A program made the translations under genes and the position numbers. The notes under the pieces are model-generated. The model did no database searches and was not told the origin of the DNA. It saw only the letters and a list, made by a program, of their open reading frames with translations. This document shows positions 1 through 64,000 of a DNA stretch of 64,000 nucleotides, piece after piece. This stretch comes from an uncultured Planctomycetales bacterium (lineage in GTDB: Bacteria > Omnitrophota > Gorgyraeia > Gygaellales > Profunditerraquicolaceae), in contig CAYRUB010000002.1 of the NCBI GenBank assembly GCA_964427405.1, forward strand, positions 68,741 through 132,740, written 5' to 3'. Positions within the stretch are counted from its first letter, which is position 1. Each line of letters begins with the position of its first letter.

Positions 1-933
1 TATCTGATCATTTTTATCGCTTTTTCTATCGGCAGGTTTTTTGTTCCGGCTAAACTCTCCATTATACCGGATTTAGTGGATAAGAAAGACCTGCTTATTG
101 CCAATTCTCTGGTTAACACAACCGGAATGATCGCAGCAACCCTGGGATTTGGAATAAGCGGAGTGCTTGTAGAGTGGCTGGGTGCTAAAAGCGGTTTTTA
201 TCTTAACTCCTTAACCTTTTTAATCTCGGGAACATTTATCTTTTTGATCTCCAGGAAATTTGTGGTAAAGATGGATTTTAAGAAGATCGGCCAGGAGATT
301 ATAGATGTAATTAGAAAATCAGTATTTCAGGAGATCAAGGAGGGGGTGTCTTATTTTATCCGGAAAAAAGACATCCGTTTTACCGCCGGAATTATCTTTG
401 CGCTTTGGTCGGCATTAGGCGCGGTTTATGTGGTAATCATCGTTTTTGTGCAAAATACCCTGCATTCGACAACTAAAGACCTGGGGCTTTTGGTGATGTT
501 TTTGGGTATCGGTTTATTTCTGGGGTCTCTGGTTTATGGCAGGTTCGGCCAGCGCATTGCGCATTATAAGGTCATTTTTGCTTCTCTGGTCTTAAGCGGA
601 ATAATGCTGGACATTTTTGCCCTGGGAATATATAATTATCCCAATTTTGCCATGGCTGCGTTGCTAGCTTTGTGTTTGGGCTTGATTATTGCTCCGATTA
701 TGATTGCCTCCAATACTATTATCCATAGTGTCAGTGATAACGATATGCTAGGCAAGGTTTTTAGTTCCTTTGAGATAGTCATGCATCTGGGTTTTCTTTT
801 ATTCATGTTTATCAGCAGCATGCTGGCAGAAAGATTCTCTCATTTGTTGATTTTGATTATCGTAGGTGGATTGTTGAGCCTGCTAGGATTAGTAAATTTA
901 TTCTTTAACCGAAAGGCAGCATGGTTAAATTAG
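1..933 (+). CDS. MFS-type transporter, C-terminal part (5' end lies upstream of the window)
   Basis: Frame 1 is open from base 1 (YLIIFIAFSIGRFFVPAKLSIIPDLVDKKDLLIANSL precedes the tracked ORF at 76). The product is a series of hydrophobic helices typical of the second half of MFS permeases. Confidence 0.6.
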   Translation, partial: YLIIFIAFSIGRFFVPAKLSIIPDLVDKKDLLIANSLVNTTGMIAATLGFGISGVLVEWLGAKSGFYLNSLTFLISGTFIFLISRKFVVKMDFKKIGQEIIDVIRKSVFQEIKEGVSYFIRKKDIRFTAGIIFALWSALGAVYVVIIVFVQNTLHSTTKDLGLLVMFLGIGLFLGSLVYGRFGQRIAHYKVIFASLVLSGIMLDIFALGIYNYPNFAMAALLALCLGLIIAPIMIASNTIIHSVSDNDMLGKVFSSFEIVMHLGFLLFMFISSMLAERFSHLLILIIVGGLLSLLGLVNLFFNRKAAWLN

Positions 934-2189
934 CGGAAAATAAACACTATTCGCAAAATAAGGCGATTGAAAAATTGCCGCTTCCTTCTAAAGTCTATCT
1001 GCCTTTAATCCAGCATTTGGGTAAGATCTGTAACCCCGAGGTAAAAGTTGGCGATACGGTCAGACTTGGCCAGAGGATTGCCACTATACAGGCCAATCTC
1101 TACGCGCCTATTCATGCTTCAATATCTGGTGTGGTTGTCGCGATACAAGATTGGCCGCATCCTGTTTTGGGCAGGGCCAAGGCCATTGTTTTAGAAGGTA
1201 GCGGCCAGGATGATGGCACAGCTTTTAGTTTAAAAAGCCGGCAGGAGATAGATAGGCTTAGTCCCACGGATATCAGGAAGATTGTTTTAGATGCCGGTAT
1301 AGTAGGTATGGGCGGGGCAAGTTTTCCTACCCATATAAAACTTAATCCTCCTAAGCCGCTGAATACGCTGATTATTAACGGCGCAGAGTGTGAGCCGTAT
1401 TTGACTGCGGATGGCCGGCTAATGGTTGAGAAAACAGCCGAAATTGCAGAGGGTATTAAATTAATTGCCGCTTGCTTAGGGATAAAAGAGATTTATATCG
1501 GGATAGAGGATAATAAACCCGAAGCGATAAAGGTATTTTCCGGTTTTCCCGGGATTAAAGTTAAGGTTTTAAAGTCAGATTATCCGCAAGGCGGAGAAAA
1601 ACAATTAATTCAGAATATTCTAGGCAAGCAGATTCCCCGCGGCAAACTGCCCTTTGATATCGGTGTGCTGGTGCAGAATGTAGCTACTGTATATGCGGTT
1701 TACGAGGCGGTGTTTAAAGGTAAGCCTTTAATTGAAAGGCTGGTTACAGTTACCGGCAACTGTCTGGAAAACCCCAAAAATCTACTCGTGCGTTTAGGCA
1801 CTCCGATAAAGAATTTGATTGATTTTTGCGGGCCGCTTAAGGAAGAGCCGGCGAAGATTATTATTGGCGGCCCGATGATGGGTATTGCCCAGTATACAGA
1901 TGAAGTTCCAATAATAAAATCAAGCGGCGGCCTCTTGCTTATGAATGCGCAAGAAGCCAAAACCATAGAGGAAGGGCCTTGTATACGCTGTGCTGCCTGT
2001 GTACGCGGTTGTCCTGTGGGGCTTATGCCTTGTCAGATTAACCTGGCTTCAGAGAGATCTCTTTGGTCATTAACCAAAGAGTATGGAGCTGGCGATTGTA
2101 TTGAATGCGGCATATGTAATTATGTCTGTCCGGCAAATCGCAGGTTGTTGCAGACGATTAAAAGGGCAAAGTTAGAGGGAATAAAATAA
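921..2189 (+). CDS. rnfC: Rnf electron-transport complex subunit C
   Basis: 422 aa with two C-terminal 4Fe-4S motifs, CIRCAACVRGCP and CIECGICNYVCP. GGASFPTH and INGAECEPYLTAD resemble RnfC/NqrF-like NADH-binding cores. First gene of a contiguous rnf cluster. Confidence 0.9.
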   Translation: MVKLAENKHYSQNKAIEKLPLPSKVYLPLIQHLGKICNPEVKVGDTVRLGQRIATIQANLYAPIHASISGVVVAIQDWPHPVLGRAKAIVLEGSGQDDGTAFSLKSRQEIDRLSPTDIRKIVLDAGIVGMGGASFPTHIKLNPPKPLNTLIINGAECEPYLTADGRLMVEKTAEIAEGIKLIAACLGIKEIYIGIEDNKPEAIKVFSGFPGIKVKVLKSDYPQGGEKQLIQNILGKQIPRGKLPFDIGVLVQNVATVYAVYEAVFKGKPLIERLVTVTGNCLENPKNLLVRLGTPIKNLIDFCGPLKEEPAKIIIGGPMMGIAQYTDEVPIIKSSGGLLLMNAQEAKTIEEGPCIRCAACVRGCPVGLMPCQINLASERSLWSLTKEYGAGDCIECGICNYVCPANRRLLQTIKRAKLEGIK

Positions 2190-2190
2190 C

Positions 2191-2715
2191 ATGAAAGAAA
2201 TGGCCCGTTACGGTTTTATCTTAACGTTGATTTGTGTAGTTGCCGCGGGGTTATTAGCCGGGGTTAATTCACTTACCCGTTCTAAAATTATAGCCCAAGC
2301 TTTAGCAGAAGAGCAGGCAGCGCTTAAAGAGGTTATGCCTGGCGCCGTGAAATTTACCGAGGTAAAATCAGGACAGGAAATATTATATTACAGGGCGCTG
2401 GATAGCCAGAATAGCTTAATAGGTTTTGTTTTTAAAGCCAGTGGTAAAGGTTATTCCAGCGTAATTGAAACTTTAGCCGGTATCTTTCTTGATGGAAAAA
2501 TAAGCGCCATAAAGGTCATTTCTTTAAATGAAACCCCAGGTTTAGGTATGCGTGTTACGGAAGATAGCTTTACCAGCCAGTTTAATAGCCAGGATGCGTT
2601 GAATCTATCGGGAGTGCAGGCAATTGCCGGGGCAACTATTTCTAGCCGGGCGGTAATGGATTCAGTGGTTAAAAAGGCGCAAGAGTTACAAGAATTAATA
2701 AAAAATGAAAAATAA
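2191..2715 (+). CDS. rnfG: Rnf complex subunit G (FMN-binding)
   Basis: 174 aa with an N-terminal TM helix, an ETPGLG segment and the covalent-FMN motif AGATISSRAV of RnfG/NqrC. Confidence 0.85.
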   Translation: MKEMARYGFILTLICVVAAGLLAGVNSLTRSKIIAQALAEEQAALKEVMPGAVKFTEVKSGQEILYYRALDSQNSLIGFVFKASGKGYSSVIETLAGIFLDGKISAIKVISLNETPGLGMRVTEDSFTSQFNSQDALNLSGVQAIAGATISSRAVMDSVVKKAQELQELIKNEK

Positions 2716-3646
2716 TCTTATAGTTTCCGGTTCTCCGCATATCCATAAGCAGGAATCTGTTTCCCGGATCATGTGGACAGTTGTGCTTAGTATTATACCC
2801 GCTGGGGTTGCCGGGGTAATCATATTCGGCTTAGATGCGCTTTGGGTTACTTTAGTTGCGGTTACCGCTGCGGTTTTAACTGAAACAATTTTTGAAGTTT
2901 GGACTAAAAAGAAGATTACGGTTATGGATGGCTCAGCGGTAATTACCGGGATATTACTGGCCTATAATTTGCCGTCTAATGTGCCTTTGTGGTTGCCGAT
3001 AGTTGGCGCGGTATTCTCTATTGCCATCGGCAAGCAGGTTTTCGGCGGCCTGGGGCAGAATATTTTTAACCCCGCGCTCGTAGGCAGGGTATTTCTTATG
3101 GCTTCCTGGCCGAAATATATGACTACCTTTGTTAAGCCATTTAGTTATGATGCAATAACTTCCGCAACCCCTTTGGCTGTGCTTAAAGAAGGAAAGATCC
3201 TGGAGCATATTTCTTATCTGGATTTATTCTTAGGCAAACGCGGAGGTTGTATCGGTGAAGTTTGTATATTAGCATTATTAATCGGAGCGGCGATTTTGTT
3301 GTACAAGGGGTATATTTCCTGGCATATTCCCGCAACCTATATTCTTACCACAGCTATCTTTACCTATATATTCGGGGCTAAACAGTTATTCCATGGAGAC
3401 TGGTTATTTCATATATTAAGCGGAGGTTTGATCCTGGGGGCATTTTTTATGGCTACTGATTATGTGGCTACGCCCTTAACTTCCAAAGGACAAATTATCT
3501 TTGGCGTAGGCTGCGGCCTGCTTACGGCAATTATCCGGCTTTGGGGTGGATACCCGGAAGGGGCATCATATGCCATCTTAATGATGAATGCGGCAACCCC
3601 GTTTATCGACCGTTATACAAAAAACAGGATTTACGGCTCAAAATGA
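2705..3646 (+). CDS. rnfD: Rnf complex subunit D
   Basis: 313-aa polytopic protein with an N-terminal SGSPHIH motif and a TSATPL flavinylation-type motif of RnfD/NqrB. Overlaps the rnfG end. Confidence 0.9.
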   Translation: MKNNLIVSGSPHIHKQESVSRIMWTVVLSIIPAGVAGVIIFGLDALWVTLVAVTAAVLTETIFEVWTKKKITVMDGSAVITGILLAYNLPSNVPLWLPIVGAVFSIAIGKQVFGGLGQNIFNPALVGRVFLMASWPKYMTTFVKPFSYDAITSATPLAVLKEGKILEHISYLDLFLGKRGGCIGEVCILALLIGAAILLYKGYISWHIPATYILTTAIFTYIFGAKQLFHGDWLFHILSGGLILGAFFMATDYVATPLTSKGQIIFGVGCGLLTAIIRLWGGYPEGASYAILMMNAATPFIDRYTKNRIYGSK

Positions 3647-4236
3647 AGAACTTAATTAAAGAATTTACTAAAGGGATAATTAAAGATAATCCCACTTTTG
3701 TCCTTGTTCTGGGTTTGTGCCCAACGCTGGCAGTTTCCGTATCGGTAGCTAATGGTATTGGTATGGGGATCGCCGCTACTTTTGTGCTCTTGGGTTCAAG
3801 TATAATGATCTCATTAGTCAGGGATTTTATTCCGGATAAGATTCGTATACCTTGCTATATCGTAATTATCGCTACATTTGTTACGATTATTGAATTGTGT
3901 ATGAAAGCCTACAGTCCGGTATTGGATCGTGCTTTAGGTATTTACGTTCCGCTGATTGTTGTTAACTGCATGGTTTTGGGCCGCGCAGAGGCATTTGCCT
4001 GCAAGAATAATTTAAGCCGTTCATTTTTTGATGGCTTGGGCATGGGTGTGGGTTTTACCCTGGCGCTTATTCTCATCTCAGCTATAAGGGAGTTTTTAGG
4101 CTCAGGCCAGATATTGGGCCACACCTTGATTAAAGGGTTTGAGCCGATATTTGTTTTTGGCATGCCTTCAGGGGCCTTGCTGGTGATAGGGTTATTATTA
4201 GGTTTTTTTAATTTATTAAAGAATAGAAAAACATGA
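3643..4236 (+). CDS. rnfE: Rnf complex subunit E
   Basis: Start moved from 3541 to in-frame ATG 3643 (MKNLIKEF..., ATGA overlap with the rnfD stop). LVLGLCPTLAVS and VPLIVVNCMVLGRAEAF are RnfE/NqrD signatures. Confidence 0.85.
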   Translation: MKNLIKEFTKGIIKDNPTFVLVLGLCPTLAVSVSVANGIGMGIAATFVLLGSSIMISLVRDFIPDKIRIPCYIVIIATFVTIIELCMKAYSPVLDRALGIYVPLIVVNCMVLGRAEAFACKNNLSRSFFDGLGMGVGFTLALILISAIREFLGSGQILGHTLIKGFEPIFVFGMPSGALLVIGLLLGFFNLLKNRKT

Positions 4237-4841
4237 GCCTGCAAGAATTATTAACCATATTTATTTCCGCGGTATTTATTTATAACGTAATTCTTTCGCG
4301 TTTCCTGGGTCTTTGTTCTTTTATTGCTATTTCCAAAGAGACAAAGCCGGCGCTGGCGATGAGTTCTGCGGTTATGTTTGTTATTGTTATGTCTTCGGCG
4401 ATCACCTGGTTTGTCTATCGTTTTCTGCTTTTACCGTTTGGGTTGACTTATCTGCGCACAATTTCCTTTATTTTAGTTATTGCCACATTTGTACAGTTTG
4501 TAGAAATGGTTATAAAGAAGGTGAGTCCGCAGTTGTATAGAGCATTTGGAATTTATCTGCCATTAATTACCGTAAACTGCGCGGTGTTAGGGGTGGCTGT
4601 ACTAAATATCGATATGTTTTTTGTAAACGGCAAGCAGGTTGCCGGTAGCTTCTACTATTCTGTCTTTCAGGGTTTATGTGTAGGTTTAGGTTATACCTTG
4701 GCCATGCTTTTGATGTCCGGGATAAGAGAGAGGCTTGAGCTTTGTAATATTCCTAAAGCCTTGAAGGATTTTCCGCTGGCGTTTATTATCGCTGCTGTTT
4801 TAAGTTTAAGTTTTATGGGTTTTAGCGGGTTTAAATTCTAA
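4233..4841 (+). CDS. rnfA: Rnf complex subunit A
   Basis: 202-aa polytopic protein. GIYLPLITVNCAVLGVA is the RnfA/NqrE signature. ATGA overlap with rnfE. Confidence 0.9.
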   Translation: MSLQELLTIFISAVFIYNVILSRFLGLCSFIAISKETKPALAMSSAVMFVIVMSSAITWFVYRFLLLPFGLTYLRTISFILVIATFVQFVEMVIKKVSPQLYRAFGIYLPLITVNCAVLGVAVLNIDMFFVNGKQVAGSFYYSVFQGLCVGLGYTLAMLLMSGIRERLELCNIPKALKDFPLAFIIAAVLSLSFMGFSGFKF

Positions 4842-5629
4842 TGGAAATATTGATTGCCATACTAGTCTTAGGTTTCTTAGGGTTACTGTTTGGGGTAGGT
4901 TTAGCTATCGCCTCCAAAAAGTTAGCTGTTCAGATTAATCCTAAATTAGAAGAGCTGCAGCATCTTCTTCCTGGCTCAAACTGCGGGGCATGCGGAAATC
5001 CCGGATGTTTTGGTTTTGCGGAGAGCCTGCTTAATGGTAAGAGCGCTGCAGATGGCTGCCGGGTTTGTAGCGATGAAGTTAAAGAGGAAATTGCCCGCCT
5101 GATGGGACTTACGCTTGAGAAGCAGACTAAAAAGATCGCCACCCTGCATTGTAACGGGGGCTTAAAGGTAAAAGATAAATATTTATATAACGGGGTTAAT
5201 GATTGCGTTGCGGCGAATCTGGTTTTAGGAGGGCAGAAGGCTTGCGTCTTTGCCTGCCTTGGTTTTAGTACTTGCCAGAAGGCCTGTCCGTTTGGAGCGA
5301 TTAGCATGTCTGCCGAGGGTTTGCCGATAGTAGATAAAATTAAATGCCGCGCTTGTAATAAATGCGTATTGGCCTGTCCCAAGAAACTATTCTCGCTTGT
5401 ATCCGTATCCAATAGCGTGTATGTAGCATGCAGCTCACATGATTCAGGCAGGGATGTAAAAGCCGTCTGTCCTGTAGGTTGTATTGCCTGTAAGTTATGC
5501 GAGAAGGCGTGTAAATTCGACGCGATTCATGTAATAGATAACCTGGCGGTAATTGATTATCATAAGTGTACTTCTTGTAAAGAGTGTGTTAAGGTTTGCC
5601 CTGCCAAGACCATAAGGATAAGAGAATGA
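4841..5629 (+). CDS. rnfB: Rnf complex subunit B (polyferredoxin)
   Basis: 262 aa with an N-terminal TM helix, an SNCGACGNPGC cluster motif, and several CxxCxxCxxxCP ferredoxin motifs. Confidence 0.9.
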   Translation: MEILIAILVLGFLGLLFGVGLAIASKKLAVQINPKLEELQHLLPGSNCGACGNPGCFGFAESLLNGKSAADGCRVCSDEVKEEIARLMGLTLEKQTKKIATLHCNGGLKVKDKYLYNGVNDCVAANLVLGGQKACVFACLGFSTCQKACPFGAISMSAEGLPIVDKIKCRACNKCVLACPKKLFSLVSVSNSVYVACSSHDSGRDVKAVCPVGCIACKLCEKACKFDAIHVIDNLAVIDYHKCTSCKECVKVCPAKTIRIRE

Positions 5630-6198
5630 ATTTAGCCGTATTTGCTTCGGGTAACGGAAGTAATTTTTCGGCGATTGTTAAAGCGATAAAGCAACGCAAG
5701 ATTAAGATGAAGTCGGTAATTTTGGTTTGCGATAAGCCAGGGGCTTTTGTGATTAAGCGCGCGCAAAAGGCAGGAGTGCAGGTTATTTTAGTCAGCCGTG
5801 TTGACTTTTCCAGCCGCAAAGATTTTGAAACAGCGATAATTCAGAGACTAAAAAATTATAAAATAGATTTAATTGCGTTAGCCGGATTTATGCGTATGCT
5901 CAGCCCGGCTCTTGTTAAGCAATACCGTAACCGCATTTTAAATATCCACCCTTCATTGCTTCCTGAGTTTAAGGGCGGCCATGCCATAAAAGACGCCTTT
6001 GAAGATAAAGTTCCTTTTACCGGAGTAACAGTGCATTTTGTTGATGAAAAGATGGACCACGGACCGGTTATTTTGCAGGAACAAATAAAAATCAGAAATA
6101 GGGATACATTGGCCTCGCTTGAGAAGAGAATTCATAGCTTGGAACACAAGCTTTATCCTCAGGCAATCAAATTATTTTGTAGCGGTAAGATAAATTAA
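5626..6198 (+). CDS. purN: Phosphoribosylglycinamide formyltransferase
   Basis: Start taken at ATG 5626 (MNLAVFASGNGSNFSAI, ATGA overlap with the rnfB stop). NIHPSLLP and TGVTVHFVDEKMDHGPVI are PurN motifs. The tracked start at 5596 lies inside rnfB. Confidence 0.9.
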   Translation: MNLAVFASGNGSNFSAIVKAIKQRKIKMKSVILVCDKPGAFVIKRAQKAGVQVILVSRVDFSSRKDFETAIIQRLKNYKIDLIALAGFMRMLSPALVKQYRNRILNIHPSLLPEFKGGHAIKDAFEDKVPFTGVTVHFVDEKMDHGPVILQEQIKIRNRDTLASLEKRIHSLEHKLYPQAIKLFCSGKIN

Positions 6199-6216
6199 AG
6201 AGGCAGGAAGGTATTG

Positions 6217-7104
6217 CTATTCTTTAGATCCGGCAAAGACAGCAGTTTGATTAAGGATGGTCTTTGTTCCGGTTACCAGGTTAGTCATCTCTACAATAGT
6301 AAAATCTTTAAAAGCGTAAGTATTTAAAGTAAGAGAGACTATCTTTAAGATTTCCCTGTCGATATCCGCATTCTTTTCCACCTCTGGTTTTTGGAACTTC
6401 ATTCTTATGCGGCCTTGGATCTGATCAGTGAGAAACTCCTCTAAGGTTATATCCTGATAAACTAAATGCCTGCCTTCTTTATCTCCGATAATCTGTGCGG
6501 AAACCTCCGTATTCTGGACAATACGGTGCTGATATTCGGACTGGGAGATAAAACCATAAGACAGTTTCTTTAAGTCCAGGCAATAAAAAATTTGTTTTAG
6601 TTCAAAACCGTTTGCGATATCTGAAGTAACAATACAGAAAAACAGGGGGTTATTCTTAGGCTGCTTGTTATCCATACTAAAAAGCACTCTGCGGATAACC
6701 TGCAATACGTTAAAGATTTTTGTATTTACGGATTTATCTAATGACATATCCTGCTGTTTTTCTGTTTCCGGGACAGGTTTAACAAGATAATTAATTCTTA
6801 AGATTCTTTCATCCAAGTGACTCTTTCTGTTTTCAACCAGGAATCTTTCGATGTATTTTTCCGGTTTGGGAGATTTGGTAATTATGTTCTCAAGCGGCAT
6901 ATATACCCAAAAAGTGCGCCCCTCAAGATTGGTTATAATATCAAGCTGGTATTCCTTTTTACATATATCTTTTACTGCTTTGGAGATATCATTTTTTAAA
7001 AATGACGGAGTGGTAGAGGAGGTGCAGGCGGATAAAAATAAAATAAGAGGGATCAGTTTAAGGGCGGCTCTTGCCAAACTCTTTGAAGATAGCTTCGATT
7101 TCAT
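6217..7104 (-). CDS. Hypothetical lipoprotein
   Basis: Signal peptide with lipobox (MKSKLSSKSLARAALKLIPLILFLSAC). No recognisable catalytic motif. Start chosen at the Met preceding the signal peptide. It overlaps the ftsH-like 3' end by 47 nt. Confidence 0.5.
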   Translation of the reverse strand: MKSKLSSKSLARAALKLIPLILFLSACTSSTTPSFLKNDISKAVKDICKKEYQLDIITNLEGRTFWVYMPLENIITKSPKPEKYIERFLVENRKSHLDERILRINYLVKPVPETEKQQDMSLDKSVNTKIFNVLQVIRRVLFSMDNKQPKNNPLFFCIVTSDIANGFELKQIFYCLDLKKLSYGFISQSEYQHRIVQNTEVSAQIIGDKEGRHLVYQDITLEEFLTDQIQGRIRMKFQKPEVEKNADIDREILKIVSLTLNTYAFKDFTIVEMTNLVTGTKTILNQTAVFAGSKE

Positions 7105-8707
7105 CGTAATTGAGTTCACTTTTTGCCACAAGCTCTTTGGCCAACCGGTCCATAAGGGGTTCTTCTTTTTTGAGTAATGCGGTTACTTCGATAAGGCAGG
7201 TATTTAATATGTCCTGGACGTCGGCATCAAGCTTGCCCTTAACATCTTCGGAGATCTTATCAACAATCTCCCAGTTGCCTAAAAATCCGCTTTTACCCAT
7301 GCCGCAGACCCAGACCATATTGTGGGCATGATGCATGGCACTGGAAAAATCTCCATATACGCCGGAGGTTGTCGCATTGTACTTGATTTTTTCTGCAGCG
7401 TACGAACCTAAACTAATCTTTATTTTGCTGAGTAGCTCATTAGAATCTTCAATAAAAGTATCTTCTCTTTCCGGAATCCAGGTTGCTCCACCAGTGGGGC
7501 CGCGCGGGGTGATCGTTATTTTAAAAACATCCTTAGAGGGGGCAAGCAGGTAAGTGGTAATGGCATGTCCGCTTTCATGGTAGGCGGTCTGCCATTTTTC
7601 TTTTTCACTTAATTTAATTCTGCGTTTTATACCTAAGGCGATTCTTTCCCGCGCTTCATCAATTTCTTTCATGGAAACTGATGAGTTTTGATTGCGTACG
7701 GTAATTAGGGCTGCCTCTCGTACTATATTGGCAATATCCGCCGGGCTTTGACCTACGGTAATGCGTGCGAGCCGGTCGATCTTTACATCTTGCGCATCAT
7801 ATTTTACACTTTTTAGGTAATAGGCAAAGAGCTTACCGCGATCCTCCAGATTGGGTTTATCTACGATGATCTTGCGGTCAAACCTTCCCGGTCTAAGCAG
7901 GGCCTGATCAAGGTAAGTTTCAGGCGCATTGGTTGCGCCGATTAAAATAATATTATAATCTTTATCTTTTAGGCCATCCAGTTCAACCAGCAACTGATTC
8001 AGGGTAGTATTATGCTCAGTAGTCCCGCCGAAACCGCGATCCATGGAACGTTGCGCGCCTATGGCATCAATTTCATCAATAAAAATGATGCAGCCGCCTT
8101 CAAGTTCCGCCAGTTGTTGTGCCCTTTTAAATAAAGAACGTACCCTTCCGGCTCCTACGCCGACAAACATCTCTACAAATTCCGAACCCGACATGGAGAT
8201 AAAAGGAAGCTTGGTTTCTGTAGCGATTGCTTTAGCCAGGTAAGTCTTACCGCATCCCGGGGGGCCGAGCATAAGGATGCCTTTTAAAATTTTTCCTCCT
8301 ATACGCTGAAGGCTCACACGGTCGGTGATCAATTTAACTACTTCCAGGGCTTCTTGTTTGGCTTCATCCATCCCGATCACATCATCCCAGGTAACACCTA
8401 CATCTCCCCCGGAAATAGATTTCTTGCTGGTTTGAGAAAATGATGAGGCCCCGCGTTTAAAATAGAGCCAATACATCAGGTATGTGTATACAAAGCCGAA
8501 GATAAGGGCCATAATAATCTGTAGGTATAGCTGCAGGGGAATCATGGCTAGCTGGGATTGTCTTAAATAAGATTCAGATTCATTCCAGGCACGCAGGCCG
8601 GTAATAACGAGGAATCCTAGAGATATGGCCAGTGCAGCTAAAAAAGTAAAAAGGAGGACTTTTAACCAGTGTAGCTTTGCATAGAACCTGATTTTTTTCC
8701 AATTCAT
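7058..8707 (-). CDS. ftsH: FtsH-like AAA+ zinc metalloprotease with a short periplasmic loop
   Basis: Walker A GPPGCGKT, Walker B IIFIDEIDA, an SRH region, and zinc site HESGHA. Two N-terminal TM helices are separated by only ~20 aa. Start at the second Met (8707) has the SD GGGAGA upstream. Confidence 0.85.
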   Translation of the reverse strand: MNWKKIRFYAKLHWLKVLLFTFLAALAISLGFLVITGLRAWNESESYLRQSQLAMIPLQLYLQIIMALIFGFVYTYLMYWLYFKRGASSFSQTSKKSISGGDVGVTWDDVIGMDEAKQEALEVVKLITDRVSLQRIGGKILKGILMLGPPGCGKTYLAKAIATETKLPFISMSGSEFVEMFVGVGAGRVRSLFKRAQQLAELEGGCIIFIDEIDAIGAQRSMDRGFGGTTEHNTTLNQLLVELDGLKDKDYNIILIGATNAPETYLDQALLRPGRFDRKIIVDKPNLEDRGKLFAYYLKSVKYDAQDVKIDRLARITVGQSPADIANIVREAALITVRNQNSSVSMKEIDEARERIALGIKRRIKLSEKEKWQTAYHESGHAITTYLLAPSKDVFKITITPRGPTGGATWIPEREDTFIEDSNELLSKIKISLGSYAAEKIKYNATTSGVYGDFSSAMHHAHNMVWVCGMGKSGFLGNWEIVDKISEDVKGKLDADVQDILNTCLIEVTALLKKEEPLMDRLAKELVAKSELNYDEIEAIFKEFGKSRP

Positions 8708-8797
8708 AATTTCTCCCGTCTGCCGCTGACTAAGCATGTGAAATACAACATATAAAAAATAACATATCTGTTATCTTAAGTCAAACCTTTTCTTCCC

Positions 8798-8825
8798 TTG
8801 ACTTGATAATTTTTGCGTGTATAAT
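8798..8825 (+). promoter_or_regulatory. Sigma70-type promoter for eno
   Basis: TTGACT (8798-8803), 16-nt spacer, TATAAT (8820-8825), ~40 nt upstream of the eno ATG. The SD AAGGGAGA follows. Confidence 0.55.
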
Positions 8826-8830
8826 TATGA

Positions 8831-10132
<1,302 letters not shown>

Positions 10133-10414
10133 ATGCTCTCTACGTTAAGAAAGGCCTTTTGGCTTTTTGGTTTTACGGTTTTGCTTTTAATCTTATTCCT
10201 GCCGGGTTATATAAAATTGCAGGGATTAAGAGCGAAGAACCGTCAGTTAGAGGATAGTTTTCGTAAGATGGCCGTTGAAAATTATCTTTTGCAACAAGAG
10301 CTTAAGCGGGTTGATAATGACCCGGTTTATCAGGAGAAGATGGCTCGGGATAAGATGGGGGTAGTGAGAAAAGGCGAGATCCCGATTAAGATTTTCTCGG
10401 ATAAGAAGAGATAG
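10133..10414 (+). CDS. ftsB: Septum formation initiator (FtsB/DivIC family)
   Basis: 93 aa with one TM helix followed by a coiled coil, plus the conserved eno-ftsB synteny. Confidence 0.7.
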   Translation: MLSTLRKAFWLFGFTVLLLILFLPGYIKLQGLRAKNRQLEDSFRKMAVENYLLQQELKRVDNDPVYQEKMARDKMGVVRKGEIPIKIFSDKKR

Positions 10415-10445
10415 CTGGTTTTAATATCATAGGTAGGTAATCAAT

Positions 10446-10551
10446 ATCCCCGCAGTTAATCGCTTCGCAAATTCTTCACAGAATTTGTTCGCAACTGCAG
10501 GGATTAATTCGCACATTGACTTATGTTTACTCCGTTCCATAAGCCAAGTGC
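10446..10551. repeat. Intergenic hairpin cluster (member of the dispersed hairpin family)
   Basis: Outer imperfect stem TCCCCGCAGTT (10447-57) / AACTGCAGGGA (10493-503), enclosing CAAATTC-ttcaca-GAATTTG. A second hairpin is GCAC-a-TTGACTTATG (10511-25) / CATAAGCCAA-GTGC (10538-51). Both mismatches become G-U pairs on the minus strand, where the loop reads GAACGGAGTAAA. Confidence 0.6.
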
Positions 10552-10561
10552 TCATTAATTT

Positions 10562-10635
10562 CGCGGGGTGGAGCAGCCTGGTAGCTCGCAAGGCTCATAA
10601 CCTTGAGGTCATGCGTTCAAATCGCATCCCCGCAA
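10562..10635 (+). tRNA. Initiator tRNA-Met (CAT)
   Basis: Hand-folded cloverleaf that is near-identical in its 5' half to E. coli tRNA-fMet (CGCGGGGTGGAGCAGCCTGGTAGCTCG). It has the C1xA72 mismatch, anticodon loop CTCATAA and T-loop TTCAAAT. No encoded CCA. Confidence 0.9.
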
Positions 10636-10679
10636 TTGAACATACACCTGTACCGTTAGATGCACATATTGTGTAAAAT

Positions 10680-10702
10680 CCCGTGAGCGTAAGCGAAACG
10701 GG
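10680..10702 (+). repeat. Small hairpin of the GAGC-loop family
   Basis: CCCGT-gagcgtaagcgaa-ACGGG. The 13-nt loop closely resembles the loop at 35891-35903 (gagcgacagtgaa). Confidence 0.45.
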
Positions 10703-10715
10703 GTCAATACAAACA

Positions 10716-10759
10716 AGGCTAGGATGAGCAGTTATGCAAATCCTGGCTTTTTTGTTTTT
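10716..10759 (+). terminator. Rho-independent terminator after tRNA-fMet
   Basis: Stem AGGCTAGGAT / ATCCTGGCTT (two G-U pairs), loop gagcagttatgcaa, followed by TTTTTTGTTTTT. Confidence 0.55.
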
Positions 10760-10910
10760 CTATCCCAGTCAGCTCCATTCTGCCCCCTGTTATGGTTACG
10801 GGTTTTTTCTCCCCATTAAATTGCTTACCATTCTGAAATGGAAGTGATATAATTAGGAAACAGTTTGGTAAAATCGTTAATTTTTGATATAAGAAATAGA
10901 TGAATAAAAA

Positions 10911-12272
10911 ATGATGAAGAAAATATCTTACTTTATTTTTATTTTTTGCCTGTTATTTATATCAGCTTGCCAGCGCGAAGGAAAAAGGGGGTACGCGCCT
11001 CCGGCTGTAATTCCTAACACAACAAGAGAGATGAAAAGCCCCGGTTTTTGGATAAGCCGGAATTCTTTCGCAGATAAAGTGGTTTTGGATTCTTCAGCTA
11101 TCGCTTTGTTTAACTCAGAAGTAGAATGTAAGCTTGGGCTTACGGAGGATGTTGCTAAAATTGGCCCGAGTTATTCAGGGGAAGAATTAAGCTCTTTTTT
11201 AGAAAAAGAACTTAAGGGGCTTTTTTTAAATAAACTTTTCGATAAAAATGCAAAGAGAATAAACAACTCTTTTTACCGGGCAATCAGGGAAGAAATTAAT
11301 TTTAGCGCTATACCGGTTGAAATTAATGTGCGTTACGGTTTTATCAGGCATTATGCTGACCAGAGGATTTTGCCAACTGAGGAGGCCTTATTTAGTCAGC
11401 CGGGTGATGTTGAATTTGACGAGCTTCAAAATAGTTCTTTGGATATCGGGACACCTTTAGCAGTTTTACATGAAAGTAAAGACGGTTTATGGATATATGC
11501 GCATTCTCCGGCAAGCCCAGGCTGGGTAAGAAAAGACAGGGTTGTTATTTGTACTTTTGCTGAGCTTAAGAGTTATTTAGAAAAAGAGCCCTTTGTTGTA
11601 GTGACTAATACTAAGGCCGATATTTTCTTAGATCCGGGTTTAACACAATATTTTGATTATGTCAGGATGGGAGTGAGGTTTCCCGTAAAGAAAGATATTA
11701 ATTCTGGAGTAATCCAGATTTCTATCCCTTTTCAAGTAGATGGAGGCAAGTTTAATAAGCGCAATGCCTATATGAGAAAAGAGGATATAAATTCAGGCTA
11801 TTTACTGTATACTCCTCGCAATATTATTCAGCAGGCCTTTAAGCTTCTCAATGCTCCTTATGGCTGGGGAGGCATGAATGGCGAACAGGATTGCTCTAGC
11901 TTTCTCCAGGAGATTTTTTCCACCGTTGGTATATATTTACCAAGGAATTCTCAGGCTCAATGTAAAGTAGGAAAGCAATTAGGGTCATTTACTGAAAAAA
12001 CAAACAGCGCATCAAAACTGCTTATTCTGGATAAATTAGCTATCGGTGGAGCTACGATTTTACAGTTAAAAGGACACGTGCTTTTATATCTTGGGTCATA
12101 TAAAGGTTCTCCTTACGTGATACATGAAACTCATGGCTATAGGCAAAAAAAAGGGTGGAAAGATATCTTGTGCGCAGTAAATCGCGTAGTAGTAAGCGAT
12201 CTTTCTTTGGGGCAAGGGTCAAAAAATGGTTCTTTGCTTGAAAGATTGCTATCTATTTGTAACGTTAATTAA
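10911..12272 (+). CDS. NlpC/P60 (C40) cell-wall peptidase lipoprotein with SH3-like N-terminal region
   Basis: Lipobox LFISAC. The C-terminal domain has APYGWGGMNGEQDCSSFLQEIF (catalytic Cys) and the later GHVLLYLG...IHETHG His residues. Confidence 0.75.
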   Translation: MMKKISYFIFIFCLLFISACQREGKRGYAPPAVIPNTTREMKSPGFWISRNSFADKVVLDSSAIALFNSEVECKLGLTEDVAKIGPSYSGEELSSFLEKELKGLFLNKLFDKNAKRINNSFYRAIREEINFSAIPVEINVRYGFIRHYADQRILPTEEALFSQPGDVEFDELQNSSLDIGTPLAVLHESKDGLWIYAHSPASPGWVRKDRVVICTFAELKSYLEKEPFVVVTNTKADIFLDPGLTQYFDYVRMGVRFPVKKDINSGVIQISIPFQVDGGKFNKRNAYMRKEDINSGYLLYTPRNIIQQAFKLLNAPYGWGGMNGEQDCSSFLQEIFSTVGIYLPRNSQAQCKVGKQLGSFTEKTNSASKLLILDKLAIGGATILQLKGHVLLYLGSYKGSPYVIHETHGYRQKKGWKDILCAVNRVVVSDLSLGQGSKNGSLLERLLSICNVN

Positions 12273-12423
12273 TAGTAATAAAAAAGCCGATATTTTCCTA
12301 TAAGCATTGTGCATAAAAAAGAGTTGTTTTTAAGATGCTAAAGTGGGAAAATAATAAAATATTAAGAAAGTTTGGTATAAACGTTGTGATTCTAATGGCA
12401 GTGTAAGGGGAGAGCGAGGCGGA

Positions 12424-12780
12424 ATGCAAGAGAGAAGAAGGTATACAAGAGTTCCTGAAAGCCTGCAGGTAGCTTACGAGATCATACCCGCAGAGACAAT
12501 AAAGGAGTATCTCACAAGGGATATCAGTCAGGGGGGGATAAGATTTTTAACTCATGAGTTTATCCCTAAGGATAGCCGCTTAAGGATCAGGATCACTTTC
12601 CCTGCGACGTTATTCAGCTTTGAGACATTGGTTAAATGTATGTGGATTAGGGAGTTGTCTTATGGCGATGATTTTGAGGTTGGCGTAGAGTTTATAGATT
12701 TGCCATCAGAAATACTGGATTATCTTGTAAGCTACATAAGAGCCTCTTTTAATATCAAAAAAGAAGAGCCGGGTGGTTAA
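12424..12780 (+). CDS. PilZ domain protein (c-di-GMP receptor type)
   Basis: 118 aa with RRRYTR (RxxxR) and DISQGG (DxSxxG) motifs at canonical spacing. Confidence 0.8.
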   Translation: MQERRRYTRVPESLQVAYEIIPAETIKEYLTRDISQGGIRFLTHEFIPKDSRLRIRITFPATLFSFETLVKCMWIRELSYGDDFEVGVEFIDLPSEILDYLVSYIRASFNIKKEEPGG

Positions 12781-13015
12781 GACTTTATCCTGCCCGATTT
12801 CAATATTGGTTTATTTGTTCGCTATAGTAGTCGGTTTAGCGATGTTTCTTGCGCCCGGAGCGATTATTGAGTTCCAGCGAAAGTTCTATGAAAAGATTAA
12901 CTGGCGTGTTGAGCCAATCTCAATGCCTAAAGAAATACGCAATACCAAGTTGATGGGTTTATTCCTGGTTCTTGCAACCTTCCTGGCTGTAATTTATATT
13001 CTCAATTCGCATTAA
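12773..13015 (+). CDS. Small two-helix membrane protein
   Basis: 80 aa with two hydrophobic helices. Overlaps the PilZ gene stop. No recognisable family. Confidence 0.4.
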   Translation: MVKTLSCPISILVYLFAIVVGLAMFLAPGAIIEFQRKFYEKINWRVEPISMPKEIRNTKLMGLFLVLATFLAVIYILNSH

Positions 13016-13106
13016 TCTTTAAATGAGCCGATTCTTCAAATTCACATTTTATCACTAAGGCATATCGCTTTATTATGATATTTTAAAATATATGGGTTAG
13101 AAAGGA

Positions 13107-13571
13107 GTGGGAGGTATATTGAAGTGGAAATTTAAGAGGATTGCTGTCCGTCTGCTTAGGCTGAATAATTCTCCCCAGGAGATTGCCTTGGGAGTTGCCA
13201 TAGGCGTTTTTATTGGTATCTTACCGGTTTATGGGTTGCATACCGTATTGGTAGTTATCGCTGCTATTCTGGTCCGTCCGGCAAATAAGATCGCGATTTT
13301 CCTGGGAACCAGTATTTCTTTACCTCCGACAGTCCCTCCCATAACCTGGGCAGGCTATGAAATTGGCAGGTGTATCTTAAATGGAAAATTTGAACCTTTA
13401 AGCTGGTCAGTATTTAAGAATATAACATTCCAGAAGATTTGTAGTTATTATCAGCCGCTTTTTTTAGGTAGCGTAGTACTGGGGATTATCTGCGCGGTAA
13501 TCTTTTACTTCATTACCTTTTTCATAGTAAAGAGGATTAACCTTAAGGCAAAACGTGTCCGGAGAACTTAA
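13107..13571 (+). CDS. DUF2062-family membrane protein
   Basis: SPQEIALGVAIGVFIGILPVYGLHTVLV matches the DUF2062 signature as I remember it. Three or four TM helices. Confidence 0.6.
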   Translation: MGGILKWKFKRIAVRLLRLNNSPQEIALGVAIGVFIGILPVYGLHTVLVVIAAILVRPANKIAIFLGTSISLPPTVPPITWAGYEIGRCILNGKFEPLSWSVFKNITFQKICSYYQPLFLGSVVLGIICAVIFYFITFFIVKRINLKAKRVRRT

Positions 13572-14217
13572 CGTAAATATCAGGAAGTTTGAAAATAGGG
13601 ATAGAGGCAAGCTCAGGTCAATCAGCCATGATACTGCTTTTATGGGGCAGCCGGCTTCTCTATTTTTTGAAGGCAGAGAAATTATTTGCGATGCCCTTAA
13701 CTCATATTTTACTGATTATGAACCGGAGTCTTGTTTTGTCGCGGAGGTTAATTCGACAGTCGTTGGTTACTTGATTGGCGCAAAAAACAAAATTGCCGCA
13801 GAAAAAGTTTTTCAAGATAAGATAATGTTACGTTTATTTTGGAGGGCGCTAAAAAGCGGCGTTTTTATTAAAAAAAAGAATATTGTCTTTATTTTTAGTT
13901 GTTTGACGGCGTTTCTTAAGGGCGGCTTTTCCACTCCTGATTTTACAAAAGAATACCCAGCCACTTTTCATATCAACATAAAAAACGAATTCCGTGGCCA
14001 AAATATCGGCACGGCCTTAATAAACGCTTACCTGAGTTACCTGAAAGAAAAACTGGTCTCTGGCGTGCATTTAGCGACAATGTCCCGGGCCGGAGCAGAT
14101 TTTTTCTTTAAACAATCATTCCGGTTGCTCTATGAAGGAAAAAGGTCTTATTTTAAACATATTCTGCGCAAAGATGTTCCGCTTTATATTTACGGTAAGA
14201 AATTAGTAAGTTTATAG
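13555..14217 (+). CDS. GNAT-family N-acetyltransferase
   Basis: 220 aa. FHINIKNEFRGQNIGTALINAYL fits the acetyl-CoA-binding motif A (R/QxxGxG/A). GTG start overlaps the upstream gene. Confidence 0.65.
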   Translation: MSGELNVNIRKFENRDRGKLRSISHDTAFMGQPASLFFEGREIICDALNSYFTDYEPESCFVAEVNSTVVGYLIGAKNKIAAEKVFQDKIMLRLFWRALKSGVFIKKKNIVFIFSCLTAFLKGGFSTPDFTKEYPATFHINIKNEFRGQNIGTALINAYLSYLKEKLVSGVHLATMSRAGADFFFKQSFRLLYEGKRSYFKHILRKDVPLYIYGKKLVSL

Positions 14218-14262
14218 AGTTTTGCTTGAATATACCTTATGCTTATGTTAATTTAACTAATT

Positions 14263-16926
14263 ATGGATAAAACTTTATATAGCTTTACGGATAATTCAGG
14301 AAGTTTTTATTCGGGCTGCGCAGATAAAATCAAGAGCCTGTATTTGCCTCTGGGCAATGATAGCATTATGTCTTCTATCACTCCTGATTTGCATGGGGAT
14401 ATCAAGAGCGGACAAAACTCTTTTCTTTTGGCCCCGGTTTCGCGCATTGATTTAACCAACTTGCGCTCTTCGCGCAACTTCTGGATTTATATTAACCCGC
14501 GTAAAGTATGGTCAGCTACCGGTGTCTCCAAAGATTCCAAACAGATAGGCCAGGATAAATTTAGCTTAGAGGCTGGTTTACTTTGGCAGAAGATAAACCG
14601 TCGGAATAAAACAATAGGTATTAATGCAGAGATCCTTTCTTTTGTGCCGGCTACGGGTGAGCCGGTTGAAATAATGCAAGTCAGGCTTACCAATATTTCC
14701 CGTAACTTAATAAGTTTTATCCCCACAGCGGCTATTCCTATGTATAGCCGCGGCGCCAATAATATACGCGATCATCGCCACGTAACCAGTTTGTTGCAGC
14801 GTGTTAGCTTGCATAAATTTGGGGTAATCTCTAAACCGACATTGGCTTTTGATGAATCCGGCCACCGGAGGAATAAAGATAGCTATTTTGTTTTAAGCTG
14901 GGATGAAAAACTTTCTCCTCCTGAGAGGATCTATCCGACACAGGAGGTTTTTTGTGGAGACTCAGGTGACCTGGAAGAACCAGAGGCGGTATTTAAAAAC
15001 ATCCCTGAGCGGTTAAATAATATTCAGGGCAAGGAGGTCATGGGGGGTTTAAGTTTTAAGAGAGTTTCTCTTAAAACTGGGCAGTCAAAGATATATACGG
15101 TGGCTATGGGGATAGTTCAGGATGCCGGGCAAATTACAAAATTAATTTCTAAATTTAATCATCCGGATAAAATTTCGCATGCCTTGCAAAAAACTAGAAT
15201 ATTCTGGGGAAGCTTGAGTCAGGGGATAAATATTACAACACAGGATAGAGATTTTGATAACTGGTTGCGCTGGGTAAATGCCCAACCGACATTAAGAAGA
15301 ATTTTCGGGTGTTCATTTCTGCCGGATTTTGATTACGGAAAAGGCGGGCGTGGATGGCGCGACCTATGGCAGGATTGCCTGGGGCTAATCCTTAATGAAC
15401 CTGAAAAAGTCAGGCCGTTTTTAGTTAATAATTTCTGCGGAGTAAAGATTGACGGCTCCAATGCTACTATCATCGGAAAGGAGCCCGGAGAATTTATTGC
15501 CGACCGTAACAATATCAGCCGGGTATGGATGGATCATGGTATCTGGCCGCTTTTAACCCTGGATTTATATATTAACGAAACCGGTGACCTGGGTATTTTG
15601 TTTGAGTCGGCAACTTATTTTTACAATCATGAAATAAAACGTACCAAAGATATTGATTATAACTGGACACCTGCTTACGGGAATAAGCTAAAGACTAATT
15701 CCGGAAGGATATATTCAGGTTCTGTTTTAGAGCATCTTTTAGTGCAAAATCTGGTACAGTTCCTTAATGTCGGCAGCCACAATCATATCCGTCTTGAAGG
15801 TGCTGATTGGAATGACGGCCTGGATATGGCAAGGGAAAACGGAGAAAGCGTAGCTTTTAGCGCTATGTACGCGCAAAATCTGGAAACACTTGCTGAACTT
15901 TTGCTTAAAACCGGGAAAAACAAAATAGAGGTTTTCGATGAGATCAAAATATTATTTACTAAGATTAATTACAAAAGCATTCCTTCTAAGCGTAAACTTT
16001 TAGGTAAATATTTTTCTAAAATTTCTACTGTTGTGTCCGGAAAAAAGATCCTTTTAGATGTCGCGCAGATAGCCGCAGATCTTAGGGGTAAGTCTGTTTG
16101 GATGAAACAACACATCCGTGCCTCAGAATGGCTTAAGGAAGGGTTTTTTAATGGTTATTATGATAACCGTAAGAAGCGCCTGGAGGGTAGAAAAGGAAAT
16201 CGTGTGCAAATGACCCTGACTGCCCAGGTTTTTAACGTAATGGCCGGCATTGCCCGGCCTTGGCAGGTGCGCAAAATCCTACAAAGTGTAAATAAATATC
16301 TGTTTGATAAACAAAACCGCAGCATTCATCTTAATACCGATTTTAAACAAGAGCAGCTTGATTTGGGCAGGGCTTTTTCTTTTTCTTATGGGGAAAAGGA
16401 GAATGGGGCAATTTTTAGCCATATGGCAGTGATGTTTAGTTATGCGTTATATAAACAAGGCTATGCTCAAGAGGCCTGGGAAACTTTAAGCTCACTTTAT
16501 AAAATGGCAGTGAATACTTCCAGGAGTAAAGTTTATCCTTGTCTGCCGGAATACTTTAATCTGGAAGGCCGGGGGATGTATTCTTATTTGACCGGTTCAG
16601 CCAGCTGGTTTATGTTAACTATGCTTACCCAGGTTTTTGGAGTCAGGGGGCAGGGCGGAGATTTGGTAATTGAGCCAAAATTAAACGCAGAGCATTTTCG
16701 TAAAAGCAACAGCATAAGCATTGAGCGTATTTTTGCCGGCAGAAGGATAAAAATAAAGTTTATAAATTGCGGAAAGCTTGTTTACGGAAAGTATAAGATT
16801 GCTAAGGTTTTGTTTAATTCAGAAAATCTGCTTGTTGATAAATCCCGCTATTTGATCATTACCCGCCAGGTAATCCTTGCCCTACCGAACAAAAAGTTAA
16901 ATTTAATCGAAGTTCATCTGCGTTAA
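14263..16926 (+). CDS. Large glycoside hydrolase/phosphorylase-like protein (GH94-type (alpha/alpha)6 catalytic-domain signature)
   Basis: 887 aa. RLEGADWNDGLDMA resembles the catalytic DWND segment of GH94-like phosphorylases. Size and predicted beta-sandwich-plus-barrel layout are compatible. The family call is tentative. Confidence 0.45.
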   Translation: MDKTLYSFTDNSGSFYSGCADKIKSLYLPLGNDSIMSSITPDLHGDIKSGQNSFLLAPVSRIDLTNLRSSRNFWIYINPRKVWSATGVSKDSKQIGQDKFSLEAGLLWQKINRRNKTIGINAEILSFVPATGEPVEIMQVRLTNISRNLISFIPTAAIPMYSRGANNIRDHRHVTSLLQRVSLHKFGVISKPTLAFDESGHRRNKDSYFVLSWDEKLSPPERIYPTQEVFCGDSGDLEEPEAVFKNIPERLNNIQGKEVMGGLSFKRVSLKTGQSKIYTVAMGIVQDAGQITKLISKFNHPDKISHALQKTRIFWGSLSQGINITTQDRDFDNWLRWVNAQPTLRRIFGCSFLPDFDYGKGGRGWRDLWQDCLGLILNEPEKVRPFLVNNFCGVKIDGSNATIIGKEPGEFIADRNNISRVWMDHGIWPLLTLDLYINETGDLGILFESATYFYNHEIKRTKDIDYNWTPAYGNKLKTNSGRIYSGSVLEHLLVQNLVQFLNVGSHNHIRLEGADWNDGLDMARENGESVAFSAMYAQNLETLAELLLKTGKNKIEVFDEIKILFTKINYKSIPSKRKLLGKYFSKISTVVSGKKILLDVAQIAADLRGKSVWMKQHIRASEWLKEGFFNGYYDNRKKRLEGRKGNRVQMTLTAQVFNVMAGIARPWQVRKILQSVNKYLFDKQNRSIHLNTDFKQEQLDLGRAFSFSYGEKENGAIFSHMAVMFSYALYKQGYAQEAWETLSSLYKMAVNTSRSKVYPCLPEYFNLEGRGMYSYLTGSASWFMLTMLTQVFGVRGQGGDLVIEPKLNAEHFRKSNSISIERIFAGRRIKIKFINCGKLVYGKYKIAKVLFNSENLLVDKSRYLIITRQVILALPNKKLNLIEVHLR

Positions 16927-17448
16927 TTCCTGCGTTTTTGTGCAGACAAAAAGCTGATTAAATCCAAGCATAAAGGTTTGATAGGTTTCAATCTGGAAAA
17001 GGCCTTTCAGCAAGTTATGCATAGAATTTAGATTGTAATATCTTTGGTGCGGGCCTTCTGTCGTTTCGTAATGGGGATGATATATCTTCATCAGCCACTT
17101 TCCCGCTGACTTCGGGGTAGTTATAATTAATTTACCGTCAGCTTTGATTATACGGTGGCATTCTTTGATAATCTTTTCCGGGCAGCTCAGATGTTCTATG
17201 CAGGCCAGCATTGTTATGCAGTCAATGCTATTGTCTTGCGCAGGGATTGTATCAACCAGGACTTGTCCAGTTTGCCGGTCAAATCCTATGCGGGTCCGGC
17301 AGGGGGATTTTTTTAATAAGTACTTATCGAGCCCGCATCCGATATCAATATGGATTTCTGCGCGGGGAATATAAGGCAAGGCTTTGCGCGTCCTTATTTC
17401 TCTGGTAAGCCAGGTGAAGATATTTAATAATTTTTTATGATTGCCCAT
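16903..17448 (-). CDS. Class I SAM-dependent methyltransferase
   Basis: 181 aa with motif I IDIGCG, the later ACIEHL, and DGKLIITTP. Last gene of the minus-strand operon. Its 3' end converges on and overlaps the 14263-16926 gene by 24 nt. Confidence 0.7.
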   Translation of the reverse strand: MGNHKKLLNIFTWLTREIRTRKALPYIPRAEIHIDIGCGLDKYLLKKSPCRTRIGFDRQTGQVLVDTIPAQDNSIDCITMLACIEHLSCPEKIIKECHRIIKADGKLIITTPKSAGKWLMKIYHPHYETTEGPHQRYYNLNSMHNLLKGLFQIETYQTFMLGFNQLFVCTKTQELTQMNFD

Positions 17449-18806
17449 AATCCCTTGAAATCATTTTTAAGTTCAGCAAAGTTTAAATGCCGCAATCTTT
17501 TTGCGATATACGCCGGCCTTAAATAAAATGACCGGGTGGAGTTTTTTATTAAGACAGACAATTCTTTAACTGACATTTTTGTGGTATTCAGCCTGAGTTG
17601 TTCGTATGCGAATGAATAAGGTTGGCCGTTGATGAACCAGTCATTGCGCAGGGCCTCATCATATAGGCAGGAGCCGGGGAACGCGGTAAGGTATGCGCAG
17701 TTAAGATAATCCGGGTCTAATTGTTTTATAAATGCTAAAGTCTGGCGGGCGGTTTCTTTGGTTTCCCCGGGCGCGCCAAAAATAATATTTAAGGTTACCT
17801 GGATCCCTGCTTTCTTTGTTGCCTGGACAGCTCTGGTTGCCTGCTCTAATGTAAAATCCTTTTTAAGATTATTCAGAATTTCCTGGTTGCCTGATTCTAG
17901 CCCATAGGTAATCATTTTGCAGCCAGCCTGCTTCATTAATAAGGCGATTTCTTCGTTGATCATGTCTACCCGTCCATTACAGGACCAGATAAGATTAAAC
18001 CTTTTCTCGATTAAAAGCTTACATAGCGCAATCACATTTTTTTTGTCGATCAAAAAGTCGCTATCTTTAAAAAGAATCTCCTTGATTTTGAATTCTTTGA
18101 CTAACCTGGAGATTTCTGAAATAGTTTTTTGCGGAGACTGCACCCTGTAAACTTTTCCGAACATTTTCTGCACGCCGCAGAAAATACAGTTAAAGGGGCA
18201 CCCGCGGCTGCGGATAAAAGTAACATAAGGTGAGCGCGTTGAGACCATGCTGTTATAACGCGCGATAGGAAGTAAGCCGTAGGCAGGCAAGGGGATAGTG
18301 TCGAGATCCGGTATCAATTCTCTTTTCGGGTTTACAATTATCCGGCCGTTTTTCCTAAACACCAGCCCTTTGATTAAACTGTAATCCTTATCTCTTGATT
18401 CATATGTCTTTAACCATTCAAGAAAAGTGATTTCTCCTTCTCCTGCTACTATTGCATCAAAATTAGTGTCCTTAATCACATCAAGGGGCTGAACTGTAGG
18501 ATGATATCCTCCTGCAATGATAGTAACGTGGGGGAGGACTGTTTTTACAAATCCGGCAGTGTAGTGCGCACTGTCTGATAACAGGCTGGTGAAGCTTATG
18601 CCTACTACGTCGGGTTGAAATTCACGAAGCAGCATGCGCAATGATTGAAAAGGCTTTTTTTCAACGTTAGCATCGAATATGAGCACATTGTGCCCTTGCT
18701 CTAAAGTGACAGCGCTGACAAATGCTATCCCTAGCGGAGGGTATTTTAATCCCTGTTGGATTTTAAGATTGACATTTACCGGAGGGTGTATAAATAATAT
18801 TTTCAT
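17424..18806 (-). CDS. B12-binding-domain radical SAM enzyme (class B)
   Basis: 460 aa. N-terminal cobalamin-binding-like Rossmann region (DVVGISFTS), then the CPFNCIFC (CxxxCxxC) radical SAM cluster motif. Confidence 0.8.
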   Translation of the reverse strand: MKILFIHPPVNVNLKIQQGLKYPPLGIAFVSAVTLEQGHNVLIFDANVEKKPFQSLRMLLREFQPDVVGISFTSLLSDSAHYTAGFVKTVLPHVTIIAGGYHPTVQPLDVIKDTNFDAIVAGEGEITFLEWLKTYESRDKDYSLIKGLVFRKNGRIIVNPKRELIPDLDTIPLPAYGLLPIARYNSMVSTRSPYVTFIRSRGCPFNCIFCGVQKMFGKVYRVQSPQKTISEISRLVKEFKIKEILFKDSDFLIDKKNVIALCKLLIEKRFNLIWSCNGRVDMINEEIALLMKQAGCKMITYGLESGNQEILNNLKKDFTLEQATRAVQATKKAGIQVTLNIIFGAPGETKETARQTLAFIKQLDPDYLNCAYLTAFPGSCLYDEALRNDWFINGQPYSFAYEQLRLNTTKMSVKELSVLIKNSTRSFYLRPAYIAKRLRHLNFAELKNDFKGLWAIIKNY

Positions 18807-18812
18807 AGTCGG

Positions 18813-20228
18813 CTAATGGTTCAGCAGCGTGCTTGCCATATGAACTTGTCTGATCAACTGGGAGACGCTTTTAATTTTAGTTAGTTTACGCATCATGAAT
18901 TTCGGCCGCATGTAGAATTTTTTATTTGTTTCCCGGATAATCTGATCGACCCTTTGTTCAGGCAATTCTTTTGAGGAGAGGCAAGGCGCAGTATTAGTAA
19001 TTTCTCCTGCAAGAAATTTCTCCCAATAATCTGCCGGAATAAGTTTTTGCGAGGCTGCCCAATCAAAGAGTTCGCTTCCCGGTATAAGTATTGTTTTACT
19101 GAGTACCGCAAAATCCGGTTCTATAGCAAATATTAGCGCAATGGTTTTTTTAATAGTCTTTTCGGTTTCTTCGGGGCAGCCGAACATGAAATAGCCGTAG
19201 ATTTCAATACCTGATTCTTTAACAAGGCGGGCGCATTCCAGGGACTGCTTTACGGTAATTCCTTTTTTCAGGATTCTTAATATCGCCTCGTCCCCTGATT
19301 CAAACCCAAAACGGATACGGTAGCAGCCAGATTTTTTCATTATTGCAAGAAGCTCCCGGTCAACCATGTCAACCCGGCTGCGGCACTCCCATATAATTTT
19401 GAGGTTTTTTTCAAGGATTAGATTACAGAATTCAATGGTGCGCCTGCGGTCTATGATAAATTCATCGTCAAAAAACATTATCTCTTTTATGCCATAGTGG
19501 TCTTTTAATTCTCGCATTTCTTCTATAATTCTGCGATTCGAAAAAGAGCGCCATTTATTTCCCATGCGGTTACGCCTGTCGCAATAAATACAACTGTAAG
19601 GGCAGCCCCGGCTGGTGATCATAGTTGCGCATGTGCGTTTTCTCGATAAGGCATCATAATAACGATTAAGCTTTACCAGGTGCCTGGCAGGGTTTGGGAT
19701 AGAATCCAGCGTTTCAATCAAAGGCCTTTGTCCGTTCAAAAATAACTGCTGTTTTTTTCGGTAAATAATTCCAGGTATTTTGCTTGTGTCGCCTTTAAAG
19801 CCAAGTGTCCGCATAAGCTCAATAGTTGTTTTTTCACCTTCGCCAATCACTCCATAATCAAACACGCTGTATTCCATTACCGGCTCGGGTGCTGAAGTGA
19901 TTGCCGCTCCGCCTGCAACTACGCATATAGAAGGAAGGGTATTCTTTGCAAGTTTTGCGATTTCATTAGCCTGGTGAAAAGTCCATGTCATTACGTGGAT
20001 GCACAAGATCTCCGGCTTAAGGCGTAAAAGGGAATGCAGGATCTTGTTTTGAGGATCAGTTTCAATATCAATATCGATTACTTCGACATGGTGGCCTTCT
20101 TGCTCTAATACTGCAGCGATGTAGAGTAACCCTAACGAAGGATAAATTCCCCGGGCTTTTTCAATCCTGTTGTTATAATGCCCCACCTGTTCTCGGGTGA
20201 GGCTTGGGTTGATAAGCAGAATGTTCAT
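18813..20228 (-). CDS. B12-binding-domain radical SAM enzyme (class B), paralog
   Basis: 471 aa with the same architecture as its neighbour and cluster motif CPYSCIYC. Confidence 0.8.
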   Translation of the reverse strand: MNILLINPSLTREQVGHYNNRIEKARGIYPSLGLLYIAAVLEQEGHHVEVIDIDIETDPQNKILHSLLRLKPEILCIHVMTWTFHQANEIAKLAKNTLPSICVVAGGAAITSAPEPVMEYSVFDYGVIGEGEKTTIELMRTLGFKGDTSKIPGIIYRKKQQLFLNGQRPLIETLDSIPNPARHLVKLNRYYDALSRKRTCATMITSRGCPYSCIYCDRRNRMGNKWRSFSNRRIIEEMRELKDHYGIKEIMFFDDEFIIDRRRTIEFCNLILEKNLKIIWECRSRVDMVDRELLAIMKKSGCYRIRFGFESGDEAILRILKKGITVKQSLECARLVKESGIEIYGYFMFGCPEETEKTIKKTIALIFAIEPDFAVLSKTILIPGSELFDWAASQKLIPADYWEKFLAGEITNTAPCLSSKELPEQRVDQIIRETNKKFYMRPKFMMRKLTKIKSVSQLIRQVHMASTLLNH

Positions 20229-20242
20229 ATAAAGAGTTTTGT

Positions 20243-21139
20243 TTAGTGTTTTGTTCCCATCATATCAGCAAGCATTCCGAATAGTATGATTTGAATGCCG
20301 CCAATAACCAGGATTGAAATAGTGGCATCGCCAAAGAATCCCTCCCCGGCCAGCATAATTTTAATCCCCAGCGCAACTCCTGCTGCAATTAAAAAGATCC
20401 CCAGGGGGAGGAATACTTTTAGCGGATTGGCGTAGAAAAAGAAGCGGATTATGGTTGGTACCACCTTGATGGGATAGCGCCAGGAAATAAATGATTTTCC
20501 CGTTTCTCTTTTATAAAATACTACGGGAGTTTCAATAATGCGCATGTGCTTGCTGCTTGCATCCATAATTAATTGTTGCGTCTCATTGTAATCTGAGATC
20601 ATTTCAAAATCTTTAAGATAGCGTTTGCTGAAAGCCATAAGCCCTGTCTGGGCATCGGTTATTTTAAAGCCGGTAAGTTTGCTTACCAGATAGCTGAAAA
20701 ATCGATTACCCATTGTGCGATAAAAAGGCATGGTATATTTTAATCCACCGCTAAAGCGGCTGCCGAAGACACAATCTGCTTTGTCTTCAAGTATGGGCTG
20801 TATAAGCTTATCGATGTCATCAGGGTCATGCTGGAAATCAGCGTCGATTTTAACCGCAACATCGGCGCCCATTTCATAAGCCCTTTGCAGGCCGATGCGC
20901 GTAGCGGCGCCTAACCCCCGGTTTTTAATATGCGAGATTATTTTGTTTACTCCGGCCTCTTTGGCAACTTTTGCGGTGTTGTCAGAGGAGCCGTCATCCA
21001 CTACGATAATCTCAACCCAATAGTTTTTATTTTGGGCAATATAATTTTCCTGTATTTTCTTAATAACATTTGCTATTGACGCCTCTTCATTATGTGCGGG
21101 TATCATAATAACTACGTAAGGGTATCTTTCTAATGTCAT
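20243..21139 (-). CDS. GT2 glycosyltransferase of the polyprenyl-phosphate sugar synthase type (DPM1/ArnC/GtrB-like)
   Basis: IPAHNEE, VVDDGSSDNT and DADFQHDP (DxD) motifs. Two C-terminal TM helices, as in ArnC/GtrB-type enzymes. Confidence 0.75.
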   Translation of the reverse strand: MTLERYPYVVIMIPAHNEEASIANVIKKIQENYIAQNKNYWVEIIVVDDGSSDNTAKVAKEAGVNKIISHIKNRGLGAATRIGLQRAYEMGADVAVKIDADFQHDPDDIDKLIQPILEDKADCVFGSRFSGGLKYTMPFYRTMGNRFFSYLVSKLTGFKITDAQTGLMAFSKRYLKDFEMISDYNETQQLIMDASSKHMRIIETPVVFYKRETGKSFISWRYPIKVVPTIIRFFFYANPLKVFLPLGIFLIAAGVALGIKIMLAGEGFFGDATISILVIGGIQIILFGMLADMMGTKH

Positions 21140-22278
21140 ATTATTGTCCTTTCCTTTAGCCTGTGTAATAGCTTGCCAACCGAATTGACCATATAATCTA
21201 ACTCTTTCTTTGTCAGCCCGGGATACATAGGTAAGGTTACAATGGAATCAGCCACGCGTTCAGTCACCGGTAAATCATGGATCAGGTATTTGTATCTTTC
21301 CGCATAGTATTTTTGTAAATGCACGGGGGGAGTAAAATGCACTGAGGCCATAATTCCTTTTTTCCTCAAACCCAGAACAAAATCCCTCCTTACGACTTTT
21401 TTAACTTTGATGGTGTACATCTGGTAGACATGCCGGCACTCTTTTAACTCTACGGGAAGATCTATTTCATCAAAGCTTAATTTTTTATTCAAGTAGGCAG
21501 CATGTTCTCTGCGTCGTGCATTCATGGCATCAAGTTTTTTCAATTGTTCAACGCCAATGGCCGCTAAAATACTGCTCATCCTGAAATTGTACCCGGCGTA
21601 ACTGGCTTCTCTGAACCATGGTTCTTGTGAATGTTGGCGTTCATACGTGCTTTTTTTAATGCCGTGGCCGGCCAGGACCTTTACTTTATCGGCGAGTTTA
21701 TGATTATTCGTAGTAAGCATCCCGCCTTCACCGGTAGTGATATTTTTTGTGGGGTAAAATGAAAAACATCCCGTAGAAAAGCTGCCGGTTTTTTGTTTCT
21801 TGTAAGTTCCGCCAATGGTCTCAGCGGAATCTTCAATGATCTTTAAGTTATGCCGGCCGGCAAGTTTAGTAATTTTATCCATAGGGCATGCCTGTCCTGC
21901 GTAGTGCACGACCATTATTGCCTGGGTGCGGGGAGTAATCTTGCGTGCGATGTCAATGGGATCAATATTGCAGGTGCCGTATTCTATATCTGCAAACACC
22001 GGTGTCGCCCCGGCTCTTACTACAGCGTTTGCGGAGGCAACAAAGGTAAAACTGGGCAGAATCACCTCGCCCGTGATTTCCGAAGCTTCTATTGCCAGTT
22101 GCAGCGCCGCGGTGCAGGAATTCAAAGTCAGGGCTCTTTTTACTCCGATATATTTTGCAAATGCTTCTTCAAATTCTGTGTTCATCGGGCCGTCAGTAAG
22201 CCACCCCGATTTTAACACCTTCTCAATTGCCCGGGATTCCTTTGAATTAAAATTATTTTTGCAAAGCCGGATTTTCAT
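21136..22278 (-). CDS. DegT/DnrJ/EryC1/StrS-family sugar aminotransferase
   Basis: 380 aa. SFYPTKNITTGEGG contains the PLP-binding Lys. 4-nt overlaps with both neighbours. Confidence 0.85.
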   Translation of the reverse strand: MKIRLCKNNFNSKESRAIEKVLKSGWLTDGPMNTEFEEAFAKYIGVKRALTLNSCTAALQLAIEASEITGEVILPSFTFVASANAVVRAGATPVFADIEYGTCNIDPIDIARKITPRTQAIMVVHYAGQACPMDKITKLAGRHNLKIIEDSAETIGGTYKKQKTGSFSTGCFSFYPTKNITTGEGGMLTTNNHKLADKVKVLAGHGIKKSTYERQHSQEPWFREASYAGYNFRMSSILAAIGVEQLKKLDAMNARRREHAAYLNKKLSFDEIDLPVELKECRHVYQMYTIKVKKVVRRDFVLGLRKKGIMASVHFTPPVHLQKYYAERYKYLIHDLPVTERVADSIVTLPMYPGLTKKELDYMVNSVGKLLHRLKERTII

Positions 22279-23267
22279 TCTGTGCCGGGCTCATTCTTGT
22301 TAAAACCGTTTTCCAGGATAAAATCAATATACTCGTTAATCCCTCTTTCAATATCATAAACTGGTTCATACCCCAGGATTTTCTTAGCCTTTGTGTTATC
22401 CAGGGCGCCTCTTTTTGGCCTGCGTTCATCCGAAGGCTTTATTTGAATACTTAGCCCGGGGATCCTTTTTTTAATAGCTTCTGCGAATTCTTTGACGCTT
22501 CTGCCTTCTCCTCTGGTTATATTAAATGTTTCATTCTTGGCGTTATCGGAAAGGGCGGCTAGCACAAACCCATGGGCGGTGTCTTTGACATAGGTAAAAT
22601 CAATTCTTTCCTGGCCGCCATCGTGTAAGGTAAGCGGCTTTCCGGAAAGGGCGGCATTGATAAGGATTTGCGTTACCCTGCGGTTTGCATCGGTGGGGCC
22701 GTACACCGCGGAAGGCCTGATAATAGTGTAATCCATGCCGAACTTTTTGCCAAAAGCAGCGGTGAGAATTTCTCCTGAAAGTTTTGTTCCTCCGTAAATA
22801 TCAATAGGGCGGCTGGGGTGATTTTCGTCCGCGGGCTCATAATCAAAATCGCCGTAAATAAAACTGGATGAAGTGAAAATAAACCTTTTGACTGAAGTCG
22901 CCTGTCTCAAGCATTCAAGAATAGTCACTGTACCGTTGAGGTTAATTTGGATTGCTTCTTCAGAAAACTGATTTGATGCTTTGTGAATGGGGATGGCAGC
23001 CAGATGGATGACCAGGTCAGGCGCGGTTTCCTTAAGGGCCTTAGCCAGGCATCCCCTGTTGCGTATATCGCCTCGTATCAGACAGGTTTTATTCTTTAAG
23101 TCATTTAAACGGTATCTTAGGTATGTCGCATATGAACTTTCCAGCGGCGGGATGTAATTTAAGAAGGCGTCGTATAAAATGACTTCAACATTATGCTCAA
23201 GGAGTTCCTTGGTGATGTGATACCCCAGGAAGCCGGCTCCGCCAGTGATCAGAATTTTTTTTGTCAT
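22275..23267 (-). CDS. NAD-dependent nucleotide-sugar epimerase/dehydratase (extended SDR)
   Basis: ILITGGAGFLGYH (GxxGxxG) and YGGTKLSGE (YxxxK). First gene of the operon. Confidence 0.85.
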   Translation of the reverse strand: MTKKILITGGAGFLGYHITKELLEHNVEVILYDAFLNYIPPLESSYATYLRYRLNDLKNKTCLIRGDIRNRGCLAKALKETAPDLVIHLAAIPIHKASNQFSEEAIQINLNGTVTILECLRQATSVKRFIFTSSSFIYGDFDYEPADENHPSRPIDIYGGTKLSGEILTAAFGKKFGMDYTIIRPSAVYGPTDANRRVTQILINAALSGKPLTLHDGGQERIDFTYVKDTAHGFVLAALSDNAKNETFNITRGEGRSVKEFAEAIKKRIPGLSIQIKPSDERRPKRGALDNTKAKKILGYEPVYDIERGINEYIDFILENGFNKNEPGTE

Positions 23268-23311
23268 TATGTTTGTGGTTCCGAGTATTAGTTTAGACGG
23301 ATATTGTTTTT

Positions 23312-23340
23312 ATTATATTATAAATAAATAGCGTATGCAA
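23312..23340 (-). promoter_or_regulatory. Sigma70-type promoter for the minus-strand sugar operon
   Basis: On the minus strand: TTGCAT (23340-23335), 17-nt spacer, TATAAT (23317-23312), ~45 nt upstream of the 23267 start. Confidence 0.5.
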
Positions 23341-23405
23341 AGCATTTTAGCCCCAGATTTATTCTTGCAATTGTTTATTTATGATATAATTAAAACAAAT
23401 AAATT

Positions 23406-25247
23406 ATGATGAAAAATTTAGAAAATCGTACACTTTTTTTTATACCATTCGCCGCGTTGCTCTTGTTTTTTCTGGGAATAACCATCTATTCCAATATTTT
23501 GAAAAGCCCCTTTCAGTTTGATGATATTGGGTTTATCGTTGAGAATCGCAGCATAAGGGATATTTCAAATCTGCCTTTAATCTGGAAATTCCTGCCTACC
23601 CGTTTCATGGATTTCTTTTCCTTGGCTTTAAATTACCATTTTGCTAAATTGGATGTTTTTAGCTATCACCTATTTAATTTATTCTTACACCTTGCGGTAT
23701 CAACGCTGGTTTTTTGGTTTGTGCGGCTTATTTTTTCTACTCCAATTATGAAAGAAGAGCGGCTGGCGCGGTTCAAAGGAGAGATCGCCTTATTTATCAG
23801 CCTCATATTTTTAGTTCACCCCATTCAAACAGAATCAGTGACTTATATACATCAACGTTCAACCTGCCTTGCCGGGCTGTTTTATTTATCTTCTCTTTGT
23901 TTATATGTAACTGCCAGATTATGGGGGATAGGCGGGAAGTTGCGCATCCAAAGGCGCATTTTATATATCTTAGCTTATATAGTTGCCCTAGCTGGCATGT
24001 TTACCCGGGAGAATACGATTACCTTACCCTTAGCCATACTTTTATTTGAATTTTATTTTTTTAGGACAGACAAACAAATAAAATGGCAACCGGCGGCCCC
24101 TTTTTTAATCACCTTGCCCATTATCCCGGTTACCATGTTTTTGTCTAAACCCATCACTTTATTGCATATCCAGAAATTGGCCGATGCTCCTATAAAAGGC
24201 TGGTATTATTTCTTAACACAACTAAATGTAAAAATTACCTACTTAAGGTTATTCTTTTATCCTCTAAAACAAAATTTTGATTATGACTATCCAGTATCCA
24301 GGAGCCTGTTTGAGTTACCGACTTTAATCAGCCTGATCGCGTTAATACTGGTTTTGGTTATCGCTGTAAAAATATTCCGCAGATACAAAATATTATCTTT
24401 TGCCATCTTTTGGTTTTTTCTGACATTATTACCGGAGTCGAGTTTTATTCCCCAGCCTGATGTTATATTTGAACACCGGCTTTATTTACCGTTAGTCGGC
24501 CTTTGCATTTTTTCTGTTTGTGTTATGTATTATATTTTTTCCGCAAGAAATAGAAGGCTCTTGGTTATTTTACTAGGTATAATTGTGATATTTTCTTCTG
24601 TTTTAACATTTAAGAGAAATATCATCTGGAGGGATGAAATCTCTTTATGGAATGACACAATCAGTAAGTCTCCCGATAAAGCACGCCCCTATAATGAACG
24701 CGGTAATGCTTATGCTGCCAAGGGCAATTATGCCCAAGCTATCGCGGATTTTAATAAGGCCATTGAAATTGATTCAAAGATGCATTTTAGCGTTAAGAAC
24801 CCCCTGCATTCATATCCTATCAGCGCCAGGATCTATTATAATCGCGCAAATGTATATCAAAAGATGGGCAATCCCGGACAGGCTTTATCCGACTATAACC
24901 GCTCTATTGAAATAAATAGTATTAATCCCAGGGCGTATAATAACCGGGCAACTATTTATGCGATGAAAAATGAGTATGATCAAGCTGTTCTTGATCTCGG
25001 CCAGGCGATAAAAAGTGATCCCAACTTTATTTTGGCATATTCCAACCGGGCAGCGCTATATATGGAGAGGCATAAATACCCGGAAGCAATCTCTGATTTT
25101 TCTAAGGCCGTACAAATTGACCCTAATTTTACCGAGGCATATTATGGCAGGGCAGTTGCTTATCTGAATATGGATAATCTTCAGCAGGCAAGCCTGGATT
25201 TTGAAAAAGTCAAGCGGCTCGAGTCTAGCGCGGGGGTAAAAAGATAG
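23406..25247 (+). CDS. GT-C-fold membrane glycosyltransferase with C-terminal TPR array (TMTC/PMT-like)
   Basis: 613 aa. After TM1 comes [16 protein letters not shown], the acidic first-loop motif of PMT/TMTC-type GT-C enzymes. About 11 TM helices, then at least five TPR units (YNERGNAY..., YNNRATIY..., YSNRAALY...). Confidence 0.65.
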
Positions 25248-25267
25248 AGTTAGGCAAATATTTTTTC

Positions 25268-25296
25268 TTTACAAGGTGTCAGAATATAGATATAAT
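25268..25296 (+). promoter_or_regulatory. Sigma70-type promoter for hisG
   Basis: TTTACA (25268-73), 17-nt spacer, TATAAT (25291-96). It lies inside the tracked N-terminal extension, which supports the 25339 start. Confidence 0.5.
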
Positions 25297-25338
25297 AACT
25301 TTCTTAACAGCGGCTTTTTAAGAAAAGGGAAATTTATT

Positions 25339-26223
25339 ATGAAAAACAAAGTATTAAAATTCGGTTTACCTAAAGGCAGCCTCCAGGAGTCTACCTTTAA
25401 GATGCTTAAAAAGGCCGGTTTTAACGTTAATTTGCCCAGTTCGCGTTCATATTTTCCGTCGGTTGATGATTCGGAGATCCAGGCGGTTTTATTGCGCGCC
25501 CAAGAAATGTCACGTTATGTCCAGGATGGCGCGCTTGACTGCGGAATTACCGGTAATGACTGGATCCTGGAGAATAAATCTGACGTGGTTAGGGTTACGG
25601 ATTTAACTTATGCCAAACAGGGTTTGAATAAAGTAAGATGGGTTTTGGCGGTTCCGGAGGGCTCCGGGATTAAGAGCGTAAAGGATTTAAATGGTAAGCG
25701 TGTGGCTACGGAGTTGGTAAATGTAACCAAGGATTATTTTAAGAAAAATAAAGTTAATGTAGAAGTAGAATTCAGTTGGGGGGCAACGGAGGTTAAAGTC
25801 AGCGGCGGACTGGTTGATGCGATAGTTGAACTGACTGAGACAGGCAGTTCCTTGCGGGCGAATAAATTAATTGAGATTGCCACTCTTTGTGAGTCTACTA
25901 CCCAGCTAATCGCCAATAAAAATGCTTATAAGGACAGCTGGAAGAGGGCTAAGATGGAGCAGATTGCCTTGCTTCTACAGGGGGCAATTGCCGCAGAAGA
26001 AAAAGTCGGCTTAAAGATGAACGTAAGAAAAGAAAATCTTAAGGCAGTTATCGTTAAGCTTCCGGCATTAAAGAAGCCCACTATCTCCGGTTTGAGTGAT
26101 GATGGCTGGTTTGCCATCGAGACAATTATTGACGAGAAAGTTGTCAGGGTGCTTATTCCTGTTTTAAAGCAAGCTGGCGCTCAAGGGATTATTGAATATC
26201 CACTGAATAAGGTTATTTTATAA
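25339..26223 (+). CDS. hisG: ATP phosphoribosyltransferase, long form
   Basis: Start at ATG 25339 ([17 protein letters not shown]) with SD AAAGGGA upstream. [12 protein letters not shown] and a C-terminal regulatory-domain-length tail. Confidence 0.9.
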
Positions 26224-26240
26224 GTAAGGGAGAGGTTATC

Positions 26241-26351
26241 ATGCCTTGTGGAAAGAAAAGAAAAAGACAGAAGATTAAAACCCATAAGCGTAAGAAGATG
26301 CGTCGTCGTCTTCGTCACTTGAAGAAAAGAGCTTGGGGTGGTAAGGGTTAA
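26241..26351 (+). CDS. 36-aa highly basic peptide resembling ribosomal protein bS22 (mS38/AURKAIP1-type); absent from the ORF track
   Basis: ATG 26241 is preceded by the SD AAGGGAGAGG. Product MPCGKKRKRQKIKTHKRKKMRRRLRHLKKRAWGGKG, with TAA at 26349-51. It resembles the KKRRKRMxKKKHRK-type bS22 peptides of mycobacteria and Bacteroidota as I remember them. Confidence 0.6.
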   Translation: MPCGKKRKRQKIKTHKRKKMRRRLRHLKKRAWGGKG

Positions 26352-27366
26352 GTTTTTTCTTCTAGGGCTTCTGGATAATTTTAGAAGGGTATTCTTGAAG
26401 TTACGATATCTTAACAGCGTAGTCTGCCTTTGCCTTTTATTGGCCTTGTTCGCTCCAACTGCCCGGGCCTTAGATGCGGATAGGTTAGAAAACACCCAGA
26501 GTTTAAGCCACTATATCACGGCTATTTATTGCGAAGACCTTGGTGATATAGATAAGGCTATCCAGGAATACCGTAAGGCCCTGGAGAGCGATAATCAGAG
26601 TTCTTTGTTACATTTAAATCTGGCTTCAGCTTTCATTAAAAAAAATGATATCCCTTCGGCAATACTTGAGTTAAAGCAGTCTATCAATCTTGCCCCTGAT
26701 GCCATAGAGCCGCATGCGATATTAGCGCTGGTTTACACAACTCAGAATAAAACGGATTTGGCTACGCAGGAGTATGCGTTTGCGCTTAAGAATGCCGCTA
26801 AACTTGAGCCTGAGAATATTGAGATTTACAAAAATTTAGCTGCGGTTTATTTGCAGCAGCGTAAATTAAAAGAAGCCGAGGGGATTCTTAAATTAATTAC
26901 AGGTTTGGCCCCGCTTGATGCGCAGGCACATTTTTATCTGGGCAGTGTCTATTATGACCTGAAAGATTACGCTGCTACAGAAAAAGAATTTAAGGTCGCA
27001 ATAAAATTAAAACCCGATTATCATGAAGCCTTGAATTTCCTGGGTTATTTTTACCTGGAGCAAAATAGGAATATTGATAAAGCCGGCGGATTGATTAAAA
27101 AGGCTTTAAGTTTTGATCCGGAAAATGGGGCTTATGTTGATAGCCTGGGATGGTTCTATTTCAAAAAAGGTAAGTTTAAAGAGGCGTTAAGCCATTTGGA
27201 AAAAGCAGCGTCTTTTTTAAGCGACCCGGTTATATATGAGCATCTGGGGGATGTTTTTATGAAGTTAGGCAACTGGGATAACGCAAAGCTCAATTGGGAG
27301 AAATCCCTGAAATTAGATTCTACCCAAGAACAAGTAAAAGAAAAACTGCTCCAAGTTTGCCAATAA
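26338..27366 (+). CDS. Secreted TPR-repeat protein
   Basis: Signal-like segment VVCLCLLLALFAPTARA, then repeated TPR units. The tracked GTG start overlaps the small basic ORF, so the true start is uncertain. Confidence 0.6.
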   Translation: MVRVKFFLLGLLDNFRRVFLKLRYLNSVVCLCLLLALFAPTARALDADRLENTQSLSHYITAIYCEDLGDIDKAIQEYRKALESDNQSSLLHLNLASAFIKKNDIPSAILELKQSINLAPDAIEPHAILALVYTTQNKTDLATQEYAFALKNAAKLEPENIEIYKNLAAVYLQQRKLKEAEGILKLITGLAPLDAQAHFYLGSVYYDLKDYAATEKEFKVAIKLKPDYHEALNFLGYFYLEQNRNIDKAGGLIKKALSFDPENGAYVDSLGWFYFKKGKFKEALSHLEKAASFLSDPVIYEHLGDVFMKLGNWDNAKLNWEKSLKLDSTQEQVKEKLLQVCQ

Positions 27367-28187
27367 TGGAAAACAATCAATTATCAGTAAAAGAATTAGA
27401 GGCTAAGGCCAAAGAGGCCCGGCGTCTAATTATTGAGATGCTGGCTAAGGCCGGCTCAGGGCATCCCGGAGGAAGCCTTTCTGCCGCGGATTTAGTTGTC
27501 GCATTATACTTTAATATCTTACGTTTTAATCCAAAAGATCCGCAATGGCCGGACAGGGACCGTTTTCATATGTCTAAGGGACACTGTTGTCCGCTTTGGT
27601 ATGCGGTATTAGCGCAAACAGGTTATTTTCCGAAAGAAGAATTAATGACTTTGCGGCAATTAGGCTCGAATCTTCAGGGGCATCCTGTCCGTTTGACTCC
27701 GGGTATTGAATCAGCATCCGGCTCGCTTGGCCAGGGGCTTTCTATTGGTTTGGGGATGAGCCTGGCGGCAAAAATGGATAAAAAAGATTATCGGGTTTAT
27801 GTTTTATTGGGAGACGGGGAGACGCAAGAGGGAAATATCTGGGAGGCAGCTATGGCTTGCAGCCATTTTTCCTGCGATAATATTTGCGCTATTTTAGATT
27901 TTAACGGTTGTCAGATTGACGGTAAATGCGAAGATATAATGGGAGTAGAGCCATTAGCTGCTAAATGGCAGGCATTTGGCTGGCATGTGATTGAGATTGA
28001 CGGCCATGACATGCGGCAGATTTTATCCGCTTATGAGCAGGCCAAGACAGTAAAATCCAAGCCCACAATAATTATCGGCCGCACTATAAAAGGAAAAGGG
28101 GTCTCATTTATGGAAGGCGTAATAGGCTTTCATGGTAAAGCTCCTACTAAAGAAGAAGCAGAAAAGGCTTTAAGGGAGTTGGCATAA
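27366..28187 (+). CDS. Transketolase, N-terminal (TPP-binding) subunit
   Basis: Start at ATG 27366 (MENNQLSVKEL..., TAATG overlap with the upstream stop). GSGHPGGSLS and GDGETQEG thiamine-diphosphate motifs. Confidence 0.9.
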   Translation: MENNQLSVKELEAKAKEARRLIIEMLAKAGSGHPGGSLSAADLVVALYFNILRFNPKDPQWPDRDRFHMSKGHCCPLWYAVLAQTGYFPKEELMTLRQLGSNLQGHPVRLTPGIESASGSLGQGLSIGLGMSLAAKMDKKDYRVYVLLGDGETQEGNIWEAAMACSHFSCDNICAILDFNGCQIDGKCEDIMGVEPLAAKWQAFGWHVIEIDGHDMRQILSAYEQAKTVKSKPTIIIGRTIKGKGVSFMEGVIGFHGKAPTKEEAEKALRELA

Positions 28188-29116
28188 TGGCAGAGCAGCT
28201 TTATCAAAGGGATGTTTACGGCCAGACATTAGTGAAACTTGGCGCATCAGATAAGAATATTGTGGTTTTAGACGCCGATCTTTCCAGCTCTACCCGGACG
28301 AATCTTTTTGCCAAGCAATTCCCGGACAGATTTTTTAATTTTGGCGTAGCAGAGCAGAACATGATGGCTACGGCCGCAGGATTAGCCAGCTGCGGTAAAA
28401 CGGTTTTTCTTTCTACCTTCGCCGTTTTTGCAGCAGGCCGTGCCTGGGATCAGATACGGGTTTCCATAGCTTATAATAATTTCAATGTTAAAATTGTAGC
28501 TACTCATGCCGGTATTACCGTAGGACCGGATGGCGCAAGCCACCAGGCCCTGGAGGACATTGCGTTGATGCGCGTGCTTGCCGGTATGAATATTATTGTT
28601 CCTTGCGACGGCCCTCAGACAGCAGATGCGATTATTGCCGCAGCAAATACTCCGGGACCTTTTTATATCCGCTTAGGCCGCTCAAAATTTCCTACTATTG
28701 AGAATAAAAATGAGTTTAAATTCGGTAAAGCCCAGGTGATCTCTGAAGGAGACGATCTCACTATTATCGCCTGCGGAATAATGGTTTCGGAGGCGCTCTT
28801 AGCAGTGAAAAGTTTGGCGCAAAAAGGGATTAAGGCGCGCCTGATTAATATGCATACTATTTGGCCGCTGGATAATGAAATTATTCTTAAGGCCGCTAAA
28901 GAAACTAAGTTTTTTGTTATCTGTGAAGAGCATAATGTTATCGGAGGCCTGGCTTCCAGCGTCGATGCAGTCGTTGCTGAACATTGTCCCAGGAAAGTTA
29001 TCCGTCTTGGTATTCGTAACCGCTTTGGCCAATCAGGCCAGCCGGAAGAGCTCTTAAAAGAATATAATCTTACCAGCCTGGATATAGAAAAAGCGGTTTT
29101 ATCCAATATCTCCTAA
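28187..29116 (+). CDS. Transketolase, C-terminal (pyrimidine-binding) subunit
   Basis: 309 aa. FNFGVAEQNMM and GPDGASHQALEDIA motifs. ATAATG junction with the N-terminal subunit gene. Confidence 0.9.
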   Translation: MAEQLYQRDVYGQTLVKLGASDKNIVVLDADLSSSTRTNLFAKQFPDRFFNFGVAEQNMMATAAGLASCGKTVFLSTFAVFAAGRAWDQIRVSIAYNNFNVKIVATHAGITVGPDGASHQALEDIALMRVLAGMNIIVPCDGPQTADAIIAAANTPGPFYIRLGRSKFPTIENKNEFKFGKAQVISEGDDLTIIACGIMVSEALLAVKSLAQKGIKARLINMHTIWPLDNEIILKAAKETKFFVICEEHNVIGGLASSVDAVVAEHCPRKVIRLGIRNRFGQSGQPEELLKEYNLTSLDIEKAVLSNIS

Positions 29117-29132
29117 GCTTTAGCATAAATTC

Positions 29133-30062
29133 ATGAAGCCTCGTAACGAGCCGCTGGTTATTAAATCTTTTGCTAAAATAAATCTTTATTTGCGCGTGTT
29201 AGGCAAGCGCAAAGATAATTTTCATAATCTGGATACCTTGTTTGTACGTATTGATCTGGCGGATACGATTATCCTTAAGCAGCGTAAAGATAATCTGATC
29301 AGGATTAAATGCGATAGCCGGCATGTGCCAAAGGATGAGACTAATCTTTGTTTCCGCGCCGCGGATTTATTAAGACAGGAGTTTAAGTTAAAGTACGGGC
29401 TGGAGATAGAGATTAAAAAGCGCATACCTGTCGGTGCCGGGCTTGGCGGAGGATCATCTAACGCTGCTAGTGTGCTTTTGGGGTTAAATAAATATTGGCA
29501 TTTGAATTTATCTAAAGCAAGGCTGGCTATTTTAGCAGCTAAACTGGGAAGTGATGTCGCTTTTTTTATTTATGATGTGAAATTTGCTTTAGGCAGCCAG
29601 CGGGGAGATAAAATCAAACCGCTAACTTCTTTAAAAAACACTAAATTGTGGTTTATCCTGGTTTATCCGCGGGTTAAAGTCTCCACTCCCTTGATTTACC
29701 GGAAATTCGACTTTTATCTATCCAAGCACAAGAACCCTTTGTTTTCTTTTAAAGGTATTTCCGGGTTGACAAGGCGGGCGCCTGATGTTAAAATACTTCT
29801 TCCTGAATTGCTGGAAAATGGTTGCTCTTTTGATTCAAAATGCCTTTTTAATGATTTAGAAGTTGTTACCAGTAATCTCTACCCTGTAGTTAATCGGGTA
29901 AAAAAAGCGCTTTTTGCTATGGGGTTAGAAAGGGTAATGATGTCTGGAAGCGGTCCGGCGGTATTCGCAATTTGTAATTGCCGGGCCCAGGCTCAAAATT
30001 TAAGCAATAAGTTGCGTAAAGAACATAAATCTTGGCAAGTTTTCCTAAGTTCTGCAGTTTAG
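29133..30062 (+). CDS. ispE: 4-diphosphocytidyl-2-C-methyl-D-erythritol kinase
   Basis: AKINLYLRV, the GHMP kinase motif PVGAGLGGGSSNAA, and MSGSGPAVF. Confidence 0.9.
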   Translation: MKPRNEPLVIKSFAKINLYLRVLGKRKDNFHNLDTLFVRIDLADTIILKQRKDNLIRIKCDSRHVPKDETNLCFRAADLLRQEFKLKYGLEIEIKKRIPVGAGLGGGSSNAASVLLGLNKYWHLNLSKARLAILAAKLGSDVAFFIYDVKFALGSQRGDKIKPLTSLKNTKLWFILVYPRVKVSTPLIYRKFDFYLSKHKNPLFSFKGISGLTRRAPDVKILLPELLENGCSFDSKCLFNDLEVVTSNLYPVVNRVKKALFAMGLERVMMSGSGPAVFAICNCRAQAQNLSNKLRKEHKSWQVFLSSAV

Positions 30063-30086
30063 CCACGGCAGTCAGGGAGGGAAAAT

Positions 30087-30476
30087 ATGGAGATAACGGA
30101 AGTCAGGATAGTGTTGAAGGATTCTCCGGATAAGAAGTTAAAGTCATACGCTACGGTTACTTTTGATAATGTTTTTGTGGTAAGGAATATTAAGGTTATT
30201 GAAGGCTCGACGGGGTTATTCATTGCTATGCCTTCCCGCAAGGTAAAACACCCTTGCCCGAAATGTTCTTTTAAGAATGAATTGCGCAGTAAATATTGCA
30301 ATCAGTGTGCCGCTGCTTTGCCGGTTGAGGCTGTTCCGCAACGCGTGGAAGAGGCGGCAGGCAGCCAGTCCGAGCATAAGGATATAGCCCATCCTATAAC
30401 GCAGCAGTTTAGGGAATATTTGCAAAAAAGAGTCCTTGAAGCGTACGAGCAAGAGAAGAATAGGGCTAAAGTATAA
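30087..30476 (+). CDS. spoVG: SpoVG-family protein with an inserted zinc-ribbon
   Basis: MEITEVRIVLKD...YATVTFDNVFVVRNIKVIEGSTGLFIAMPSRK and KDIAHPITQQFREYLQKRVLEAY are SpoVG core. A CPKC...CNQC segment sits between them. Confidence 0.8.
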   Translation: MEITEVRIVLKDSPDKKLKSYATVTFDNVFVVRNIKVIEGSTGLFIAMPSRKVKHPCPKCSFKNELRSKYCNQCAAALPVEAVPQRVEEAAGSQSEHKDIAHPITQQFREYLQKRVLEAYEQEKNRAKV

Positions 30477-30480
30477 ATTT

Positions 30481-30593
30481 GAGCACCCAAAGTTTTGGTT
30501 TAGCGAAATCCTTGATCGAACGTTAGTGAGATCAAGGATCTAGAGCACCTTAAATCTTTTATTTAGTGAAACACTTGTGCCAAGCGCAAGTGC
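30481..30593 (+). repeat. Intergenic hairpin element (dispersed family), + orientation
   Basis: GAGCACC at 30481. Perfect 10-bp stem ATCCTTGATC (30508-17) / GATCAAGGAT (30530-39) with loop gaacgttagtga. GAGCACCTTAA at 30543-53. Second hairpin CACTTG-tgccaagcg-CAAGTG (30572-92). Confidence 0.65.
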
Positions 30594-30628
30594 CTACCGG
30601 CTTGGAGAGGTAGGGAAGATGTAATTTC

Positions 30629-30699
30629 TGCCCGGTAGTGTAATGGTAGCACATCAGAATTTGGGTCTGACTGTCAAGGTTCGAATCCTTGCCGGGCAA
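30629..30699 (+). tRNA. tRNA-Gln (TTG)
   Basis: Hand fold: TGCCCGG/CCGGGCA acceptor (U1-A72), anticodon stem TCAGA/TCTGA with loop ATTTGGG, T-arm CAAGG-TTCGAAT-CCTTG. No encoded CCA. Confidence 0.85.
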
Positions 30700-30718
30700 C
30701 TATGAATAAAAACAAAAT

Positions 30719-31993
30719 ATGAAAAATAATATCGCAGTAATAATCCTGGCAGCGGGTAAAAGTACACGCATGAGATCTGAAACGCCCAAAGTGCTGCATA
30801 ATCTTTGCGGCAGGCCTATGCTGGGTTATGTTTTGGATTTGGTAGCTTCCTTGAAACCTAAACAGGTGGTCGCGGTTTTAGGGTTTAAACAAGAGTTGGT
30901 GCGTAAGATTATTCCTAAAGGGGTTGGGATATCCGTACAGAAGAAATTGATTGGTACCGCAGATGCGGTTAAAACTGGCCTTACGGCCTTGAAAGGATTT
31001 AAAGGTACTGTGCTTGTTCTCTATGGAGATAATCCTTTATTAAAGAAAGAAACACTTAAGAAGATTTTAGATTACCATATAGAAAATAATGTTGACGCAA
31101 CACTATTAACGGCGCAGTTAAAAAAGCCTTCCGGATACGGCAGGATTATGCGCGATAAATACTTTAGTATATGCGGCATAGTTGAAGAAAAGGACGCCGA
31201 TGAGGTGCAGAAAGATATCAAAGAGATTAATACCGGAATTATGGTATTTAAAAAAGAAGTCCTGGCCGGAAATTTAAAACACATCCGCGCTAATAACCGC
31301 AAGAAAGAATATTATCTAACCGACTTAATTGGTATTTTAGCCAAAAAGAACTACCTGGTTGATGGGGTAAAGGTTGGAGATACCCGGGAAGCGCTGGGGA
31401 TTAACACCCGGGCCGAATTAGCTAAAGCCAACTCTCTGATGCAGGAAAGGATTAATGAAAAATTAATGCAGGATGGCGTAACTATTGTTGACCCGGCATC
31501 TACCTTTATTAATTTTGGTACCAAGGTTGGCATAGATACGGTGATTTATCCCTTTACAGTAATTGAAAGGGGTGTTAAAATTGGAAAACGTTGTGCAGTG
31601 GGTCCTTTTGCTCACCTGCGTGAAGGTGTCGAACTAAAAGATGATGTGACGGCTGGTAACTTTATTGAAATTGTGCGCGCCAAGATCGGCGCCAAGACAC
31701 TCGTCAAACACTTCTCTTACATCGGAGATAGCTCCGTCGGTTCCTGCGTAAATATTGGAGCAGGTACTGTTACGGCTAACTTTGATGGCCTTAGGAAAAA
31801 TAATACAGTTATTAAGGATAAGGCTAATATCGGTTCTGATACTGTAATTGTTGCTCCGGTTCAAATCGGCAAGTCCGCAGTTACCGGAGCTGGTTCAGTG
31901 ATTACTAAAAATATCCCGGATAATACGGTTGTTGTAGGAATTCCGGCGAGAATTTTAAGGAAGAAGCCTGCCTGCCGGCAGGCAGGGGGATAA
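30719..31993 (+). CDS. glmU: Bifunctional GlcNAc-1-P uridyltransferase / GlcN-1-P acetyltransferase
   Basis: N-terminal LAAGKSTRM nucleotidyltransferase motif and a C-terminal left-handed beta-helix of hexapeptide repeats. The last 9 codons are encoded by a GC-rich palindrome. Confidence 0.85.
   Translation: MKNNIAVIILAAGKSTRMRSETPKVLHNLCGRPMLGYVLDLVASLKPKQVVAVLGFKQELVRKIIPKGVGISVQKKLIGTADAVKTGLTALKGFKGTVLVLYGDNPLLKKETLKKILDYHIENNVDATLLTAQLKKPSGYGRIMRDKYFSICGIVEEKDADEVQKDIKEINTGIMVFKKEVLAGNLKHIRANNRKKEYYLTDLIGILAKKNYLVDGVKVGDTREALGINTRAELAKANSLMQERINEKLMQDGVTIVDPASTFINFGTKVGIDTVIYPFTVIERGVKIGKRCAVGPFAHLREGVELKDDVTAGNFIEIVRAKIGAKTLVKHFSYIGDSSVGSCVNIGAGTVTANFDGLRKNNTVIKDKANIGSDTVIVAPVQIGKSAVTGAGSVITKNIPDNTVVVGIPARILRKKPACRQAGG
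31967..31986. repeat. Perfect 20-bp GC-rich palindrome at the glmU 3' end
   Basis: CCTGCCTGCCGGCAGGCAGG equals its own reverse complement. It encodes the atypical GlmU tail PACRQAGG, 14 nt before the prs ATG. Confidence 0.8.
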
Positions 31994-31999
31994 ATAAAT

Positions 32000-32938
32000 A
32001 TGGATAAGTTAGCTATTTTTAGCGGTAATGCAAACCTTGTGTTAGCCAAAGATATCTGTAAGAATTTAAAAGTTAAATTACAGGATGCCCTGGTAGGCAG
32101 ATTCAGTGAAGGCGAGATCCGGGTAAAAATTAATGAGAATGTGCGCGGCAAGGATGTTTTTGTAGTGCAACCGACCTGCCCTCCGTCGAATGATAACCTT
32201 ATGGAATTATTAATTATGATTGATGCCTTGCGCCGCGCATCCGCCCAAAGGATTACCGCGGTTATCCCGTATTTTGGTTATGCGCGCCAGGACAGGAAGG
32301 ATCAGCCGCGTGTGCCGATTACCGCAAAATTAGTAGCTAACCTTCTGACTACCGCCGGGGCTAACCGGATTTTAACCATGGATTTACACGCCGGACAGAT
32401 TCAGGGGTTCTTTGATATTCCCGTGGATCATCTTTTTTCCGTTGGTGTATTCGTGGATTATTTCTCCAAGATGAATATTAAGGATCTTGTTGTTGTTTCT
32501 CCTGATGTGGGGAGTATCAAGATGGCCAGGGCTTATGCTAAAAGAGTTTCCGCAGGCCTGGCGATAATTGATAAACGCCGGGTTTCCCCTGAGAAAGCCG
32601 AAGCCATGCATATTATGGGCGAGGTAGAAGATAAAAATGTGATTATTATTGATGATATGATTGCTACGGGCAGTTCCCTGATCGAGGCTGTAGAGGCTTT
32701 AAAAAAAGCCAGGGCCAAGACTATTTATGCGGCGATTACCCATGGTATTTTATCGGGGCCGGCAATCGAGCGTATTGATCAATGCAAAGGTTTGGAGAAA
32801 TTGCTTATTTCTGACAGCGTGCCTTTATCCGCGGAAAAGCAGCATGCGAGGATTGAGGTGCTTTCAGTAGCCAACCTTTTGGCCGAAGCAATAAAAAGAA
32901 TCCACAATGAGGAGTCAGTCAGCTGCTTATTTGATTAA
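32000..32938 (+). CDS. prs: Ribose-phosphate pyrophosphokinase
   Basis: YFGYARQDRK and the PRPP-binding loop VIIIDDMIATGSSL. Confidence 0.95.
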   Translation: MDKLAIFSGNANLVLAKDICKNLKVKLQDALVGRFSEGEIRVKINENVRGKDVFVVQPTCPPSNDNLMELLIMIDALRRASAQRITAVIPYFGYARQDRKDQPRVPITAKLVANLLTTAGANRILTMDLHAGQIQGFFDIPVDHLFSVGVFVDYFSKMNIKDLVVVSPDVGSIKMARAYAKRVSAGLAIIDKRRVSPEKAEAMHIMGEVEDKNVIIIDDMIATGSSLIEAVEALKKARAKTIYAAITHGILSGPAIERIDQCKGLEKLLISDSVPLSAEKQHARIEVLSVANLLAEAIKRIHNEESVSCLFD

Positions 32939-32981
32939 GCGGTAGGTGTAATTCTTAATAAAGAAAAGAAAGGTAAAGAAA

Positions 32982-33686
32982 ATGGAAGAGATATTTTTGG
33001 AAGCAGAATTAAGAGAAGAAAAAGGAAGCGCTAAGGCCAGGGAATTAAGAAATAAAGGTTATTTGCCGTCAGTGGTTTATTCTCATGGCAAGGATGCCCT
33101 GTCCATAAAGTTTTCTAAGAGCGCACTTTTAAAGCTGGTACATCAGCATCACTTAGAAAGCGTTATTATTAAGCTTAAGATTAAGGATGACAAGAAGGCC
33201 AAAGAGCGTCCATGCCTGGTTAAGGAAATTCAGTATGACCCGGTGAGCGAGGATATTATGCATTTGGATTTTAATGAGATTTCTCTAACTGAAGCCATCA
33301 AGGTTAATGTCTCTATTGAAGTTAAGGGTGAGTCTATAGGTGTAAAACAGGAGGGTGGATCCTTAGAGCATATACTTTGGGAGGTTGAAGTAGAGTGTTT
33401 ACCTACAAATATCCCTAAGAATATCGAAGTAGATGTTTCCGCGCTTAAAATGGGTGAAGCTATTCATGTCAAGGATATAGTTTTCCCTGCGGGAGTTAAG
33501 CCTTTAAATGATCCTGAGGCGATTGTCTTGCATGTTGCCGCTCCGATGAAGGAAGAGGTGCCGGTGGAAGCAGTTGAAGGGGAAACTAAAGCTGAGCCAG
33601 AAGTAATCAAGGAGAAGAAGGAAGTTCCTGTTGAAGGCGCCGCAGCGGCTGATGAAGCTAAGGGAAAAGAAAAAGAGAAGAAATAA
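32982..33686 (+). CDS. rplY: 50S ribosomal protein L25 (Ctc form)
   Basis: 234 aa. RELRNKGYLPSVVYSHG N-terminal motif, a two-domain Ctc-length body, and an acidic/lysine-rich tail. Sits upstream of pth, as is commonly seen. Confidence 0.85.
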   Translation: MEEIFLEAELREEKGSAKARELRNKGYLPSVVYSHGKDALSIKFSKSALLKLVHQHHLESVIIKLKIKDDKKAKERPCLVKEIQYDPVSEDIMHLDFNEISLTEAIKVNVSIEVKGESIGVKQEGGSLEHILWEVEVECLPTNIPKNIEVDVSALKMGEAIHVKDIVFPAGVKPLNDPEAIVLHVAAPMKEEVPVEAVEGETKAEPEVIKEKKEVPVEGAAAADEAKGKEKEKK

Positions 33687-33730
33687 GGACCTAAAGATTA
33701 AAAGAGGGCGAATAGGATAGAGGGTGTTGG

Positions 33731-34309
33731 GTGAAGCTGATTGTAGGATTAGGTAATCCCGGGTTGATTTATGCGGGCTCTCGGCATAACATTGGTTTTA
33801 CGGTAATTAAATCCTTAGCCCGTTCTTTAAAGGTCGTTCTTAAAAGAGATAGTTCAGTTTCGGCTTTAGTCGGTAAAACCAGTTATGGCCAGCATAATCT
33901 GGTATTAGCTCTGCCGCAGACTTTTATGAATTTAAGCGGCATAGCAGTTAAGGCCCTGCTTAAGAAATTTAAGGTAAGCCCGCAAGAGCTTTTGGTGGTC
34001 TGTGACGATCTGGATTTAGAGCTGGGAAGAGTTAAGATCCGGCCGCTTGGCTCAAGCGGCGGGCAGCGGGGAATGGTTTCTATTATTGAGCATTTAGGAA
34101 CGCAAGAGTTTAGCCGGCTGCGCGTCGGTATTGGCCGGCCGAAGAATCCGGCAGATGCCGCACGGTACGTTTTGTCAGGGTTTTTACGTAAAGAAAAAGT
34201 GATTGTTGAAGAAGCAAGGGAAGATGCCGTCGCTTGCGCTTTGAGTTGGGTAGAAAATGGCATAATTATTACTATGGACACTTTTAACACAAGGAGTAGA
34301 AATGAATAA
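33731..34309 (+). CDS. pth: Peptidyl-tRNA hydrolase
   Basis: KLIVGLGNPG...RHNIGF and the GLGGHNG-equivalent segment GSSGGQRGM. GTG start. Confidence 0.9.
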   Translation: MKLIVGLGNPGLIYAGSRHNIGFTVIKSLARSLKVVLKRDSSVSALVGKTSYGQHNLVLALPQTFMNLSGIAVKALLKKFKVSPQELLVVCDDLDLELGRVKIRPLGSSGGQRGMVSIIEHLGTQEFSRLRVGIGRPKNPADAARYVLSGFLRKEKVIVEEAREDAVACALSWVENGIIITMDTFNTRSRNE

Positions 34310-34592
34310 GTATGAAGCAATGTTGATTGTCAAACCGGACTTATCCGATGAAGATAAGAAAACGTTATTTAAACAGATTGATGATGCGGTAACTAAGAAT
34401 AACGGTCAGATTTCCCAGTCAGCGGTATGGGCAGAAAGGCGCAAATTATATTTTCCTATTAATAAATTCCAGGAAGGTATTTATTATCTGGTAGCTTTTA
34501 CCGCTCCGCCGCAGGCGATCAAGGAGATGCGTAATATTTACAAGCTTAATGAAAATATCCTTAGGGTTTTATTTACCCGTATGGATATTTAA
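34302..34592 (+). CDS. rpsF: 30S ribosomal protein S6
   Basis: MNKYEAMLIVKPDLSDED N-terminus and the rpsF-ssb-rpsR-rplI synteny. Confidence 0.9.
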   Translation: MNKYEAMLIVKPDLSDEDKKTLFKQIDDAVTKNNGQISQSAVWAERRKLYFPINKFQEGIYYLVAFTAPPQAIKEMRNIYKLNENILRVLFTRMDI

Positions 34593-34618
34593 AGCGGCGA
34601 TTCACAAGGAGGACTTAC

Positions 34619-35080
34619 ATGGCCAGTTATAATAAAGTATTATTGATGGGTAATCTTACTAAGGATCCCGAGTTGCGCTATACTCCGCAAGGTACCGCTG
34701 TAGTTAATCTGCGCCTGGCGGTAAATCGTAAATACCGCACTAAAGAACAGGAACTAAAAGAAGAGGTTTGTTTTATAACCGCGGTAGTTTGGAATAAGCA
34801 GGCAGAGACATGCAATCAGTATTTACATAAGGGAAGCAGTGTTTTTGTCGAGGGAAGATTACAGTCGCGCTCCTGGGAGGATAATACCGGGGCAAAGCGA
34901 TCGGTAATTGAGGTCAGGGCGGAACGTGTGCAGTTTATGGGTGCGCCTGGCCAGGGCAAGCCAGCCGGTCAAGCCAGCCAAACACACGCAGAGGTTTTGG
35001 TTGATGAGCCGAGCAGCGAATCAACCTGGTTGTCAGAAGGCGGCGATGATGCCCAGCCTTCTGAAGAGGGGATAAATTAA
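34619..35080 (+). CDS. ssb: Single-stranded DNA-binding protein
   Basis: YNKVLLMGNLTKDPELRYTPQGTAV OB-fold start and an acidic C-terminal tail. Confidence 0.9.
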   Translation: MASYNKVLLMGNLTKDPELRYTPQGTAVVNLRLAVNRKYRTKEQELKEEVCFITAVVWNKQAETCNQYLHKGSSVFVEGRLQSRSWEDNTGAKRSVIEVRAERVQFMGAPGQGKPAGQASQTHAEVLVDEPSSESTWLSEGGDDAQPSEEGIN

Positions 35081-35150
35081 TATCTGTGCTTAGCATGGCG
35101 AGGAAAATTTAAATTAAACAAAATAATGAAAAGAGGATAGGGGGACACAC

Positions 35151-35426
35151 ATGAAAGTTAAGACTAGAGGTTTTGGCAAAGACAAGAAGATTATTAAAAA
35201 GAAAAAGGACCTGCTTGGCCCGGTGAGAAAAAGATTCTGCCGGTTCTGTGCGGACAAATTAGGCAGTATTGATTATAAAGATATTAAAAGGCTTGAGGTT
35301 TTTATTACCGAGAAAGGTAAAATCGTCTCCAGCCGTTTTTCCGGAAATTGCGCCAGACATCAGAGAAGGATCAGGGAATTGATTAATAAAGCCAGGTTTC
35401 TTTCTCTGCTTCCCTATACCCGCTAA
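35151..35426 (+). CDS. rpsR: 30S ribosomal protein S18
   Basis: CRFC...IDYKD...L..FITEKGKI..SR.SG.CARHQR matches the S18 signature. Confidence 0.9.
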   Translation: MKVKTRGFGKDKKIIKKKKDLLGPVRKRFCRFCADKLGSIDYKDIKRLEVFITEKGKIVSSRFSGNCARHQRRIRELINKARFLSLLPYTR

Positions 35427-35431
35427 ATAAT

Positions 35432-35872
35432 ATGGAAGTAATATTAATCAAAGATGTAGAAAAAATCGGTAAAGCAGGCTCGGTGGTTAAAATCAAAGAG
35501 GGGTTTGCCAGGAACTTTCTTTTCCCGCATAACCTCGCCAAGATAGCTACTCCGGGAGGCCTTAAACAATTAGACAAAGAAAAGCAGGCGAGGTTGGCGC
35601 AATATGCCAAGGGTAAAGAAGAATCAGAGGAAATTAAGAAACGCCTCAGCGCGCTTTCTTTAACTATTTCTGCTTTGACTCAAGGTGAGGAGTTATATGG
35701 CAGTATCAGCAGCCATGATATAGCTGTTGTTTTGAAAGAGGAAGGTTTTCTTATAGATAAAAATGTTATTGAATTGGCTGAGCCGATAAAATCTTTAGGG
35801 GTTTATGAATTTTCCGTGAAGTTACATCCGGAAGTAATTGCAACGCTCAAGCTTTGTGTAGCTAAAAAGTAA
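35432..35872 (+). CDS. rplI: 50S ribosomal protein L9
   Basis: MEVILIKDVEKIGKAGSVVKIKEGFARNFLFP is the L9 N-terminal domain signature. Confidence 0.95.
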   Translation: MEVILIKDVEKIGKAGSVVKIKEGFARNFLFPHNLAKIATPGGLKQLDKEKQARLAQYAKGKEESEEIKKRLSALSLTISALTQGEELYGSISSHDIAVVLKEEGFLIDKNVIELAEPIKSLGVYEFSVKLHPEVIATLKLCVAKK

Positions 35873-35880
35873 CTGAGTGC

Positions 35881-35954
35881 ATAACTTACGGAGCGACAGT
35901 GAACGTAAGTTATCTGCGCGAAGTTATACTGCATCCTGAAGGGATGCAGTATAA
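35881..35954 (+). repeat. Intergenic double hairpin (dispersed family), + orientation
   Basis: Perfect 10-bp stem ATAACTTACG (35881-90) / CGTAAGTTAT (35904-13) with loop gagcgacagtgaa. Then a perfect 13-bp stem TTATACTGCATCC (35924-36) / GGATGCAGTATAA (35942-54). Confidence 0.7.
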
Positions 35955-35984
35955 GTGATTCAGGTTTTAGGAGATTTGTTAAAC

Positions 35985-37337
35985 ATGCCGCAAGACTTAA
36001 ATCTAGATAAACTCCCTCCGCAAAATCTTGACGCTGAGATGGCCGTATTAGGATCTATGCTTCTGGATGAAGAAGCAGTTTCGGTTGCCGTTGAGAAATT
36101 GGACGCAGGATGTTTTTATAAGGATACTCACAGGAAGATCTTTCAGACAATAAGTGATCTTTATAATGCTAATAAGGCGGTAGATTTAATCACCCTTGCT
36201 GACGCCTTAAGAAAAGATAACTCTCTTGATGAGATAGGCGGGGCAAGCTATCTTACGTCTTTGGCTAATGCTGTTCCTACCGCCGCCAATATCAACCATT
36301 ACGCCGGCATTGTGCGGGAAAAATATATCTTAAGGACCTTAATTAATAACTCTACCAAGATTATCACTGTTTGCCATGAGAGTGAAGGCAATATCGCTGA
36401 AGTTGTAGATACCGCCGAGAGGCTTATCTTTGAGGTCAGCGACCGCAGAAACCAAGGTTCTTATTTGCACCTCAAGGAGATTGTTAAAGAGAGTATTGAA
36501 ACTATTGATAAACTTTATCAAAATAAAGCGCATGTTACCGGAATTCCTACAGGTTATATAGATTTTGATATTAAGACCGCAGGGCTTCAGCCGTCGGATT
36601 TAATTATTGTCGCGGGCCGGCCTTCAATGGGCAAAAGCGCCTTTGCCTTGGGGATAGCTGAATACGCCGGAGTAATTGAAAAGGTGCCTACTGCGATCTT
36701 TAGCTTAGAGATGTCCAAGGAACAGCTGGTGCAGAGGATGCTTTGTTCGCATGCGCGAGTTGATGCGCATAAAGTAAGGACCGGGTATTTAGCTACCAGC
36801 GATTGGCCGCGCCTGACTGCGGCTGCCGGAAAACTTTCCGAGGCACCCATATATATTGACGATACCCCGGCGATCTCCGTAATGGAGCTGCGTGCCAGGG
36901 CGCGTCGTCTGAAATCGCATCATGGTATAAAATTAATTATCTTAGATTACATGCAGTTAATGCGTGGATCAGCGATGAATATGGAGAGCAGACAGCAGGA
37001 GATCTCTGAGATTTCGCGTTCACTCAAAGCTTTAGCAAGAGAATTAAGCGTTCCGGTTATTGCGATCAGTCAGTTGTCCCGGGCAGTGGAATCGCGTACA
37101 GACCATAGGCCGCAGCTTTCAGATTTAAGGGAATCCGGGGCAATAGAGCAGGATGCCGACGTAGTCGTGTTAATTTTAAGGGAGGAGTATTATACCCCTT
37201 CTCCTGATAATCAGGGCATAGCGGAAGCGATTATCGCCAAGCAGCGTAATGGCCCGGTAGGCTCTTTAAAATTAGCCTTTATTAAAGAATTTACCAGGTT
37301 TGACAACTTATCTAGAGTAGATAGTTCAATAGAATGA
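35985..37337 (+). CDS. dnaB: Replicative DNA helicase
   Basis: Start probably ATG 35985 (MPQDLNLDKLPPQNLDAEMAVLGSML); the tracked GTG at 35955 abuts the hairpin. Walker A GRPSMGKSAF, ILDYMQLM, RNGPVG. No intein. Confidence 0.92.
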   Translation: MPQDLNLDKLPPQNLDAEMAVLGSMLLDEEAVSVAVEKLDAGCFYKDTHRKIFQTISDLYNANKAVDLITLADALRKDNSLDEIGGASYLTSLANAVPTAANINHYAGIVREKYILRTLINNSTKIITVCHESEGNIAEVVDTAERLIFEVSDRRNQGSYLHLKEIVKESIETIDKLYQNKAHVTGIPTGYIDFDIKTAGLQPSDLIIVAGRPSMGKSAFALGIAEYAGVIEKVPTAIFSLEMSKEQLVQRMLCSHARVDAHKVRTGYLATSDWPRLTAAAGKLSEAPIYIDDTPAISVMELRARARRLKSHHGIKLIILDYMQLMRGSAMNMESRQQEISEISRSLKALARELSVPVIAISQLSRAVESRTDHRPQLSDLRESGAIEQDADVVVLILREEYYTPSPDNQGIAEAIIAKQRNGPVGSLKLAFIKEFTRFDNLSRVDSSIE

Positions 37338-37376
37338 GTTATATGGCATCCACCTGCGGTAAACTGGATAAAATAT

Positions 37377-37405
37377 TTGATTTTAAAAGCCTATTCCTAT
37401 ATAAT
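37377..37405 (+). promoter_or_regulatory. Consensus-like sigma70 promoter immediately upstream of bamA
   Basis: TTGATT (37377-82), 17-nt spacer, TATAAT (37400-05). The -10 element ends 8 nt before the bamA ATG, and no SD is visible. Confidence 0.4.
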
Positions 37406-37413
37406 AACCTCAA

Positions 37414-39810
37414 ATGCGCAGATTAATCTTAATATCTTTAACCGTTTTCCTTCTTTTCGTTACCGCCTCCTTTGTCTTTGCTGAAGAAAATCTACAGAAC
37501 CAGCCCCAACAGAATACTGTTGTTTCTTCTGAGGCAGCGCCTTCAGCAAAGAATGTCACTGCCATAGAAGTCAAAGGCAATAAATCTATCAGCACCAATG
37601 TAATCGTTTCTAAAATGAAGACGCGCATTGGCAGCCCCTATCAGGAAAATATCATCAGCGATGATTTAAAAAGGCTTTACCTGTTGGGTTTCTTCAGTGA
37701 TATTAAGATAGATACCGAGGCGTATAAAGATGGATTAAAAGTCGTGCTTAACGTTGTAGAAAGGCCGATTATAGATAAAATAAGTTTTACGGGGATAAAC
37801 CGGATTACCATGAAGGAAGATAAATTGAAGCAGCAGTTGAAATCAAAAGAGACGCAATATCTGGATTATCCCAGCCTGTCTGAGGATGTGCGCACGCTAA
37901 AGAAGATGTATGAGAAAATAGGTTATAGCCAGGCTGACGTTACTTATAAAGTTGAGCTTAAGCCTGAAACAAATAAGGCAGTGATAAGTTTTGATGTTGT
38001 AGAGGGCCAGAAAGTCCGTATTAAGGATATTATCGTCCAGGGGAATAAGTCTTTCTCAAGCGGACGTATCCTGAAGTTGCTTAAGATCAAACGCGCCTGG
38101 TTTTTTAATGCCGGGGTTTTAAAAGAAGATGTGTTAAAGGAAGATATGGAGCGCGTCAAATCATTTTATCAACGGGAAGGTTTTACTGATGTCGTGGTAG
38201 AATATGAGGTCAATCCTGATGCTCAAAAGTCATATTTGTTATATGTTACGATTAAGGTTACAGAAGGTAAAAAATATCTCGTAGGTTCGGTGGTCATTCA
38301 AGGAAATAAGGATATTGTTGAAAAAGCTATTCTTAGCCGTCTTAGTGAGTGTGTCCCGGGTAAGGTTTTTAGCGCGGATGCAATGAAAAAAGATGTTACT
38401 AGTATACAGGGGTTATATTTTGACCGTGGATATATATCTGCGCAGGTCCAGGAGTCAACTATAGTTAACCCGGATACCGGACGCGTAGATATAACCTATT
38501 CGATTATCGAAAACCAGATAGTTTATGTGGATAAGATTAAGGTCCGCGGCAATATCAAAACCAAGGATGTAGTTATTCGCAGGGAGATGCGCCTGCATCC
38601 CGGGGACAGGTTTGACGGTGAGAAACTTCGCCGGAGCAAGGAGAGGTTGACAAACTTAGGTTTCTTTGAAGAGGTCAGCTATGACACTGAAGATACCCCG
38701 GAGCCGGATAAAAAGAATTTAGTGGTTGATGTGAAGGAAAGTAAGACCGGGGCTTTCAGTTTCGGAGGCGGATATAGTACGGTTGATCAGTTCGTGGGTT
38801 TTGTGGAGGTTGAACAAAAGAATTTCGACTGGAAGAATTGGCCGTATTTTACCGGAGCCGGCCAGAATTTGAAGGTGCGCGCATCCATCGGTAGCTCGAG
38901 CAATGGTTTTGAATTGAGTTTTACCGAGCCATGGCTATTTGATTATCCGGTTTCTTTTGGCTTTGATCTTTACCGCCGCACGCATGACCGGGACACTGAT
39001 TCAGGTTATGGTTATGATGAAAAGGTTACCGGAGGGGATCTGCGTTTAGGTAAAGAGATATCCGAATACTTAAGAGGGGATATAATGTATCGTTTGGACC
39101 AGGTTGACTTAAGCAACCCATCCGATACCACTGATACCAACCTGATGGATGAAATGGGCACGAATCTGATTAGCACGATTTCCCCCAGCTTAACTTATGA
39201 CTCCAGGGATAATGTCTTTGATGCCAGAAAAGGTAATTTATTAACTGCTTCTTTTGATTTTGCCGGCGGCCCGCTTGGCGGTGATAAAAATTTTACAAAG
39301 TTTTTTGCCCGGGCATCTCATTATTTTCCGATGCCCAGAGGCGCTGTACTTGAGGTAAGAGGCAGGCTTGGTTTGGCACAGCCTTATGGTAGTACAGAAA
39401 AGATCCCTATTTATGAAAGATTCTTTGCCGGCGGCGCTTACACAATAAGAGGTTATGAGGAAAGAAAAGTCGGGCCGGTTAGTAGTGGTAGTGATCATGA
39501 TCCTATAGGCGGCGCGTCTATGGTAGTGGGCAATATTGAGTATACTTATCCTTTATTTAGTTTTTTAAAAGTCGCGGCTTTTTATGATGTAGGTAATGTC
39601 TGGGAGAAAATAGGTGATATGTTTTCAAATAAAAATGCTAACGGAGTAGAGAATAGCGGTGGGCTTAAGTCCAGCGTGGGTTTAGGCTTGCGTATTAAAA
39701 CCCCGATTGGCCCGATTATGTTGGATTACGGTATCCCTTTTGATAAAGAGCCTGGCGAGAGTGATAAAAAGAGCGGGCAATTCCATTTCAGCGCCAGCCA
39801 TGGATTTTAA
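37414..39810 (+). CDS. bamA: Outer-membrane protein assembly factor BamA
   Basis: 798 aa with a signal peptide, a length compatible with five POTRA repeats (IEVKGNK..., ISFTGIN..., IIVQGNK..., VVIQGNK..., IKVRGN...), and a C-terminal beta-barrel ending in aromatic F. Confidence 0.9.
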   Translation: MRRLILISLTVFLLFVTASFVFAEENLQNQPQQNTVVSSEAAPSAKNVTAIEVKGNKSISTNVIVSKMKTRIGSPYQENIISDDLKRLYLLGFFSDIKIDTEAYKDGLKVVLNVVERPIIDKISFTGINRITMKEDKLKQQLKSKETQYLDYPSLSEDVRTLKKMYEKIGYSQADVTYKVELKPETNKAVISFDVVEGQKVRIKDIIVQGNKSFSSGRILKLLKIKRAWFFNAGVLKEDVLKEDMERVKSFYQREGFTDVVVEYEVNPDAQKSYLLYVTIKVTEGKKYLVGSVVIQGNKDIVEKAILSRLSECVPGKVFSADAMKKDVTSIQGLYFDRGYISAQVQESTIVNPDTGRVDITYSIIENQIVYVDKIKVRGNIKTKDVVIRREMRLHPGDRFDGEKLRRSKERLTNLGFFEEVSYDTEDTPEPDKKNLVVDVKESKTGAFSFGGGYSTVDQFVGFVEVEQKNFDWKNWPYFTGAGQNLKVRASIGSSSNGFELSFTEPWLFDYPVSFGFDLYRRTHDRDTDSGYGYDEKVTGGDLRLGKEISEYLRGDIMYRLDQVDLSNPSDTTDTNLMDEMGTNLISTISPSLTYDSRDNVFDARKGNLLTASFDFAGGPLGGDKNFTKFFARASHYFPMPRGAVLEVRGRLGLAQPYGSTEKIPIYERFFAGGAYTIRGYEERKVGPVSSGSDHDPIGGASMVVGNIEYTYPLFSFLKVAAFYDVGNVWEKIGDMFSNKNANGVENSGGLKSSVGLGLRIKTPIGPIMLDYGIPFDKEPGESDKKSGQFHFSASHGF

Positions 39811-39934
39811 AATAAATAATTACTAACCAACACCCCGCGTTGCCCAGGCACCTGGCCCCTATGGGAATTGGGTCAGTGTTTGCCACGTGGCGAAAATTGT
39901 GCGGGTGTGCCCTTGAGGGCAAGGAGGAAGTAAA

Positions 39935-40438
39935 ATGAGAAAGACAGCAGTAGTTTTAGGCAGTATGGTTATTGGTTTGTTTTTGTTTGCAGGAAGCGCT
40001 CAAGCCGCGGATAAATTTGGCTATATTGATTTAAGCCGTACCTTTAGTGAATATAGCAAAACCAAAGGGTATGATAAAACTTTAAACGATAAAGAAAAAG
40101 TTTATACAGACGAGCGTGATAAAAAAGTAGCTGAGCTTAAAGCCCTTCAGGATAAATTTAATTTACTTAATGATAAAGAAAGAGAAGCGAAAAAGGGCGA
40201 ACTTGAAACCAAGATGAAGGCATTCCAGGATTCTGACCGCCAAAAGCAGGAAGCTTTGCGTAAAGAGCAGGATGAGAAAATGAAAGAGATACTCAAGGAT
40301 ATTGAAGATGCGGTGAAGAAATACTCGGAAAAAGAAGGCTACACCATGGTTTTTAATGACCGTGTGTTAGTGTATCAGAATAAGGCCCTGGAGATTACAA
40401 ACCAGATTATTGAGGCTTTAAACAAGGTTAGCAAATAA
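39935..40438 (+). CDS. skp: Periplasmic chaperone Skp/OmpH
   Basis: 167 aa with signal peptide ...AGSAQA and a Lys/Glu-rich coiled-coil body. Conserved bamA-skp-lpxD synteny. Confidence 0.85.
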   Translation: MRKTAVVLGSMVIGLFLFAGSAQAADKFGYIDLSRTFSEYSKTKGYDKTLNDKEKVYTDERDKKVAELKALQDKFNLLNDKEREAKKGELETKMKAFQDSDRQKQEALRKEQDEKMKEILKDIEDAVKKYSEKEGYTMVFNDRVLVYQNKALEITNQIIEALNKVSK

Positions 40439-40452
40439 AATAAATATTCATA

Positions 40453-41493
40453 ATGTTGCATAAAACCCTGAATGAAATAGCCAAATTTATTGGCGGAAAG
40501 GTTATCGGCGACGGAGATACCTTAATTACGGGTGTCTCGGGTATTAAAGAAGCGGCAGAGGGGGATATTACCTTTCTGGCTAATTCTAAATACAGCCCGC
40601 TTATGGATAAGACGGCTGCTTCGGCGATTATTACCTCAGCTGACGCGCAGAAAACCGCAAAGCCGGTTATTTTAACCGAGAACCCTTCCCTGGCATTTAC
40701 CAAGATCATCTCTATGTTTATACCTGATGATATAGGGCATCCAGAGGGTATAGATTATACCGTGGTTATGGGCAAGAATGTAACCTTGGGTAAAGATGTG
40801 GCTATCGGGCCTTATGTAGTTATCGGGGATAATGTATCTATCGGAGACAAATCAATAATTTACGCGGGTTGTTTCATCGGCCATCACAGTAAAATCGGAA
40901 GCCAGACATTAATTTATCCGCATGTCTCAATACGCGAGCGCATCAGTATCGGCAGCCGTGTAATTATCCATTCCGGAACTGTGATTGGTTCAGATGGTTT
41001 TGGATTTGTTACGATTAAGGGTGCGCAGCATAAGATACCCCAGGTGGGTACGGTTGAGATTGCTGATGATGTGGAGATTGGGGCTAATGTTACTATTGAC
41101 CGGGCGCGCTTTGATAAAACTGCGATCGGCTGCGGCACTAAAATTGACAATCTTGTGCAGATCGGCCATAACGTAATTATCGGCGAGAACTGTTTAATCG
41201 TGGCCCAGGTGGCTATAGCCGGCAGCACGATTGTTGGCAACAACGTAACTTTAGCCGGACAGGCAGGCCTAGTCGGACATATTACCATTGGAGACAATGT
41301 GATTGTGACCGGGCAATCAGGCGTATCTAAGTCTGTACCTGCAAATACCATGGTTTCCGGATATCCAGCCCGGCCCTTTATGACTACTCAAAGGGTGAAT
41401 GCCAGCTTGCAGAACCTGCCTAAGTTATTTGATCTAGTTAAAGAATTAAAGAAAAAGGTTGAAGAATTAGAAGCCAGATTGGGTAAGAAATAA
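40453..41493 (+). CDS. lpxD: UDP-3-O-acylglucosamine N-acyltransferase
   Basis: N-terminal LpxD domain ([16 protein letters not shown]...ITFL.N.KY), a long hexapeptide-repeat helix, and a C-terminal coiled-coil. Confidence 0.9.
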
Positions 41494-42785
41494 TGGAAAA
41501 GCAAAAGACAATTGCCGGCCAGGTTTCGCTTTCCGGCATTGGCATACATACAGGGAATAAAGTAAATATAACTCTTAAGCCCGCTCAGGCGTCTTCGGGG
41601 GTGACCTTTATCCGTACAGATATTCCCGGAGCTCCGAGGATACAGGCTAACGTACAGTCATTTCTTGCGGCTAAATTCAGCCGCCGCAGTTCAATTGGCA
41701 ATAATGAAGTAGAGGTGCAGACGATAGAGCATCTTATGGCTGCCCTCTCCAGTTTAGGGATAGACAATATCGATGTAGGGATAGATAGTAATGAACTTCC
41801 GGGCATGGATGGAAGTGCAATTAAATTTGTGGAAGCACTTGAGAAGGTAGGGGTAGTTGAACAGGAGCAGGAAAAATATATCCATGTAATTAAAGAGCCT
41901 ATATGTATTGAAGATGGAGCGTCTTCAATTACGGTTGTGCCGTCAAAAGAGTTTAAGATTTCATATACTTTAAATTATGACCATCCTTTGCTAGAGGCGC
42001 AATTCTTAGAGATATGCGTTAATGCGGAATCTTTTAAAGCTGAGATTGCCCCGGCGCGAACTTTTTGTCTTGAGAGCGAAGCCTCTGAATTGCAAAATCA
42101 GGGTTTAGGTTTAGGCGCTAATTATGAGAATACCCTGGTTGTAGGTAAAACAGGGGTAATTAAGAATAGCTTGAGATTTAAGGATGAGTTTGTCAGGCAT
42201 AAGATACTTGATTTAATCGGTGATCTTTGCCTGGCCGCCTGTCCTATCCGGGGCCACGTGATCGCATTAAAAAGCGGGCATTCTTTAAATTTAAAGATTG
42301 CCCAGAAGATCTATGAACAGAAGACAAAAGCACAAGGAGCCAATACTATGGAAGGGGTTTTAGACGTTAATGAAATTATGAAGATTATTCCGCATCGGGA
42401 GCCGTTTTTATTTGTTGATCGGGTGACCATCCTGGAAAAAGGCAAACGCGCGGTCGGCGTTAAGAATGTAACTATAAACGATTATTTTTTTAGAGGTCAT
42501 TTCCCGGGCCGTCCGGTTATGCCTGGGGTAATCATCGTTGAGGCCATGGCGCAGGTAGGCGGGGTAATGATGCTTGCTTCCGAAGAGAACAGGGGAAAGC
42601 TGGCCTTCTTTTTATCCATTAATAATGTAAAATTCCGTAAGCCGGTAGTTCCGGGAGATCAGTTAGTGCTTGAGGTTGAGGCAATAAAGGTAAAGTCAAA
42701 AACCGGCCAAGTCCGCGGCAGGGCATTAGTAGACGGCAAAGTAGTGGCGGAAGCCGACTTTGTATGTGCCTTGGTGAGTAATTAA
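41493..42785 (+). CDS. lpxC-fabZ: Bifunctional UDP-3-O-acyl-GlcNAc deacetylase / 3-hydroxyacyl-ACP dehydratase (LpxC-FabZ fusion)
   Basis: The N-terminal ~280 aa is LpxC-like (GIGIHTGN, TIEHLMAAL, HKILDLIGDL, KSGHSLN). The C-terminal ~140 aa is a FabZ hotdog (IPHREPFLFVDRV, GHFPGRPVMPGVIIVEAMAQ). Confidence 0.9.
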   Translation: MEKQKTIAGQVSLSGIGIHTGNKVNITLKPAQASSGVTFIRTDIPGAPRIQANVQSFLAAKFSRRSSIGNNEVEVQTIEHLMAALSSLGIDNIDVGIDSNELPGMDGSAIKFVEALEKVGVVEQEQEKYIHVIKEPICIEDGASSITVVPSKEFKISYTLNYDHPLLEAQFLEICVNAESFKAEIAPARTFCLESEASELQNQGLGLGANYENTLVVGKTGVIKNSLRFKDEFVRHKILDLIGDLCLAACPIRGHVIALKSGHSLNLKIAQKIYEQKTKAQGANTMEGVLDVNEIMKIIPHREPFLFVDRVTILEKGKRAVGVKNVTINDYFFRGHFPGRPVMPGVIIVEAMAQVGGVMMLASEENRGKLAFFLSINNVKFRKPVVPGDQLVLEVEAIKVKSKTGQVRGRALVDGKVVAEADFVCALVSN

Positions 42786-42786
42786 T

Positions 42787-43566
42787 ATGCAAATACATCC
42801 CAGTGCGATAGTTTCCCCAAAAGCAAAACTTGAAGCGGGCGTAATTGTCGGTCCGTATAGCATAATTGGCGATAATATAAGCATTGGCGCCGATACGGTA
42901 ATTGGCGCTCATTGTGTAATTGAAGGCAATACTGCTATTGGCAAAGGCTGTGAAATATTTACCGGAGCGGTAATCGGCAGCCGGCCGCAGGACCTTAAAT
43001 TTAAAGGCGAAGATGTTTTTCTGGAGATAGGCAGTAATAATATTATTCGCGAGTATTGCACCCTTAATCCAGGTACCGGTGAAGGCGGCAAGACGATTGT
43101 CGGGGATAACAATTTGTTAATGGCCTATTCGCATATTGCCCATGATTGCCGGGTTGGAAGCGGTTGTATACTGGCCAATAACAGTACTTTGGCTGGCCAT
43201 GTTAGCATTGAAGACAGGGCAGTTGTCGGAGGAATAGTTGCTATCCATCAGTTTGTCAGAGTTGGCATGCTTTCTATTATCGGAGGCTGCTCCAAGGTAG
43301 TTCAAGATATTCCCCCGTTTTCTACATGCGACGGGCATCCTGCCCGGGTCTATGGTTTAAACCTTATCGGCCTGAGGCGCAAAGGTGTTTCCCGCGAATC
43401 CATCAAGCAAATTGACCGGGCGTTTAAATTAATATTTAATTCCGGATTGTCCCCAAAACACGCTATTCTAAGAGTGGAAAAGGAATTAGTTAAGACTGAA
43501 GAGATAGCTTATCTGGTTAATTTTATCAAAAGTTCAGAGCGCGGCCTGACCCGTTCCTGCCGCTAA
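42787..43566 (+). CDS. lpxA: Acyl-ACP--UDP-GlcNAc O-acyltransferase
   Basis: MQIHPSAIVSPKAKL, hexapeptide repeats, GSRPQDLKFKGE, and a C-terminal helical domain. Confidence 0.9.
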   Translation: MQIHPSAIVSPKAKLEAGVIVGPYSIIGDNISIGADTVIGAHCVIEGNTAIGKGCEIFTGAVIGSRPQDLKFKGEDVFLEIGSNNIIREYCTLNPGTGEGGKTIVGDNNLLMAYSHIAHDCRVGSGCILANNSTLAGHVSIEDRAVVGGIVAIHQFVRVGMLSIIGGCSKVVQDIPPFSTCDGHPARVYGLNLIGLRRKGVSRESIKQIDRAFKLIFNSGLSPKHAILRVEKELVKTEEIAYLVNFIKSSERGLTRSCR

Positions 43567-43574
43567 AAATACAT

Positions 43575-44378
43575 ATGGAAAAGATTGGTTTGATTGCCGG
43601 GAACAGAAAATTCCCTCTGCTTTTTGCCGCAAGCGCTAAGAAAAAAGGGTATACCGTTATTGCTATTGCCATTAAAGGCGATACCTCACTTAAGCTAAAG
43701 AAATTAGTTGATAAAATCTACTGGTTAAGTCTTGCTGAATTCCATAAAATATTCACTATATTTAAATCTGAAGGGGTTAAGGATGTGGTTATGGCCGGGC
43801 AAGTCAGCCCGGTTAGGTTGTTCAGCAAGGAAATTAATAAAAGTGAAGAGTTGCGGCAGATATTAGCCAGCCTGAAAGATAAAAAAACGGATACTTTGTT
43901 TGGAGCCGTAGCGCAAAGATTAGAGGCAAATGGGTTGAGCCTTTTGGATTCCACTACTTTTATTGAAGATTATCTGCCTAAAAAGGGCACACTTACGAAC
44001 CTCGAGCCTGATTTTGATACATGGGAAAATATTTACTTTGGTTTAAACCTGGCTAAGGCTGTGGCTGATTTGGATATCGGCCAGACGGTGGCGGTGAAAA
44101 GTAAAGCCATAGTCGCAGTTGAGGCTTTCGAAGGAACGGATAATTTAATTCGCCGGGCAGGTAAAATCGGCCATGGTAGGATTGTGATTGTTAAAGTAAG
44201 CAAACCAAAGCAGGATATGCGTTTTGATATTCCTGTTATTGGGCTAAATACCGTAAAGAATCTGGTTAAGGTAAAGGCCAGATGCCTTGCTTTTGAGGCA
44301 GGTAAAACACTTTTTATTGATAAAGAAGCAAGCCTTAAGCTTGCCGATAAAAAAGGTATCTCGATAGTTGCGGTATAG
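43575..44378 (+). CDS. lpxI: UDP-2,3-diacylglucosamine hydrolase LpxI (DUF1009)
   Basis: IGLIAGNRKFPLL N-terminus, EAFEGTDNLIRRAG and DMRFDIPVIG motifs. Position after lpxA. Confidence 0.75.
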   Translation: MEKIGLIAGNRKFPLLFAASAKKKGYTVIAIAIKGDTSLKLKKLVDKIYWLSLAEFHKIFTIFKSEGVKDVVMAGQVSPVRLFSKEINKSEELRQILASLKDKKTDTLFGAVAQRLEANGLSLLDSTTFIEDYLPKKGTLTNLEPDFDTWENIYFGLNLAKAVADLDIGQTVAVKSKAIVAVEAFEGTDNLIRRAGKIGHGRIVIVKVSKPKQDMRFDIPVIGLNTVKNLVKVKARCLAFEAGKTLFIDKEASLKLADKKGISIVAV

Positions 44379-44392
44379 ATAATGTAAGATTA

Positions 44393-44493
44393 TCCTTGCT
44401 CACTTTGTTCGCAAGGACTTCGCTGGATTAAACCTTAAGGTGCTCGATTCACGCATTGACTTACTCGCACTGCCGTGCTCGTAAGTCAAGCGT
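44393..44493 (-). repeat. Intergenic hairpin element (dispersed family), inverted orientation
   Basis: TCCTTGC (44393-99) / GCAAGGA (44411-17). CCTTAAGGTGCTC (44433-45) is the reverse complement of GAGCACCTTAAGG. ACGC-a-TTGACTTAC (44451-64) / GTAAGTCAA-GCGT (44481-93). The minus-strand loops read gaacaaagtga and gagcacggcagtgcga. Confidence 0.65.
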
Positions 44494-44556
44494 TCATAAA
44501 CTTCTTGACATCGGCTGGTTGTAGTGTGAAAATAAGTGTAAACAAAGGAGGTAGTT

Positions 44557-44832
44557 ATGCCACGTTTAGCCGGAACAAAATTAACAGAATTTAAGTTATA
44601 TGCCCCTGGAGCCAAAAAGGTTGTGCTTGCCGGAAGTTTTAATAAATGGGATACCAGCAAACTACTCGCTAAGAAGGATAGTAAGGGTAATTGGTTGGTA
44701 AAGGCCGGGCTTAAGCCGGGAAGGCACGAATATAAGTTTATCGTCGATGGATCGTGGGTAAATGACCCCCGCTGTACCTCTTGTGTGGCTAATTCACTCG
44801 GAACGCATAATTGTGTTGTTGAAGTAAAATAA
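44557..44832 (+). CDS. Glycogen/starch-binding domain protein (CBM48 / AMPK-beta-like)
   Basis: 91 aa. KKVVLAGSFNKWD...GNW...L.PGRHEYKFIVDGSWVNDP is the AMPK1_CBM/CBM48 signature. Confidence 0.75.
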   Translation: MPRLAGTKLTEFKLYAPGAKKVVLAGSFNKWDTSKLLAKKDSKGNWLVKAGLKPGRHEYKFIVDGSWVNDPRCTSCVANSLGTHNCVVEVK

Positions 44833-44930
44833 TTGAACTTTTTAAGGGTTATTAAGTGAACTTTAGGGCGCTGCTTAATGAGTAGCGCCCTATTCCTTGT
44901 TCGCCAGATAAGAACCATAGGGCACTCATT

Positions 44931-45650
44931 ATGAAATATATATATGGACCGATAAAATCGCGCAGATTGGGACTTTCCTTAGGCCTAAGCCTTAGCTTAC
45001 ATAAAACATGTAATTTGGATTGTATTTATTGCCAATGGGGCTCGACCCCAGTGACTGTTTCTGAGAGAAAGGAATATGCCAGGGTTGATGAAATTATCTT
45101 CGAGTTAAAATCCTGGCTGCAAAATAATCCTCGGGAAGCTAAGCAGCTGCGTTTTGTGACTCTTTCCGGGCTGGGAGAGCCGACATTAAATACATGTATC
45201 GGTGAACTGATCGGCCAGGTAAGAAAGATTACCGGCGCTAACATAGCTGTAATTACTAACTCTACTCTTTTAGGTGACCCCTTAGTGCGTAAGTCCATCT
45301 TAGGGGTAGATTTGATTGTTCCTTCTTTGGATACGGTAGATCCGGAAATATTCAAACAGATTGATCGTCCTTGCGCCGGTATAAAATTAGATGAGATTAT
45401 AAATGGCTTAGTTGCCTTAAGAAAAGAATTCCCGGGTAAGATCTGGCTTGAGGTAATGCTTGTTTCTGGTGTAAATGATGATATCCGGCATATTAAGGAA
45501 TTACACAAGTCTATCCAGCGCATAAACCCGGATAAAATTCAGCTTAACTCTCCGGTGCGCTCAACCGCAGAAAAGAATGTTTTTTCCGTTGAGAAAGCTA
45601 AACTAGAGAAGATCCGCGAGATGTTAGGTAGCAAAGCGGAGATTATTTAA
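44931..45650 (+). CDS. Radical SAM protein (small, function unknown)
   Basis: 239 aa. YGPIKSRRLGLSLG then the CNLDCIYC cluster motif. TLSGLGEPTL SAM-binding-like motif. Confidence 0.7.
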   Translation: MKYIYGPIKSRRLGLSLGLSLSLHKTCNLDCIYCQWGSTPVTVSERKEYARVDEIIFELKSWLQNNPREAKQLRFVTLSGLGEPTLNTCIGELIGQVRKITGANIAVITNSTLLGDPLVRKSILGVDLIVPSLDTVDPEIFKQIDRPCAGIKLDEIINGLVALRKEFPGKIWLEVMLVSGVNDDIRHIKELHKSIQRINPDKIQLNSPVRSTAEKNVFSVEKAKLEKIREMLGSKAEII

Positions 45651-45656
45651 GTTTTT

Positions 45657-45730
45657 GCGCCTGTAGCTCAACTGGATAGAGCGCTAGCCTTCGGAGCTAG
45701 GCGTTGCAGGTTCGACTCCTGCCAGGCGCA
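45657..45730 (+). tRNA. tRNA-Arg (TCG)
   Basis: Hand fold: GCGCCTG/CAGGCGC acceptor, D-arm GCTCAACTGGATAGAGC, anticodon stem CTAGC/GCTAG with loop CTTCGGA, T-arm GCAGG-TTCGACT-CCTGC. No CCA. Confidence 0.85.
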
Positions 45731-45742
45731 TTAAATCCACAT

Positions 45743-46198
45743 ATGTCCAACTTTAACAAAATAACCTACGCTTCAATTATTTCCCTCCTAGTATTTATAG
45801 GCATAATCCGGCTGCAGCTTTTCGCCTCCGAGGCCGGAGAAAAGAAATTGATTTATTTTAAGAGTAATTCTTTTCTTGTGGAGATAGCAGAAACTAAGCA
45901 ACAGCAGGAAAAAGGGTTGATGTTTGTAAGAAGCCTGCCTTATAATTCAGGGATGCTTTTTATTTATAAGGATGAGGCGCCCAGGTCTTTTTATATGAAG
46001 AATACATACATACCCTTAGATATAATCTGGATGAACAAGGAAAAGAAAATTGTTTTTATAAAGAAAAACGCTGAACCTGAAAACCTGGATGCTTACGAGA
46101 CAATCTCTCCTCGTGAAGAGGCCATGTATGTGTTAGAATTAAGCTCTGGTAGTTCAGAGAGGATTGGGTTAAGAATAGGTGACAGGTTGCAGTTCTAG
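45743..46198 (+). CDS. DUF192-family protein
   Basis: Start at ATG 45743; the tracked start at 45704 lies inside the tRNA. Signal/TM segment, then GLMFV...GMLFIY...MKNTYIPLDIIWM, typical of DUF192. Confidence 0.65.
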   Translation: MSNFNKITYASIISLLVFIGIIRLQLFASEAGEKKLIYFKSNSFLVEIAETKQQQEKGLMFVRSLPYNSGMLFIYKDEAPRSFYMKNTYIPLDIIWMNKEKKIVFIKKNAEPENLDAYETISPREEAMYVLELSSGSSERIGLRIGDRLQF

Positions 46199-46242
46199 CA
46201 TTTTAAAGTGAAAGTGGTATAATTAATAAAAGGAGGGAAGAG

Positions 46243-46581
46243 ATGAGAAAAATCATTATTTTTTTGTGCTTAGTGTTAGCCGGCTGCGCCACGGTTCCGT
46301 GTGAAAATAAGGTTCCGTCTCAAGCTGTCAAAATGGAATCTACCGTTACTCTCAATCAAAATGAACTGGATAGCATTATCAATATATTTAGCGAGGCTAT
46401 CAAAAATAACCCTGCTTATGCAGGCGCATATTATAATAGGGCGGTTGCCTATTATTATAAAAAAGACTATGACAAAAGCTGGCAGGACATACATAAGGCG
46501 CAGGATTTGGGGTTTAAAAATGATCCCATGTTTATAGGGCTAGTCAATAAATTAAAGATGGCTTCCGGCAGGGAGAAATAA
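46243..46581 (+). CDS. Small TPR lipoprotein
   Basis: Lipobox LVLAGC, plus one or two TPR units (AYAGAYYNRAVAYYYKKDYDKSWQD). Confidence 0.6.
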   Translation: MRKIIIFLCLVLAGCATVPCENKVPSQAVKMESTVTLNQNELDSIINIFSEAIKNNPAYAGAYYNRAVAYYYKKDYDKSWQDIHKAQDLGFKNDPMFIGLVNKLKMASGREK

Positions 46582-46635
46582 TCTTATTATTAAAAAGCAG
46601 GTAAAAGCCCTCGTTAAAGCCTGGGAGGAAAAGGC

Positions 46636-47019
46636 GTGGTGAAGTTTCTTAAATTGTGGTTTCCTGTTGCTGCCTGGGCTGTTTTTATCTTCTACCTTTC
46701 AGGTATCCCTGATTTAAAGACTGGCCTTGAGTTTGATTTTATTCTAAGAAAAATATCCCACCTTGTTGAATATCTGATCCTTGTTTGGCTTCTATATCGA
46801 GCATTTGCAGGATCATTCGATAATATTAATATTCCGCGTCTTTTTATTTATCCGGCTGCCATATCTTTTCTCTATGCCATATCCGATGAGTTGCATCAAT
46901 CGTTTGTCCCGGGCAGAAACTGTTCCACTCAGGACCTCCTAATTGATGCTCTGGGCATACTTATTTTCTATATTATTAATATTTTTGTATCCCGCAAGAA
47001 AAGGAGAATTATAATTTAA
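46636..47019 (+). CDS. VanZ-like membrane protein
   Basis: KISHLVEYLIL and SDELHQSFVPGRNCSTQDLLIDALG match the VanZ family signature. Confidence 0.7.
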   Translation: MVKFLKLWFPVAAWAVFIFYLSGIPDLKTGLEFDFILRKISHLVEYLILVWLLYRAFAGSFDNINIPRLFIYPAAISFLYAISDELHQSFVPGRNCSTQDLLIDALGILIFYIINIFVSRKKRRIII

Positions 47020-47023
47020 GCAA

Positions 47024-47218
47024 ATGCCTGGTTATCTCTGTCCTCATTGCAAGCAACCCGTTTATGATGATGAAGCCATATTATGCCTTTATTGTGGAGA
47101 AAACCTTGGCCGCAGCGTAGGTTTTATGGGAAAATTAAGGTACCCTAAACATGCAATAATAACTATAGTTTTGATAATCGGAGTGCTGCTCAGTTTTATA
47201 ATATTGATAATTCAATAG
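47024..47218 (+). CDS. Zinc-ribbon protein with C-terminal TM anchor
   Basis: 64 aa with CPHC...CLYC and a hydrophobic C-terminal helix. Confidence 0.5.
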   Translation: MPGYLCPHCKQPVYDDEAILCLYCGENLGRSVGFMGKLRYPKHAIITIVLIIGVLLSFIILIIQ

Positions 47219-47355
47219 TCGGTATTACCGCCCAGCTTATAGAAGCTCCCGAGAAGCTATAAGGTAACCAAAAACTAGTTGATTTTAGGTTGTAATGGCG
47301 GGATAATGAAATAGCCTTATAATTGGTTGGCGACTAAACGCCAAAGGAGAGAGCG

Positions 47356-47847
47356 ATGAAGAAAAAAATAATATTATTATTAAGTGCAGTTATTATGGGT
47401 TTAATCATAGGGTCTTTCTTGGTAAAAGGGAAGGCAAAGGGGGATGGACCGTTTAAGTCATATTACCCGGATGGACAGCTGCGGGAAGTAGGAGCGATTA
47501 AGAGTGGTAAGCTTAATGGGGCATTTAAGTCGTATTATCCAGGTGGCCATCTGAAATTGAAATGGACCTATAGGGATGGCAAGAAAGAGGGCATAGCTAA
47601 ATTTTATTTTGAGAGTGGTAAACTACAAGCGGTAGTAACTTATAAAGGTGATGTGTCAGAAGGAACATCCAAATTTTATTTTGAAAATGGAAAACTGCAG
47701 GCAGAAATGAATTACAAGGATGGTAAGTTGGATGGGGTATCTAAAACATATCGTTCCTCCGGGGAAATCATATATATTGATAATTATGAGAATGGTGAAA
47801 TGAAAATTCGCAAGCCCTTTAACGAGACAGGCAAGCTGGGTGGTTAA
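47356..47847 (+). CDS. MORN-variant repeat protein (YwqK-like)
   Basis: Signal/TM start, then about six tandem ~23-aa units of the form SYYPxGxLKxxxxYKDGKLxG. Confidence 0.65.
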   Translation: MKKKIILLLSAVIMGLIIGSFLVKGKAKGDGPFKSYYPDGQLREVGAIKSGKLNGAFKSYYPGGHLKLKWTYRDGKKEGIAKFYFESGKLQAVVTYKGDVSEGTSKFYFENGKLQAEMNYKDGKLDGVSKTYRSSGEIIYIDNYENGEMKIRKPFNETGKLGG

Positions 47848-47920
47848 GGAAAATTATTGCAGCATAAAGTCTTTCTATGGATAATCTCTTCATGACTCCA
47901 TTCTTTTGCGAACAATTTTC

Positions 47921-47949
47921 TTGATTTAATTTTTTGTCTAAGTTATACT
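47921..47949 (+). promoter_or_regulatory. Sigma70-type promoter for tRNA-Lys
   Basis: TTGATT (47921-26), 17-nt spacer, TATACT (47944-49), 25 nt before the tRNA 5' end. Confidence 0.45.
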
Positions 47950-47974
47950 CTTTACTACAATAACAAGCAATCAC

Positions 47975-48047
47975 GGGCCATTAGCTCAGCTGGTAGAGCA
48001 GGACACTCTTAATGTCAAGGTCGTAGGTTCGACTCCTACATGGCTCA
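47975..48047 (+). tRNA. tRNA-Lys (CTT)
   Basis: Hand fold: GGGCCAT/ATGGCTC acceptor, GCTCAGCTGGTAGAGC D-arm, anticodon stem GGACA/TGTCA with loop CTCTTAA, T-arm GTAGG-TTCGACT-CCTAC. No CCA. Confidence 0.85.
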
Positions 48048-48117
48048 ATTAAATTACAGGGGTATCCCGGATAAACCCTCCTTGTCTTACGCTTATTAAT
48101 TCCTCTGCCTGCATACA

Positions 48118-50079
48118 ATGAACAAAACAATGAAACTAAAACAATCTAAAAATATGGGATTTAAGGAATTGAAGGATAAGTACCAGTTACTCAGAGATCT
48201 GATGGATTTTATCCCGGATGTCATCTACTTTAAAGATAAGAAAGGCAGGTTTATTATGGTCAACCAGGCTCATGCTAGGGGCCTGGGGGTAAAACCTGAA
48301 GCGTTGGTAGGGAAAACAGATTTTGATCTTTTTTCAAAAAACCGGGCGAGGAAAATGGTCCAGGATGATGCACGCGTTATGGATACCTGCACACCAATCA
48401 TTGATAAGGTGGAAAGAGCGACTCGGCCGGACGGCGTAGATAACTATGTTTCTACAACTAAGATTCCGCGTTATGACGATAAAGGAAAGGTTATCGGTTT
48501 AATCGGCATTACCAGGGATATTACCCGGCGTATGCAGTTTGAGCGGCTGAGAAAGGATAAATTAAGTATTGAAAAGAAACTGGAGGCGTTGGAGGAGCTC
48601 AGTGTGATGAAGTCTGAGTTTATCTCTACTGTTTCTCATGAATTACGCACTCCTTTGGCAGTAATTAAGCAGTTGGTTACCGTAGTTTTTAATGAAGTTG
48701 TCGGTCAGATAAACCATAAGCAAAGGGAAGTACTTCAGAAAACACTGGATAACTCTGAACGCTTAAAGAAGATTATTGATGATTTACTGGATGTCTCGCG
48801 GATCGAAAGAAATACCCTCAAACTTCACTATTCCCTGGTAGATATAGTTGATCTCATGAAAGACTCGGAAGGCTTTTTCATGAAATTGGCCGAAGAAAAG
48901 AATATCTGCCTGAAATACGCTTATCCTAATGAACCGGTCAATGTCTTTATTGATGCTGACAGGATAAGGCAGGTTATTTCTAATCTTATCAGTAATGCTA
49001 TCAAATTTACCATGGATGGCGGTAAGATCAAGGTAGAGGTAAAAATTTTGGAAGCAAAAGTCAGGATAGGGGTTGTAGACACCGGTGTCGGTATTTCTAA
49101 AGCAGACCTGCCTTCAATATTTAACAAATTCACTCAAGTTTCTAAACTTCCGGGAGCAGAAACTAAAGGCGTAGGATTGGGGCTTTCTATATCTAAGAAG
49201 CTGGTTGAAAGGCACAAAGGGGAGATTTGGGCTGAATCTAAAGCTGGAGTGGGAAGCAGGTTTTATTTTACCTTACGCCGTTTTTATACTCTTGATATGC
49301 TGGGTAAGAGCGTAAGGAATAAAGTGGGCAGGCTAATGAAAAGCGGAGTATCCATGCACTTTGTTAGCTTGTTGATCTTAAATTGCAGCGAATTCAGAAA
49401 AAGGATGAAAATCGGTTCGCAATCATTATTTAAAGATTTACATACTATTCTTGATTTGGTGCTTAAGAACGCTAAATATGGAAATGCAGATAAACAAGTA
49501 ATGTCTGTAATAAACCCCAAGGCAGGCAAATTCAGCATAATTCTTCCCGGGGCCTCCAACAGGCAGGCAGCCAATATTTCCAGCTTGCTTAAATATAAGA
49601 TTAAGCAGTACTTTGCCAACAATAAAGTCGAAGATGTTTTTATAACTATAGGTTCGCTGTCTTATTCGCAGAAGGTTTTCTCGCAAAATGACGGGCTTTC
49701 TCCTTCGCGGTTTTCTATTAAAGAAATATATATAGGTTCAGAGATGCGGCGTTTTAAAAGGATGTCTTTTAAAACAAATATTAAGCTTTTCTTGCCCGCG
49801 GAAAAAATTGAGTTATCTGAATCCGTAGATGTATCTGAGGGGGGAATTTGCTTGGTAATTAAGCATCTGTTAAAGACAGATTCACAATTAAAGATAAGCT
49901 TTGCTTTCCCGGAAAACAAAGAATTCATTATTGTGGCAAAAGTGCGCCTGGCCTGGATAAGAAAGATTGAACTTCCCCTTGGAGAGATGTCCGATAAATA
50001 TAAAGTGGGGCTGGAGTTTGTAAATTTAGAGAAGAGGTACAAAAGAGTTATTTGCAGAAGATTGATGAATAAATCTTAA
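48118..50079 (+). CDS. PAS sensor histidine kinase with C-terminal degenerate GGDEF-like and PilZ domains
   Basis: PAS (DVIYFKDKKGRFIMVNQAHARGLG), HisKA H-box SHELRTPL, and HATPase N/G boxes (NLISNAIKFT, DTGVGI, GVGLGLS). An ~150-aa region follows with GGDEF-like spacing but AGKFS in place of GGDEF. The PilZ part has RRFKR and DVSEGG. Confidence 0.8.
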   Translation: MNKTMKLKQSKNMGFKELKDKYQLLRDLMDFIPDVIYFKDKKGRFIMVNQAHARGLGVKPEALVGKTDFDLFSKNRARKMVQDDARVMDTCTPIIDKVERATRPDGVDNYVSTTKIPRYDDKGKVIGLIGITRDITRRMQFERLRKDKLSIEKKLEALEELSVMKSEFISTVSHELRTPLAVIKQLVTVVFNEVVGQINHKQREVLQKTLDNSERLKKIIDDLLDVSRIERNTLKLHYSLVDIVDLMKDSEGFFMKLAEEKNICLKYAYPNEPVNVFIDADRIRQVISNLISNAIKFTMDGGKIKVEVKILEAKVRIGVVDTGVGISKADLPSIFNKFTQVSKLPGAETKGVGLGLSISKKLVERHKGEIWAESKAGVGSRFYFTLRRFYTLDMLGKSVRNKVGRLMKSGVSMHFVSLLILNCSEFRKRMKIGSQSLFKDLHTILDLVLKNAKYGNADKQVMSVINPKAGKFSIILPGASNRQAANISSLLKYKIKQYFANNKVEDVFITIGSLSYSQKVFSQNDGLSPSRFSIKEIYIGSEMRRFKRMSFKTNIKLFLPAEKIELSESVDVSEGGICLVIKHLLKTDSQLKISFAFPENKEFIIVAKVRLAWIRKIELPLGEMSDKYKVGLEFVNLEKRYKRVICRRLMNKS

Positions 50080-50092
50080 GGAGCTAAAAACT

Positions 50093-50464
50093 ATGCCAAA
50101 GAAACGAATATTACTTATAGAAGATGAAGTTGATATGGTGTATGCGCTGACTCTTCATCTGGAGGCAATGAATTGTGAAGTTTTAAGTGCTGGCGACGGG
50201 CAAACAGGCTTGGATATGGCGCGTAAAGAAAAGCCGGATTTGATTATACTGGATTTGATGCTTCCCAAAATGGACGGTTATAAGGTTTGCAGAATATTAA
50301 AATTTGATGAAAGATACAAGAAGATACCCATTATTATGTTTACTGCCCGCGCCCAGGATCAGGATAAAAAACTGGGCCAGGAGGTAGGTGCGGATGCTTA
50401 TATCACCAAACCTTTTGATTCCAGGGTGCTTTTGGATAAGATAAGCGCGTTGCTTAAGAAATAA
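50093..50464 (+). CDS. Single-domain response regulator (receiver only)
   Basis: 123 aa. ILLIEDE, DLIILDLMLP (phospho-Asp) and YITKPF motifs. Confidence 0.9.
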   Translation: MPKKRILLIEDEVDMVYALTLHLEAMNCEVLSAGDGQTGLDMARKEKPDLIILDLMLPKMDGYKVCRILKFDERYKKIPIIMFTARAQDQDKKLGQEVGADAYITKPFDSRVLLDKISALLKK

Positions 50465-50883
50465 TGAGTGTTTCTTTCCAGCTTATAGAACATACCGCTG
50501 ATATCGGCATCAGGGTCAAATCACTTTCCTTAGGCGGTTTATTCAAGAAAGCAGGCCTTGCTATAGCCGATCTTTCATTAGAGAGACAAAAAACCCGATA
50601 CCCTGAAAAACACAAGATTGCAATCAAGCAAAAAGCAACTAATCTGGAGGAGCTTTTTGTCAATTGGATAAATGAGCTATTGTCAGTATCCGCAGTAGAA
50701 TCCCTCGCTTTTGAAAATATTCAAATAAATCAGATCAATAAGAATTTTGTGGATGCAGTTGCCGTAGGAAGCGATATAAGAAATTATAAGATCAACACTG
50801 AAATCAAGGCCGCTACCTACCATCAGCTAAAGGTTAAAAAAACCGGGCTCATCTGGCAGGCAGAAGTAATTTTTGATGTGTGA
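50464..50883 (+). CDS. Archease (RtcB cofactor)
   Basis: 139 aa. FQLIEHTADIGIRV N-terminal signature and a KAATYH-type C-terminal motif. Confidence 0.85.
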   Translation: MSVSFQLIEHTADIGIRVKSLSLGGLFKKAGLAIADLSLERQKTRYPEKHKIAIKQKATNLEELFVNWINELLSVSAVESLAFENIQINQINKNFVDAVAVGSDIRNYKINTEIKAATYHQLKVKKTGLIWQAEVIFDV

Positions 50884-50886
50884 AAA

Positions 50887-52341
50887 ATGACCGGCAATAT
50901 CCCATTAGAGAAAATTGATGATTATCGCTGGCGCATCCCCCGAAGCTATAAGCCGGGAATGCGCGTGCCCGGTTTAATTTATGCTGATGAGAAGTTATTG
51001 AAAGACATCTATCAGGACAAGGCCCTGGAACAGGTGGCTAATGTGGCTTTTTTGCCGGGGATAGTAGATAATTCTCTAGCTATGCCTGATATCCATTGGG
51101 GCTATGGTTTTCCTATCGGAGGAGTGGCGGCTACAGATATTGAAGAAGGCGGGGTTATTTCACCCGGAGGAGTAGGGTTTGATATAAATTGCGGGGTAAG
51201 ATTATTAAAAACTAATTTAGAATATGATGATCTTAAGAATAAGATTAAGGATTTAATTTATCGTTTATTTTCTGATGTTCCTTCCGGAGTCGGCTCGCAA
51301 GGTGATATAAGAGTCAGCTCTAAAGAAGAAAGAGAAATCTTATTAAAAGGCGCACGTTGGGCAGTGGAAAAGGGATTTGGAACAGAGGATGATCTTGATT
51401 GCACTGAAGAAAATGGAGCTATGCAGGGAGCAGACCCTCAGACAGTATCGGAGCGGGCCCTGCAGCGGGGCAAAACACAGTCTGGCACATTGGGGTCCGG
51501 AAATCATTTCTTAGAAGTTCAGGTAATTGACCAGCTTTATGACCGGGAGGCCTGCGATACTATGGGGCTTAATTTGGGCCAGGTGATGGTTGCGATCCAC
51601 TCCGGCTCCAGGGGCTTAGGTTATCAGATTTGTGAAGATTATTCGCGCGGCATGGTCGCAAGCCTGGGAAAATATAATATAAATGTGCCTGACCGGCAAC
51701 TTGCTTGTGCTCCGGTTACTTCTAATGAAGGTAAGGCGTATCTATCTGCGATGAAATGCGCGGCAAATTATGCCTGGTGCAACCGGCAGTGTTTGATGCA
51801 TTTAACCCGTCAGGTATTTGAGAAGATTTTTGGTTCTTCTTGGCAGAAACTGGGAATGTTTTTAATTTATGATGTTGCTCACAACATTGCCAAAATTGAA
51901 AAACATAAGGTTGGCGGCAAGGAAAAGAATCTCTGTGTACATCGCAAAGGCGCAACCCGGGCCTTTGGCCCTAACCATCCGGTCCTGCCTGAGAAATACA
52001 AGAAAATCGGCCAGCCGGTAATTATTCCTGGGGATATGGGCAGGAATTCGTATCTTTTGGTCGGGACGGAAAAAGCAATGCAGGAGACCTTTGGCAGCGC
52101 CTGCCATGGCGCCGGCCGTCTGAAATCACGTACCGCCGCCTTAAGATCCATTAACCCAGATATATTATTGAAAGAATTAGAATCTAAAGGTATAATAGTA
52201 AAAGCCTCAGGACGTAATACGCTGGTAGAGGAGGCGCCTTCGGTTTATAAAGATGTAAATGACGTGGTGGATGTAGTACATAATGCGGGGATTTCCAAAC
52301 GCGTCTGCAGAATGCGCCCGCTAGGAGTAGTTAAAGGTTAA
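50887..52341 (+). CDS. rtcB: RNA 3'-phosphate ligase RtcB
   Basis: 484 aa. PDIHWGYGFPIGGV, GVGFDINCGVR, GSGNHFLE, HSGSRGLG and the GSACHGAGR motifs. Confidence 0.95.
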   Translation: MTGNIPLEKIDDYRWRIPRSYKPGMRVPGLIYADEKLLKDIYQDKALEQVANVAFLPGIVDNSLAMPDIHWGYGFPIGGVAATDIEEGGVISPGGVGFDINCGVRLLKTNLEYDDLKNKIKDLIYRLFSDVPSGVGSQGDIRVSSKEEREILLKGARWAVEKGFGTEDDLDCTEENGAMQGADPQTVSERALQRGKTQSGTLGSGNHFLEVQVIDQLYDREACDTMGLNLGQVMVAIHSGSRGLGYQICEDYSRGMVASLGKYNINVPDRQLACAPVTSNEGKAYLSAMKCAANYAWCNRQCLMHLTRQVFEKIFGSSWQKLGMFLIYDVAHNIAKIEKHKVGGKEKNLCVHRKGATRAFGPNHPVLPEKYKKIGQPVIIPGDMGRNSYLLVGTEKAMQETFGSACHGAGRLKSRTAALRSINPDILLKELESKGIIVKASGRNTLVEEAPSVYKDVNDVVDVVHNAGISKRVCRMRPLGVVKG

Positions 52342-52344
52342 AAA

Positions 52345-53616
52345 ATGCTAGATATAAAATTCATTCGGGAAAATCAAGATTTAGTAAAGCAGGCAATGAA
52401 AGACCGGGCTTTAACGGTAGATATTGATAGCCTTGTTAAGATTGACGATAATCGTCGTAAAGCTTTAAGCGAGTTTGAGGAATTAGCAGCTAAGCGCAAT
52501 AAAGCCAATGATGAAATCAGCGTGTTGTTAAAAGAAAAAAAAGACGCGAAGAGCAAAATATTCTCAATGAAGGATATCTCAAAGCGTATTGGAGAGCTTG
52601 AGCCGCAAATAAAAAAGCAGGAAGTAGAATTAAATAAGCTGCTTCTAAGCATTCCCAATGTTCCGCATGCCTCTTTGCCGGTAGGAGATGCTTCCTGTAA
52701 TAAGGTTGTGCGTAGCTGGGGGGAGCCGAGGAAGTTTGATTTTAAGCCGCTTAGCCATATTGAGCTTTGCCAGGACTTAGATATCGTAGACTTTAACCGG
52801 GCTACTAAAATTACCGGTTCGAATTTTATCCTTTTCAAGGGTTGGGGGGCAAAACTTGAGCGCGCTTTAATTAATTTTATGCTTGATTTGCATACCAGCA
52901 AACATGGTTATACTGAAATATTCCCGCCGTTTCTGGTTAATCGCGCCTCTATGCTTGGCACTGGCCAGCTTCCCAAGTTGGAAGAAGATATGTATAAGCT
53001 TAAAGATGATGATCTTTTTCTTATTCCTACCGCAGAAGTACCGGTTACCAATATTTTCCGTGATGAAATTATAGATGAAGATAAACTGCCTATTTATTAT
53101 ACTGCCTATACAGCTTGTTTTAGGAGAGAGGCAGGCTCGTATGGTAAAGATACCAAAGGTTTGATCCGCGTGCATGAATTTGATAAGGTAGAGATGGTTA
53201 AATTTGTTAAGCCTGAAGACTCTTATGATGAGCTGGAAAAACTGGTAGTTAATGCAGAAGAGGTGTTGCAGCTTTTAGAGCTGCCTTATCGGCTGCTATT
53301 GCTTTCTACGCAAGATATAAGTTTTTCTGCCAGCAAATGCTATGACCTTGAGGCTTATACTGCAGGTGTAGATAAATGGCTTGAAGTATCCAGCTGTAGC
53401 AACTTTGAAAGTTTCCAGGCCCGTCGGGCAAATATAAGGATGCGCCGCAAAGAAAGTAAAAAGATAGATTTTGTGCATACTTTGAACGGTTCAGGTATTG
53501 CTTTAGCGCGCACGGTGGTAGCGATTTTAGAGAATTACCAACAGGAGGACGGCTCGGTTTTAATCCCTAAAGCCCTGCAGCCGTATTTAAATGGCCAAGA
53601 AAGAATTACCCGATAA
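52345..53616 (+). CDS. serS: Seryl-tRNA synthetase
   Basis: [14 protein letters not shown], an N-terminal coiled-coil arm, and class II motifs ([42 protein letters not shown]). Confidence 0.95.
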
Positions 53617-54298
53617 GAAATTACTCAAAGATAGCCCTTTATCAAGGGAACCTGCCGGTATCTCCGGAGATTTCTCCAGCAAGATATCTGGTCTATCCAG
53701 CAAGGCCTTTGGAATAATCAAATTTATTTTAGGTTTAGTTCTTTTGCCGTTTGTTTTCTCGACTGCAGTATCTTTTTTAAATGAGTTTGGCCTGGTGAAC
53801 AGGAATTTACAGACAATATTCTGGAGCGGGGCAATTAGTTTTTTGGTGATCTATCTATTTATTTGGGAACCGGCGTTAATTTACAATAAAGGCCACAAGC
53901 TGCTGGAGATTATGTTTAGTTTCTTTAAGCCCATGGTTAATGTAGCGCCTTTTCTTCTGCCTATATACGTGATCTTAGCATTTATTATTTACGGGTTGTT
54001 GTCGCTGGCAATCAAATCCAGCTGGTTGATTGAATATACGCTTTTTTTGGTTGGTTTTGCCGCTGTTTTACACCTGGTGTTTTCAGCTAAAACCATCCGT
54101 ACTAAGAAGGGTGATTTTTTAAAGGGAAATTACATATTTGGATTTTCCTTTATTTTTATCCTGAACCTTGCTTTGCTTGCCATGGGCTTTAGCCTGATTT
54201 TTAAGGAGTTCTCATTTGTTAATTTCTGCAATATTTCTTTTGGTATAGCCAGTAAAATATTTTACGCTGTTTTTAAACAGCTTTTTATATTTGGTTGA
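53591..54298 (+). CDS. Polytopic membrane protein, unknown function
   Basis: 235 aa with about six TM helices. Overlaps the serS 3' end by 26 nt. Confidence 0.45.
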
Positions 54299-54322
54299 GA
54301 ATAGGCCATAATCAGGAGAGCT

Positions 54323-54411
54323 GGAGAGGTCGCATAGCTGGTTGATTGCACCGGTCTTGAAAACCGGAAGGGGACTTGTTCCCCTCGCGAGTTCGAATCT
54401 CGCCCTCTCCG
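54323..54411 (+). tRNA. tRNA-Ser (TGA)
   Basis: Hand fold: GGAGAGG/CCTCTCC acceptor, anticodon stem CCGGT/ACCGG with loop CTTGAAA, long variable arm GGGGACTTGTTCCCC, T-arm GCGAG-TTCGAAT-CTCGC. No CCA. Confidence 0.9.
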
Positions 54412-54424
54412 TTTATTTTTTAAT

Positions 54425-55471
54425 ATGATAGGTGCTATGGCAGAGCGGATTAGAAATAGAAGGGCAAAGTTTCCGGAAGGCAAACAAAGATTGTTTATCT
54501 CAAGCGTTAATAAAAAATTAGGCGTGAGCCGGGATAAGCTATCTGAAATTTTCAATATAAACAGGCGTACATTAAGCGATTGGTGCAGAGAGAAATCCTC
54601 TATGAATTATAAGGTTCTTTTAGATTTGCAAACAAATTATAATATATCAATTCCAAAAGAAATCAAGATTTTACCGCAATTTTGGTACGTTAATAGAGCG
54701 GCTAAACTTGGAGCATTGATGCGGAATAAGCTTTATGGAAACTTTGGTACCCCCGAAGGTAGGCGAAAGGGTGGGCTTACTACGATAAGAAAGTTTATGC
54801 ATAGGCCTAAGTTAGCTAAGAAATTGGGGCTAAGAGTTATTAAAGATATAAAACGTCCTAAAAGTGGCTTGCAATTGTCTGAATTTGTAGGTATAGTATT
54901 GGGCGATGGAGGCTTGACAGATTATCAGCTAAGAATTACTTTTAATAGAGACACAGACGCTGAGTATGCGGATTTTGTGAAAGAGTTGATAAAAAAACTT
55001 TTTAAACTAGCGCCAAGAATAATTCACAAAAAGTCGGATAAGGGAAGTGATATTGCGGTTTATAGTAAGAACTTAGTGGAGTTTTTAGAGAGTCGCGGCT
55101 TAAAAAGAGGGAATAAAGTTAGAAATAAAGTAGATATTCCCCGCTGGATAAAGAAAAACAAAAGATTCCAATTGTCTTGTTTGCGCGGCCTGATGGATAC
55201 TGATGGTTCTTGTTATGCCTATTCGCATAACGTCAATAAGAAGAGATATCGTAATGTTGCGCTTTGTTTTACCAATGCTTCGGAAGCTTTATTAAAAAGT
55301 GTTTACCATATCTTTGATAGTGGTGGATATTATCCTCGTATGACCGGCAGGCGGGTTTATGTATACGGAGAAAACGAGATTAATAAATATTTTCAAAAAG
55401 TAGGCTCGCATAATTATAAGTATTTGGAAAATTATAGAAGATTCAGATCTTTGAAAGGTAAAGAAACCTAA
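54425..55471 (+). CDS. Free-standing double-motif LAGLIDADG endonuclease-like protein with N-terminal HTH-like region
   Basis: Two LAGLIDADG-type motifs (LSEFVGIVLGDGGLT and LSCLRGLMDTDGSCY) ~100 aa apart. A basic N-terminal ~140 aa contains VSRDKLSEIFNINRRTLSDWCR. No clear SD, so the start is uncertain (54425 or 54437). Confidence 0.75.
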   Translation: MIGAMAERIRNRRAKFPEGKQRLFISSVNKKLGVSRDKLSEIFNINRRTLSDWCREKSSMNYKVLLDLQTNYNISIPKEIKILPQFWYVNRAAKLGALMRNKLYGNFGTPEGRRKGGLTTIRKFMHRPKLAKKLGLRVIKDIKRPKSGLQLSEFVGIVLGDGGLTDYQLRITFNRDTDAEYADFVKELIKKLFKLAPRIIHKKSDKGSDIAVYSKNLVEFLESRGLKRGNKVRNKVDIPRWIKKNKRFQLSCLRGLMDTDGSCYAYSHNVNKKRYRNVALCFTNASEALLKSVYHIFDSGGYYPRMTGRRVYVYGENEINKYFQKVGSHNYKYLENYRRFRSLKGKET

Positions 55472-55476
55472 TTTTT

Positions 55477-55567
55477 GGAGGCGTCGCATAGCTGGTTGAG
55501 TGCACCGGTTTCGAAAACCGGAATGGTCGTAAGGCCATCGGAGGTTCGAACCCTCCCGCCTCCGCCA
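55477..55567 (+). tRNA. tRNA-Ser (CGA), CCA encoded
   Basis: Hand fold: GGAGGCG/CGCCTCC acceptor, anticodon stem CCGGT/ACCGG with loop TTCGAAA, variable arm ATGGTCGTAAGGCCAT, T-arm GGAGG-TTCGAAC-CCTCC, then G-CCA. Confidence 0.9.
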
Positions 55568-55626
55568 TAAACATTTTGGTGTGGAACAAATCCTCCCGTT
55601 TCCGATGGAATCTTTTTATGGTGCTA

Positions 55627-55651
55627 CAGGAGGGGCTGTTCCTGATTTTTT
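55627..55651 (+). terminator. Weak rho-independent terminator after the tRNA-Ser pair
   Basis: CAGGA-ggggctgt-TCCTG followed by ATTTTTT. Confidence 0.35.
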
Positions 55652-55677
55652 GAATTATTTGAGGAAGTAGGTAATAT

Positions 55678-56823
55678 TTGGCTTGCTTGAACATTAAGCA
55701 AAAATCCTGTTGTTTGCTCGCACTTTTCTTCCTATCCTTCATTTTTTCTCCCCTATTCGCCCAGGACTTTTCACCCGCGCAAGTAAGAGACATTTCAGAC
55801 CGCGCCTACGAACCGGCAGTGATTGAGCTCTTGGATCAGGCTAAAGAGTCTATTACTATTTCCATGTATAACATCAGCTTGGGCGTAAAGGAAAGGAATC
55901 CGGTAACCTTTCTTCTCCAGGATTTAATGGAAGCCCGCCAACGCGATGTCGCGGTTACATTTTACCTGAACACCAACTTCAGGGAAATTGATAAAGAGCC
56001 CCATCAGCTTATCAGGAGCCCATTCTTTAAGAAATTAGCGGATGCCGGATGCATTTTTCATCTCTTGCCTTCGCGCCTGCGCCTTCACGATAAACTTATC
56101 ATAGTGGATAGCCGTTTCGTGGTTGAGGGAAGCACAAATTGGTCCATCTCTGCCTTAAAGAGCAATCGCGAATCCGCCACACTGATAGATTCCCCTGGAC
56201 TTGCCGGAATAAAGTTATCGCGGCTTAAAGCTCTGCCATTAACCACCAAGCCAAAAGAAAAAGAGCCCCGCAGGGCATTATATCTGGAAACCCTGCCCGA
56301 CAGCATAGTTATCCCCGTGATTCTTCTCCTTGACGAGCGTTATTTTCCCAAAATGTTTACCAGCCAGGATTCCCGCAGTATGGATCTTTATCTACTGCTT
56401 CTATCCCATAGCCAGGTTGAGGGAAAATCAGGTTTCTTCGTTGAGTTGGAGAGTATGGCCCTTAGCCTGAATATGCCTGTTTCCTGGTTTGATTTTGGGC
56501 TTAGGCGCCAGGTAATCAGGAGCCTTAAAAAATTAGAGGATAATTACGGCTTGCTGCGCGTTAAATTTTTCCATAGTAAGGATGCCTGGGTTGAGCTTGT
56601 AAATTTTCCTCAAGAGCCCTTTAGCGCAAATTCTAAACTTATCACTAACCAAAAAATATCTTATCGCCTGAAATTCCTGCTTATGATAAAATCCCTGCTT
56701 GAATCGCAGGGAGAAGATTTGCATTCCATATCCAAACAGGAGATTGCCAGGCGTTTCCATATCCATCCTTGGACTGTAGGCGAAGCCTTCAAAGAGCTAA
56801 AACAATACGAAAAAGGCAGTTAA
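55678..56823 (+). CDS. Secreted PLD-superfamily (Nuc-like, single HKD) protein fused to two winged-helix-like C-terminal domains
   Basis: TTG start with GAGGAAG upstream. Signal peptide ...IFSPLFAQD. HKD motif LHDKLIIVDSRFVVEGSTNWS. The C-terminal ~170 aa has two wHTH-like segments (SRSMDLYLLLLS...IRSLKKLEDNYGLL and ISKQEIARRFHIHPWTVGEAFKELK). Confidence 0.65.
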   Translation: MACLNIKQKSCCLLALFFLSFIFSPLFAQDFSPAQVRDISDRAYEPAVIELLDQAKESITISMYNISLGVKERNPVTFLLQDLMEARQRDVAVTFYLNTNFREIDKEPHQLIRSPFFKKLADAGCIFHLLPSRLRLHDKLIIVDSRFVVEGSTNWSISALKSNRESATLIDSPGLAGIKLSRLKALPLTTKPKEKEPRRALYLETLPDSIVIPVILLLDERYFPKMFTSQDSRSMDLYLLLLSHSQVEGKSGFFVELESMALSLNMPVSWFDFGLRRQVIRSLKKLEDNYGLLRVKFFHSKDAWVELVNFPQEPFSANSKLITNQKISYRLKFLLMIKSLLESQGEDLHSISKQEIARRFHIHPWTVGEAFKELKQYEKGS

Positions 56824-56886
56824 ATGTAATTCCATTATCTTTTTAGTTAATTTTTGATATAATGGGATTCGCTGTAATAGCCGCAA

Positions 56887-58419
56887 TTATTCTACTAAAT
56901 TTTGGAGAGGTGGCAGAGTGGTCGAATGCGCACGCCTGGAGAGCGTGTGACCCGCAAGGGTTCCAGGGTTCGAATCCCTGCCTCTCCGCCAACAAGGATA
57001 GGGCGCTGCTTCAAACAGGGGACGGAAGGTGCCTTCCGTCGAAAAATTGAGGCGGCGCTCTTTTAAAATAAAGTTCGAACCAATCTTTTCCAGAAATTCT
57101 TTCTGGGATTCTAAATTTCCCTCTTCAATCGCGCAACGGGCTCTATTTAAAGAAGTTACAAGTTCTTTGGCCGGTTCGAACCAATTATTTGCCCCAGCAG
57201 CAAAATCCTGCATAGATTCCTGCAATTCCTTCTTATCGTTAATAAAAGCTTCCTTCTTAGCCTGATATTCTTCAAGCGTCAGAGTGCCTTCAAGGTAAAC
57301 ATCAATAAGCTTATTAATCTTAGTTTCAATCGTCTTAACCTTAACTTCAAGATTTTGCTGCTGGGGCAACGATGATTGGACACCGCTATTTCTGTCTTTT
57401 TCTAACTCTTCTAAAATCTTCTTTGTCCAATCATCGCACAAAGAAACTTTTTGAATGAAGGATTTGATCTGCGCGGCAAGCGCTTCTTCACGCACATACT
57501 TCTGATTGCAATTTGTAAGGCGCTTGGTGCAGCGGTAATAAGTATGTCCTTTTTGGATTTCAGCGGTTATTGACCTTCCGCATTCACCGCAACGCATTAG
57601 CCCCCTGAAAACAAATTTAAATTCTTCTTTCTTGGGCTTGCCGCGCCTAAGCATTACTTCCTGACACTTATCAAAAAGTTTCTTTGTGATAATTGGTTCG
57701 TGTGTACCTTCATACATCTCGCCTTTATAGCGAAATACGCCGTAGTAGAGAGGATTTTGCAGCATAAACTGGTAGTCGCTAACAGATAAAGGCTTATCTT
57801 TTCTGCCGGTCATACCAAGGGTGTTTATCTTACGGCGTATTTCGCTAAGAGGATAAGAGCCCGTTGCGTAGATTTCAAAAGCTTTCCTGATGAAAGGAGC
57901 TTTGCCCTCATCCAAGATAATCGCGCGGGTCTTGCGGTCGTTAAGGTATCCAACAGGCGCCCATTGAGGCCAGATACCTTTGCTTAACTTGAGGCGGATG
58001 CCACGCCTGATATTCTCTGAAAGGGCATCTATATAATACTTACTCTGCCCGAAAGCGATAGAGAGCATAAACTTACCTTGGGCGTTATTATCAAGGCGGT
58101 AGGTAGGAAACTTCAAGTCTTTAATTAAGCCACGATCCAAAAGGTAGATGATGCGCCCGCCGTCTATGGAATTGCGCGCCAATCTATCCGGGTGCCAAGC
58201 CATTATTCCTTCGGCTTCACCTTTTTCGATAGCTTTAATCATATCGTTAAAAAGCAACCGCCCGGGCTCTTTGGCAGTTTTCGCTTCAACTAATTCCTTA
58301 TAAACAAAAAGATTCTCCCGCTTGGCAAAGGCGCGCAATTCCACAAGCTGGGCCTCAATGGATAATATTTGTCTGTCATCATCATCGGTGGACTTTCGGG
58401 CATAGATAAAGTAACGCAT
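56887..58419 (-). CDS. Large serine recombinase
   Basis: 510-codon ORF. MRYFIYARKSTDDDDRQILSIEAQ (catalytic Ser region), a resolvase domain, a recombinase domain, a zinc ribbon CGECGRS...YYRC...C, and a coiled-coil segment. SD AAGGAG lies 8 nt upstream. The last ~60 codons are encoded by IR-L and the antisense of tRNA-Ser, so the true C-terminus is uncertain. Confidence 0.85.
   Translation of the reverse strand: MRYFIYARKSTDDDDRQILSIEAQLVELRAFAKRENLFVYKELVEAKTAKEPGRLLFNDMIKAIEKGEAEGIMAWHPDRLARNSIDGGRIIYLLDRGLIKDLKFPTYRLDNNAQGKFMLSIAFGQSKYYIDALSENIRRGIRLKLSKGIWPQWAPVGYLNDRKTRAIILDEGKAPFIRKAFEIYATGSYPLSEIRRKINTLGMTGRKDKPLSVSDYQFMLQNPLYYGVFRYKGEMYEGTHEPIITKKLFDKCQEVMLRRGKPKKEEFKFVFRGLMRCGECGRSITAEIQKGHTYYRCTKRLTNCNQKYVREEALAAQIKSFIQKVSLCDDWTKKILEELEKDRNSGVQSSLPQQQNLEVKVKTIETKINKLIDVYLEGTLTLEEYQAKKEAFINDKKELQESMQDFAAGANNWFEPAKELVTSLNRARCAIEEGNLESQKEFLEKIGSNFILKERRLNFSTEGTFRPLFEAAPYPCWRRGRDSNPGTLAGHTLSRRAHSTTLPPLQNLVE
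56904..56991 (+). tRNA. tRNA-Ser (GGA), CCA encoded
   Basis: Hand fold: GGAGAGG/CCTCTCC acceptor, anticodon stem CACGC/GCGTG with loop CTGGAGA, variable arm ACCCGCAAGGGT, T-arm CAGGG-TTCGAAT-CCCTG, then G-CCA. The last 6 nt are part of IR-L. Confidence 0.9.
56986..57076. repeat. IR-L: left copy of a 91-bp perfect inverted repeat
   Basis: Exact reverse complement of 58527-58617 (compared base by base). Contains the palindrome GACGGAAGG-TG-CCTTCCGTC at 57021-57040. Confidence 0.95.
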
Positions 58420-58471
58420 AGGGCAAAGCTCCTTTCTCCCAAATAGGGAAGAGGGAAATTTAGAATCCGTG

Positions 58472-58508
58472 CTTTTTATTTTGGGCCTCCATTACCCAAA
58501 ATAAAAAG
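58472..58508. other. Perfect 14-bp AT-rich hairpin in the recombinase leader
   Basis: CTTTTTATTTTGGG (58472-85) / CCCAAAATAAAAAG (58495-508) with loop cctccatta. Lies between the recombinase start and IR-R. Confidence 0.7.
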
Positions 58509-58526
58509 TACAAAAAGATTGGTGAA

Positions 58527-58617
58527 GAACTTTATTTTAAAAGAGCGCCGCCTCAATTTTTCGACGGAAGGCACCTTCCGTCCCCTGTTTGAAGCAGCGC
58601 CCTATCCTTGTTGGCGG
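58527..58617. repeat. IR-R: right copy of the 91-bp perfect inverted repeat
   Basis: Exact reverse complement of 56986-57076. Palindrome GACGGAAGG-CA-CCTTCCGTC at 58563-58582. Confidence 0.95.
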
Positions 58618-58654
58618 TGGTTCTTTGATACTGTTCGAACGATCTTTGTTTAAT

Positions 58655-58830
58655 CCACCGCGCCTGTCGGCGCTCCCACATCTCCCGTGCACCGTTCCCC
58701 CTCGCTGGGGCTCGGGGTCACTTGGCGGCCGCCTGGGCCGGCGGCCTTCTTGCTAATGCAATGCGTGTGCGGCGCAGCTGGATGCTGCAGCCGGGTGGGG
58801 GCGGCTGCAGCATCCAGCGTCCTCACCGAG
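58655..58830. other. GC-rich hairpin-dense non-coding island (candidate structured RNA or recombination/insulator element)
   Basis: 122 of 170 bases are G+C over 58661-58830 (hand count), between AT-rich flanks. Hairpins: GCGCC-tgtc-GGCGC (58660-73); GGCCGCC-tgggcc-GGCGGCC (58727-46); a perfect 16-17-bp stem GCTGGATGCTGCAGCC(G) / (C)GGCTGCAGCATCCAGC (58777-58818). The only ORF here (minus, 67 aa, Ala/Pro/Gly-rich) looks non-coding. Confidence 0.5.
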
Positions 58831-58952
58831 CAATTATTATAAGTAAAAACCAAAGTTTATAAGGGTTCGGCCGCTATGCCGCTATTACTTCCTAAAACCT
58901 ACACAAACGCGGCAATGCCGCGCCTCTTGCGTTCAACACTTTAAAGCAGACT

Positions 58953-58983
58953 GGCAAAATTTTGGTGCGGGCAAAATTTTGCC
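58953..58983. repeat. Tandem GGCAAAATTTTG(CC) motifs, operator-like or an 11-bp-stem hairpin
   Basis: GGCAAAATTTTG at 58953-64 and GGCAAAATTTTGCC at 58970-83. The unit is itself palindromic, and the two copies can pair as GGCAAAATTTT/AAAATTTTGCC. Confidence 0.7.
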
Positions 58984-59025
58984 TGACCTATCCTTTTAGG
59001 CCAAAGCATAGAAGAGAAAGAACAT

Positions 59026-59127
59026 CTACTTGAGCATTTCAATTATAAAGAATATAACAAATAAAATTAAAGATATGATGATCCCAGCTGCAATTTTCTC
59101 TTCATAGAATTTAAAATACCTCTCCAT
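59026..59127 (-). CDS. 33-aa hydrophobic peptide (not in the ORF track)
   Basis: Minus-strand ATG at 59127 is preceded by GGAGAG at 6-nt spacing. Product MERYFKFYEEKIAAGIIISLILFVIFFIIEMLK (one TM helix), with TAG at 59028-26. Confidence 0.4.
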   Translation of the reverse strand: MERYFKFYEEKIAAGIIISLILFVIFFIIEMLK

Positions 59128-59156
59128 ATTATTCTCTCCAAAGAATGGAAATTGGT

Positions 59157-59185
59157 TTGAAAAGCGCGTTTTTTAGTGGTAGAAT
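59157..59185 (+). promoter_or_regulatory. Extended -10 sigma70-type promoter upstream of the HTH-mod-res genes
   Basis: TTGAAA (59157-62), 17-nt spacer ending in TGG, TAGAAT (59180-85), ~70 nt upstream of the HTH ATG. Confidence 0.5.
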
Positions 59186-59255
59186 ACGCCTATTGGTATC
59201 CTTAAATTAGCTATCATTATGTTAATACTATTATAATATATAGTCAAGAGAAAAC

Positions 59256-59453
59256 ATGCTAGCAAAAAGAGTAAAAGAGTTTCGAAAAAAGAAGGGTTGG
59301 ACTCAACAGAAATTAGCTGAGAAAACAGGCCTCTCTTTTAATACGATTACTAAGATTGAGCAAGGGATTGGAGATTCTCCTACTTTGAAAACTTTGATTA
59401 AGTTAGCGGATGCTTTAGGTATCGGTTTAGACGAATTGGCCGGTCGTTCTTAA
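59256..59453 (+). CDS. XRE-family HTH protein (controller/C-protein-like)
   Basis: 65 aa. RKKKGWTQQKLAEKTGLSFNTITKIEQG is a canonical XRE HTH. Located directly upstream of mod. Confidence 0.8.
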   Translation: MLAKRVKEFRKKKGWTQQKLAEKTGLSFNTITKIEQGIGDSPTLKTLIKLADALGIGLDELAGRS

Positions 59454-59525
59454 AGTATAAAAAATAATAGAAACGGTCATATTGCTCGTTACTGGAAACA
59501 ATAAGGAAGATTGAAAGGTAGAAGT

Positions 59526-62063
59526 ATGCCGAGAGGAAAAGCAAAACAGAGCAAAGACATAAAAGTTGAGACATATACGCATAAAGGCAAGAAGCGCAGG
59601 AATAATCCCCACGTTGGCCTTGTCTCAAGCGCAACGGATAAATTAAACGGTCGGACGAAATATAAACACGATCCGTATATAGATCCTTATCTTAGCTGGG
59701 CTGGCAAGGCCGAGGGCATGAGTCTTGAAGTTCAGAATGTTAGTCTCCATATCCATGAGCGCATTGACTCCAAGCGCATCGTCAAAGCTTTTTTAAATAA
59801 AAAAGAACAGAAACAATTTCAGCTCGATTTGTTTGAACAGCCGGACAATGACCCTCCGTTAAACAAGGCCATTGACTTCTATAAACACGAGCAAGATTGG
59901 GCAAACCGACTAATCGCCGGTGATTCACTTTTGGTTATGAATTCTCTCCTCAAGAAAGAAGGAATGGCTGGCAAGGTCCAAATGGTCTACATCGACCCGC
60001 CGTATGGAATTAAATACAATTCCAATTTTCAGCCGTTTGTTGATGACACATCAATGAAGCAAGGCGATAAGGATGGTGATTTAGTTGTTGAGCCTGAAAT
60101 GATTCAGGCATTTAGAGACACATGGGAATTGGGTGTGCATTCATACTTAAACTATCTTCGAGATCGGATTCTATTGGCAAAAGATCTCCTCAGTAAATCT
60201 GGGAGTATTTTTGTTCAAATATCGGAGGAAAATGTTCACAGTGTAAGAGCTATCCTCGATGAATTATTTGGAGTCGAAAACTTTGTCAGCCAAATTAATA
60301 TTAAACGCGCATCGATGATGTTCGCAAAAAAGCTATTAAATAATGCGGTTTATTACGTGATATGGTACGCAAAAAATAAAGAAGAAGTTAGATATCACCA
60401 ATTATTTACCGACAAAGATGAGCAATGGTTTGCGGATTCTGCAGGCGCACATCTTAGGGCGGAAAATCCTGTGAATGGAGAAACCATCTTAGTTCCTGCA
60501 GATATGCGAAAGAATATGAAGGAGTTTAAGATAAAATACCCCGATTGGAAGTTATACAGATTGCTAGGGGTTAATGCTCAAGGTACAGAAAAAAGAGAGC
60601 CATTTGAATTTGATGGAAAAAGTTTTATCCCGCCAAGTGGTACTCAATGGAAATATTCATATGATGGCTTAAATATTCTAAAACAGAAAAACCGTCTTGA
60701 AATTGAGAAGAATAGTTTAGCATGCAAAGTTTATCTCTCAGATTATCCTGTAGAGTCTATAAATAGTTTGTGGGATGGAATTGGTGCGGCTGGGGATAAA
60801 ATTTATGTGGTTCAAACATCTGACGAAATAGTTAAAAGATGTCTTTTGATGACTACCGATCCCGGTGACCTTGTTTTTGATCCTACCTGCGGTTCTGGAA
60901 CAACAGCCTATGTTGCCGAGCAATGGGGACGACGCTGGATCACCTGTGATACTTCACGTGTTGCCGTTACTCTTGCCAAACAAAGATTAATGACTTCGAA
61001 ATATGATTATTACCAGTTAGCACATCCTACCGAGGGCATAAAGAGCGGATTTAAGTATAAAACCGTTCCTCATGTCACGCTTGGTTCAATCGCAAATAAT
61101 GAGCTACCCTCGCAAGAAACTCTCTATGATTCACCGCCTGTTGAGAAAGGCAAAGTACGAGTTACGGGACCATTTACTGTTGAAGCAGTGCCATCGCTTC
61201 GTGTGAAGCCATTTGACGGTAACGAGCCAAAGGTTGAAGCCACAAGCGAACAATTAGCACGCATGGGTGAAACCGGCAAGCAGGTTGAATGGCGTGATGA
61301 ATTAAAAACTACCGGGATTCGTGCGACTGGCGGCAAAGTCATACAATTCTCTCGCCTTGAGCCGATGGTTGCTACGAGATTCTTGCATGCCGAGGGCGAG
61401 ATCCTTGACGCTGGCGGTGAAAATAAACGAGCATATATCAGCTTTGGTTCAGATTTTGGCCCACTCGAGCAGAGGCAAGTTGAAGAAGCTATAAAAGAAG
61501 CGCGTTCTCTAAAAAATAAACCGCACTTTGTAATATTTGCCGCATTTCATTTTGACCCTGAAGCGGCCAAAGACATTGATCAGATAAACTGGCCGGGGGT
61601 AAAGATTCTTAAGGCACAGATGAGTGTTGATCTCTTGACTAAAGATCTACGCAAGAACCGGTCTTCTAGCCACAGCTATTGGCTTATCGGTCAGCCGGAT
61701 GTGGAAGTCACCAAGCATAAAGATGGAAACTACAAGGTAAGAGTAAATGGTTTTGATTATTACAATCCGCTTACTGGCGAAATTGAATCTAAAGGCACTA
61801 AGCACATTGCCATGTGGTTTTTAGATACCGACTATGACGAGAGGAGCCTTTATCCCGATCAGGTCTTTTTCCCTGAGAGCGATTCAAAGCGCGACTGGTC
61901 AAAATTGGCCAAGGCATTGAATGGCGAGGTTAATGAAGACCTTCTGGATAAATTCTCAGGCGTTGAATCTCTGCCATTCGCTGGTGGTGAAAATAAAAAG
62001 ATCGCGGTTAAGATTATCGATAACCGCGGGATTGAAGCCTTTGTAATTAAAAAACTGGATTAA
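59526..62063 (+). CDS. mod: Type III restriction-modification DNA methyltransferase (Mod), beta-class N6A/N4C
   Basis: Motif IV VYIDPPYG precedes motif I FDPTCGSGTT (beta order). Conserved N-terminal HDPYIDPYLSWAGK segment and a long C-terminal extension. Start taken at ATG 59526; the tracked TTG at 59511 has no spacing to an SD. Confidence 0.85.
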   Translation: MPRGKAKQSKDIKVETYTHKGKKRRNNPHVGLVSSATDKLNGRTKYKHDPYIDPYLSWAGKAEGMSLEVQNVSLHIHERIDSKRIVKAFLNKKEQKQFQLDLFEQPDNDPPLNKAIDFYKHEQDWANRLIAGDSLLVMNSLLKKEGMAGKVQMVYIDPPYGIKYNSNFQPFVDDTSMKQGDKDGDLVVEPEMIQAFRDTWELGVHSYLNYLRDRILLAKDLLSKSGSIFVQISEENVHSVRAILDELFGVENFVSQINIKRASMMFAKKLLNNAVYYVIWYAKNKEEVRYHQLFTDKDEQWFADSAGAHLRAENPVNGETILVPADMRKNMKEFKIKYPDWKLYRLLGVNAQGTEKREPFEFDGKSFIPPSGTQWKYSYDGLNILKQKNRLEIEKNSLACKVYLSDYPVESINSLWDGIGAAGDKIYVVQTSDEIVKRCLLMTTDPGDLVFDPTCGSGTTAYVAEQWGRRWITCDTSRVAVTLAKQRLMTSKYDYYQLAHPTEGIKSGFKYKTVPHVTLGSIANNELPSQETLYDSPPVEKGKVRVTGPFTVEAVPSLRVKPFDGNEPKVEATSEQLARMGETGKQVEWRDELKTTGIRATGGKVIQFSRLEPMVATRFLHAEGEILDAGGENKRAYISFGSDFGPLEQRQVEEAIKEARSLKNKPHFVIFAAFHFDPEAAKDIDQINWPGVKILKAQMSVDLLTKDLRKNRSSSHSYWLIGQPDVEVTKHKDGNYKVRVNGFDYYNPLTGEIESKGTKHIAMWFLDTDYDERSLYPDQVFFPESDSKRDWSKLAKALNGEVNEDLLDKFSGVESLPFAGGENKKIAVKIIDNRGIEAFVIKKLD

Positions 62064-62065
62064 CT

Positions 62066-64000
62066 ATGAGCCAAAAAGGTATTGATCGGTTAATTATAAG
62101 CAGTCCCTATGAAGAGCCCAAAGAGCATTGGCTGTATATTCGGGAAACACAGGAGTTTGTGCTTCAGCCCGGGCGTAGGCAATCTGGATATTGGCGTGCA
62201 ACCGCAAAGACAGCGCAGAACTTTGATGACCCGGGCGAATTTGTTTCGATAGAGTTGGTTAATAAAATTCGGCCAAGGGTCAAACAATGGAAAGAAAGCG
62301 GATATCCGAATGTAACTGGTGTTACGCAAAAACTGCTTCGTTTCTGGAATGACAGCGCCCAACGTAATCAACCTTTCTTTTGGTGCCAGTTAGAAGCGGT
62401 TGAGACGGCCATATGGTTGGCTGAGGCAAGCTCTGCCGAGAAACAAGGTATTGAGATTCCCAATGATGGGAGTGCGTGGGAGCGGCAATGCTTAAAGCTC
62501 GCCACAGGAACAGGAAAAACAGTTGTCATGGCCATGCTTATCGCGTGGCAGGCTTTGAATAAGATTGCAAACCCAAAAGATCAGAGATTTTCAAAGAACG
62601 TCCTTGTCATAGCGCCGGGTTTGACCGTTCGTGATAGATTACAGGTTCTTTTGCCAGAGAATAGCGAGAATTTTTATCAGCTCTTCTCTCTTATGGATTC
62701 AACCATGTGGCAAGAATTACTGCAAGCCAAGATCGTTGTGACCAATTGGCATACTCTGGCACCGATCAATGAGAATTACGGCCCAAAGGTTGTGAAGAAA
62801 GGCCCGGAAAGCGAAGAGGCTTTTTTCCGTAGGGTCATGCCTGACTTTGGAAACGCAGGCAATATTTTGATAATCAACGATGAGGCCCATCATTGTCATC
62901 GTCCATCGGCAGATGAAGACGAAGATGAGAAAGAAAAGGCCACGATTTGGGTGAGCGGTATTGACCGTATTCATACATCTCGGGGCGTTTTGAGGGCTTA
63001 TGATTTATCTGCTACGCCGTTTAAGCCAACGGGAAAAATTAATCAAGGCGAACAGCTTTTCACTTGGATCGTAAGCGATTTTGGGTTGAACGATGCTATT
63101 GAAAGTGGATTAGTAAAAACCCCTAAGGTCGCGGTGCGTGATGATTCCAATCTTGGCCCGGATTTAAAGTCAAAACTCTTTCATATCTACCCGGAAGTGC
63201 GGGAAGATCTCAATCGTAGAGCTGAACCGCACGAGGGCTTGCCTGATTTAGTGAGAAATGCTGTTAATATTTTGGGTGGCGATTGGTTGAAAGAAAAAGA
63301 AAGCTGGGCGAATCAAGAGCAACCTCGAGAAACTCCGCCGGTAATGATTATGATTTGTAATCGCACTGAAACAGCGGCGCGGCTGGAATATTCAATGGTG
63401 AACGGCTACTTTGCGGTTGATGAACTCGGCGAGAAGGACGCGCTGATTCGTATAGACCAAGACGCGCTGGATAAGATTGAATCCGATGAGGCAGAGCGCA
63501 TTAATGCTGATAAGTCTGGTAAGGAATTAGTTGAATCTCAGCGTGAGAAATTTAATACGGTAGGAAAAAAAGGAAAAGCCGGTGAACAGATTCAGTGCGT
63601 AATCGGCGTTAACATGCTCTCCGAAGGTTGGGACGCCCGGACAGTGACGCATATACTCGGGCTCCGTGCGTTTACGAGTCAGCTTTTGTGTGAACAGGTT
63701 ATCGGACGAGGCTTGCGCCGAATTTCATATGACGTGAATCCCGAGACGGGCTTGTATGAATCTGAATATGTCACAGTTTTTGGCGTACCTTTTACTTTCC
63801 TTCCGGCTGAACAACAAGAGGGGCCTCCTCGTGTAGAAAAGCCTAAGATAAAAATTGAGCCAGTTCAAGACCGCAAAGCACAAGAGATTGGTTGGCCGCA
63901 TGTGTTGCGGGTTGAGTATAAACTTAATTATTTTCTTGATTTAGACTGGGAAAAACTTGCGAAGTTAGTGTTATCCGCCGAAGATGCCCCTACTATTGTT
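62066..64000 (+). CDS. res: Type III restriction enzyme Res subunit (SF2 helicase-nuclease), 3' end outside the window
   Basis: Not in the ORF track because no stop is reached. ATG 62066 lies 2 nt after the mod stop, and I translated the first ~300 codons by hand and found them open. SPYEEPKEHW N-terminus, Walker A LATGTGKT, DEAH box IINDEAHH, and motif VI QVIGRGLRR. Confidence 0.85.
   Translation, partial: MSQKGIDRLIISSPYEEPKEHWLYIRETQEFVLQPGRRQSGYWRATAKTAQNFDDPGEFVSIELVNKIRPRVKQWKESGYPNVTGVTQKLLRFWNDSAQRNQPFFWCQLEAVETAIWLAEASSAEKQGIEIPNDGSAWERQCLKLATGTGKTVVMAMLIAWQALNKIANPKDQRFSKNVLVIAPGLTVRDRLQVLLPENSENFYQLFSLMDSTMWQELLQAKIVVTNWHTLAPINENYGPKVVKKGPESEEAFFRRVMPDFGNAGNILIINDEAHHCHRPSADEDEDEKEKATIWVSGIDRIHTSRGVLRAYDLSATPFKPTGKINQGEQLFTWIVSDFGLNDAIESGLVKTPKVAVRDDSNLGPDLKSKLFHIYPEVREDLNRRAEPHEGLPDLVRNAVNILGGDWLKEKESWANQEQPRETPPVMIMICNRTETAARLEYSMVNGYFAVDELGEKDALIRIDQDALDKIESDEAERINADKSGKELVESQREKFNTVGKKGKAGEQIQCVIGVNMLSEGWDARTVTHILGLRAFTSQLLCEQVIGRGLRRISYDVNPETGLYESEYVTVFGVPFTFLPAEQQEGPPRVEKPKIKIEPVQDRKAQEIGWPHVLRVEYKLNYFLDLDWEKLAKLVLSAEDAPTIV

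Follow-up and report, generated by a model that had tools for sequence, protein, structure and literature searches.

The 64-kb window analysed (64,000 nt of DNA from an uncultured member of the Omnitrophota) carries a six-gene operon on the minus strand and a divergently transcribed gene on the plus strand. In the order of transcription, the operon encodes an SDR protein (22275-23267, 330 aa), a DegT protein (21136-22278, 380 aa), a GT2 glycosyltransferase (20243-21139, 298 aa), two B12 radical SAM enzymes, rSAM-A (18813-20228, 471 aa) and rSAM-B (17424-18806, 460 aa), and a class I SAM methyltransferase, MT (16903-17448, 181 aa). Across an AT-rich intergenic region of 138 bp (23268-23405) lies the gene of a 613-aa protein with transmembrane helices and TPRs, hereafter GT-C-TPR (23406-25247). 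ORF calls and Pfam analyses placed all seven genes at the coordinates and with the domains given in a preliminary description of this DNA. That description also had the operon junctions as 4-nt overlaps or gaps of at most 14 nt, which held for four of them (4-nt overlaps for SDR/DegT and DegT/GT2, a 14-nt gap for GT2/rSAM-A and a 6-nt gap for rSAM-A/rSAM-B), but rSAM-B and MT overlap by 25 nt, the sole possible start codon of MT being the ATG at 17448. MT also overlaps the 3' end of a convergent GH94-like gene by 24 nt. The 138-bp region contains promoter-like hexamer pairs on the minus strand (23341-23312, TTTGCA-18-TATAAT, 10/12) and on the plus strand (23292-23321 and 23381-23410), all of them consensus matches only.

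The GT2 (Pfam Glycos_transf_2) had been proposed to be of the polyprenyl-phosphate type with two C-terminal helices, and our comparisons support a DPMS/ArnC/GtrB-like enzyme with a predicted two-helix membrane anchor (about residues 228-250 and 262-285). All of the solved structures closest to it belong to polyprenyl-phosphate glycosyltransferases and match over the full length, with DPMS 5mlz (1.4e-18), ArnC 9hwj/9bhc/8vxh and GtrB 5ekp aligning to residues 9-295. The motifs DDGS and DADxQ[H/N][D/P]P are kept in 35 orthologues. By NCBIfam scores it is nearer to AglJ/PpgS/ArnC than to the HpnB or HpnI types, although the matches to AglJ, PpgS, PgfS and ArnC are each under the cut-off of the family. 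DegT (Pfam DegT_DnrJ_EryC1, 399 bits) appears to be a DegT/ArnB-type PLP sugar aminotransferase, with ArnB 1mdo as its best solved relative (236 bits), NCBIfam scores of 328 for PseC and 280 for ArnB, each under its own cut-off, and the PLP lysine in a PTKN motif kept in 33 orthologues. The SDR (Pfam Epimerase, 179 bits) looks like an extended SDR resembling a nucleotide-sugar 4-epimerase; UDP-GlcA 4-epimerase 6zl6, GalE 4zrm, Pal and UXS1 are its best solved relatives. Its motifs SSSFIYG and YGGTK are kept in 29 orthologues, and a Phe stands where dehydratases and decarboxylases carry the catalytic Glu, which is missing from the entire orthogroup (SSS[F/M][V/I]YG throughout). ArnA, UXS and RmlB all carry this Glu, and the SDR is accordingly not ArnA-like.

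An Arn-like route had been put forward for this locus. The resemblance to the system that modifies lipid A with L-Ara4N (ArnA/B/C/D/E/F/T) lies in the succession of an aminotransferase, a GT2 acting on undecaprenyl phosphate and a GT-C enzyme acting outside, and it extends to sequence, as ArnB and ArnC are among the closest solved relatives of DegT and GT2. A GT2-to-GT-C relay is supported, but the parallel breaks at the first step because the SDR orthogroup is devoid of the catalytic Glu.

rSAM-A and rSAM-B are paralogues, as had been noted, 33% identical over their full length. Each has an N-terminal B12-binding domain and a Radical_SAM domain with a CxxxCxxC motif; the B12-binding matches reach 66 and 82 bits against a cut-off of 32 bits, and rSAM-B scores 66 bits for PF02310 and 88 bits for PF04055. 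B12-rSAM enzymes that use sugars have precedents: GenK, GenD1, Fms7 and MoeK5 are sugar C-methylases, with MoeK5 methylating a sugar on the lipid-linked route to moenomycin (PMC9204698), and the substrate of HpnJ is a lipid-linked glucosamine (PMC9204698; PMC13459092). The enzymes of the window share with GenK, GenD1/GntE, Fms7 and MoeK5 their domain organization, their location beside aminosugar genes and the presence of paralogues in one cluster. However, those methylases come from actinomycete antibiotic pathways, whereas the genes here lie in a module of the cell-envelope type, carried by uncultured Omnitrophota and Patescibacteria, and neither rSAM-A nor rSAM-B reaches the cut-off of any curated NCBIfam family, methylases included. 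The C-methylated aminosugar predicted beforehand is therefore a prior taken from the enzyme family. MT (Pfam Methyltransf_23 and Methyltransf_11) has only generic methyltransferases as PDB matches.

The 613-aa protein is supported as a GT-C fold with external TPRs, as first described. Its membrane domain (23406-24665, plus strand) has about 11 transmembrane helices and no Pfam model, with Pmt4 and Pmt2 as best structural matches. The C-terminal TPR array (24666-25247, plus strand) has five TPR_1 repeats (143 bits) as well as matches to the TPRs of OGT and TOM70. It is predicted to be periplasmic from the 11 helices and the short Lys/Arg-rich loops at 109-118, 173-179, 220-228, 324-327 and 379-383. 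The first loop contains F38-D39-D40, and F36, D39 and D40 are invariant across 38 members of the family. TMTC1-4 are eukaryotic GT-C O-mannosyltransferases with lumenal TPRs. The window protein resembles TMTC1-4 and PMTs in its acidic first-loop motif and in having about 11 transmembrane helices followed by an extracytoplasmic TPR array, an architecture described for the TMTCs (PMC7801869). Unlike them, it has no DUF1736, PMT or PMT_2 match in Pfam, nor are these among the 25 Pfam families most often matched by 38 relatives, and its predicted donor would be a modified aminosugar rather than mannose. The family is very large (>1300 matches), and some members are labelled 'protein O-mannosyl-transferase' by JGI.

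Whether the rSAM genes stay syntenic with the sugar genes in related genomes had been set beforehand as a test, and such synteny holds across Omnitrophota and Patescibacteria. We compared distant loci, dereplicated at 90% and with rSAM-A 43-60% identical to that of the window, from other Omnitrophota and from Patescibacteria; counts are over assessable loci, hence the varying denominators (e.g., 14 for SDR and 11 for GT-C-TPR). GT2 was present in 21/23 of these loci, mostly directly upstream of rSAM-A, DegT in 16/17 and an SDR orthologue in 13/14. An rSAM-B orthologue (37-58% identity) occurred at variable positions in 11 of 16. Of the two radical enzymes in the cassette, rSAM-A is the invariant one and rSAM-B an optional paralogue. 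MT orthologues of 53-62% identity were found at loci L026, L034 and L093, amounting to 2/16 distant loci, and MT is specific to the Omnitrophota version of the cassette; in its place Patescibacteria have another methyltransferase (6/16) and/or a GNAT (3/16). A four-gene core of the operon is common to the tiny Patescibacteria, which make up most of its carriers. Pfam-annotated examples are L024, L025 and L026; in the Omnitrophota intermediate L093, two polytopic membrane proteins directly follow the methyltransferase. The recurrence of this gene order in different phyla puts the arrangement far outside what chance would produce, and the data support the six genes as a functional unit.

The partnership of this unit with GT-C-TPR did not extend to the distant loci. 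There, a PMT_2-type GT-C (12/15) and a flippase-like LPG_synthase_TM gene (14/18) adjoin the cassette, and GT-C-TPR does in none of 11. The window clade, defined by rSAM-A identity of at least 70%, is the reverse, with GT-C-TPR in 5/5 loci, the PMT_2 GT-C in 0/3 and LPG_synthase_TM in 0/6. As the PMT_2 GT-C and the flippase-like gene adjoin the cassette in other lineages, a GT2-to-GT-C relay appears, from these homologies, to be a recurrent theme, and in the window clade GT-C-TPR most likely replaces the PMT_2-type GT-C. The adjacency of GT-C-TPR proves nothing alone, since it is seen only in closely related neighbourhoods (rSAM-A at least 72%, GT-C-TPR at least 74% identical) that are collinear throughout, including HisG and the GH94-like gene.

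Three-component periplasmic glycosylation systems include GtrA/GtrB/GtrC, CsbB-GtcA-YfhO, GacI-GacK-GacL and the mycobacterial PpgS-Rv3779. Like them, the cassette has a GT2 homologous to GtrB/DPMS/ArnC/PpgS with a C-terminal membrane anchor, a GT-C fold transferase alongside and, in most related loci, a flippase-like membrane protein. It differs in having its own SDR and aminotransferase branch and one to three B12 radical SAM enzymes, and in its flippase candidate, which belongs to the LPG_synthase_TM type, not to GtrA or SMR, and is missing from the window. The GT-C family also differs by lineage, being of the PMT_2 type in most loci and a Pfam-orphan, TPR-fused type in the window. We propose, with a probability of about 60%, that the locus encodes a three-component surface-glycosylation module fused with its own aminosugar-tailoring branch. 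The earlier interpretation as a whole is partly supported. In the literature searched, we found no description of this variant.

In the proposed pathway, the epimerase-like SDR and DegT would convert a nucleotide sugar to a nucleotide aminosugar in the cytoplasm. The SDR does not have the residues with which a dehydratase or decarboxylase reaction would release a keto sugar, and this step is therefore incomplete as written. By homology to DPMS, ArnC and GtrB, GT2 would then load undecaprenyl (polyprenyl) phosphate with the sugar on the inner side of the membrane. rSAM-A, always coupled to GT2, and the optional rSAM-B may perform radical chemistry, most likely C-methylation of unactivated carbons, on the sugar in either its nucleotide-bound or its lipid-linked form. 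MT could add an N- or O-methyl group, a role that the other methyltransferase or the GNAT might fill in Patescibacteria. The lipid-linked sugar would be flipped, by the LPG_synthase_TM protein in most lineages although not in that of the window, and a GT-C enzyme, in the window lineage most likely the divergent GT-C-TPR, would transfer it to an extracytoplasmic acceptor. If this is correct, the cell surface is decorated with an unusual modified aminosugar that is first assembled on a lipid carrier. The domain identities, the GT-C fold and the synteny between phyla are observations, and the chemical steps and the acceptor are inferred.

It is conceivable, if on balance doubtful, that GT-C-TPR is a mere neighbour which, like TMTC/PMT-like paralogues, uses a common lipid-linked donor synthesised elsewhere, and that the transferase and flippase of the cassette are encoded elsewhere in the genome. 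The 0/11 count and the confinement of the adjacency to a collinear clade point that way, as do the size of the family and the unrelated gene contexts of three sampled homologues (48-50% identical); no flippase candidate was found in the 64-kb window either, so that the module is locally incomplete anyway. Against this, local encoding of a GT-C is the rule in the distant loci, and GT-C-TPR and the operon share the 138-bp divergent, putative promoter region. Neither BLAST with the GT-C proteins of related loci nor Pfam scans covering about 19 of the window's 54 ORFs of at least 150 aa turned up a further GT-C in the 64 kb. Moreover, the 55% identical homologue at L006 comes after a run of genes for GT2, GT-C, rSAM, B12-rSAM, methyltransferase and LPG_synthase_TM. 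A quite improbable alternative would end the pathway at GT2, whose product, a modified aminosugar linked to polyprenyl phosphate or another lipid, would stay in the membrane as a glycolipid or be a small secondary metabolite. This is how HpnI/K/J and Cds produce lipid head groups, the window lineage has no flippase-like gene, and the L094 variant is without SDR and DegT and has other enzymes; yet most loci have a GT-C gene and a flippase-like gene beside the cassette, solved GT-C enzymes take lipid-linked donors at the outer face, and the GT2 is not of the HpnB/HpnI types.

The chemistry of the B12-rSAMs is the other point of debate. They, or at least rSAM-A, might be non-methylases, a tentative reading to which we give less than even odds, catalysing an AprD4-like 1,2-diol dehydration or dehydrogenation or an HpnJ-/Cds-type rearrangement of a lipid-linked sugar. 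An AprD4-like rSAM would make the keto group for transamination by DegT and would explain why the SDR is merely epimerase-like, with neither Glu nor Asp-Glu in its orthogroup and no obvious keto-sugar maker in the core. The top NCBIfam matches are two non-methylases, BchE and HpnJ, both sub-threshold, and in fold the enzymes resemble the dehydratase AprD4 as much as the methylase QCMT. HpnJ and Cds are tied to ring contraction of lipid-linked hexoses (PMC13459092). The strict conservation of rSAM-A is that of a core enzyme, while the tailoring genes (methyltransferase, GNAT, rSAM-B) vary. However, AprD4, which serves aminoglycoside 3'-deoxygenation, does not bind cobalamin (PMC12931638), unlike the two enzymes here with their strong B12-binding matches. 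Scores for HpnJ, an enzyme of the HpnI/HpnK/HpnJ route from hopanoid glucosamine to a cyclitol ether, are far under the cut-off of 577, and a carbocyclic product would presumably be unusable as a GT-C glycosyl donor. Methylases predominate among the characterised members of the class, HpnJ itself co-clusters in an SSN with the sugar C-methylase MoeK5 and with Fom3 (PMC9204698; PMC13459092), several paralogous B12-rSAMs per cluster are typical of multiple methylations, and a housekeeping dehydratase encoded at another place in the genome could supply the keto sugar.

As to the acceptor of the proposed module, the TPR array suggests a protein. Lipid A had been considered as well. Patescibacteria have no LPS, and since they are most of the carriers of the cassette core, lipid A is ruled out as the conserved acceptor. 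The lpx genes noted at 40-44 kb are indeed there and encode LpxD, an LpxC-FabZ fusion, LpxA and an LpxI-like protein, preceded by BamA and Skp.

We interpret the minus-strand cassette and its divergent neighbour as a surface glycosylation module with an aminosugar branch, a reading to which we assign a probability of about 0.6. All seven open reading frames (ORFs) were recovered with exactly the coordinates of the preliminary description, and its domain calls were all confirmed by Pfam and NCBIfam. In order of transcription, the operon encodes an SDR protein (22275-23267, minus strand), a DegT protein (21136-22278, minus), a GT2 (20243-21139, minus), two paralogous B12-binding radical SAM enzymes, rSAM-A (18813-20228, minus) and rSAM-B (17424-18806, minus), and a small methyltransferase (16903-17448, minus). 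The 613-aa GT-C-TPR protein (23406-25247, plus), a membrane GT-C domain followed by a TPR array, is encoded divergently, 138 bp from the operon. The junctions within the operon had been described as short, and the first four are (4-nt overlap, 4-nt overlap, 14-nt gap, 6-nt gap); the last is larger, with rSAM-B and the methyltransferase overlapping by 25 nt, because the ATG at 17448 is the only usable start. Close homologues carry the label Candidatus Omnitrophota, and the window has a 99% identical counterpart in one metagenome contig, L027; an exact-sequence look-up with rSAM-A returned no match.

Genome and metagenome collections were searched with an rSAM-A profile, and in 90 loci every six-frame ORF was scored against the window proteins and against extra neighbours taken from annotated loci. 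For the counts, loci were dereplicated at 90% identity and only those with enough flanking sequence were considered. The distant loci, in which rSAM-A is 43-60% identical to that of the window, belong to other Omnitrophota and to Patescibacteria (Portnoy-, Zambryskii- and Buchananbacteria, and MAGs labelled Saccharibacteria). They contained GT2 in 21/23 cases, DegT in 16/17 and SDR in 13/14, and the gene order SDR-DegT-GT2-(rSAM-B)-rSAM-A was maintained. rSAM-B was present in 11 of 16 distant loci, a methyltransferase of the window type in 2 of 16, a different methyltransferase in 6 of 16 and a GNAT in 3 of 16. A flippase-like LPG_synthase_TM gene was found in 14/18 and a PMT_2-like GT-C of 515-575 aa in 12/15. 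The full six-gene set, small methyltransferase included, was retained in the Omnitrophota loci L026, L034 and L093 (rSAM-A identity 53-64%); Pfam-annotated examples of the cassette are L024, L025, L026 and L093. The rSAM and sugar genes, initially proposed to belong together, are thus syntenic in relatives from both Omnitrophota and Patescibacteria, and on the strength of this cross-phylum synteny we reject a chance co-location of the six genes.

Some neighbours of the operon were rejected as parts of the system, since outside the window's clade they do not occur with the cassette. An 887-aa protein encoded at 14263-16926 (plus strand) matched Pfam models for the GH94-superfamily catalytic domain (97 bits) and supersandwich domain (26 bits) but none in NCBIfam. 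Its gene converges on the operon, its 3' end overlapping the methyltransferase gene by 24 nt, and it is 67-97% identical within the window's clade, a set of loci collinear across the whole neighbourhood; only there does it lie beside the cassette. Upstream of it, a DUF2062 membrane protein (13107-13571, plus) and a 220-aa GNAT acetyltransferase (13555-14217, plus) are encoded by genes overlapping by 17 nt. This pair likewise lies near the cassette only in the collinear clade, where it occurs in L001-L003 and is replaced in L004 by a phosphodiesterase-family gene; the small GNAT within Patescibacteria cassettes is a different protein, unrelated to the 220-aa one.

Variants of the cassette were also found. 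In L094 (766-7101; 65% rSAM-A identity), a B12-rSAM, a GT2 and rSAM-A occur without SDR or DegT and are followed by a 798-aa fusion with amino-oxidase, GLF and NeuB/SAF domains, which a Y1 transposase gene adjoins, making L094 a cassette variant whose sugar chemistry differs. The Zambryskiibacteriota locus L024 has a second sugar block (17297-21431) encoding a B12-rSAM, a DegT, a methyltransferase, a UDP-glucose/GDP-mannose dehydrogenase and an SDR, with a GT2, a B12-rSAM and two PMT/PMT_2 genes upstream, so that one small genome holds several rSAM-containing glycosylation modules. In L056 (about 6200-9000), the rSAM-A orthologue is represented by two neighbouring ORFs, with 78% and 81% identity, probably owing to a frameshift or an assembly error of the metagenome contig.

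The best solved relatives of the GT2 are all polyprenyl-phosphate glycosyltransferases (DPMS 5mlz; ArnC 9hwj, 9bhc and 8vxh; GtrB 5ekp), and the matches cover residues 9-295, including the membrane anchor formed by two C-terminal hydrophobic helices. DDGS and DADxQ[H/N][D/P]P are conserved in 35 orthologues, and the top NCBIfam models, all below their cut-offs, are AglJ, PpgS, PgfS and ArnC. The assignment to the polyprenyl-phosphate type made in the preliminary description was therefore borne out by full-length matches, motifs and anchor. DegT retains its PLP lysine (PTKN) and has ArnB as its nearest solved structure (236 bits). The methyltransferase is a small class I enzyme of a generic type. 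For the SDR, the best solved relatives are UDP-GlcA 4-epimerase, GalE, Pal and UXS1, and its 29 orthologues show SSS[F/M][V/I]YG, then YGxTK throughout. The catalytic Glu lies in a T-D-E motif in 4,6-dehydratases and in T-S-E in the decarboxylases UXS and ArnA. Since the SDR family has Phe or Met where these enzymes carry that Glu, the SDR looks like an epimerase from its sequence, and on the active-site motif we reject an ArnA-like or RmlB-like role. The step supplying a keto-sugar to DegT consequently has no enzyme assigned within the cassette.

The cassette had initially been placed in an Arn-like pathway. Its working logic does resemble that of the Arn (Ara4N) route, but the components differ. 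ArnA is a C4-oxidative UDP-GlcA decarboxylase with Thr-Ser-Glu plus Arg, whereas the SDR here has Ser-Ser-Phe (29/29 orthologues) and reached 51 bits with the NCBIfam ArnA model against a cut-off of 777. DegT scored 280 with the ArnB model (cut-off 631) and GT2 73.5 with the ArnC model (cut-off 529); the two are homologues of ArnB and ArnC, not equivalogs. No ArnA-N formyltransferase, ArnD deformylase or ArnE/F domains were detected in the operon or in the flanking genes scanned, and ArnT resembles the GT-C here only in fold. Because the SDR, the ArnB and ArnC scores, the missing formyltransferase and deformylase and the GT-C all point the same way, the cassette does not belong to the Arn pathway.

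Both rSAM-A and rSAM-B have the B12-binding Rossmann domain (PF02310, 82 and 66 bits) and the CxxxCxxC radical SAM core (PF04055, 91 and 88 bits) of class B methyltransferases, the B12-binding matches being strong, and the two enzymes share 33% identity from end to end. Their fold matches QCMT, TsrM, CysS and TokK. Neither reached a curated NCBIfam family at its cut-off. The best models were BchE (222 and 200 bits) and HpnJ (215 and 188 bits), followed by P-methylases, a ladderane enzyme, ApyD, BzaD, HpnR (128 and 115 bits, below cut-off) and AprD4; KedN5 gave 93 and 91 bits, also below cut-off. AprD4, which does not bind cobalamin (PMC12931638), is the closest solved structure by sequence. 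BchE and HpnJ are non-methylases, although HpnJ shares a sequence similarity network cluster with the methylases Fom3 and MoeK5, and the C-methylases GenK, GenD1, Fms7 and MoeK5 belong to pathways for sugar-containing antibiotics (gentamicin, fortimicin, moenomycin) (PMC9204698). HpnJ and Cds have been linked to contraction of the ring in lipid-linked hexoses (PMC13459092).

The C-methylated aminosugar predicted in the preliminary description thus keeps its place only in part. On priors, C-methylation would be the most probable chemistry of the two enzymes, tentatively and at slightly under even odds, but the best models are those of non-methylases and all fall below their cut-offs. It may be instead that an rSAM catalyzes a radical dehydration or oxidation feeding DegT. 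This is a serious alternative to C-methylation, and the epimerase-like character of the SDR speaks for it.

The membrane domain of the 613-aa protein (residues 1-420) had no match in Pfam and no sequence match in the PDB. F36, D39, D40 and the EHRLYL motif do not vary among 38 homologues, and eleven helices with Lys/Arg-rich short loops indicate, by the positive-inside rule applied to the sequence, a cytoplasmic N-terminus and an external TPR array. The protein shares with TMTC/GT105 enzymes (architecture described in PMC7801869) an N-terminal multi-TM GT-C domain, predicted extracytoplasmic TPRs and an acidic first-loop motif. In contrast to them, it lacks the DUF1736 loop (PF08409) between TM7 and TM8: no Pfam match to DUF1736 was obtained in the window protein even at E up to 10, and the domain was not among the 25 families most frequently matched by the 38 relatives.

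Three-component glycosylation systems include Gtr, CsbB/GtcA/YfhO, GacI-L and PpgS/Rv3779. The cassette module would work like them through a GT2, with a predicted polyprenyl-phosphate sugar step, and a GT-C, and in the window a GT-C fold transferase is indeed encoded with the GT2. Its connection to the cassette can be questioned. GT-C-TPR lies beside the cassette in 5/5 loci of the window's clade, which is collinear anyway, and in 0/11 distant loci, and three sampled homologues (48-50% identity) were found in unrelated contexts. Nevertheless, cassettes elsewhere almost always adjoin a GT-C, and the window's clade has neither a PMT_2 GT-C (0/3) nor LPG_synthase_TM (0/6). No other GT-C was found in the 64 kb by BLAST with the GT-C proteins of the loci and by Pfam on about 19 of the 54 ORFs of at least 150 aa. 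The short divergent region shared by the operon and GT-C-TPR has promoter-like sites on both strands, and in L006 a 55% identical homologue comes after a series of genes for a GT2, a GT-C, an rSAM, a B12-rSAM, a methyltransferase and LPG_synthase_TM. On balance, we lean modestly towards GT-C-TPR being the transferase of the cassette, so that the partnership proposed earlier would hold for the window's clade and does not extend to the distant loci. With hhalign, the GT-C-TPR membrane profile showed no similarity to the Patescibacteria GT-C family of about 570 aa (probability 1.3%) or to the PMT_2 protein of L026 (0.3%), so we do not treat them as orthologues; with no sequence homology detectable between the two GT-C types, the link would mean a non-orthologous replacement.

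Three-component systems also have a dedicated flippase, whereas neither the window nor the neighbours scanned yielded an LPG_synthase_TM homologue, compared with 14/18 distant loci. In the Omnitrophota-like locus L093, three co-directional genes without Pfam match follow the six-gene cassette (7517-10980); two of their products, of 430 and 509 aa, contain 9-11 hydrophobic segments and might be another flippase and transferase pair of a kind not yet described.

Regarding the acceptor, the lpx genes named in the preliminary description were confirmed as LpxD, an LpxC-FabZ fusion, LpxA and an LpxI-like gene, with BamA and Skp ahead of them. To our knowledge, however, Patescibacteria have no lipid A, and since the cassette occurs in that group, its core module cannot have lipid A for a conserved acceptor; lipid A is a possible acceptor in the window's diderm Omnitrophota organism. 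We favor a protein acceptor, given the TPR array and the PMT-like fold. GT-C-TPR homologues in L006 (11926-19764; 55% identical) and L091 (7086-7631; 48% identical) directly adjoin pilin-like N_methyl genes, followed in L006 by PilM/N and a secretin. This hints, as a lead only, that the family may glycosylate pilins or pseudopilins.

A fuller version of the glycosylation reading is unlikely to be right in all its parts. It would have an obligatory, conserved B12-rSAM step in a polyprenyl-phosphate aminosugar pathway of Omnitrophota and Patescibacteria, with rSAM-A acting on the sugar, possibly already lipid-linked. The product would be a branched-chain, deoxygenated or rearranged aminosugar unknown from any envelope glycan, decorating surface proteins such as pilins or S-layer, and its transfer would rely on lineage-specific GT-Cs, the Pfam-orphan TMTC-like family among them. 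No described equivalent of the module was found in the literature searched. Three elements are new: an envelope-type module includes an obligatory B12-rSAM, with optional paralogues; this module extends over Omnitrophota and Patescibacteria; and one lineage probably employs a Pfam-orphan GT-C-TPR.

Both groups are abundant, mostly uncultured and often episymbiotic, and their surface chemistry is almost unknown. The module is carried by ultra-small, frequently host-dependent bacteria. That these reduced genomes have kept the four-gene core (SDR, DegT, GT2 and B12-rSAM) along with a GT-C and a flippase-like gene points to a surface modification that is important and of unusual chemistry. Confirmation would extend the reach of cobalamin-dependent radical SAM enzymes, until now associated with antibiotics, cofactors and lipids, to primary envelope glycosylation, and the very large bacterial GT-C-TPR family resembling the TMTC architecture would gain its first functional handle. 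Cobalamin would then be needed for envelope biogenesis; as far as we know, the carrier organisms mostly cannot make B12.

Other features of the window were observed outside this neighbourhood. Directly after the lpx genes, a 239-aa short radical-SAM protein (44931-45650, plus strand) resembled MoaA and viperin only weakly, its scores of 63 and 45 bits staying far under the cut-offs. A histidine kinase (48118-50079, plus) unusually fuses PAS with a C-terminal, c-di-GMP-binding PilZ domain. A large serine recombinase with Resolvase, Recombinase and Zn-ribbon domains (56887-58419, minus) adjoins an 850-aa N6/N4 DNA methylase (59511-62063, plus). The GC skew changes sign at 56-60 kb, being about -0.05 to 0 there compared with +0.1 to +0.2 elsewhere, and the recombinase/methylase region may be an integrated mobile element.

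Follow-up and report, generated by a model that had tools for sequence, protein, structure and literature searches.

Hairpins at Omnitrophota gene boundaries as probable modules of a non-autonomous mobile repeat family

Seven hairpins in the intergenic spacers of an uncultured Omnitrophota bacterium probably belong, as modules, to a family of small mobile repeats that are non-coding, non-autonomous, and specific to Candidatus Omnitrophota; in our best reading the family is new and REP/BIME- or MITE-like. The family has a defined structure with covarying base pairs, a position flush with gene boundaries, and polarity relative to genes. Its members are gained, lost, and exchange modules in near-identical genomes, near-identical copies stand at unrelated sites, and old copies decay. 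The window that we analysed is a 64,000-nucleotide stretch of DNA, and coordinates refer to it.

Results

Seven hairpins share one fold

An earlier note on this DNA described seven hairpins with varying stems and recurrent loops, all of which we found, loops included:

30508-30539, plus strand, hairpin 1
35881-35913, plus strand, hairpin 2
10680-10702, plus strand, hairpin 3
10721-10744, plus strand, hairpin 4
10516-10547, minus strand, hairpin 5
44392-44418, minus strand, hairpin 6
44456-44489, minus strand, hairpin 7

The likeness of the seven loops extends beyond their ends. In the common fold, a lower stem leads to a 5'-GA opposite 3'-GA, GAA, AA, or AAA, and then to an upper stem of 2–4 bp (R-Y first, C-G next) closed by an apical loop of 3–4 nt. 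When 7 bp or more are required of the lower stem, this architecture occurs eight times in the window compared to 0.08 ± 0.27 times in 100 dinucleotide shuffles, a ~100-fold excess. The eighth look-alike (34999-35026) lies inside ssb and is regarded as a coincidence because it codes for the conserved peptide VDEPSSESTWL. Chance palindromes with coincidentally similar loops, of which this coding look-alike is an instance, are refuted as an explanation of the others by the excess over shuffles and by the covariance-model matches and massive covariation described below. The sequence GAGCACCTTAA, noted earlier as common to two elements, occurs exactly twice (30543-53, plus strand; 44435-45, minus strand), and the recurrence of TTGCGAACAA likewise holds, with three occurrences compared to 0.13 expected.

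The hairpins are parts of larger units

The earlier note missed that these hairpins are sub-parts of larger units (a 62-nt X rod, a linker L, and hairpins Y), that the units are bounded by TAA and flush with stop codons, and that they are insertion/deletion polymorphic among near-identical genomes. X is a hairpin that folds into a rod, in which conserved 5'-GA/3'-AG(A) internal loops set three helices apart. From its base the rod runs through H1 (5 bp), a tandem G-A/A-G loop, H2 (4 bp), a 1–2 nt bulge, H3 (10 bp), a GA/GAA loop, and a 2–4 bp helix to a 3–4 nt loop. The X consensus is TwAATGAGCnCATAACTTACGGArCG..AGyGAACGTAAGTTATtGnGCGAATTwATCC. The linker L, GAGCACCTTAA...TAGCGAAATCC, joins X with the variable Y hairpins, and the combinations appear as singlets or inverted X-Y-X doublets, 130–270 nt. 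The window contains the following units and related features:

30477..30621, plus strand, composite element of two L-Y units that occupies the whole spoVG / tRNA-Gln spacer, bounded by the spoVG stop TAA (30474-76) and a TAA at 30622-24, then TTTC and tRNA-Gln at 30629
30477-30507 (L, GAGCACC at 30481) and 30508-30539 (Y, loop GAACGTTAGTGA), plus strand, L-Y unit 1
30543-53 (GAGCACCTTAA) and 30572-30592 (hairpin), plus strand, L-Y unit 2
30609-16, plus strand, GGTAGGGA, remnant of a second tRNA-Gln gene at the 3' end of the composite element
35870..35954, plus strand, X-Y singlet 3' of rplI, followed by the dnaB start
35870-35932, plus strand, its X rod, the first three bases being the rplI stop TAA; apical loop GAGCGACAGTGAA
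35924-35954, plus strand, its Y, a perfect 13-bp stem with the second TAA (35952-54) at the end
10441..10558, minus strand, Y-X singlet between ftsB and tRNA-fMet, bounded by TAA 10438-40 and TAA 10556-58, then TTT and tRNA-fMet at 10562
10498-10558, minus strand, its X rod; apical loop GAACGGAGTAAA
10447-10503, minus strand, its long Y hairpin
44388..44500, minus strand, X-L-Y element between lpxI and a CBM48-domain gene, with TAA triplets at 44385-87 and 44497-99 and a sigma-70-like promoter at 44505-44533 after it
44438-44500, minus strand, its X rod; apical GAGCACGGCAGTGCGA
44435-45, minus strand, its L, with GAGCACCTTAA
44392-44418, minus strand, its Y; loop GAACAAAGTGA
10678..10704, plus strand, solo Y-type hairpin 3' of tRNA-fMet, ATCCCGT / GAGCGTAAGCGAA / ACGGGGT
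10715..10750, plus strand, hairpin with apical GA-GCA-GUUA-UGC-AA, directly followed by TTTTTTGTTTTT
32939..32955, plus strand, 17-nt remnant in the prs / ctc spacer, TAA gcggtaggtgtaattct TAATAA

Covariance-model hits at the rplI / dnaB, ftsB / tRNA-fMet, and lpxI elements scored 78.2, 73.1, and 62.4 bits, respectively, with an RNA fold of −40.7 kcal/mol (z = −9.6) for the first and a fold z of −7.1 for the second. The solo hairpin at 10678-10704 is assigned to the family, as a sequence-based inference, from its common apical module, 13 nt that recur in an X of L046 and in Y units of L013 and L201; this hairpin is also present in L217 despite the empty allele of that genome at ftsB / tRNA-fMet. 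The 17-nt stretch between prs and ctc agrees with the right-hand terminus of the complete elements that L003, L005, and L019 have at this site, and is a probable X-Y remnant.

An intrinsic (Rho-independent) terminator is a G+C-rich hairpin with a T-run directly after it on the transcribed strand. Transcription of tRNA-fMet has its intrinsic terminator in the hairpin at 10715-10750, whose likeness to the family may be derived or coincidental; L016 and L034 have ordinary terminators at the equivalent site. This hairpin, and the location of some elements at gene 3' ends, could suggest that the elements at large are lineage-typical terminators or attenuators at operon boundaries, and the earlier note had listed terminator-like signals among its options. 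That account is largely refuted and now very improbable: 10715-10750 is the sole case of a T-tract after an X or Y hairpin, terminator scans flag none of the others, many elements are found within tight operons, rplI / dnaB and prs / ctc among them, roughly half run antisense to genes, and empty alleles are common.

Stems covary around conserved purines

A covariance-model scan gave 219 X matches with E-values down to 1e-16 and strong strand discrimination: 31 came from 1.30 Mb of glmU-centred Omnitrophota loci, and metagenome loci gave the others, 128 from 0.38 Mb and 60 from 0.25 Mb. L-Y units numbered 30 in 2.0 Mb, and 37 inverted doublets had a Y hairpin as spacer between arms of different stem sequence; L013 carries a tandem array of units. 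At least 10 X lie within 21 kb of L039, and many of its relatives have none. Across 17 seed copies, 91.9% of cells were paired, compared to 23–40% in slid controls, and 11 of 21 pairs showed compensatory changes; for 128 independent metagenome copies these values were 96.2%, 22–36%, and 20 of 21. The lower GA/GA loop was nearly invariant (121–126 of the 128 copies). Covarying stems combined with conserved unpaired purines bear out the earlier proposal of a dispersed family in which stems vary and the loop recurs. H1 pairs the triplet that flanks the element with an internal triplet, and its heritable variants covary (TCAAT/ATTGA, CAAAT/ATTTG, TAAGT/ACTTA) and are orientation-specific.

Of the two strands, the one with the G-A loops gives the more stable fold. 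Selection on minus-strand RNA had been argued from G-U stem pairs at 10446-10551; these pairs are there, but family-wide counts of G-U compared to A-C (11 vs 12 and 47 vs 33) are balanced and thus give no verdict on the functional strand, and X copies lie 90 sense and 110 antisense to genes, so the argument for a minus-strand RNA is not supported.

Several other identities were considered and rejected. A K-turn consists of a 3-nt bulge and then tandem G-A/A-G pairs, between a canonical and a non-canonical helix; the lower GA/GA loop of X is symmetric and free of such a bulge, and the 1–2 nt bulge is one helix off (H2/H3). Derivation of the elements from tRNA, prompted by a TTG...TCGAATCC likeness, was too weak, and the tRNA-like pieces are real fragments of a second tRNA-Gln gene. 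Two viral contig matches were chance hits in coding sequence. In Rfam searches only tRNAs reached the gathering score and nothing overlapped the elements at E ≤ 5, and the literature held nothing specific on Omnitrophota repeats or stop-codon-overlapping palindromes.

Elements run from a stop codon to a second TAA and are polar to gene direction

A same-strand stop codon coincided exactly with the X start in 41 of 219 copies, 40 of these being TAA, and in a further 104 the next gene started no more than 40 nt from the outer end, at 0–3 or 10–16 nt, distances that equal native stop-to-start spacing. Elements span from the upstream TAA stop to a second TAA before the next ribosome-binding site or start codon, so that neither the reading frame before them nor the native spacer after them is disrupted. 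About 30 downstream genes begin 0–3 nt past the second TAA, too close for a ribosome-binding site to fit. Identical trinucleotides flanked 23 of 37 doublets (21 TAA, one AAA/AAA, and one TGA/TGA), and the flanks of the other 14 were unequal; in the AAA/AAA doublet, the internal hairpin partners of the flanking triplet were uncompensated.

Arm subtypes were 85–90% polar to gene direction (TAAGT/ACTTA, 26 sense vs 2 antisense; TTAAT/ATTAA, 9 vs 40), and doublets were polar as well. An orientation tied to replication was also considered; in glmU-oriented loci, the only two X copies beside minus-strand genes (L046, L068) follow gene direction. Most of the 219 X copies flank protein-coding genes, and these are housekeeping genes in which we found no recurrent protein family and no common function. 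One X occupies a non-genic target: a group I intron within tRNA-Asn, where the element lies in the P1 loop between two TAA triplets (TAA...TAA).

The earlier observation that two loci precede tRNA genes is true, but these loci are cases of the general rule that elements abut gene boundaries, and a special link to tRNAs is not supported. Promoters, leaders, or processing sites for tRNA-fMet and tRNA-Gln might be proposed from this adjacency, from the gathering of L-Y units around tRNA-Gln, and from TTGACT in some X stems, which resembles a −35 box. We hold such a role to be highly doubtful: TTGACT has no matching −10 box at the right distance, most copies flank protein-coding genes away from tRNAs, and the tRNA-fMet and tRNA-Gln genes of close relatives do without elements. 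The tRNA-Gln cluster is moreover a recombination hotspot, with fragments of a second tRNA-Gln gene and, at this position in L207, a LAGLIDADG homing endonuclease-like gene.

Elements come and go between near-identical genomes

Elements were present or absent, or had exchanged inner modules, where genome flanks were 96–99.9% identical. The prs / ctc spacer is empty in L063 (TAA gaaaggtaaaa ATG) and filled in L013 (TAA[93 nt]TAA gaaaggtaaaa ATG), a pair that fits duplication of TAA; across genomes this spacer holds X in either orientation as well as short remnants. The closest species-level relative (L001) has the spoVG stop, 7 nt, and then tRNA-Gln, free of any insert, and L207 (glmU 98.4% identical) has a different cassette there. 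The element between ftsB and tRNA-fMet is present in L214-L216 (flanks 99.9% identical) and absent in L218 (96.3%), L219, and L217, where the spacer is TAGatacgaattCGCGGGG. Relatives at the lpxI locus (L223, L221/L225, and L226; flanks 98–99.9% identical) have an identical X arm and exchanged Y/L modules. The rplI / dnaB spacer is empty in L212 (flanks 97.5% identical), and the orthologous copies of L003, L008, and L034 have decayed by loss of H2 or the 5' half. In L205, rplI now terminates within an L unit. Copies of 103 nt at two L039 sites are 97% identical, with flanks that are 33% identical.

This turnover among near-identical strains makes the elements look like mobile passengers and not regulators. 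Population indels are not clean, however, leaving residual spacers that differ (atacgaatt vs 147 nt; aggtacattccac vs 112 nt), so that replacement of alleles by recombination could account for them no less well than transposition. L-Y units, which are concentrated around tRNA-Gln, interrupt the D and anticodon loops of a tRNA-Gln pseudogene precisely, after AAT and with no duplication, which suggests that these units insert by another chemistry, or that two mechanisms operate.

The results of this and the preceding sections bear on a possible but unlikely alternative, in which the elements are intercistronic RNAs that serve the host. X on the stop-codon side could present its G-A loops to an RNA-binding protein or RNase, and the set of hairpins could be a processing or stability signal by which the upstream cistron's 3' end and the downstream cistron's 5' end are protected; or the compact fold could preserve translational coupling by holding the stop near the following start codon. 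Conserved unpaired purines next to covarying stems usually mark a folded strand that a protein recognises, the stop codon itself is paired in H1, and the arm polarity, the greater stability of the G-A-loop strand, and the ~30 downstream genes that lack room for a ribosome-binding site are all as such a role would have it. The elements are nevertheless dispensable, with spacers empty in 96–97.5% identical genomes and in most relatives; orthologous copies decay, inner modules are freely exchanged, neighbouring genes have no common function, no Rfam family matches, and half of the X copies place only the pyrimidine-loop complement in mRNA.

Search for a partner enzyme

A search for a RAYT partner had been suggested, and we found none adjoining the elements. 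The material was loci of 2–21 kb per genome, 2.0 Mb in all, and a phmmer query with E. coli RayT against its six-frame ORFs recovered two IS200-like Y1_Tnp genes (PF01797; E = 4e-14 and 5e-15), neither tied to X. The L168 gene has its own inverted repeats, GGGGTCAG (GGGGTCAGAATTATTTTTT), and the nearest X lies beyond a tRNA; the L118 gene is ~1.5 kb from an X, and a reading of its flanks found none. These 2–21 kb loci yielded no transposase-like ORF bracketed by a pair of X copies, and the 2.0 Mb as a whole yielded no autonomous partner and no Y1 gene linked to X. A large serine recombinase element in the window (56992-58611) has ends unrelated to X and was rejected as a partner.

Discussion

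The REP, BIME, and REPIN doublets of Proteobacteria are mobilised by RAYT Y1 transposases. REPs are extragenic, strain-variable, and arranged as singletons, inverted dimers with spacers, and clusters; each is an imperfect palindrome of 20–40 nt with a GTAG or CGTC tag at one end (PMC3733652), and RAYT cleaves single-stranded REP at GTAG (PMC3733652, PMC3479197). The REP-like option of the earlier note proves to be the closest known analogue: like these repeats, the family here consists of extragenic hairpin singletons, inverted dimers with structured spacers, heterodimers, and clusters, forms a strain-patchy mosaic of few modules whose stems vary while the fold stays, and is plausibly recognised as folded single strands. 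Unlike a simple REP palindrome, X extends over 62 nt, contains three helices and two G-A loops, carries no GTAG or CGTC tag on either strand of its consensus, and ends T(A/T)A-RTGAG exactly on stop codons, with TAA at both ends; unlike REP, the doublets are gene-polar, and no repeat-flanked RAYT was found in 2.0 Mb.

Bacterial MITEs, such as Correia/NEMIS of Neisseria and RUP of pneumococcus, are derivatives of DDE insertion sequences with terminal inverted repeats and a target-site duplication of fixed length. They share with the present family a length of 100–270 nt, inverted terminal arms, a short direct repeat at the ends (here in 23 of 37 doublets), non-coding content, location near genes, and long RNA hairpins, and the doublets have terminal inverted repeats as MITEs do, X standing inverted at both ends with heterologous stems. 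In contrast to MITEs, each terminal arm is a conserved, covarying hairpin and the two arms differ in stems, the flanking triplet pairs and covaries with an internal triplet, targets are restricted to stop codons, and the 2–21 kb loci revealed no insertion sequence with matching ends that could be the parent.

Other systems share single traits. Pneumococcal BOX, like RUP, is named in PMC3049150. It is modular (boxA-boxB-boxC) and varies in module number and content per locus between strains, much as lpxI exchanges Y/L, but its sequence is unrelated, it belongs to another phylum, and it is not reported to be placed at stop codons. MIRUs have the same intercistronic position in operons, with ends overlapping the flanking stop and start codons. 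They are direct tandem repeats with small reading frames and not hairpin rods; the idea that the 5' end of X encodes a conserved mini reading frame (RTG NNN NNN TRA) was rejected, since the in-frame stop after RTG occurs in only ~60% of copies and these positions covary as a helix. The likeness to IS200/IS605 lies in hairpin ends, precise duplication-free L-Y insertion, and the occurrence of Y1 transposases in these bacteria, whereas both end hairpins of IS200/IS605 are on the same strand and the X arms are inverted, with TAA at both ends. IS200/IS605 elements insert 3' of a short target of fixed sequence and duplicate nothing. In IS608, the flanking cleavage site is read through pairing with a guide beside the hairpin foot, and pairing of this type would explain why the flanking triplet covaries with the internal triplet of H1.

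If the elements are mobile repeats, new copies would arise by insertion at T(A/G)A, through a transposase that duplicates a 3-bp target or through a hairpin-recognising single-strand DNA enzyme that inserts beside TAA. The X fold might be retained because the propagation machinery needs it and/or because a compact fold renders the insert harmless in operon mRNA, and modules would then be shuffled by recombination between copies. Simple duplication of a 3-bp target is contradicted as the whole story by H1 covariation and unequal flanks. Several findings count against the mobile reading: no autonomous partner turned up in the 2.0 Mb, the flanking triplet pairs and covaries with the internal H1 triplet, 14 of 37 doublets have unequal flanks, the population indels are not clean, L-Y units interrupt tRNA-Gln loops with no duplication, and insertion in random orientation leaves the 85–90% gene polarity unexplained.

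A more speculative proposal, which we judge improbable, is that X is the folded single-strand substrate of a stop-codon-homing, gene-direction-dependent mobility system with an H1-guided terminal triplet, and/or a fold for ribosome re-initiation. Pairing with an internal 'guide' triplet in H1 would select the terminal triplet (TAA, TGA, CAA, and others), and a fold flush with the stop codon would let terminating ribosomes re-initiate across its base, so that an insert of 130–270 nt between translationally coupled genes would be silent. If true, stop-codon homing or re-initiation would represent a new kind of relationship between mobile elements and translation signals in bacteria.

Omnitrophota is a widespread, uncultured phylum with compact genomes, for whose repeats we found no Rfam or literature record. 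As mobile repeats, the family shows a selfish element colonising genomes with almost no intergenic space, where a stop codon is a safe landing site that keeps both neighbouring genes intact. The elements mark hypervariable spacers in near-identical genomes, of use for strain typing, and they probably cause assembly breaks and wrongly called gene ends when genomes are assembled from metagenomes, as for rplI in L205. With two conserved G-A loops and 20 of 21 pairs covarying, the X rod is a defined ligand with which to fish for the partner enzyme, and its polarity to gene direction offers a testable link between mobile DNA and translation signals.

A modular repeat family

Re-reading the window, we located the seven hairpins and loops that an earlier note had placed in four intergenic spacers, and comparison across loci identified them as fragments of larger units built from three modules: X, a 62-nt rod hairpin; L, a linker; and Y, a hairpin of variable sequence. 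The recurrent loop ends emphasized in that note are real, but the similarity is wider, as the seven share a whole apical fold in which a lower stem leads to 5′-GA opposite 3′-GA, GAA, AA or AAA, a 2-4 bp upper stem (R-Y pair first, C-G second) and a 3-4 nt apical loop. Requiring 7 bp or more in the lower stem leaves eight hairpins of this architecture in the window compared to 0.08 expected from 100 dinucleotide shuffles, in keeping with the proposal that they are not random palindromes; the eighth match (34999-35026) falls in coding sequence for a conserved SSB peptide and was rejected as a coincidence. The shared motifs also recur as described, with two exact occurrences of GAGCACCTTAA in the window and three of TTGCGAACAA (0.13 expected). 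The third TTGCGAACAA lies within TTTTGCGAACAATTTTCT (47896-47920), a stretch similar to the Y core at 10480-10495; since nothing pairs with it to form a hairpin, it could be what is left of a decayed copy, and a sigma-70-like promoter (TTGATT-17-TATACT) for tRNA-Lys follows downstream.

The X consensus is TwAAT-GA-GCnC-ATAACTTAyG-GA-rC-(loop)-Gy-GAA-CrTAAGTTAT-(T)-GnGC-GA-ATTwA. L reads (A)TTTGAGCACCTwAAg...tTAGCGAAATCC, and the start of Y lies within the ATCC of L or that of the X tail; the apical GA-rC-NNNN-Gy-GAA module of X also occurs in some Y hairpins.

Structure of X (helices H1-H3, from the foot inward)
H1: 5 bp
Lower internal loop: symmetric tandem GA/GA
H2: 4 bp
Bulge: 1-2 nt, 3′ strand
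H3: 10 bp
Apex: GA/GAA loop and short apical helix, the "loop" of the earlier note

The window genome belongs to Candidatus Omnitrophota; its GlmU is 50-91% identical to those of 80 Omnitrophota species representatives, and contigs 97-99.9% identical to the window were found in several metagenomes. The covariance-model scan proposed in the earlier note, made with 17 seed X copies, returned exactly three X in the window, 31 in 1.30 Mb of window plus relatives' glmU loci, and 128 and then 60 more, among the matches listed, on metagenome contigs collected by an exact-pattern scan (at least 120 contigs, the majority of freshwater-sediment or groundwater origin), giving the 219 copies examined here.

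X copies in the window (covariance-model matches)
35870-35932, plus strand
10498-10558, minus strand
44438-44500, minus strand

Pairing covers 91.9% of cells in the seed copies compared to 23-40% with partners slid, and both sides have changed in 11 of 21 pairs. The 128 metagenome copies, among the matches listed, gave 96.2% compared to 22-36%, with compensatory changes at 20 of 21 pairs; fitting to the model biases this alignment toward pairing, and the unfitted seed alignment agrees. The lower GA/GA loop is almost invariant. Because the model separates strands strongly (about 70 vs 26 bits), the orientation of every X copy is defined. Wobble pairs, from which a minus-strand RNA had been argued, number 11:12 and 47:33 family-wide and do not indicate the functional strand. 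No Rfam family matches the elements, even at E <= 5.

Ends, polarity and gene context

Copies of X are found both in singlets (X-Y or Y-X) and in at least 37 inverted X-Y-X doublets of 130-273 nt. The outer (5′) end of X lies nearly always at a gene boundary (219 copies, the metagenome ones among the matches listed): 41 have a same-strand ORF's stop codon as their exact start, TAA in 40 cases, and in another 104 the next gene starts within 40 nt of the outer end, with peaks at 0-3 and 10-16 nt, the usual stop-to-start spacing of these genomes. Both ends carry an identical trinucleotide in 23 of 37 doublets (21 TAA, one AAA/AAA, one TGA/TGA), the AAA/AAA doublet having uncompensated internal H1 partners. 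The empty prs / ctc spacer of locus L063, TAA gaaaggtaaaa ATG, and its filled counterpart in L013, TAA[93 nt]TAA gaaaggtaaaa ATG, fit insertion at a stop codon flanked by TAA on both sides. At this spacer X is sense in L019, L024 and L079 and antisense in L013, L028 and L039, and short remnants are found in L001-L004 and at window 32939-32955.

The alignments argue against simple duplication of the target at the ends, because the outer triplet pairs and covaries with an internal H1 triplet (TTAAT/ATTAA, TCAAT/ATTGA, TAAAT/ATTTA, TAAGT/ACTTA, CAAAT/ATTTG). These subtypes are polar relative to flanking genes.

Orientation of H1 subtypes relative to flanking genes
TAAGT/ACTTA: 26 sense, 2 antisense
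CAAAT/ATTTG: 13 sense, 3 antisense
TTAAT/ATTAA: 9 sense, 40 antisense
TCAAT/ATTGA: 2 sense, 16 antisense

Over all copies the ratio is balanced (90:110), because each doublet holds one sense and one antisense arm; doublets are therefore heterodimers of a stop-side and a start-side arm. Either the insertion mechanism or selection could be the source of this polarity. Because one strand carries about 85% of window genes, a replication-linked bias is possible; in loci of known orientation only two X copies lie next to minus-strand genes, and both follow gene direction.

Some weight attaches to a host RNA function, in processing or stability or in translational coupling preserved across a compact fold, given the gene-direction polarity of the arms, the stop codon base-paired within H1 and some 30 genes whose start lies 0-3 nt past the second TAA. 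The terminator-like reading fails, as no T-runs follow the X or Y hairpins except at 10715-10750, the tRNA-fMet terminator. Two window loci do precede tRNA genes, but a special link to tRNAs is not borne out: most copies adjoin protein-coding genes, and relatives' tRNAs lack elements.

Turnover among close relatives

All four window loci vary between near relatives, and turnover is fast. Between rplI and dnaB, the X-Y of the window and L204/206/207/209 is absent from L212, which has a 13-nt spacer (rpsR-rplI 97.5% identical, flanks about 99%), and is replaced by two L-Y units in L205/L208 (87%); H2 or the 5′ half is missing from older orthologous copies (L003, L008, L034). The ftsB / tRNA-fMet element is present in L214-216 (99.9%), and the site is empty (TAGatacgaattCGCGGGG) in L218 (96.3%), L219 and L217. 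The spoVG / tRNA-Gln insert is absent in L001 and replaced by a different cassette in L207 (glmU 98.4%, spoVG 90.7%). At lpxI / CBM48 the X arm is identical throughout and the inner modules differ.

Inner modules at lpxI / CBM48
Window: Y (GAACAAAGTGA) and L
L223 (flanks 99.9% identical): a different Y (GAGCGTAAGCGA), with L diverged
L221/L225: a long Y like that at window 10447-10503, without L
L226: Y-X only

Within the single genome L039, two copies at unrelated sites share 97% identity over 103 nt with flanks at 33%. Leftover spacers differ between empty and filled population alleles and the indels are not perfectly clean; recombinational allele replacement is therefore as possible an origin of gain and loss as transposition or excision. 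An essential host role is disfavoured, as the elements are dispensable between near-identical genomes, old copies decay, neighbouring genes are unrelated and modules are freely swapped.

The spoVG / glmU spacer (window 30594-30628; L201 4255-4615; L040 4575-4665; L031 2430-2520; L008 9740-10000) is a recombination hotspot where tRNA-Gln(UUG) genes of two alternative types occur (TGCCCGG... and TGGGACG...). The TGGGACG type lies in four pieces in L201, split by an L-Y unit after AAT in the D loop, an L-Y unit after AATTT in the anticodon loop, and the other tRNA-Gln gene with a Y-X element; these interruptions are precise and lack duplication. In the window only GGTAGGGA...TAATTTC is left of this gene. 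At the position of window 30477-30628, L207 (690-1415) has an ORF of 241 aa in place of L-Y units. This ORF shows LAGLIDADG-like motifs (IALGDGN, GLFETDG; weak Pfam matches, E 0.0017 and 0.013) and precedes the other tRNA-Gln type; its 3′ end persists upstream of that tRNA in L003, L007 and L205. By its motifs, the product could be a free-standing homing endonuclease driving tRNA-Gln allele swaps.

Group I introns (RF00028) occupy the anticodon loops of tRNA-fMet (L077 842-1061, 58 bits) and tRNA-Asn(GUU) (L118 2266-2541, 72 bits) on Omnitrophota-like contigs, and the latter carries an X in its P1 loop with TAA on either side.

Other repeats were also noted. A small integrated element (56992-58611) directly follows tRNA-Ser(GGA); its large serine recombinase gene (Resolvase, Recombinase and zinc ribbon; 57080-58419, minus strand) lies between inverted repeats of ~70 nt, each palindromic, and a DNA methylase gene (59511-62063) comes after the element. 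The ends of this element (57000, 58600) share AGGGCGCTGCTT with a 13-bp hairpin after the CBM48 gene (44864-44892, TAGGGCGCTGC-TTAATGA-GTAGCGCCCTA), which could be either an isolated end or a further repeat family. In other Omnitrophota (L010, L012, L023, L025, L026, L028, L029), spacers downstream of tRNA-Gln, rplI and prs hold an unrelated palindromic family, GGGGACGkyy...rrmCGTCCCC (about 50-110 nt), and short tandem repeats of cgtaat-, ctgtaag- and ctgtgaa-type occur in spacers of L018, L026, L027, L033, L067, L070, L071 and L074. In L013 1-130 (minus strand), identical L-Y units of 52 nt (loop GAGCGTAAGCGAA) follow one another in tandem and continue past the edge of the contig; arrays of this kind are a probable cause of breaks in metagenome assemblies.

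Relation to known mobile repeats

IS200/IS605 elements read their target by base pairing, which the pairing of flank and internal triplets in X recalls; L-Y units likewise insert precisely without duplication, whereas the two X arms of a doublet are on opposite strands. Doublets resemble MITEs in their inverted arms and short direct repeat and differ in that each arm is a conserved hairpin, the flanking triplet is part of its foot and no parent insertion sequence was seen in the loci examined. Like REP dimers, which form singletons, inverted heterodimers with structured spacers and clusters and vary among strains (PMC3733652), the X family shows each of these features, but it lacks the defining GTAG or CGTC tag and differs in size, and no RAYT linked to it was found in the loci examined. 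The search for a RAYT/IS200-like enzyme yielded two Y1 (IS200-like) transposase genes in 2.0 Mb. One, L168 4662-5437, lies between 19-bp inverted repeats (GGGGTCAGAATTATTTTTT; GGGGTCAG-type) with no X flanking it, and these repeats fit the GGGGWSAS-tagged type described for RAYT-like genes (PMC3733652). No gene family recurs beside X in the loci examined, the neighbours being housekeeping genes.

We conclude that the family consists of mobile repeats that are non-autonomous and whose nearest analogues are REP/BIME/REPIN elements, as the earlier note had partly anticipated, and MITEs. Insertion would occur at T(A/G)A, the X fold would be kept for the propagation machinery, as a compact harmless fold in operon mRNA, or both, and module swapping would arise from recombination between copies. 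In the literature searched, no repeats had been described for the phylum Omnitrophota. In L205 (6721-6873) and L053, rplI is four codons longer and stops at a TAA within an L unit (...AGCACCTAA), and it also ends inside L in L208; the elements are able to remodel the C-termini of conserved genes, as for rplI in L205 and L053.

Follow-up and report, generated by a model that had tools for sequence, protein, structure and literature searches.

Conserved association of archease and RtcB genes with seryl-tRNA synthetase and tRNA-Ser in Omnitrophota and Atribacterota

Introduction

RtcB seals RNA breaks with 2',3'-cyclic-phosphate and 5'-OH ends, the kind of ends that anticodon nucleases produce. 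Damaged tRNA fragments reportedly activate RtcR, the activator of the E. coli and Salmonella rtcBA genes, via its CARF domain, and the RtcB2-PrfH and Pnkp-Hen1 systems provide earlier examples of a bacterial RNA ligase that is genetically tied to a particular component of translation. In archaea and diverse bacteria, the genes for RtcB and for archease, its activator, form a "tRNA splicing operon" (Desai et al. 2014, PMC3973293); by a term search of its text, that paper names a tRNA m5C methyltransferase as an occasional operon partner and does not contain the word "synthetase". The RtcB-PrfH neighbourhood is discussed in PMC6514570. We found no publication describing a link of archease-rtcB to serS or tRNA-Ser.

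Here we analyze such an arrangement in a stretch of 64,000 nucleotides (the window) from an uncultured bacterium of the lineage Candidatus Omnitrophota. An earlier note, made from the sequence alone, had read the array as a single transcript serving tRNA-Ser repair or quality control.

Results

Layout of the array. The gene order given in the earlier note was confirmed by open reading frames, tRNA predictions, and Pfam domains. On the + strand, the array consists of a sensor kinase (HK, 48118-50079; PAS, HisKA, HATPase_c, and C-terminal PilZ domains), a response regulator (RR, 50093-50464; 123 aa, receiver domain only), archease (50464-50883; PF01951, E = 3.9e-30), RtcB (50887-52341; PF01139, 588 bits), SerRS (52345-53616; Seryl_tRNA_N and tRNA-synt_2b), a polytopic membrane protein (53591-54298; 235 aa, no family match), and tRNA-Ser(UGA) (54322-54412), followed by an ORF with HTH and LAGLIDADG_3 domains (54425-55471) and tRNA-Ser(CGA) (55477-55567); here and below, tRNA genes were identified by ARAGORN and Rfam. 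The spacings claimed from HK to the membrane protein (13 nt, a 1-nt overlap, 3 nt, 3 nt, and a 26-nt overlap) are correct, and the gap before tRNA-Ser(UGA) is 23 nt by ARAGORN or 24 nt by Rfam. Three Ser isoacceptors do adjoin the array, the third, tRNA-Ser(GGA) (56904-56991, + strand), lying beyond the interval 48118-55567 that the note described. The + strand holds 83% of the window genes, and gaps of 15 nt or less make up 47% of those between co-directional neighbours outside the array, so tight spacing alone is weak evidence. The gene order itself is strongly non-random, because dozens of genomes keep it.

The encoded proteins. RtcB belongs to the long archaeal type of 3'-phosphate/5'-OH RNA ligases and scores 587 bits against Pyrococcus horikoshii RtcB (1uc2), with which it shares the motifs DINCGVR, SGNHFLE, HSGSRGLG, AHNIAK, and CHGAGR; on these residues it is predicted to be a catalytically intact, archaeal-type enzyme. 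Archease aligns with its P. horikoshii counterpart (4n2p) and shares HTAD, KAxTYH, and the C-terminal FD with it. SerRS is of the bacterial type (TIGR00414, 528 bits; cut-off, 302). A scan of every window ORF of at least about 250 aa, the size of RtcR and of RtcA, found no RtcR-like (sigma-54 AAA+/CARF) and no RtcA (RNA cyclase) domain, which agrees with the reported absence of both from the window. No sigma-54-type promoter was found near the array, no introns are evident in its tRNA genes, and no nuclease or defence-family match was obtained among the array proteins scanned. The other window ORFs scanned are ordinary housekeeping genes.

Conservation in Omnitrophota. Conservation of the rtcB-serS adjacency, which the note itself had named as a check, holds in the main Omnitrophota RtcB clade and in Atribacterota. 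At least 33 species-level Omnitrophota-type genomes keep the string archease-rtcB-serS-tRNA-Ser(UGA). In the main clade, serS lies downstream of rtcB in every member for which enough flanking sequence is available; the clade is monophyletic in a neighbour-joining (NJ) tree without support values, and across it, identity falls from 82% to 63% for RtcB and from 77% to 54% for full-length SerRS. In Dehalococcoidia, WOR-3, Bacillota, and other phyla, some 40 loci have archease-rtcB at most, with no serS. The membrane protein is Omnitrophota specific and always lies between serS and tRNA-Ser(UGA).

A tRNA-Lys gene lies about 25 nt upstream of archease in most Omnitrophota relatives, as tRNA-Lys(CUU) in loci L003-L009, L028, and L068 and as tRNA-Lys(UUU) in L017, L022, L025, and L036; in the window, tRNA-Lys(CUU) is found at 47975-48047 (+ strand), to the left of HK. 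The tRNA-Lys gene is the ancestral left border of the block. On that other side of the block, it is as constant a neighbour in Omnitrophota, which counts against the reading favoured in the Discussion.

A T-box upstream of archease in Atribacterota. Archease, RtcB, and SerRS are encoded together in Atribacterota loci L047, L160, L161-166, and L169, with different flanking genes in each, and tRNA-Ser(UGA) follows serS in all of these with enough sequence. Directly 5' of archease, Rfam identified a T-box (78 to 111 bits) in L160, L161, L163, L165/166, and L169; the T-box of L047 is cut by the contig end, and L038 has only the T-box core motif. All five full copies share GAA-N-UCC-R on the 3' side of the specifier loop, UCC being assigned as the specifier by alignment to the Rfam model and textbook T-box geometry, and the UGGC bulge matches the tRNA-Ser discriminator G73. 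A terminator hairpin with a U-run, a ribosome-binding site, and the archease ATG follow. No T-box lies between rtcB and serS in Atribacterota (in L165, this gap is 41 nt and contains no terminator); the only one found at the locus is that upstream of archease, so in all lineages sampled the ligase genes separate serS from its sensor. With a Ser-specific T-box in this position, ligase and synthetase would form one operon that senses tRNA-Ser charging, and the predicted function of the T-box is to couple ligase expression to that charging. T-boxes were absent from the window organism and from four Omnitrophota-type loci scanned with Rfam, and the core motif was absent from all fetched loci outside Atribacterota.

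SerRS identity between the two phyla is 55 to 58%, as high as the deep values within Omnitrophota. The block may therefore have spread by a single ancient transfer, which weakens the argument from independent recurrence.

A predicted promoter inside rtcB and repeated loss of the ligase genes. The top-scoring promoter-like site of the region, TTGAAA-N17-TATAAT (52168-52196, + strand), matches the sigma-70 consensus at 11 of 12 positions. It is embedded in codons at the rtcB 3' end (peptide LLKELESKGII), and 148 nt separate it from the serS ATG downstream. Seven genus-level contigs have deleted archease-rtcB; the site is intact in all seven, 57 to 148 nt from serS, amid decayed rtcB sequence. 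An NJ tree, again without support values, shows these losses to be polyphyletic, with at least four independent events in the genus of the window organism, and serS, the membrane protein, and tRNA-Ser are intact after each. Given this retention, serS and the membrane protein gene are most likely transcribed from the predicted promoter, and tRNA-Ser(UGA) probably belongs to the same unit. The earlier claims that there is no room for internal promoters and that the ligase is "welded" to SerRS do not hold. The repeated losses also mean that this genus can do without the ligase pair.

The kinase and the receiver-only regulator. HK is a soluble sensor kinase with an unassigned segment of about 150 aa between the HATPase and PilZ domains. 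Its PilZ domain (aa 544 to 645, nt 49747-50052; E = 1.5e-8) retains both c-di-GMP motifs, RRFKR (RxxxR) and DVSEGG (D/NxSxxG), in keeping with its proposed role as a probable c-di-GMP sensor. In RR, Response_reg spans aa 6 to 117 of 123, and the phospho-acceptor motif LDLMLP, T82, and K104 are visible; the RR stop codon shares 1 nt with the archease ATG. HK-RR occupies this position only in genus-level relatives (L081-L096) and in no other Omnitrophota locus; it is a genus-specific insertion between tRNA-Lys and archease, and it is kept in all seven relatives that lost archease-rtcB. Because RR lacks any output domain, DNA-binding or otherwise, and HK-RR outlives rtcB, the pair is not established as a substitute for RtcR, as had been suggested. 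A different HK and receiver-only RR precede archease-rtcB at gaps of 11 to 12 nt in L024 and L034, but these RRs are only 34 to 35% identical to that of the window, a generic similarity. In L005, L010, and L068, archease and rtcB are separated by stand-alone PilZ genes, and in L026 a receiver gene separates rtcB from serS.

Strain-specific genes among the tRNAs. The LAGLIDADG_3 ORF, which the note had listed in the array, is strain-specific cargo present just in the window and L093; other relatives have unrelated genes in this spacer, and a homologue with 46% identity lies between other tRNAs in L008. The spacer between tRNA-Ser(CGA) and tRNA-Ser(GGA), 37 to 343 nt long in other genus members, contains a gene (55678-56823, + strand) that they do not have. 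Its product, a PLD/NucT/DrmC-like nuclease-domain protein (PLDc_2; NucT and DrmC models) with C-terminal HTH-like segments, is likewise strain-specific cargo. The tRNA-Ser(UGA) allele of the window strain differs from that of the rest of the genus, the tRNA-Ser(CGA) allele is identical in L091, and tRNA-Ser(GGA) is an integration site, with a mobile-element junction at about 57007.

Discussion

A selected link of archease-RtcB to the seryl-tRNA system is well supported by these comparisons. We consider it probable that the array is a layered composite around an old, selected archease-rtcB-serS-tRNA-Ser(UGA) core, in which the ligase pair accompanies the seryl-tRNA genes as a losable accessory, without being fused to them. 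The core would co-express RtcB and archease with the seryl-tRNA charging system. In Atribacterota, it would be one operon, in which uncharged tRNA-Ser induces the ligase through the transcription-attenuating T-box with its UCC (Ser) specifier. The Omnitrophota version, with no T-box, would start after tRNA-Lys and have gained the membrane protein and further tRNA-Ser genes. In the window genome, the PAS/PilZ kinase and receiver-only regulator would have been inserted before archease and are probably co-transcribed with archease-rtcB, while the promoter in the 3' end of rtcB would drive serS, the membrane protein gene, and probably tRNA-Ser(UGA). We infer that RtcB reseals 2',3'-cyclic-phosphate/5'-OH breaks in RNAs of translation when seryl-tRNA charging is limiting, with tRNA-Ser as one candidate substrate. 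Of the earlier interpretation as a module, the adjacency, by its conservation and by the Ser-specific T-box of Atribacterota, the absence of RtcR and RtcA from the window, and the intact PilZ motifs of the kinase find support; the single transcript, the weld, the replacement of RtcR, and the membership of LAGLIDADG do not.

Hitch-hiking, or neutral synteny, would make archease-rtcB a generic repair cassette that sits in the serS leader, is kept for convenient expression, and has no tie to serine tRNA. It would account for the many phyla with archease-rtcB but no serS, for deletions that leave serS, the membrane protein, and tRNA-Ser unaffected, and for the predicted promoter of serS, all in a tightly packed, mostly co-directional genome; transfer en bloc would moreover reduce the independent origins to one. 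Yet the string was kept while RtcB and SerRS fell to 54 to 65% identity and all flanks were replaced, which would be unusual if neutral, and the Atribacterota ligase genes consistently separate serS from its T-box. We regard hitch-hiking as unlikely. The recurrent loss shows that coupling of the ligase to serS is not essential in the genus. Such loss fits a generic, non-Ser-specific ligase equally well.

The proposal of the earlier note, that RtcB and archease reseal tRNA-Ser cut by the anticodon nuclease of a toxin, phage, or competitor and SerRS recharges it, seems to us distinctly improbable. Ligase genes beside serS and tRNA-Ser(UGA) in two phyla, and the Ser-specific T-box before archease-rtcB, are consistent with it, but the array proteins scanned gave no nuclease, toxin, or defence-family match, and the ligase genes were lost repeatedly. 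A T-box senses intact uncharged tRNA, and cleaved tRNA-Ser could not pair through both specifier and 3' end; cleavage is therefore not an obvious inducing signal. A role as a counter-measure to an anticodon nuclease is speculation.

That the PilZ kinase and RR replace RtcR and control a single operon from HK to the tRNAs in response to c-di-GMP or a signal sensed by PAS is very improbable: the RR-archease overlap and the regulator genes at other loci fit this scheme, but an RR without an output domain cannot activate transcription as RtcR does, most Omnitrophota have no HK-RR here, the pair persists without rtcB, the L024 and L034 RRs are only distantly similar, and serS has its own predicted promoter.

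Turning to the systems already described, the array resembles the archease-RtcB operon in its adjacent, co-directional archease and a long-form RtcB that has the full set of catalytic and metal-binding residues; it differs in that the window and Atribacterota add serS and tRNA-Ser(UGA) and, from a "tRNA splicing operon," in the intron-free appearance of the window tRNA genes. As in the RtcR-RtcBA system of E. coli and Salmonella, RtcB expression would be linked to the state of tRNA, at least in the Atribacterota version, but the window has no RtcR, RtcA, or sigma-54 promoter, its RtcB is the archease-dependent long form, unlike the E. coli enzyme, which works with no archease, and the Atribacterota sensor is not a protein activator but an RNA, the T-box, reading the charging of one tRNA. 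That T-box, with its Ser specifier UCC, UGGC bulge, and terminator/antiterminator, is canonical and would control an operon containing serS, as the T-box leader (RF00230) does in Firmicutes; in contrast to Firmicutes, archease and rtcB lie between leader and serS in Atribacterota, and the window organism has no T-box. Compared with RtcB2-PrfH and Pnkp-Hen1, the array contains no release-factor homologue, kinase-phosphatase, or methyltransferase; the partner of the ligase is instead an aminoacyl-tRNA synthetase together with its tRNA.

Conservation of the array and integrity of its enzymes

The array and its spacings had been proposed from the sequence alone, and each element was confirmed in place by ORF listing, ARAGORN, Rfam, and Pfam/NCBIfam; the spacings, too, agree with those proposed. 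On the plus strand, archease (50464-50883) matches PF01951 with an E value of 3.9e-30 over the full profile, RtcB (50887-52341) gives a full-length match to PF01139 at 588 bits, and SerRS (52345-53616) passes the serS equivalog model. A membrane protein of 235 aa with no family match is encoded on the same strand between serS and tRNA-Ser(UGA); the genes for tRNA-Ser(UGA), tRNA-Ser(CGA), and tRNA-Ser(GGA) were all found by ARAGORN and Rfam. Full-length alignment of RtcB with the Pyrococcus horikoshii enzyme (1uc2) showed that the motifs DINCGVR, SGNHFLE, HSGSRGLG, AHNIAK, and CHGAGR are conserved, and with them the metal- and GMP-binding residues Cys98, Asn202/His203, His234, His329, and His404 (P. 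horikoshii numbering). Archease, aligned over its full length with P. horikoshii archease (4n2p), shares EHTADIG, KAxTYH, the C-terminal FD, and the acidic metal-binding tip. The plus strand carries 83% of the genes in the window, and 47% of the co-directional gaps outside the array are of 15 nt or less; such dense packing is typical of the genome, so the spacing within the array says little by itself.

Relatives of RtcB, one genome per species, place the source of the window in Candidatus Omnitrophota; 80 of their loci were compared by tblastn with the window proteins and by ARAGORN, the taxon labels being those of the deposited metagenome-assembled genomes. At least 33 species-level genomes have archease, RtcB, SerRS, the membrane protein, and tRNA-Ser(UGA) in this order. 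A neighbor-joining (NJ) tree of RtcB, drawn without support values, recovers the main Omnitrophota clade as monophyletic, and serS lies downstream in every member with enough sequence. Many Omnitrophota have a tRNA-Lys gene about 25 nt ahead of archease, and in three loci (L002, L005, and L008) the membrane protein is followed by the complete set of four tRNA-Ser isoacceptors plus a tRNA-Arg. The adjacency of rtcB and serS, a check proposed in the earlier note, thus holds in the main Omnitrophota clade, and it holds in Atribacterota as well. Among about 40 loci of other phyla none has serS; archease-rtcB is present in about 30 and RtcB alone in the rest, and serS is absent next to RtcB at the loci of Firmicutes, Armatimonadota, and one further lineage. 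We conclude that the association of the ligase pair with the seryl-tRNA genes is real and old, and probably under selection. Long-term retention of the block can be claimed, independent recurrence cannot; the pairwise identities would be compatible with one ancient event that carried the entire block from one phylum to the other, as against an independent origin in each.

Several other features of these loci were recorded. RtcB of the Omnitrophota locus L068 (8180-11155) has 991 aa and is interrupted past its active-site motif GFDINC by an intein whose endonuclease domain is of the LAGLIDADG type. In the Omnitrophota loci L001, L003, L012, L013, and L014, archease and rtcB are separated by the gene for a conserved secreted protein (about 470 aa) with an N-terminal signal peptide and the sequence '...YNQNFGLVKDRR...'. 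L032 has a c-di-GMP-I (GGC-type) riboswitch (RF03167, 59.8 bits) at 13988-14061, about 900 nt past the tRNA-Ser(UGA) that trails archease-rtcB-serS, and L035 has a weaker copy. Upstream of the array, synteny is genus-wide and partly phylum-wide, comprising rSAM, tRNA-Arg(UCG), DUF192-like, TPR, VanZ-like, and MORN genes and tRNA-Lys(CUU); segments of this stretch lie at 45656-45731 and 47975-48047 of the window. In the window and its relatives tRNA genes are often only a few nucleotides from protein-coding genes, which implies mixed tRNA-mRNA transcripts.

A serine T-box precedes the core in Atribacterota

Archease, RtcB, and SerRS are encoded together in the Atribacterota locus L047 and are adjacent in five further loci located from homologues of its RtcB (L160, L161/162, L163/164, L165/166, and L169). 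Flanking genes on both sides of the block differ from locus to locus, and serS is followed by tRNA-Ser(UGA) wherever the sequence suffices. Directly 5' of archease, each of the five carries a T-box leader scoring 78 to 111 bits against Rfam; the copy in L047 is cut by the contig end, and L038, also from Atribacterota, contains the T-box core motif. The five full copies share GAA-N-UCC-R on the 3' side of the specifier loop, with neighboring bases variable. UCC is a serine codon, and the UGGC of the antiterminator bulge matches G73, the discriminator base of the neighboring tRNA-Ser. The T-box is followed by a terminator hairpin with a U-run, a ribosome-binding site, and the archease ATG; the spacer between rtcB and serS can be as short as 41 nt, with no terminator. 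We conclude that in Atribacterota a putative tRNA-Ser-sensing riboswitch governs archease and rtcB as well as serS.

No such leader was found elsewhere. Positions 47000-57000 of the window yielded no T-box at a threshold of E <= 1, and the core motif occurs nowhere in the whole length of the window. Rfam gave no T-box in the four Omnitrophota-type loci scanned (L027, L032, L035, and L039), and the core motif was not found in the other non-Atribacterota loci compared, including the archease-rtcB loci of Dehalococcoidia.

Natural deletions point to a promoter within rtcB

The earlier note read the array as one transcript with no room for internal promoters before the tRNAs. The best promoter-like site of the region, TTGAAA-N17-TATAAT with 11 of 12 matches, lies within rtcB at 52168-52196, and its fate could be followed in sixteen genus-level metagenome contigs (L081-L096) with homologues of the window's kinase (82 to 99% identity). 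Archease and rtcB are missing from seven of them (L085-L089, L091, and L094). L094 retains roughly 40 nt from the 5' end of archease and the final 170 nt or so of rtcB, and the six others progressively less; all seven keep TTGAAA-N17-TATAAT, 57 to 148 nt upstream of the serS start codon. The NJ trees of HK/RR and of serS, which carry no support values, both place the deletion contigs in at least four separate positions, and the junctions of these contigs differ, which argues that the losses were independent and that the promoter was preserved each time. The single-transcript reading is contradicted by this survival of the predicted promoter. As read from these contigs, serS and the membrane protein gene form a transcription unit of their own under a predicted internal promoter, and archease-rtcB is dispensable in the genus of the window.

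The serS unit probably includes tRNA-Ser(UGA), which in relatives starts 4 to 12 nt past the stop codon of the membrane protein gene. A weak promoter-like site at 54284-54312 of the window is a candidate separate promoter for this tRNA; with so short a gap in the relatives, the site is not conserved among them. A hairpin with a T-run, resembling a terminator, spans 54266-54290. At the other end of the array, an alignment of 13 relatives showed no convincing -35/-10 pair in the spacer between tRNA-Lys and the kinase, which may be transcribed by read-through from the tRNA-Lys promoter. For annotation, these contigs indicate that in the dense co-directional array of a streamlined genome a functional promoter can go unnoticed within coding sequence, and that natural deletion variants in metagenomes can expose it.

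Signaling genes at the cluster

The soluble kinase that heads the array (HK; 48118-50079, plus strand) has PAS, HisKA, HATPase_c, and C-terminal PilZ domains, and the H-box sequence SHELRTPL can be read in it. The regulator (RR; 50093-50464, plus strand) is a bare receiver of 123 aa, with Response_reg at aa 6-117, the phospho-acceptor D54, and residues T82 and K104. The PilZ domain (aa 544-645; PF07238, E = 1.5e-8) has intact RRFKR (RxxxR) and DVSEGG ((D/N)xSxxG) motifs, both readable in the translation, and is a putative c-di-GMP receptor. A degenerate GGDEF domain in the linker (aa ~390-540) was suspected from resemblance by eye; Pfam gave no support, and it was discarded.

Kinase and regulator, the two halves of a two-component system, occur together in all sixteen genus contigs, those with rtcB deleted included, and tRNA-Lys lies upstream of the kinase in all 13 that reach that far. 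The pair is absent from this position in all other Omnitrophota loci compared; confined to the genus in this way, it represents a genus-level insertion. Pfam found no DNA-binding or other output domain in the 123 aa of the regulator, which therefore cannot act like RtcR. Different signaling genes recur at related loci. A kinase of another, membrane type and a receiver-only regulator precede archease by 11 to 12 nt in L024 and L034, stand-alone PilZ proteins sit between archease and rtcB in L005, L010, and L068, and L026 has a receiver gene between rtcB and serS. These recurrences are suggestive of post-translational or co-expression links, and only suggestive because the similarity among such proteins is generic.

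Strain-specific cargo and a mobile element

The window and the near-identical L093 are alone in the genus in having the LAGLIDADG and PLD ORFs; at these tRNA spacers other relatives have genes unrelated to them, for example for a flavodoxin-like protein, a membrane protein, or a permease. The HTH-plus-LAGLIDADG ORF takes up the interval that separates tRNA-Ser(UGA) from tRNA-Ser(CGA) (54322-55567, and likewise in L093). The tRNA-Ser(UGA) allele beside it reads GGAGAGGTCGCATAGCTGG..., as against GGTGGGGTGGCTGAG... in every other genus member, and its D-arm is the same as that of the adjacent tRNA-Ser(CGA), a pattern suggestive of gene conversion or replacement tied to the insertion of a homing endonuclease. 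A homologue of the ORF with 46% identity lies between tRNA-Arg(ACG) and tRNA-Ser(GCU) in L008 (17770-18771). Between tRNA-Ser(CGA) and tRNA-Ser(GGA), at 55678-56823, a secreted or membrane-anchored protein with a PLD/NucT/DrmC-like nuclease domain and C-terminal HTH-like segments is encoded; it is solitary, with no other DISARM components.

A mobile element is inserted in the region 56887-64000. Its junction, at about 57007, is 15 nt past tRNA-Ser(GGA) and within the terminator hairpin of that tRNA. Encoded on the element are a large serine recombinase (56887-58419, minus strand), the tail of whose ORF runs antisense through tRNA-Ser(GGA), and a type III-like DNA methyltransferase of 850 aa (59511-62063); no second att copy was found within the window. 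L093 lacks the element, which is therefore polymorphic in the population, and L090 has a recombinase with 52% identity at the same tRNA.

Possible roles of the ligase and comparison with known systems

The gene string shared by two phyla, in which archease-RtcB lies between a putative Ser-specific tRNA-sensing riboswitch and serS (in Atribacterota), bears on what the ligase might do. T-boxes sense intact uncharged tRNA, so the inducer would be low seryl-tRNA charging and not cleavage as such. Archease-RtcB could be a ligase dedicated to seryl-tRNA maintenance or maturation, for example resealing broken class-II tRNA-Ser, with a T-box charging gate in Atribacterota that was replaced in Omnitrophota by PilZ, receiver, and kinase modules; we think this improbable as a whole. 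If true, a physiological RNA client would be defined for a bacterial RtcB for the first time, and control by a riboswitch or second messenger would be a first for an RNA ligase. The gene string itself predicts that ligase expression tracks seryl-tRNA charging, and a phenotype would be expected in tRNA-Ser or serine-codon translation. The suggestion that the array repairs nuclease-cut tRNA-Ser gained no support from PADLOC and Pfam, which revealed no nearby nuclease, toxin, or healing enzyme of a PrrC-type or Pnkp-Hen1-type pairing and no supporting defense gene: no PADLOC family was assigned to archease, RtcB, the membrane protein, or the LAGLIDADG protein, and neighboring window genes are housekeeping by Pfam. 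On the same PADLOC result, membership of the array proteins in a defense system was rejected.

The in vivo role of bacterial RtcB is largely open, and its regulation by RtcR points to damaged tRNAs generally. The Rtc system (RtcR-RtcA-RtcB) needs the CARF sigma-54 activator RtcR and RtcA, whereas the window ORFs show neither, as the earlier note had stated: among all ORFs of about 250 aa or more there was no Sigma54_activat or CARF match and no RTC cyclase domain, and no TGGCAC-N5-TTGC site was found near the array. A tRNA-Ser-sensing T-box classically controls serS; compared with such a synthetase operon, the leader with the cognate UCC specifier is present in Atribacterota but absent from the window. 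In the open-access and bioRxiv literature we found no paper connecting RtcB or archease with serS or with T-boxes. Archease-RtcB operons are already known (PMC3973293), and a term search of that paper gave no mention of a synthetase. What is described here is thus the known archease-RtcB operon, extended by its link to the seryl-tRNA genes.
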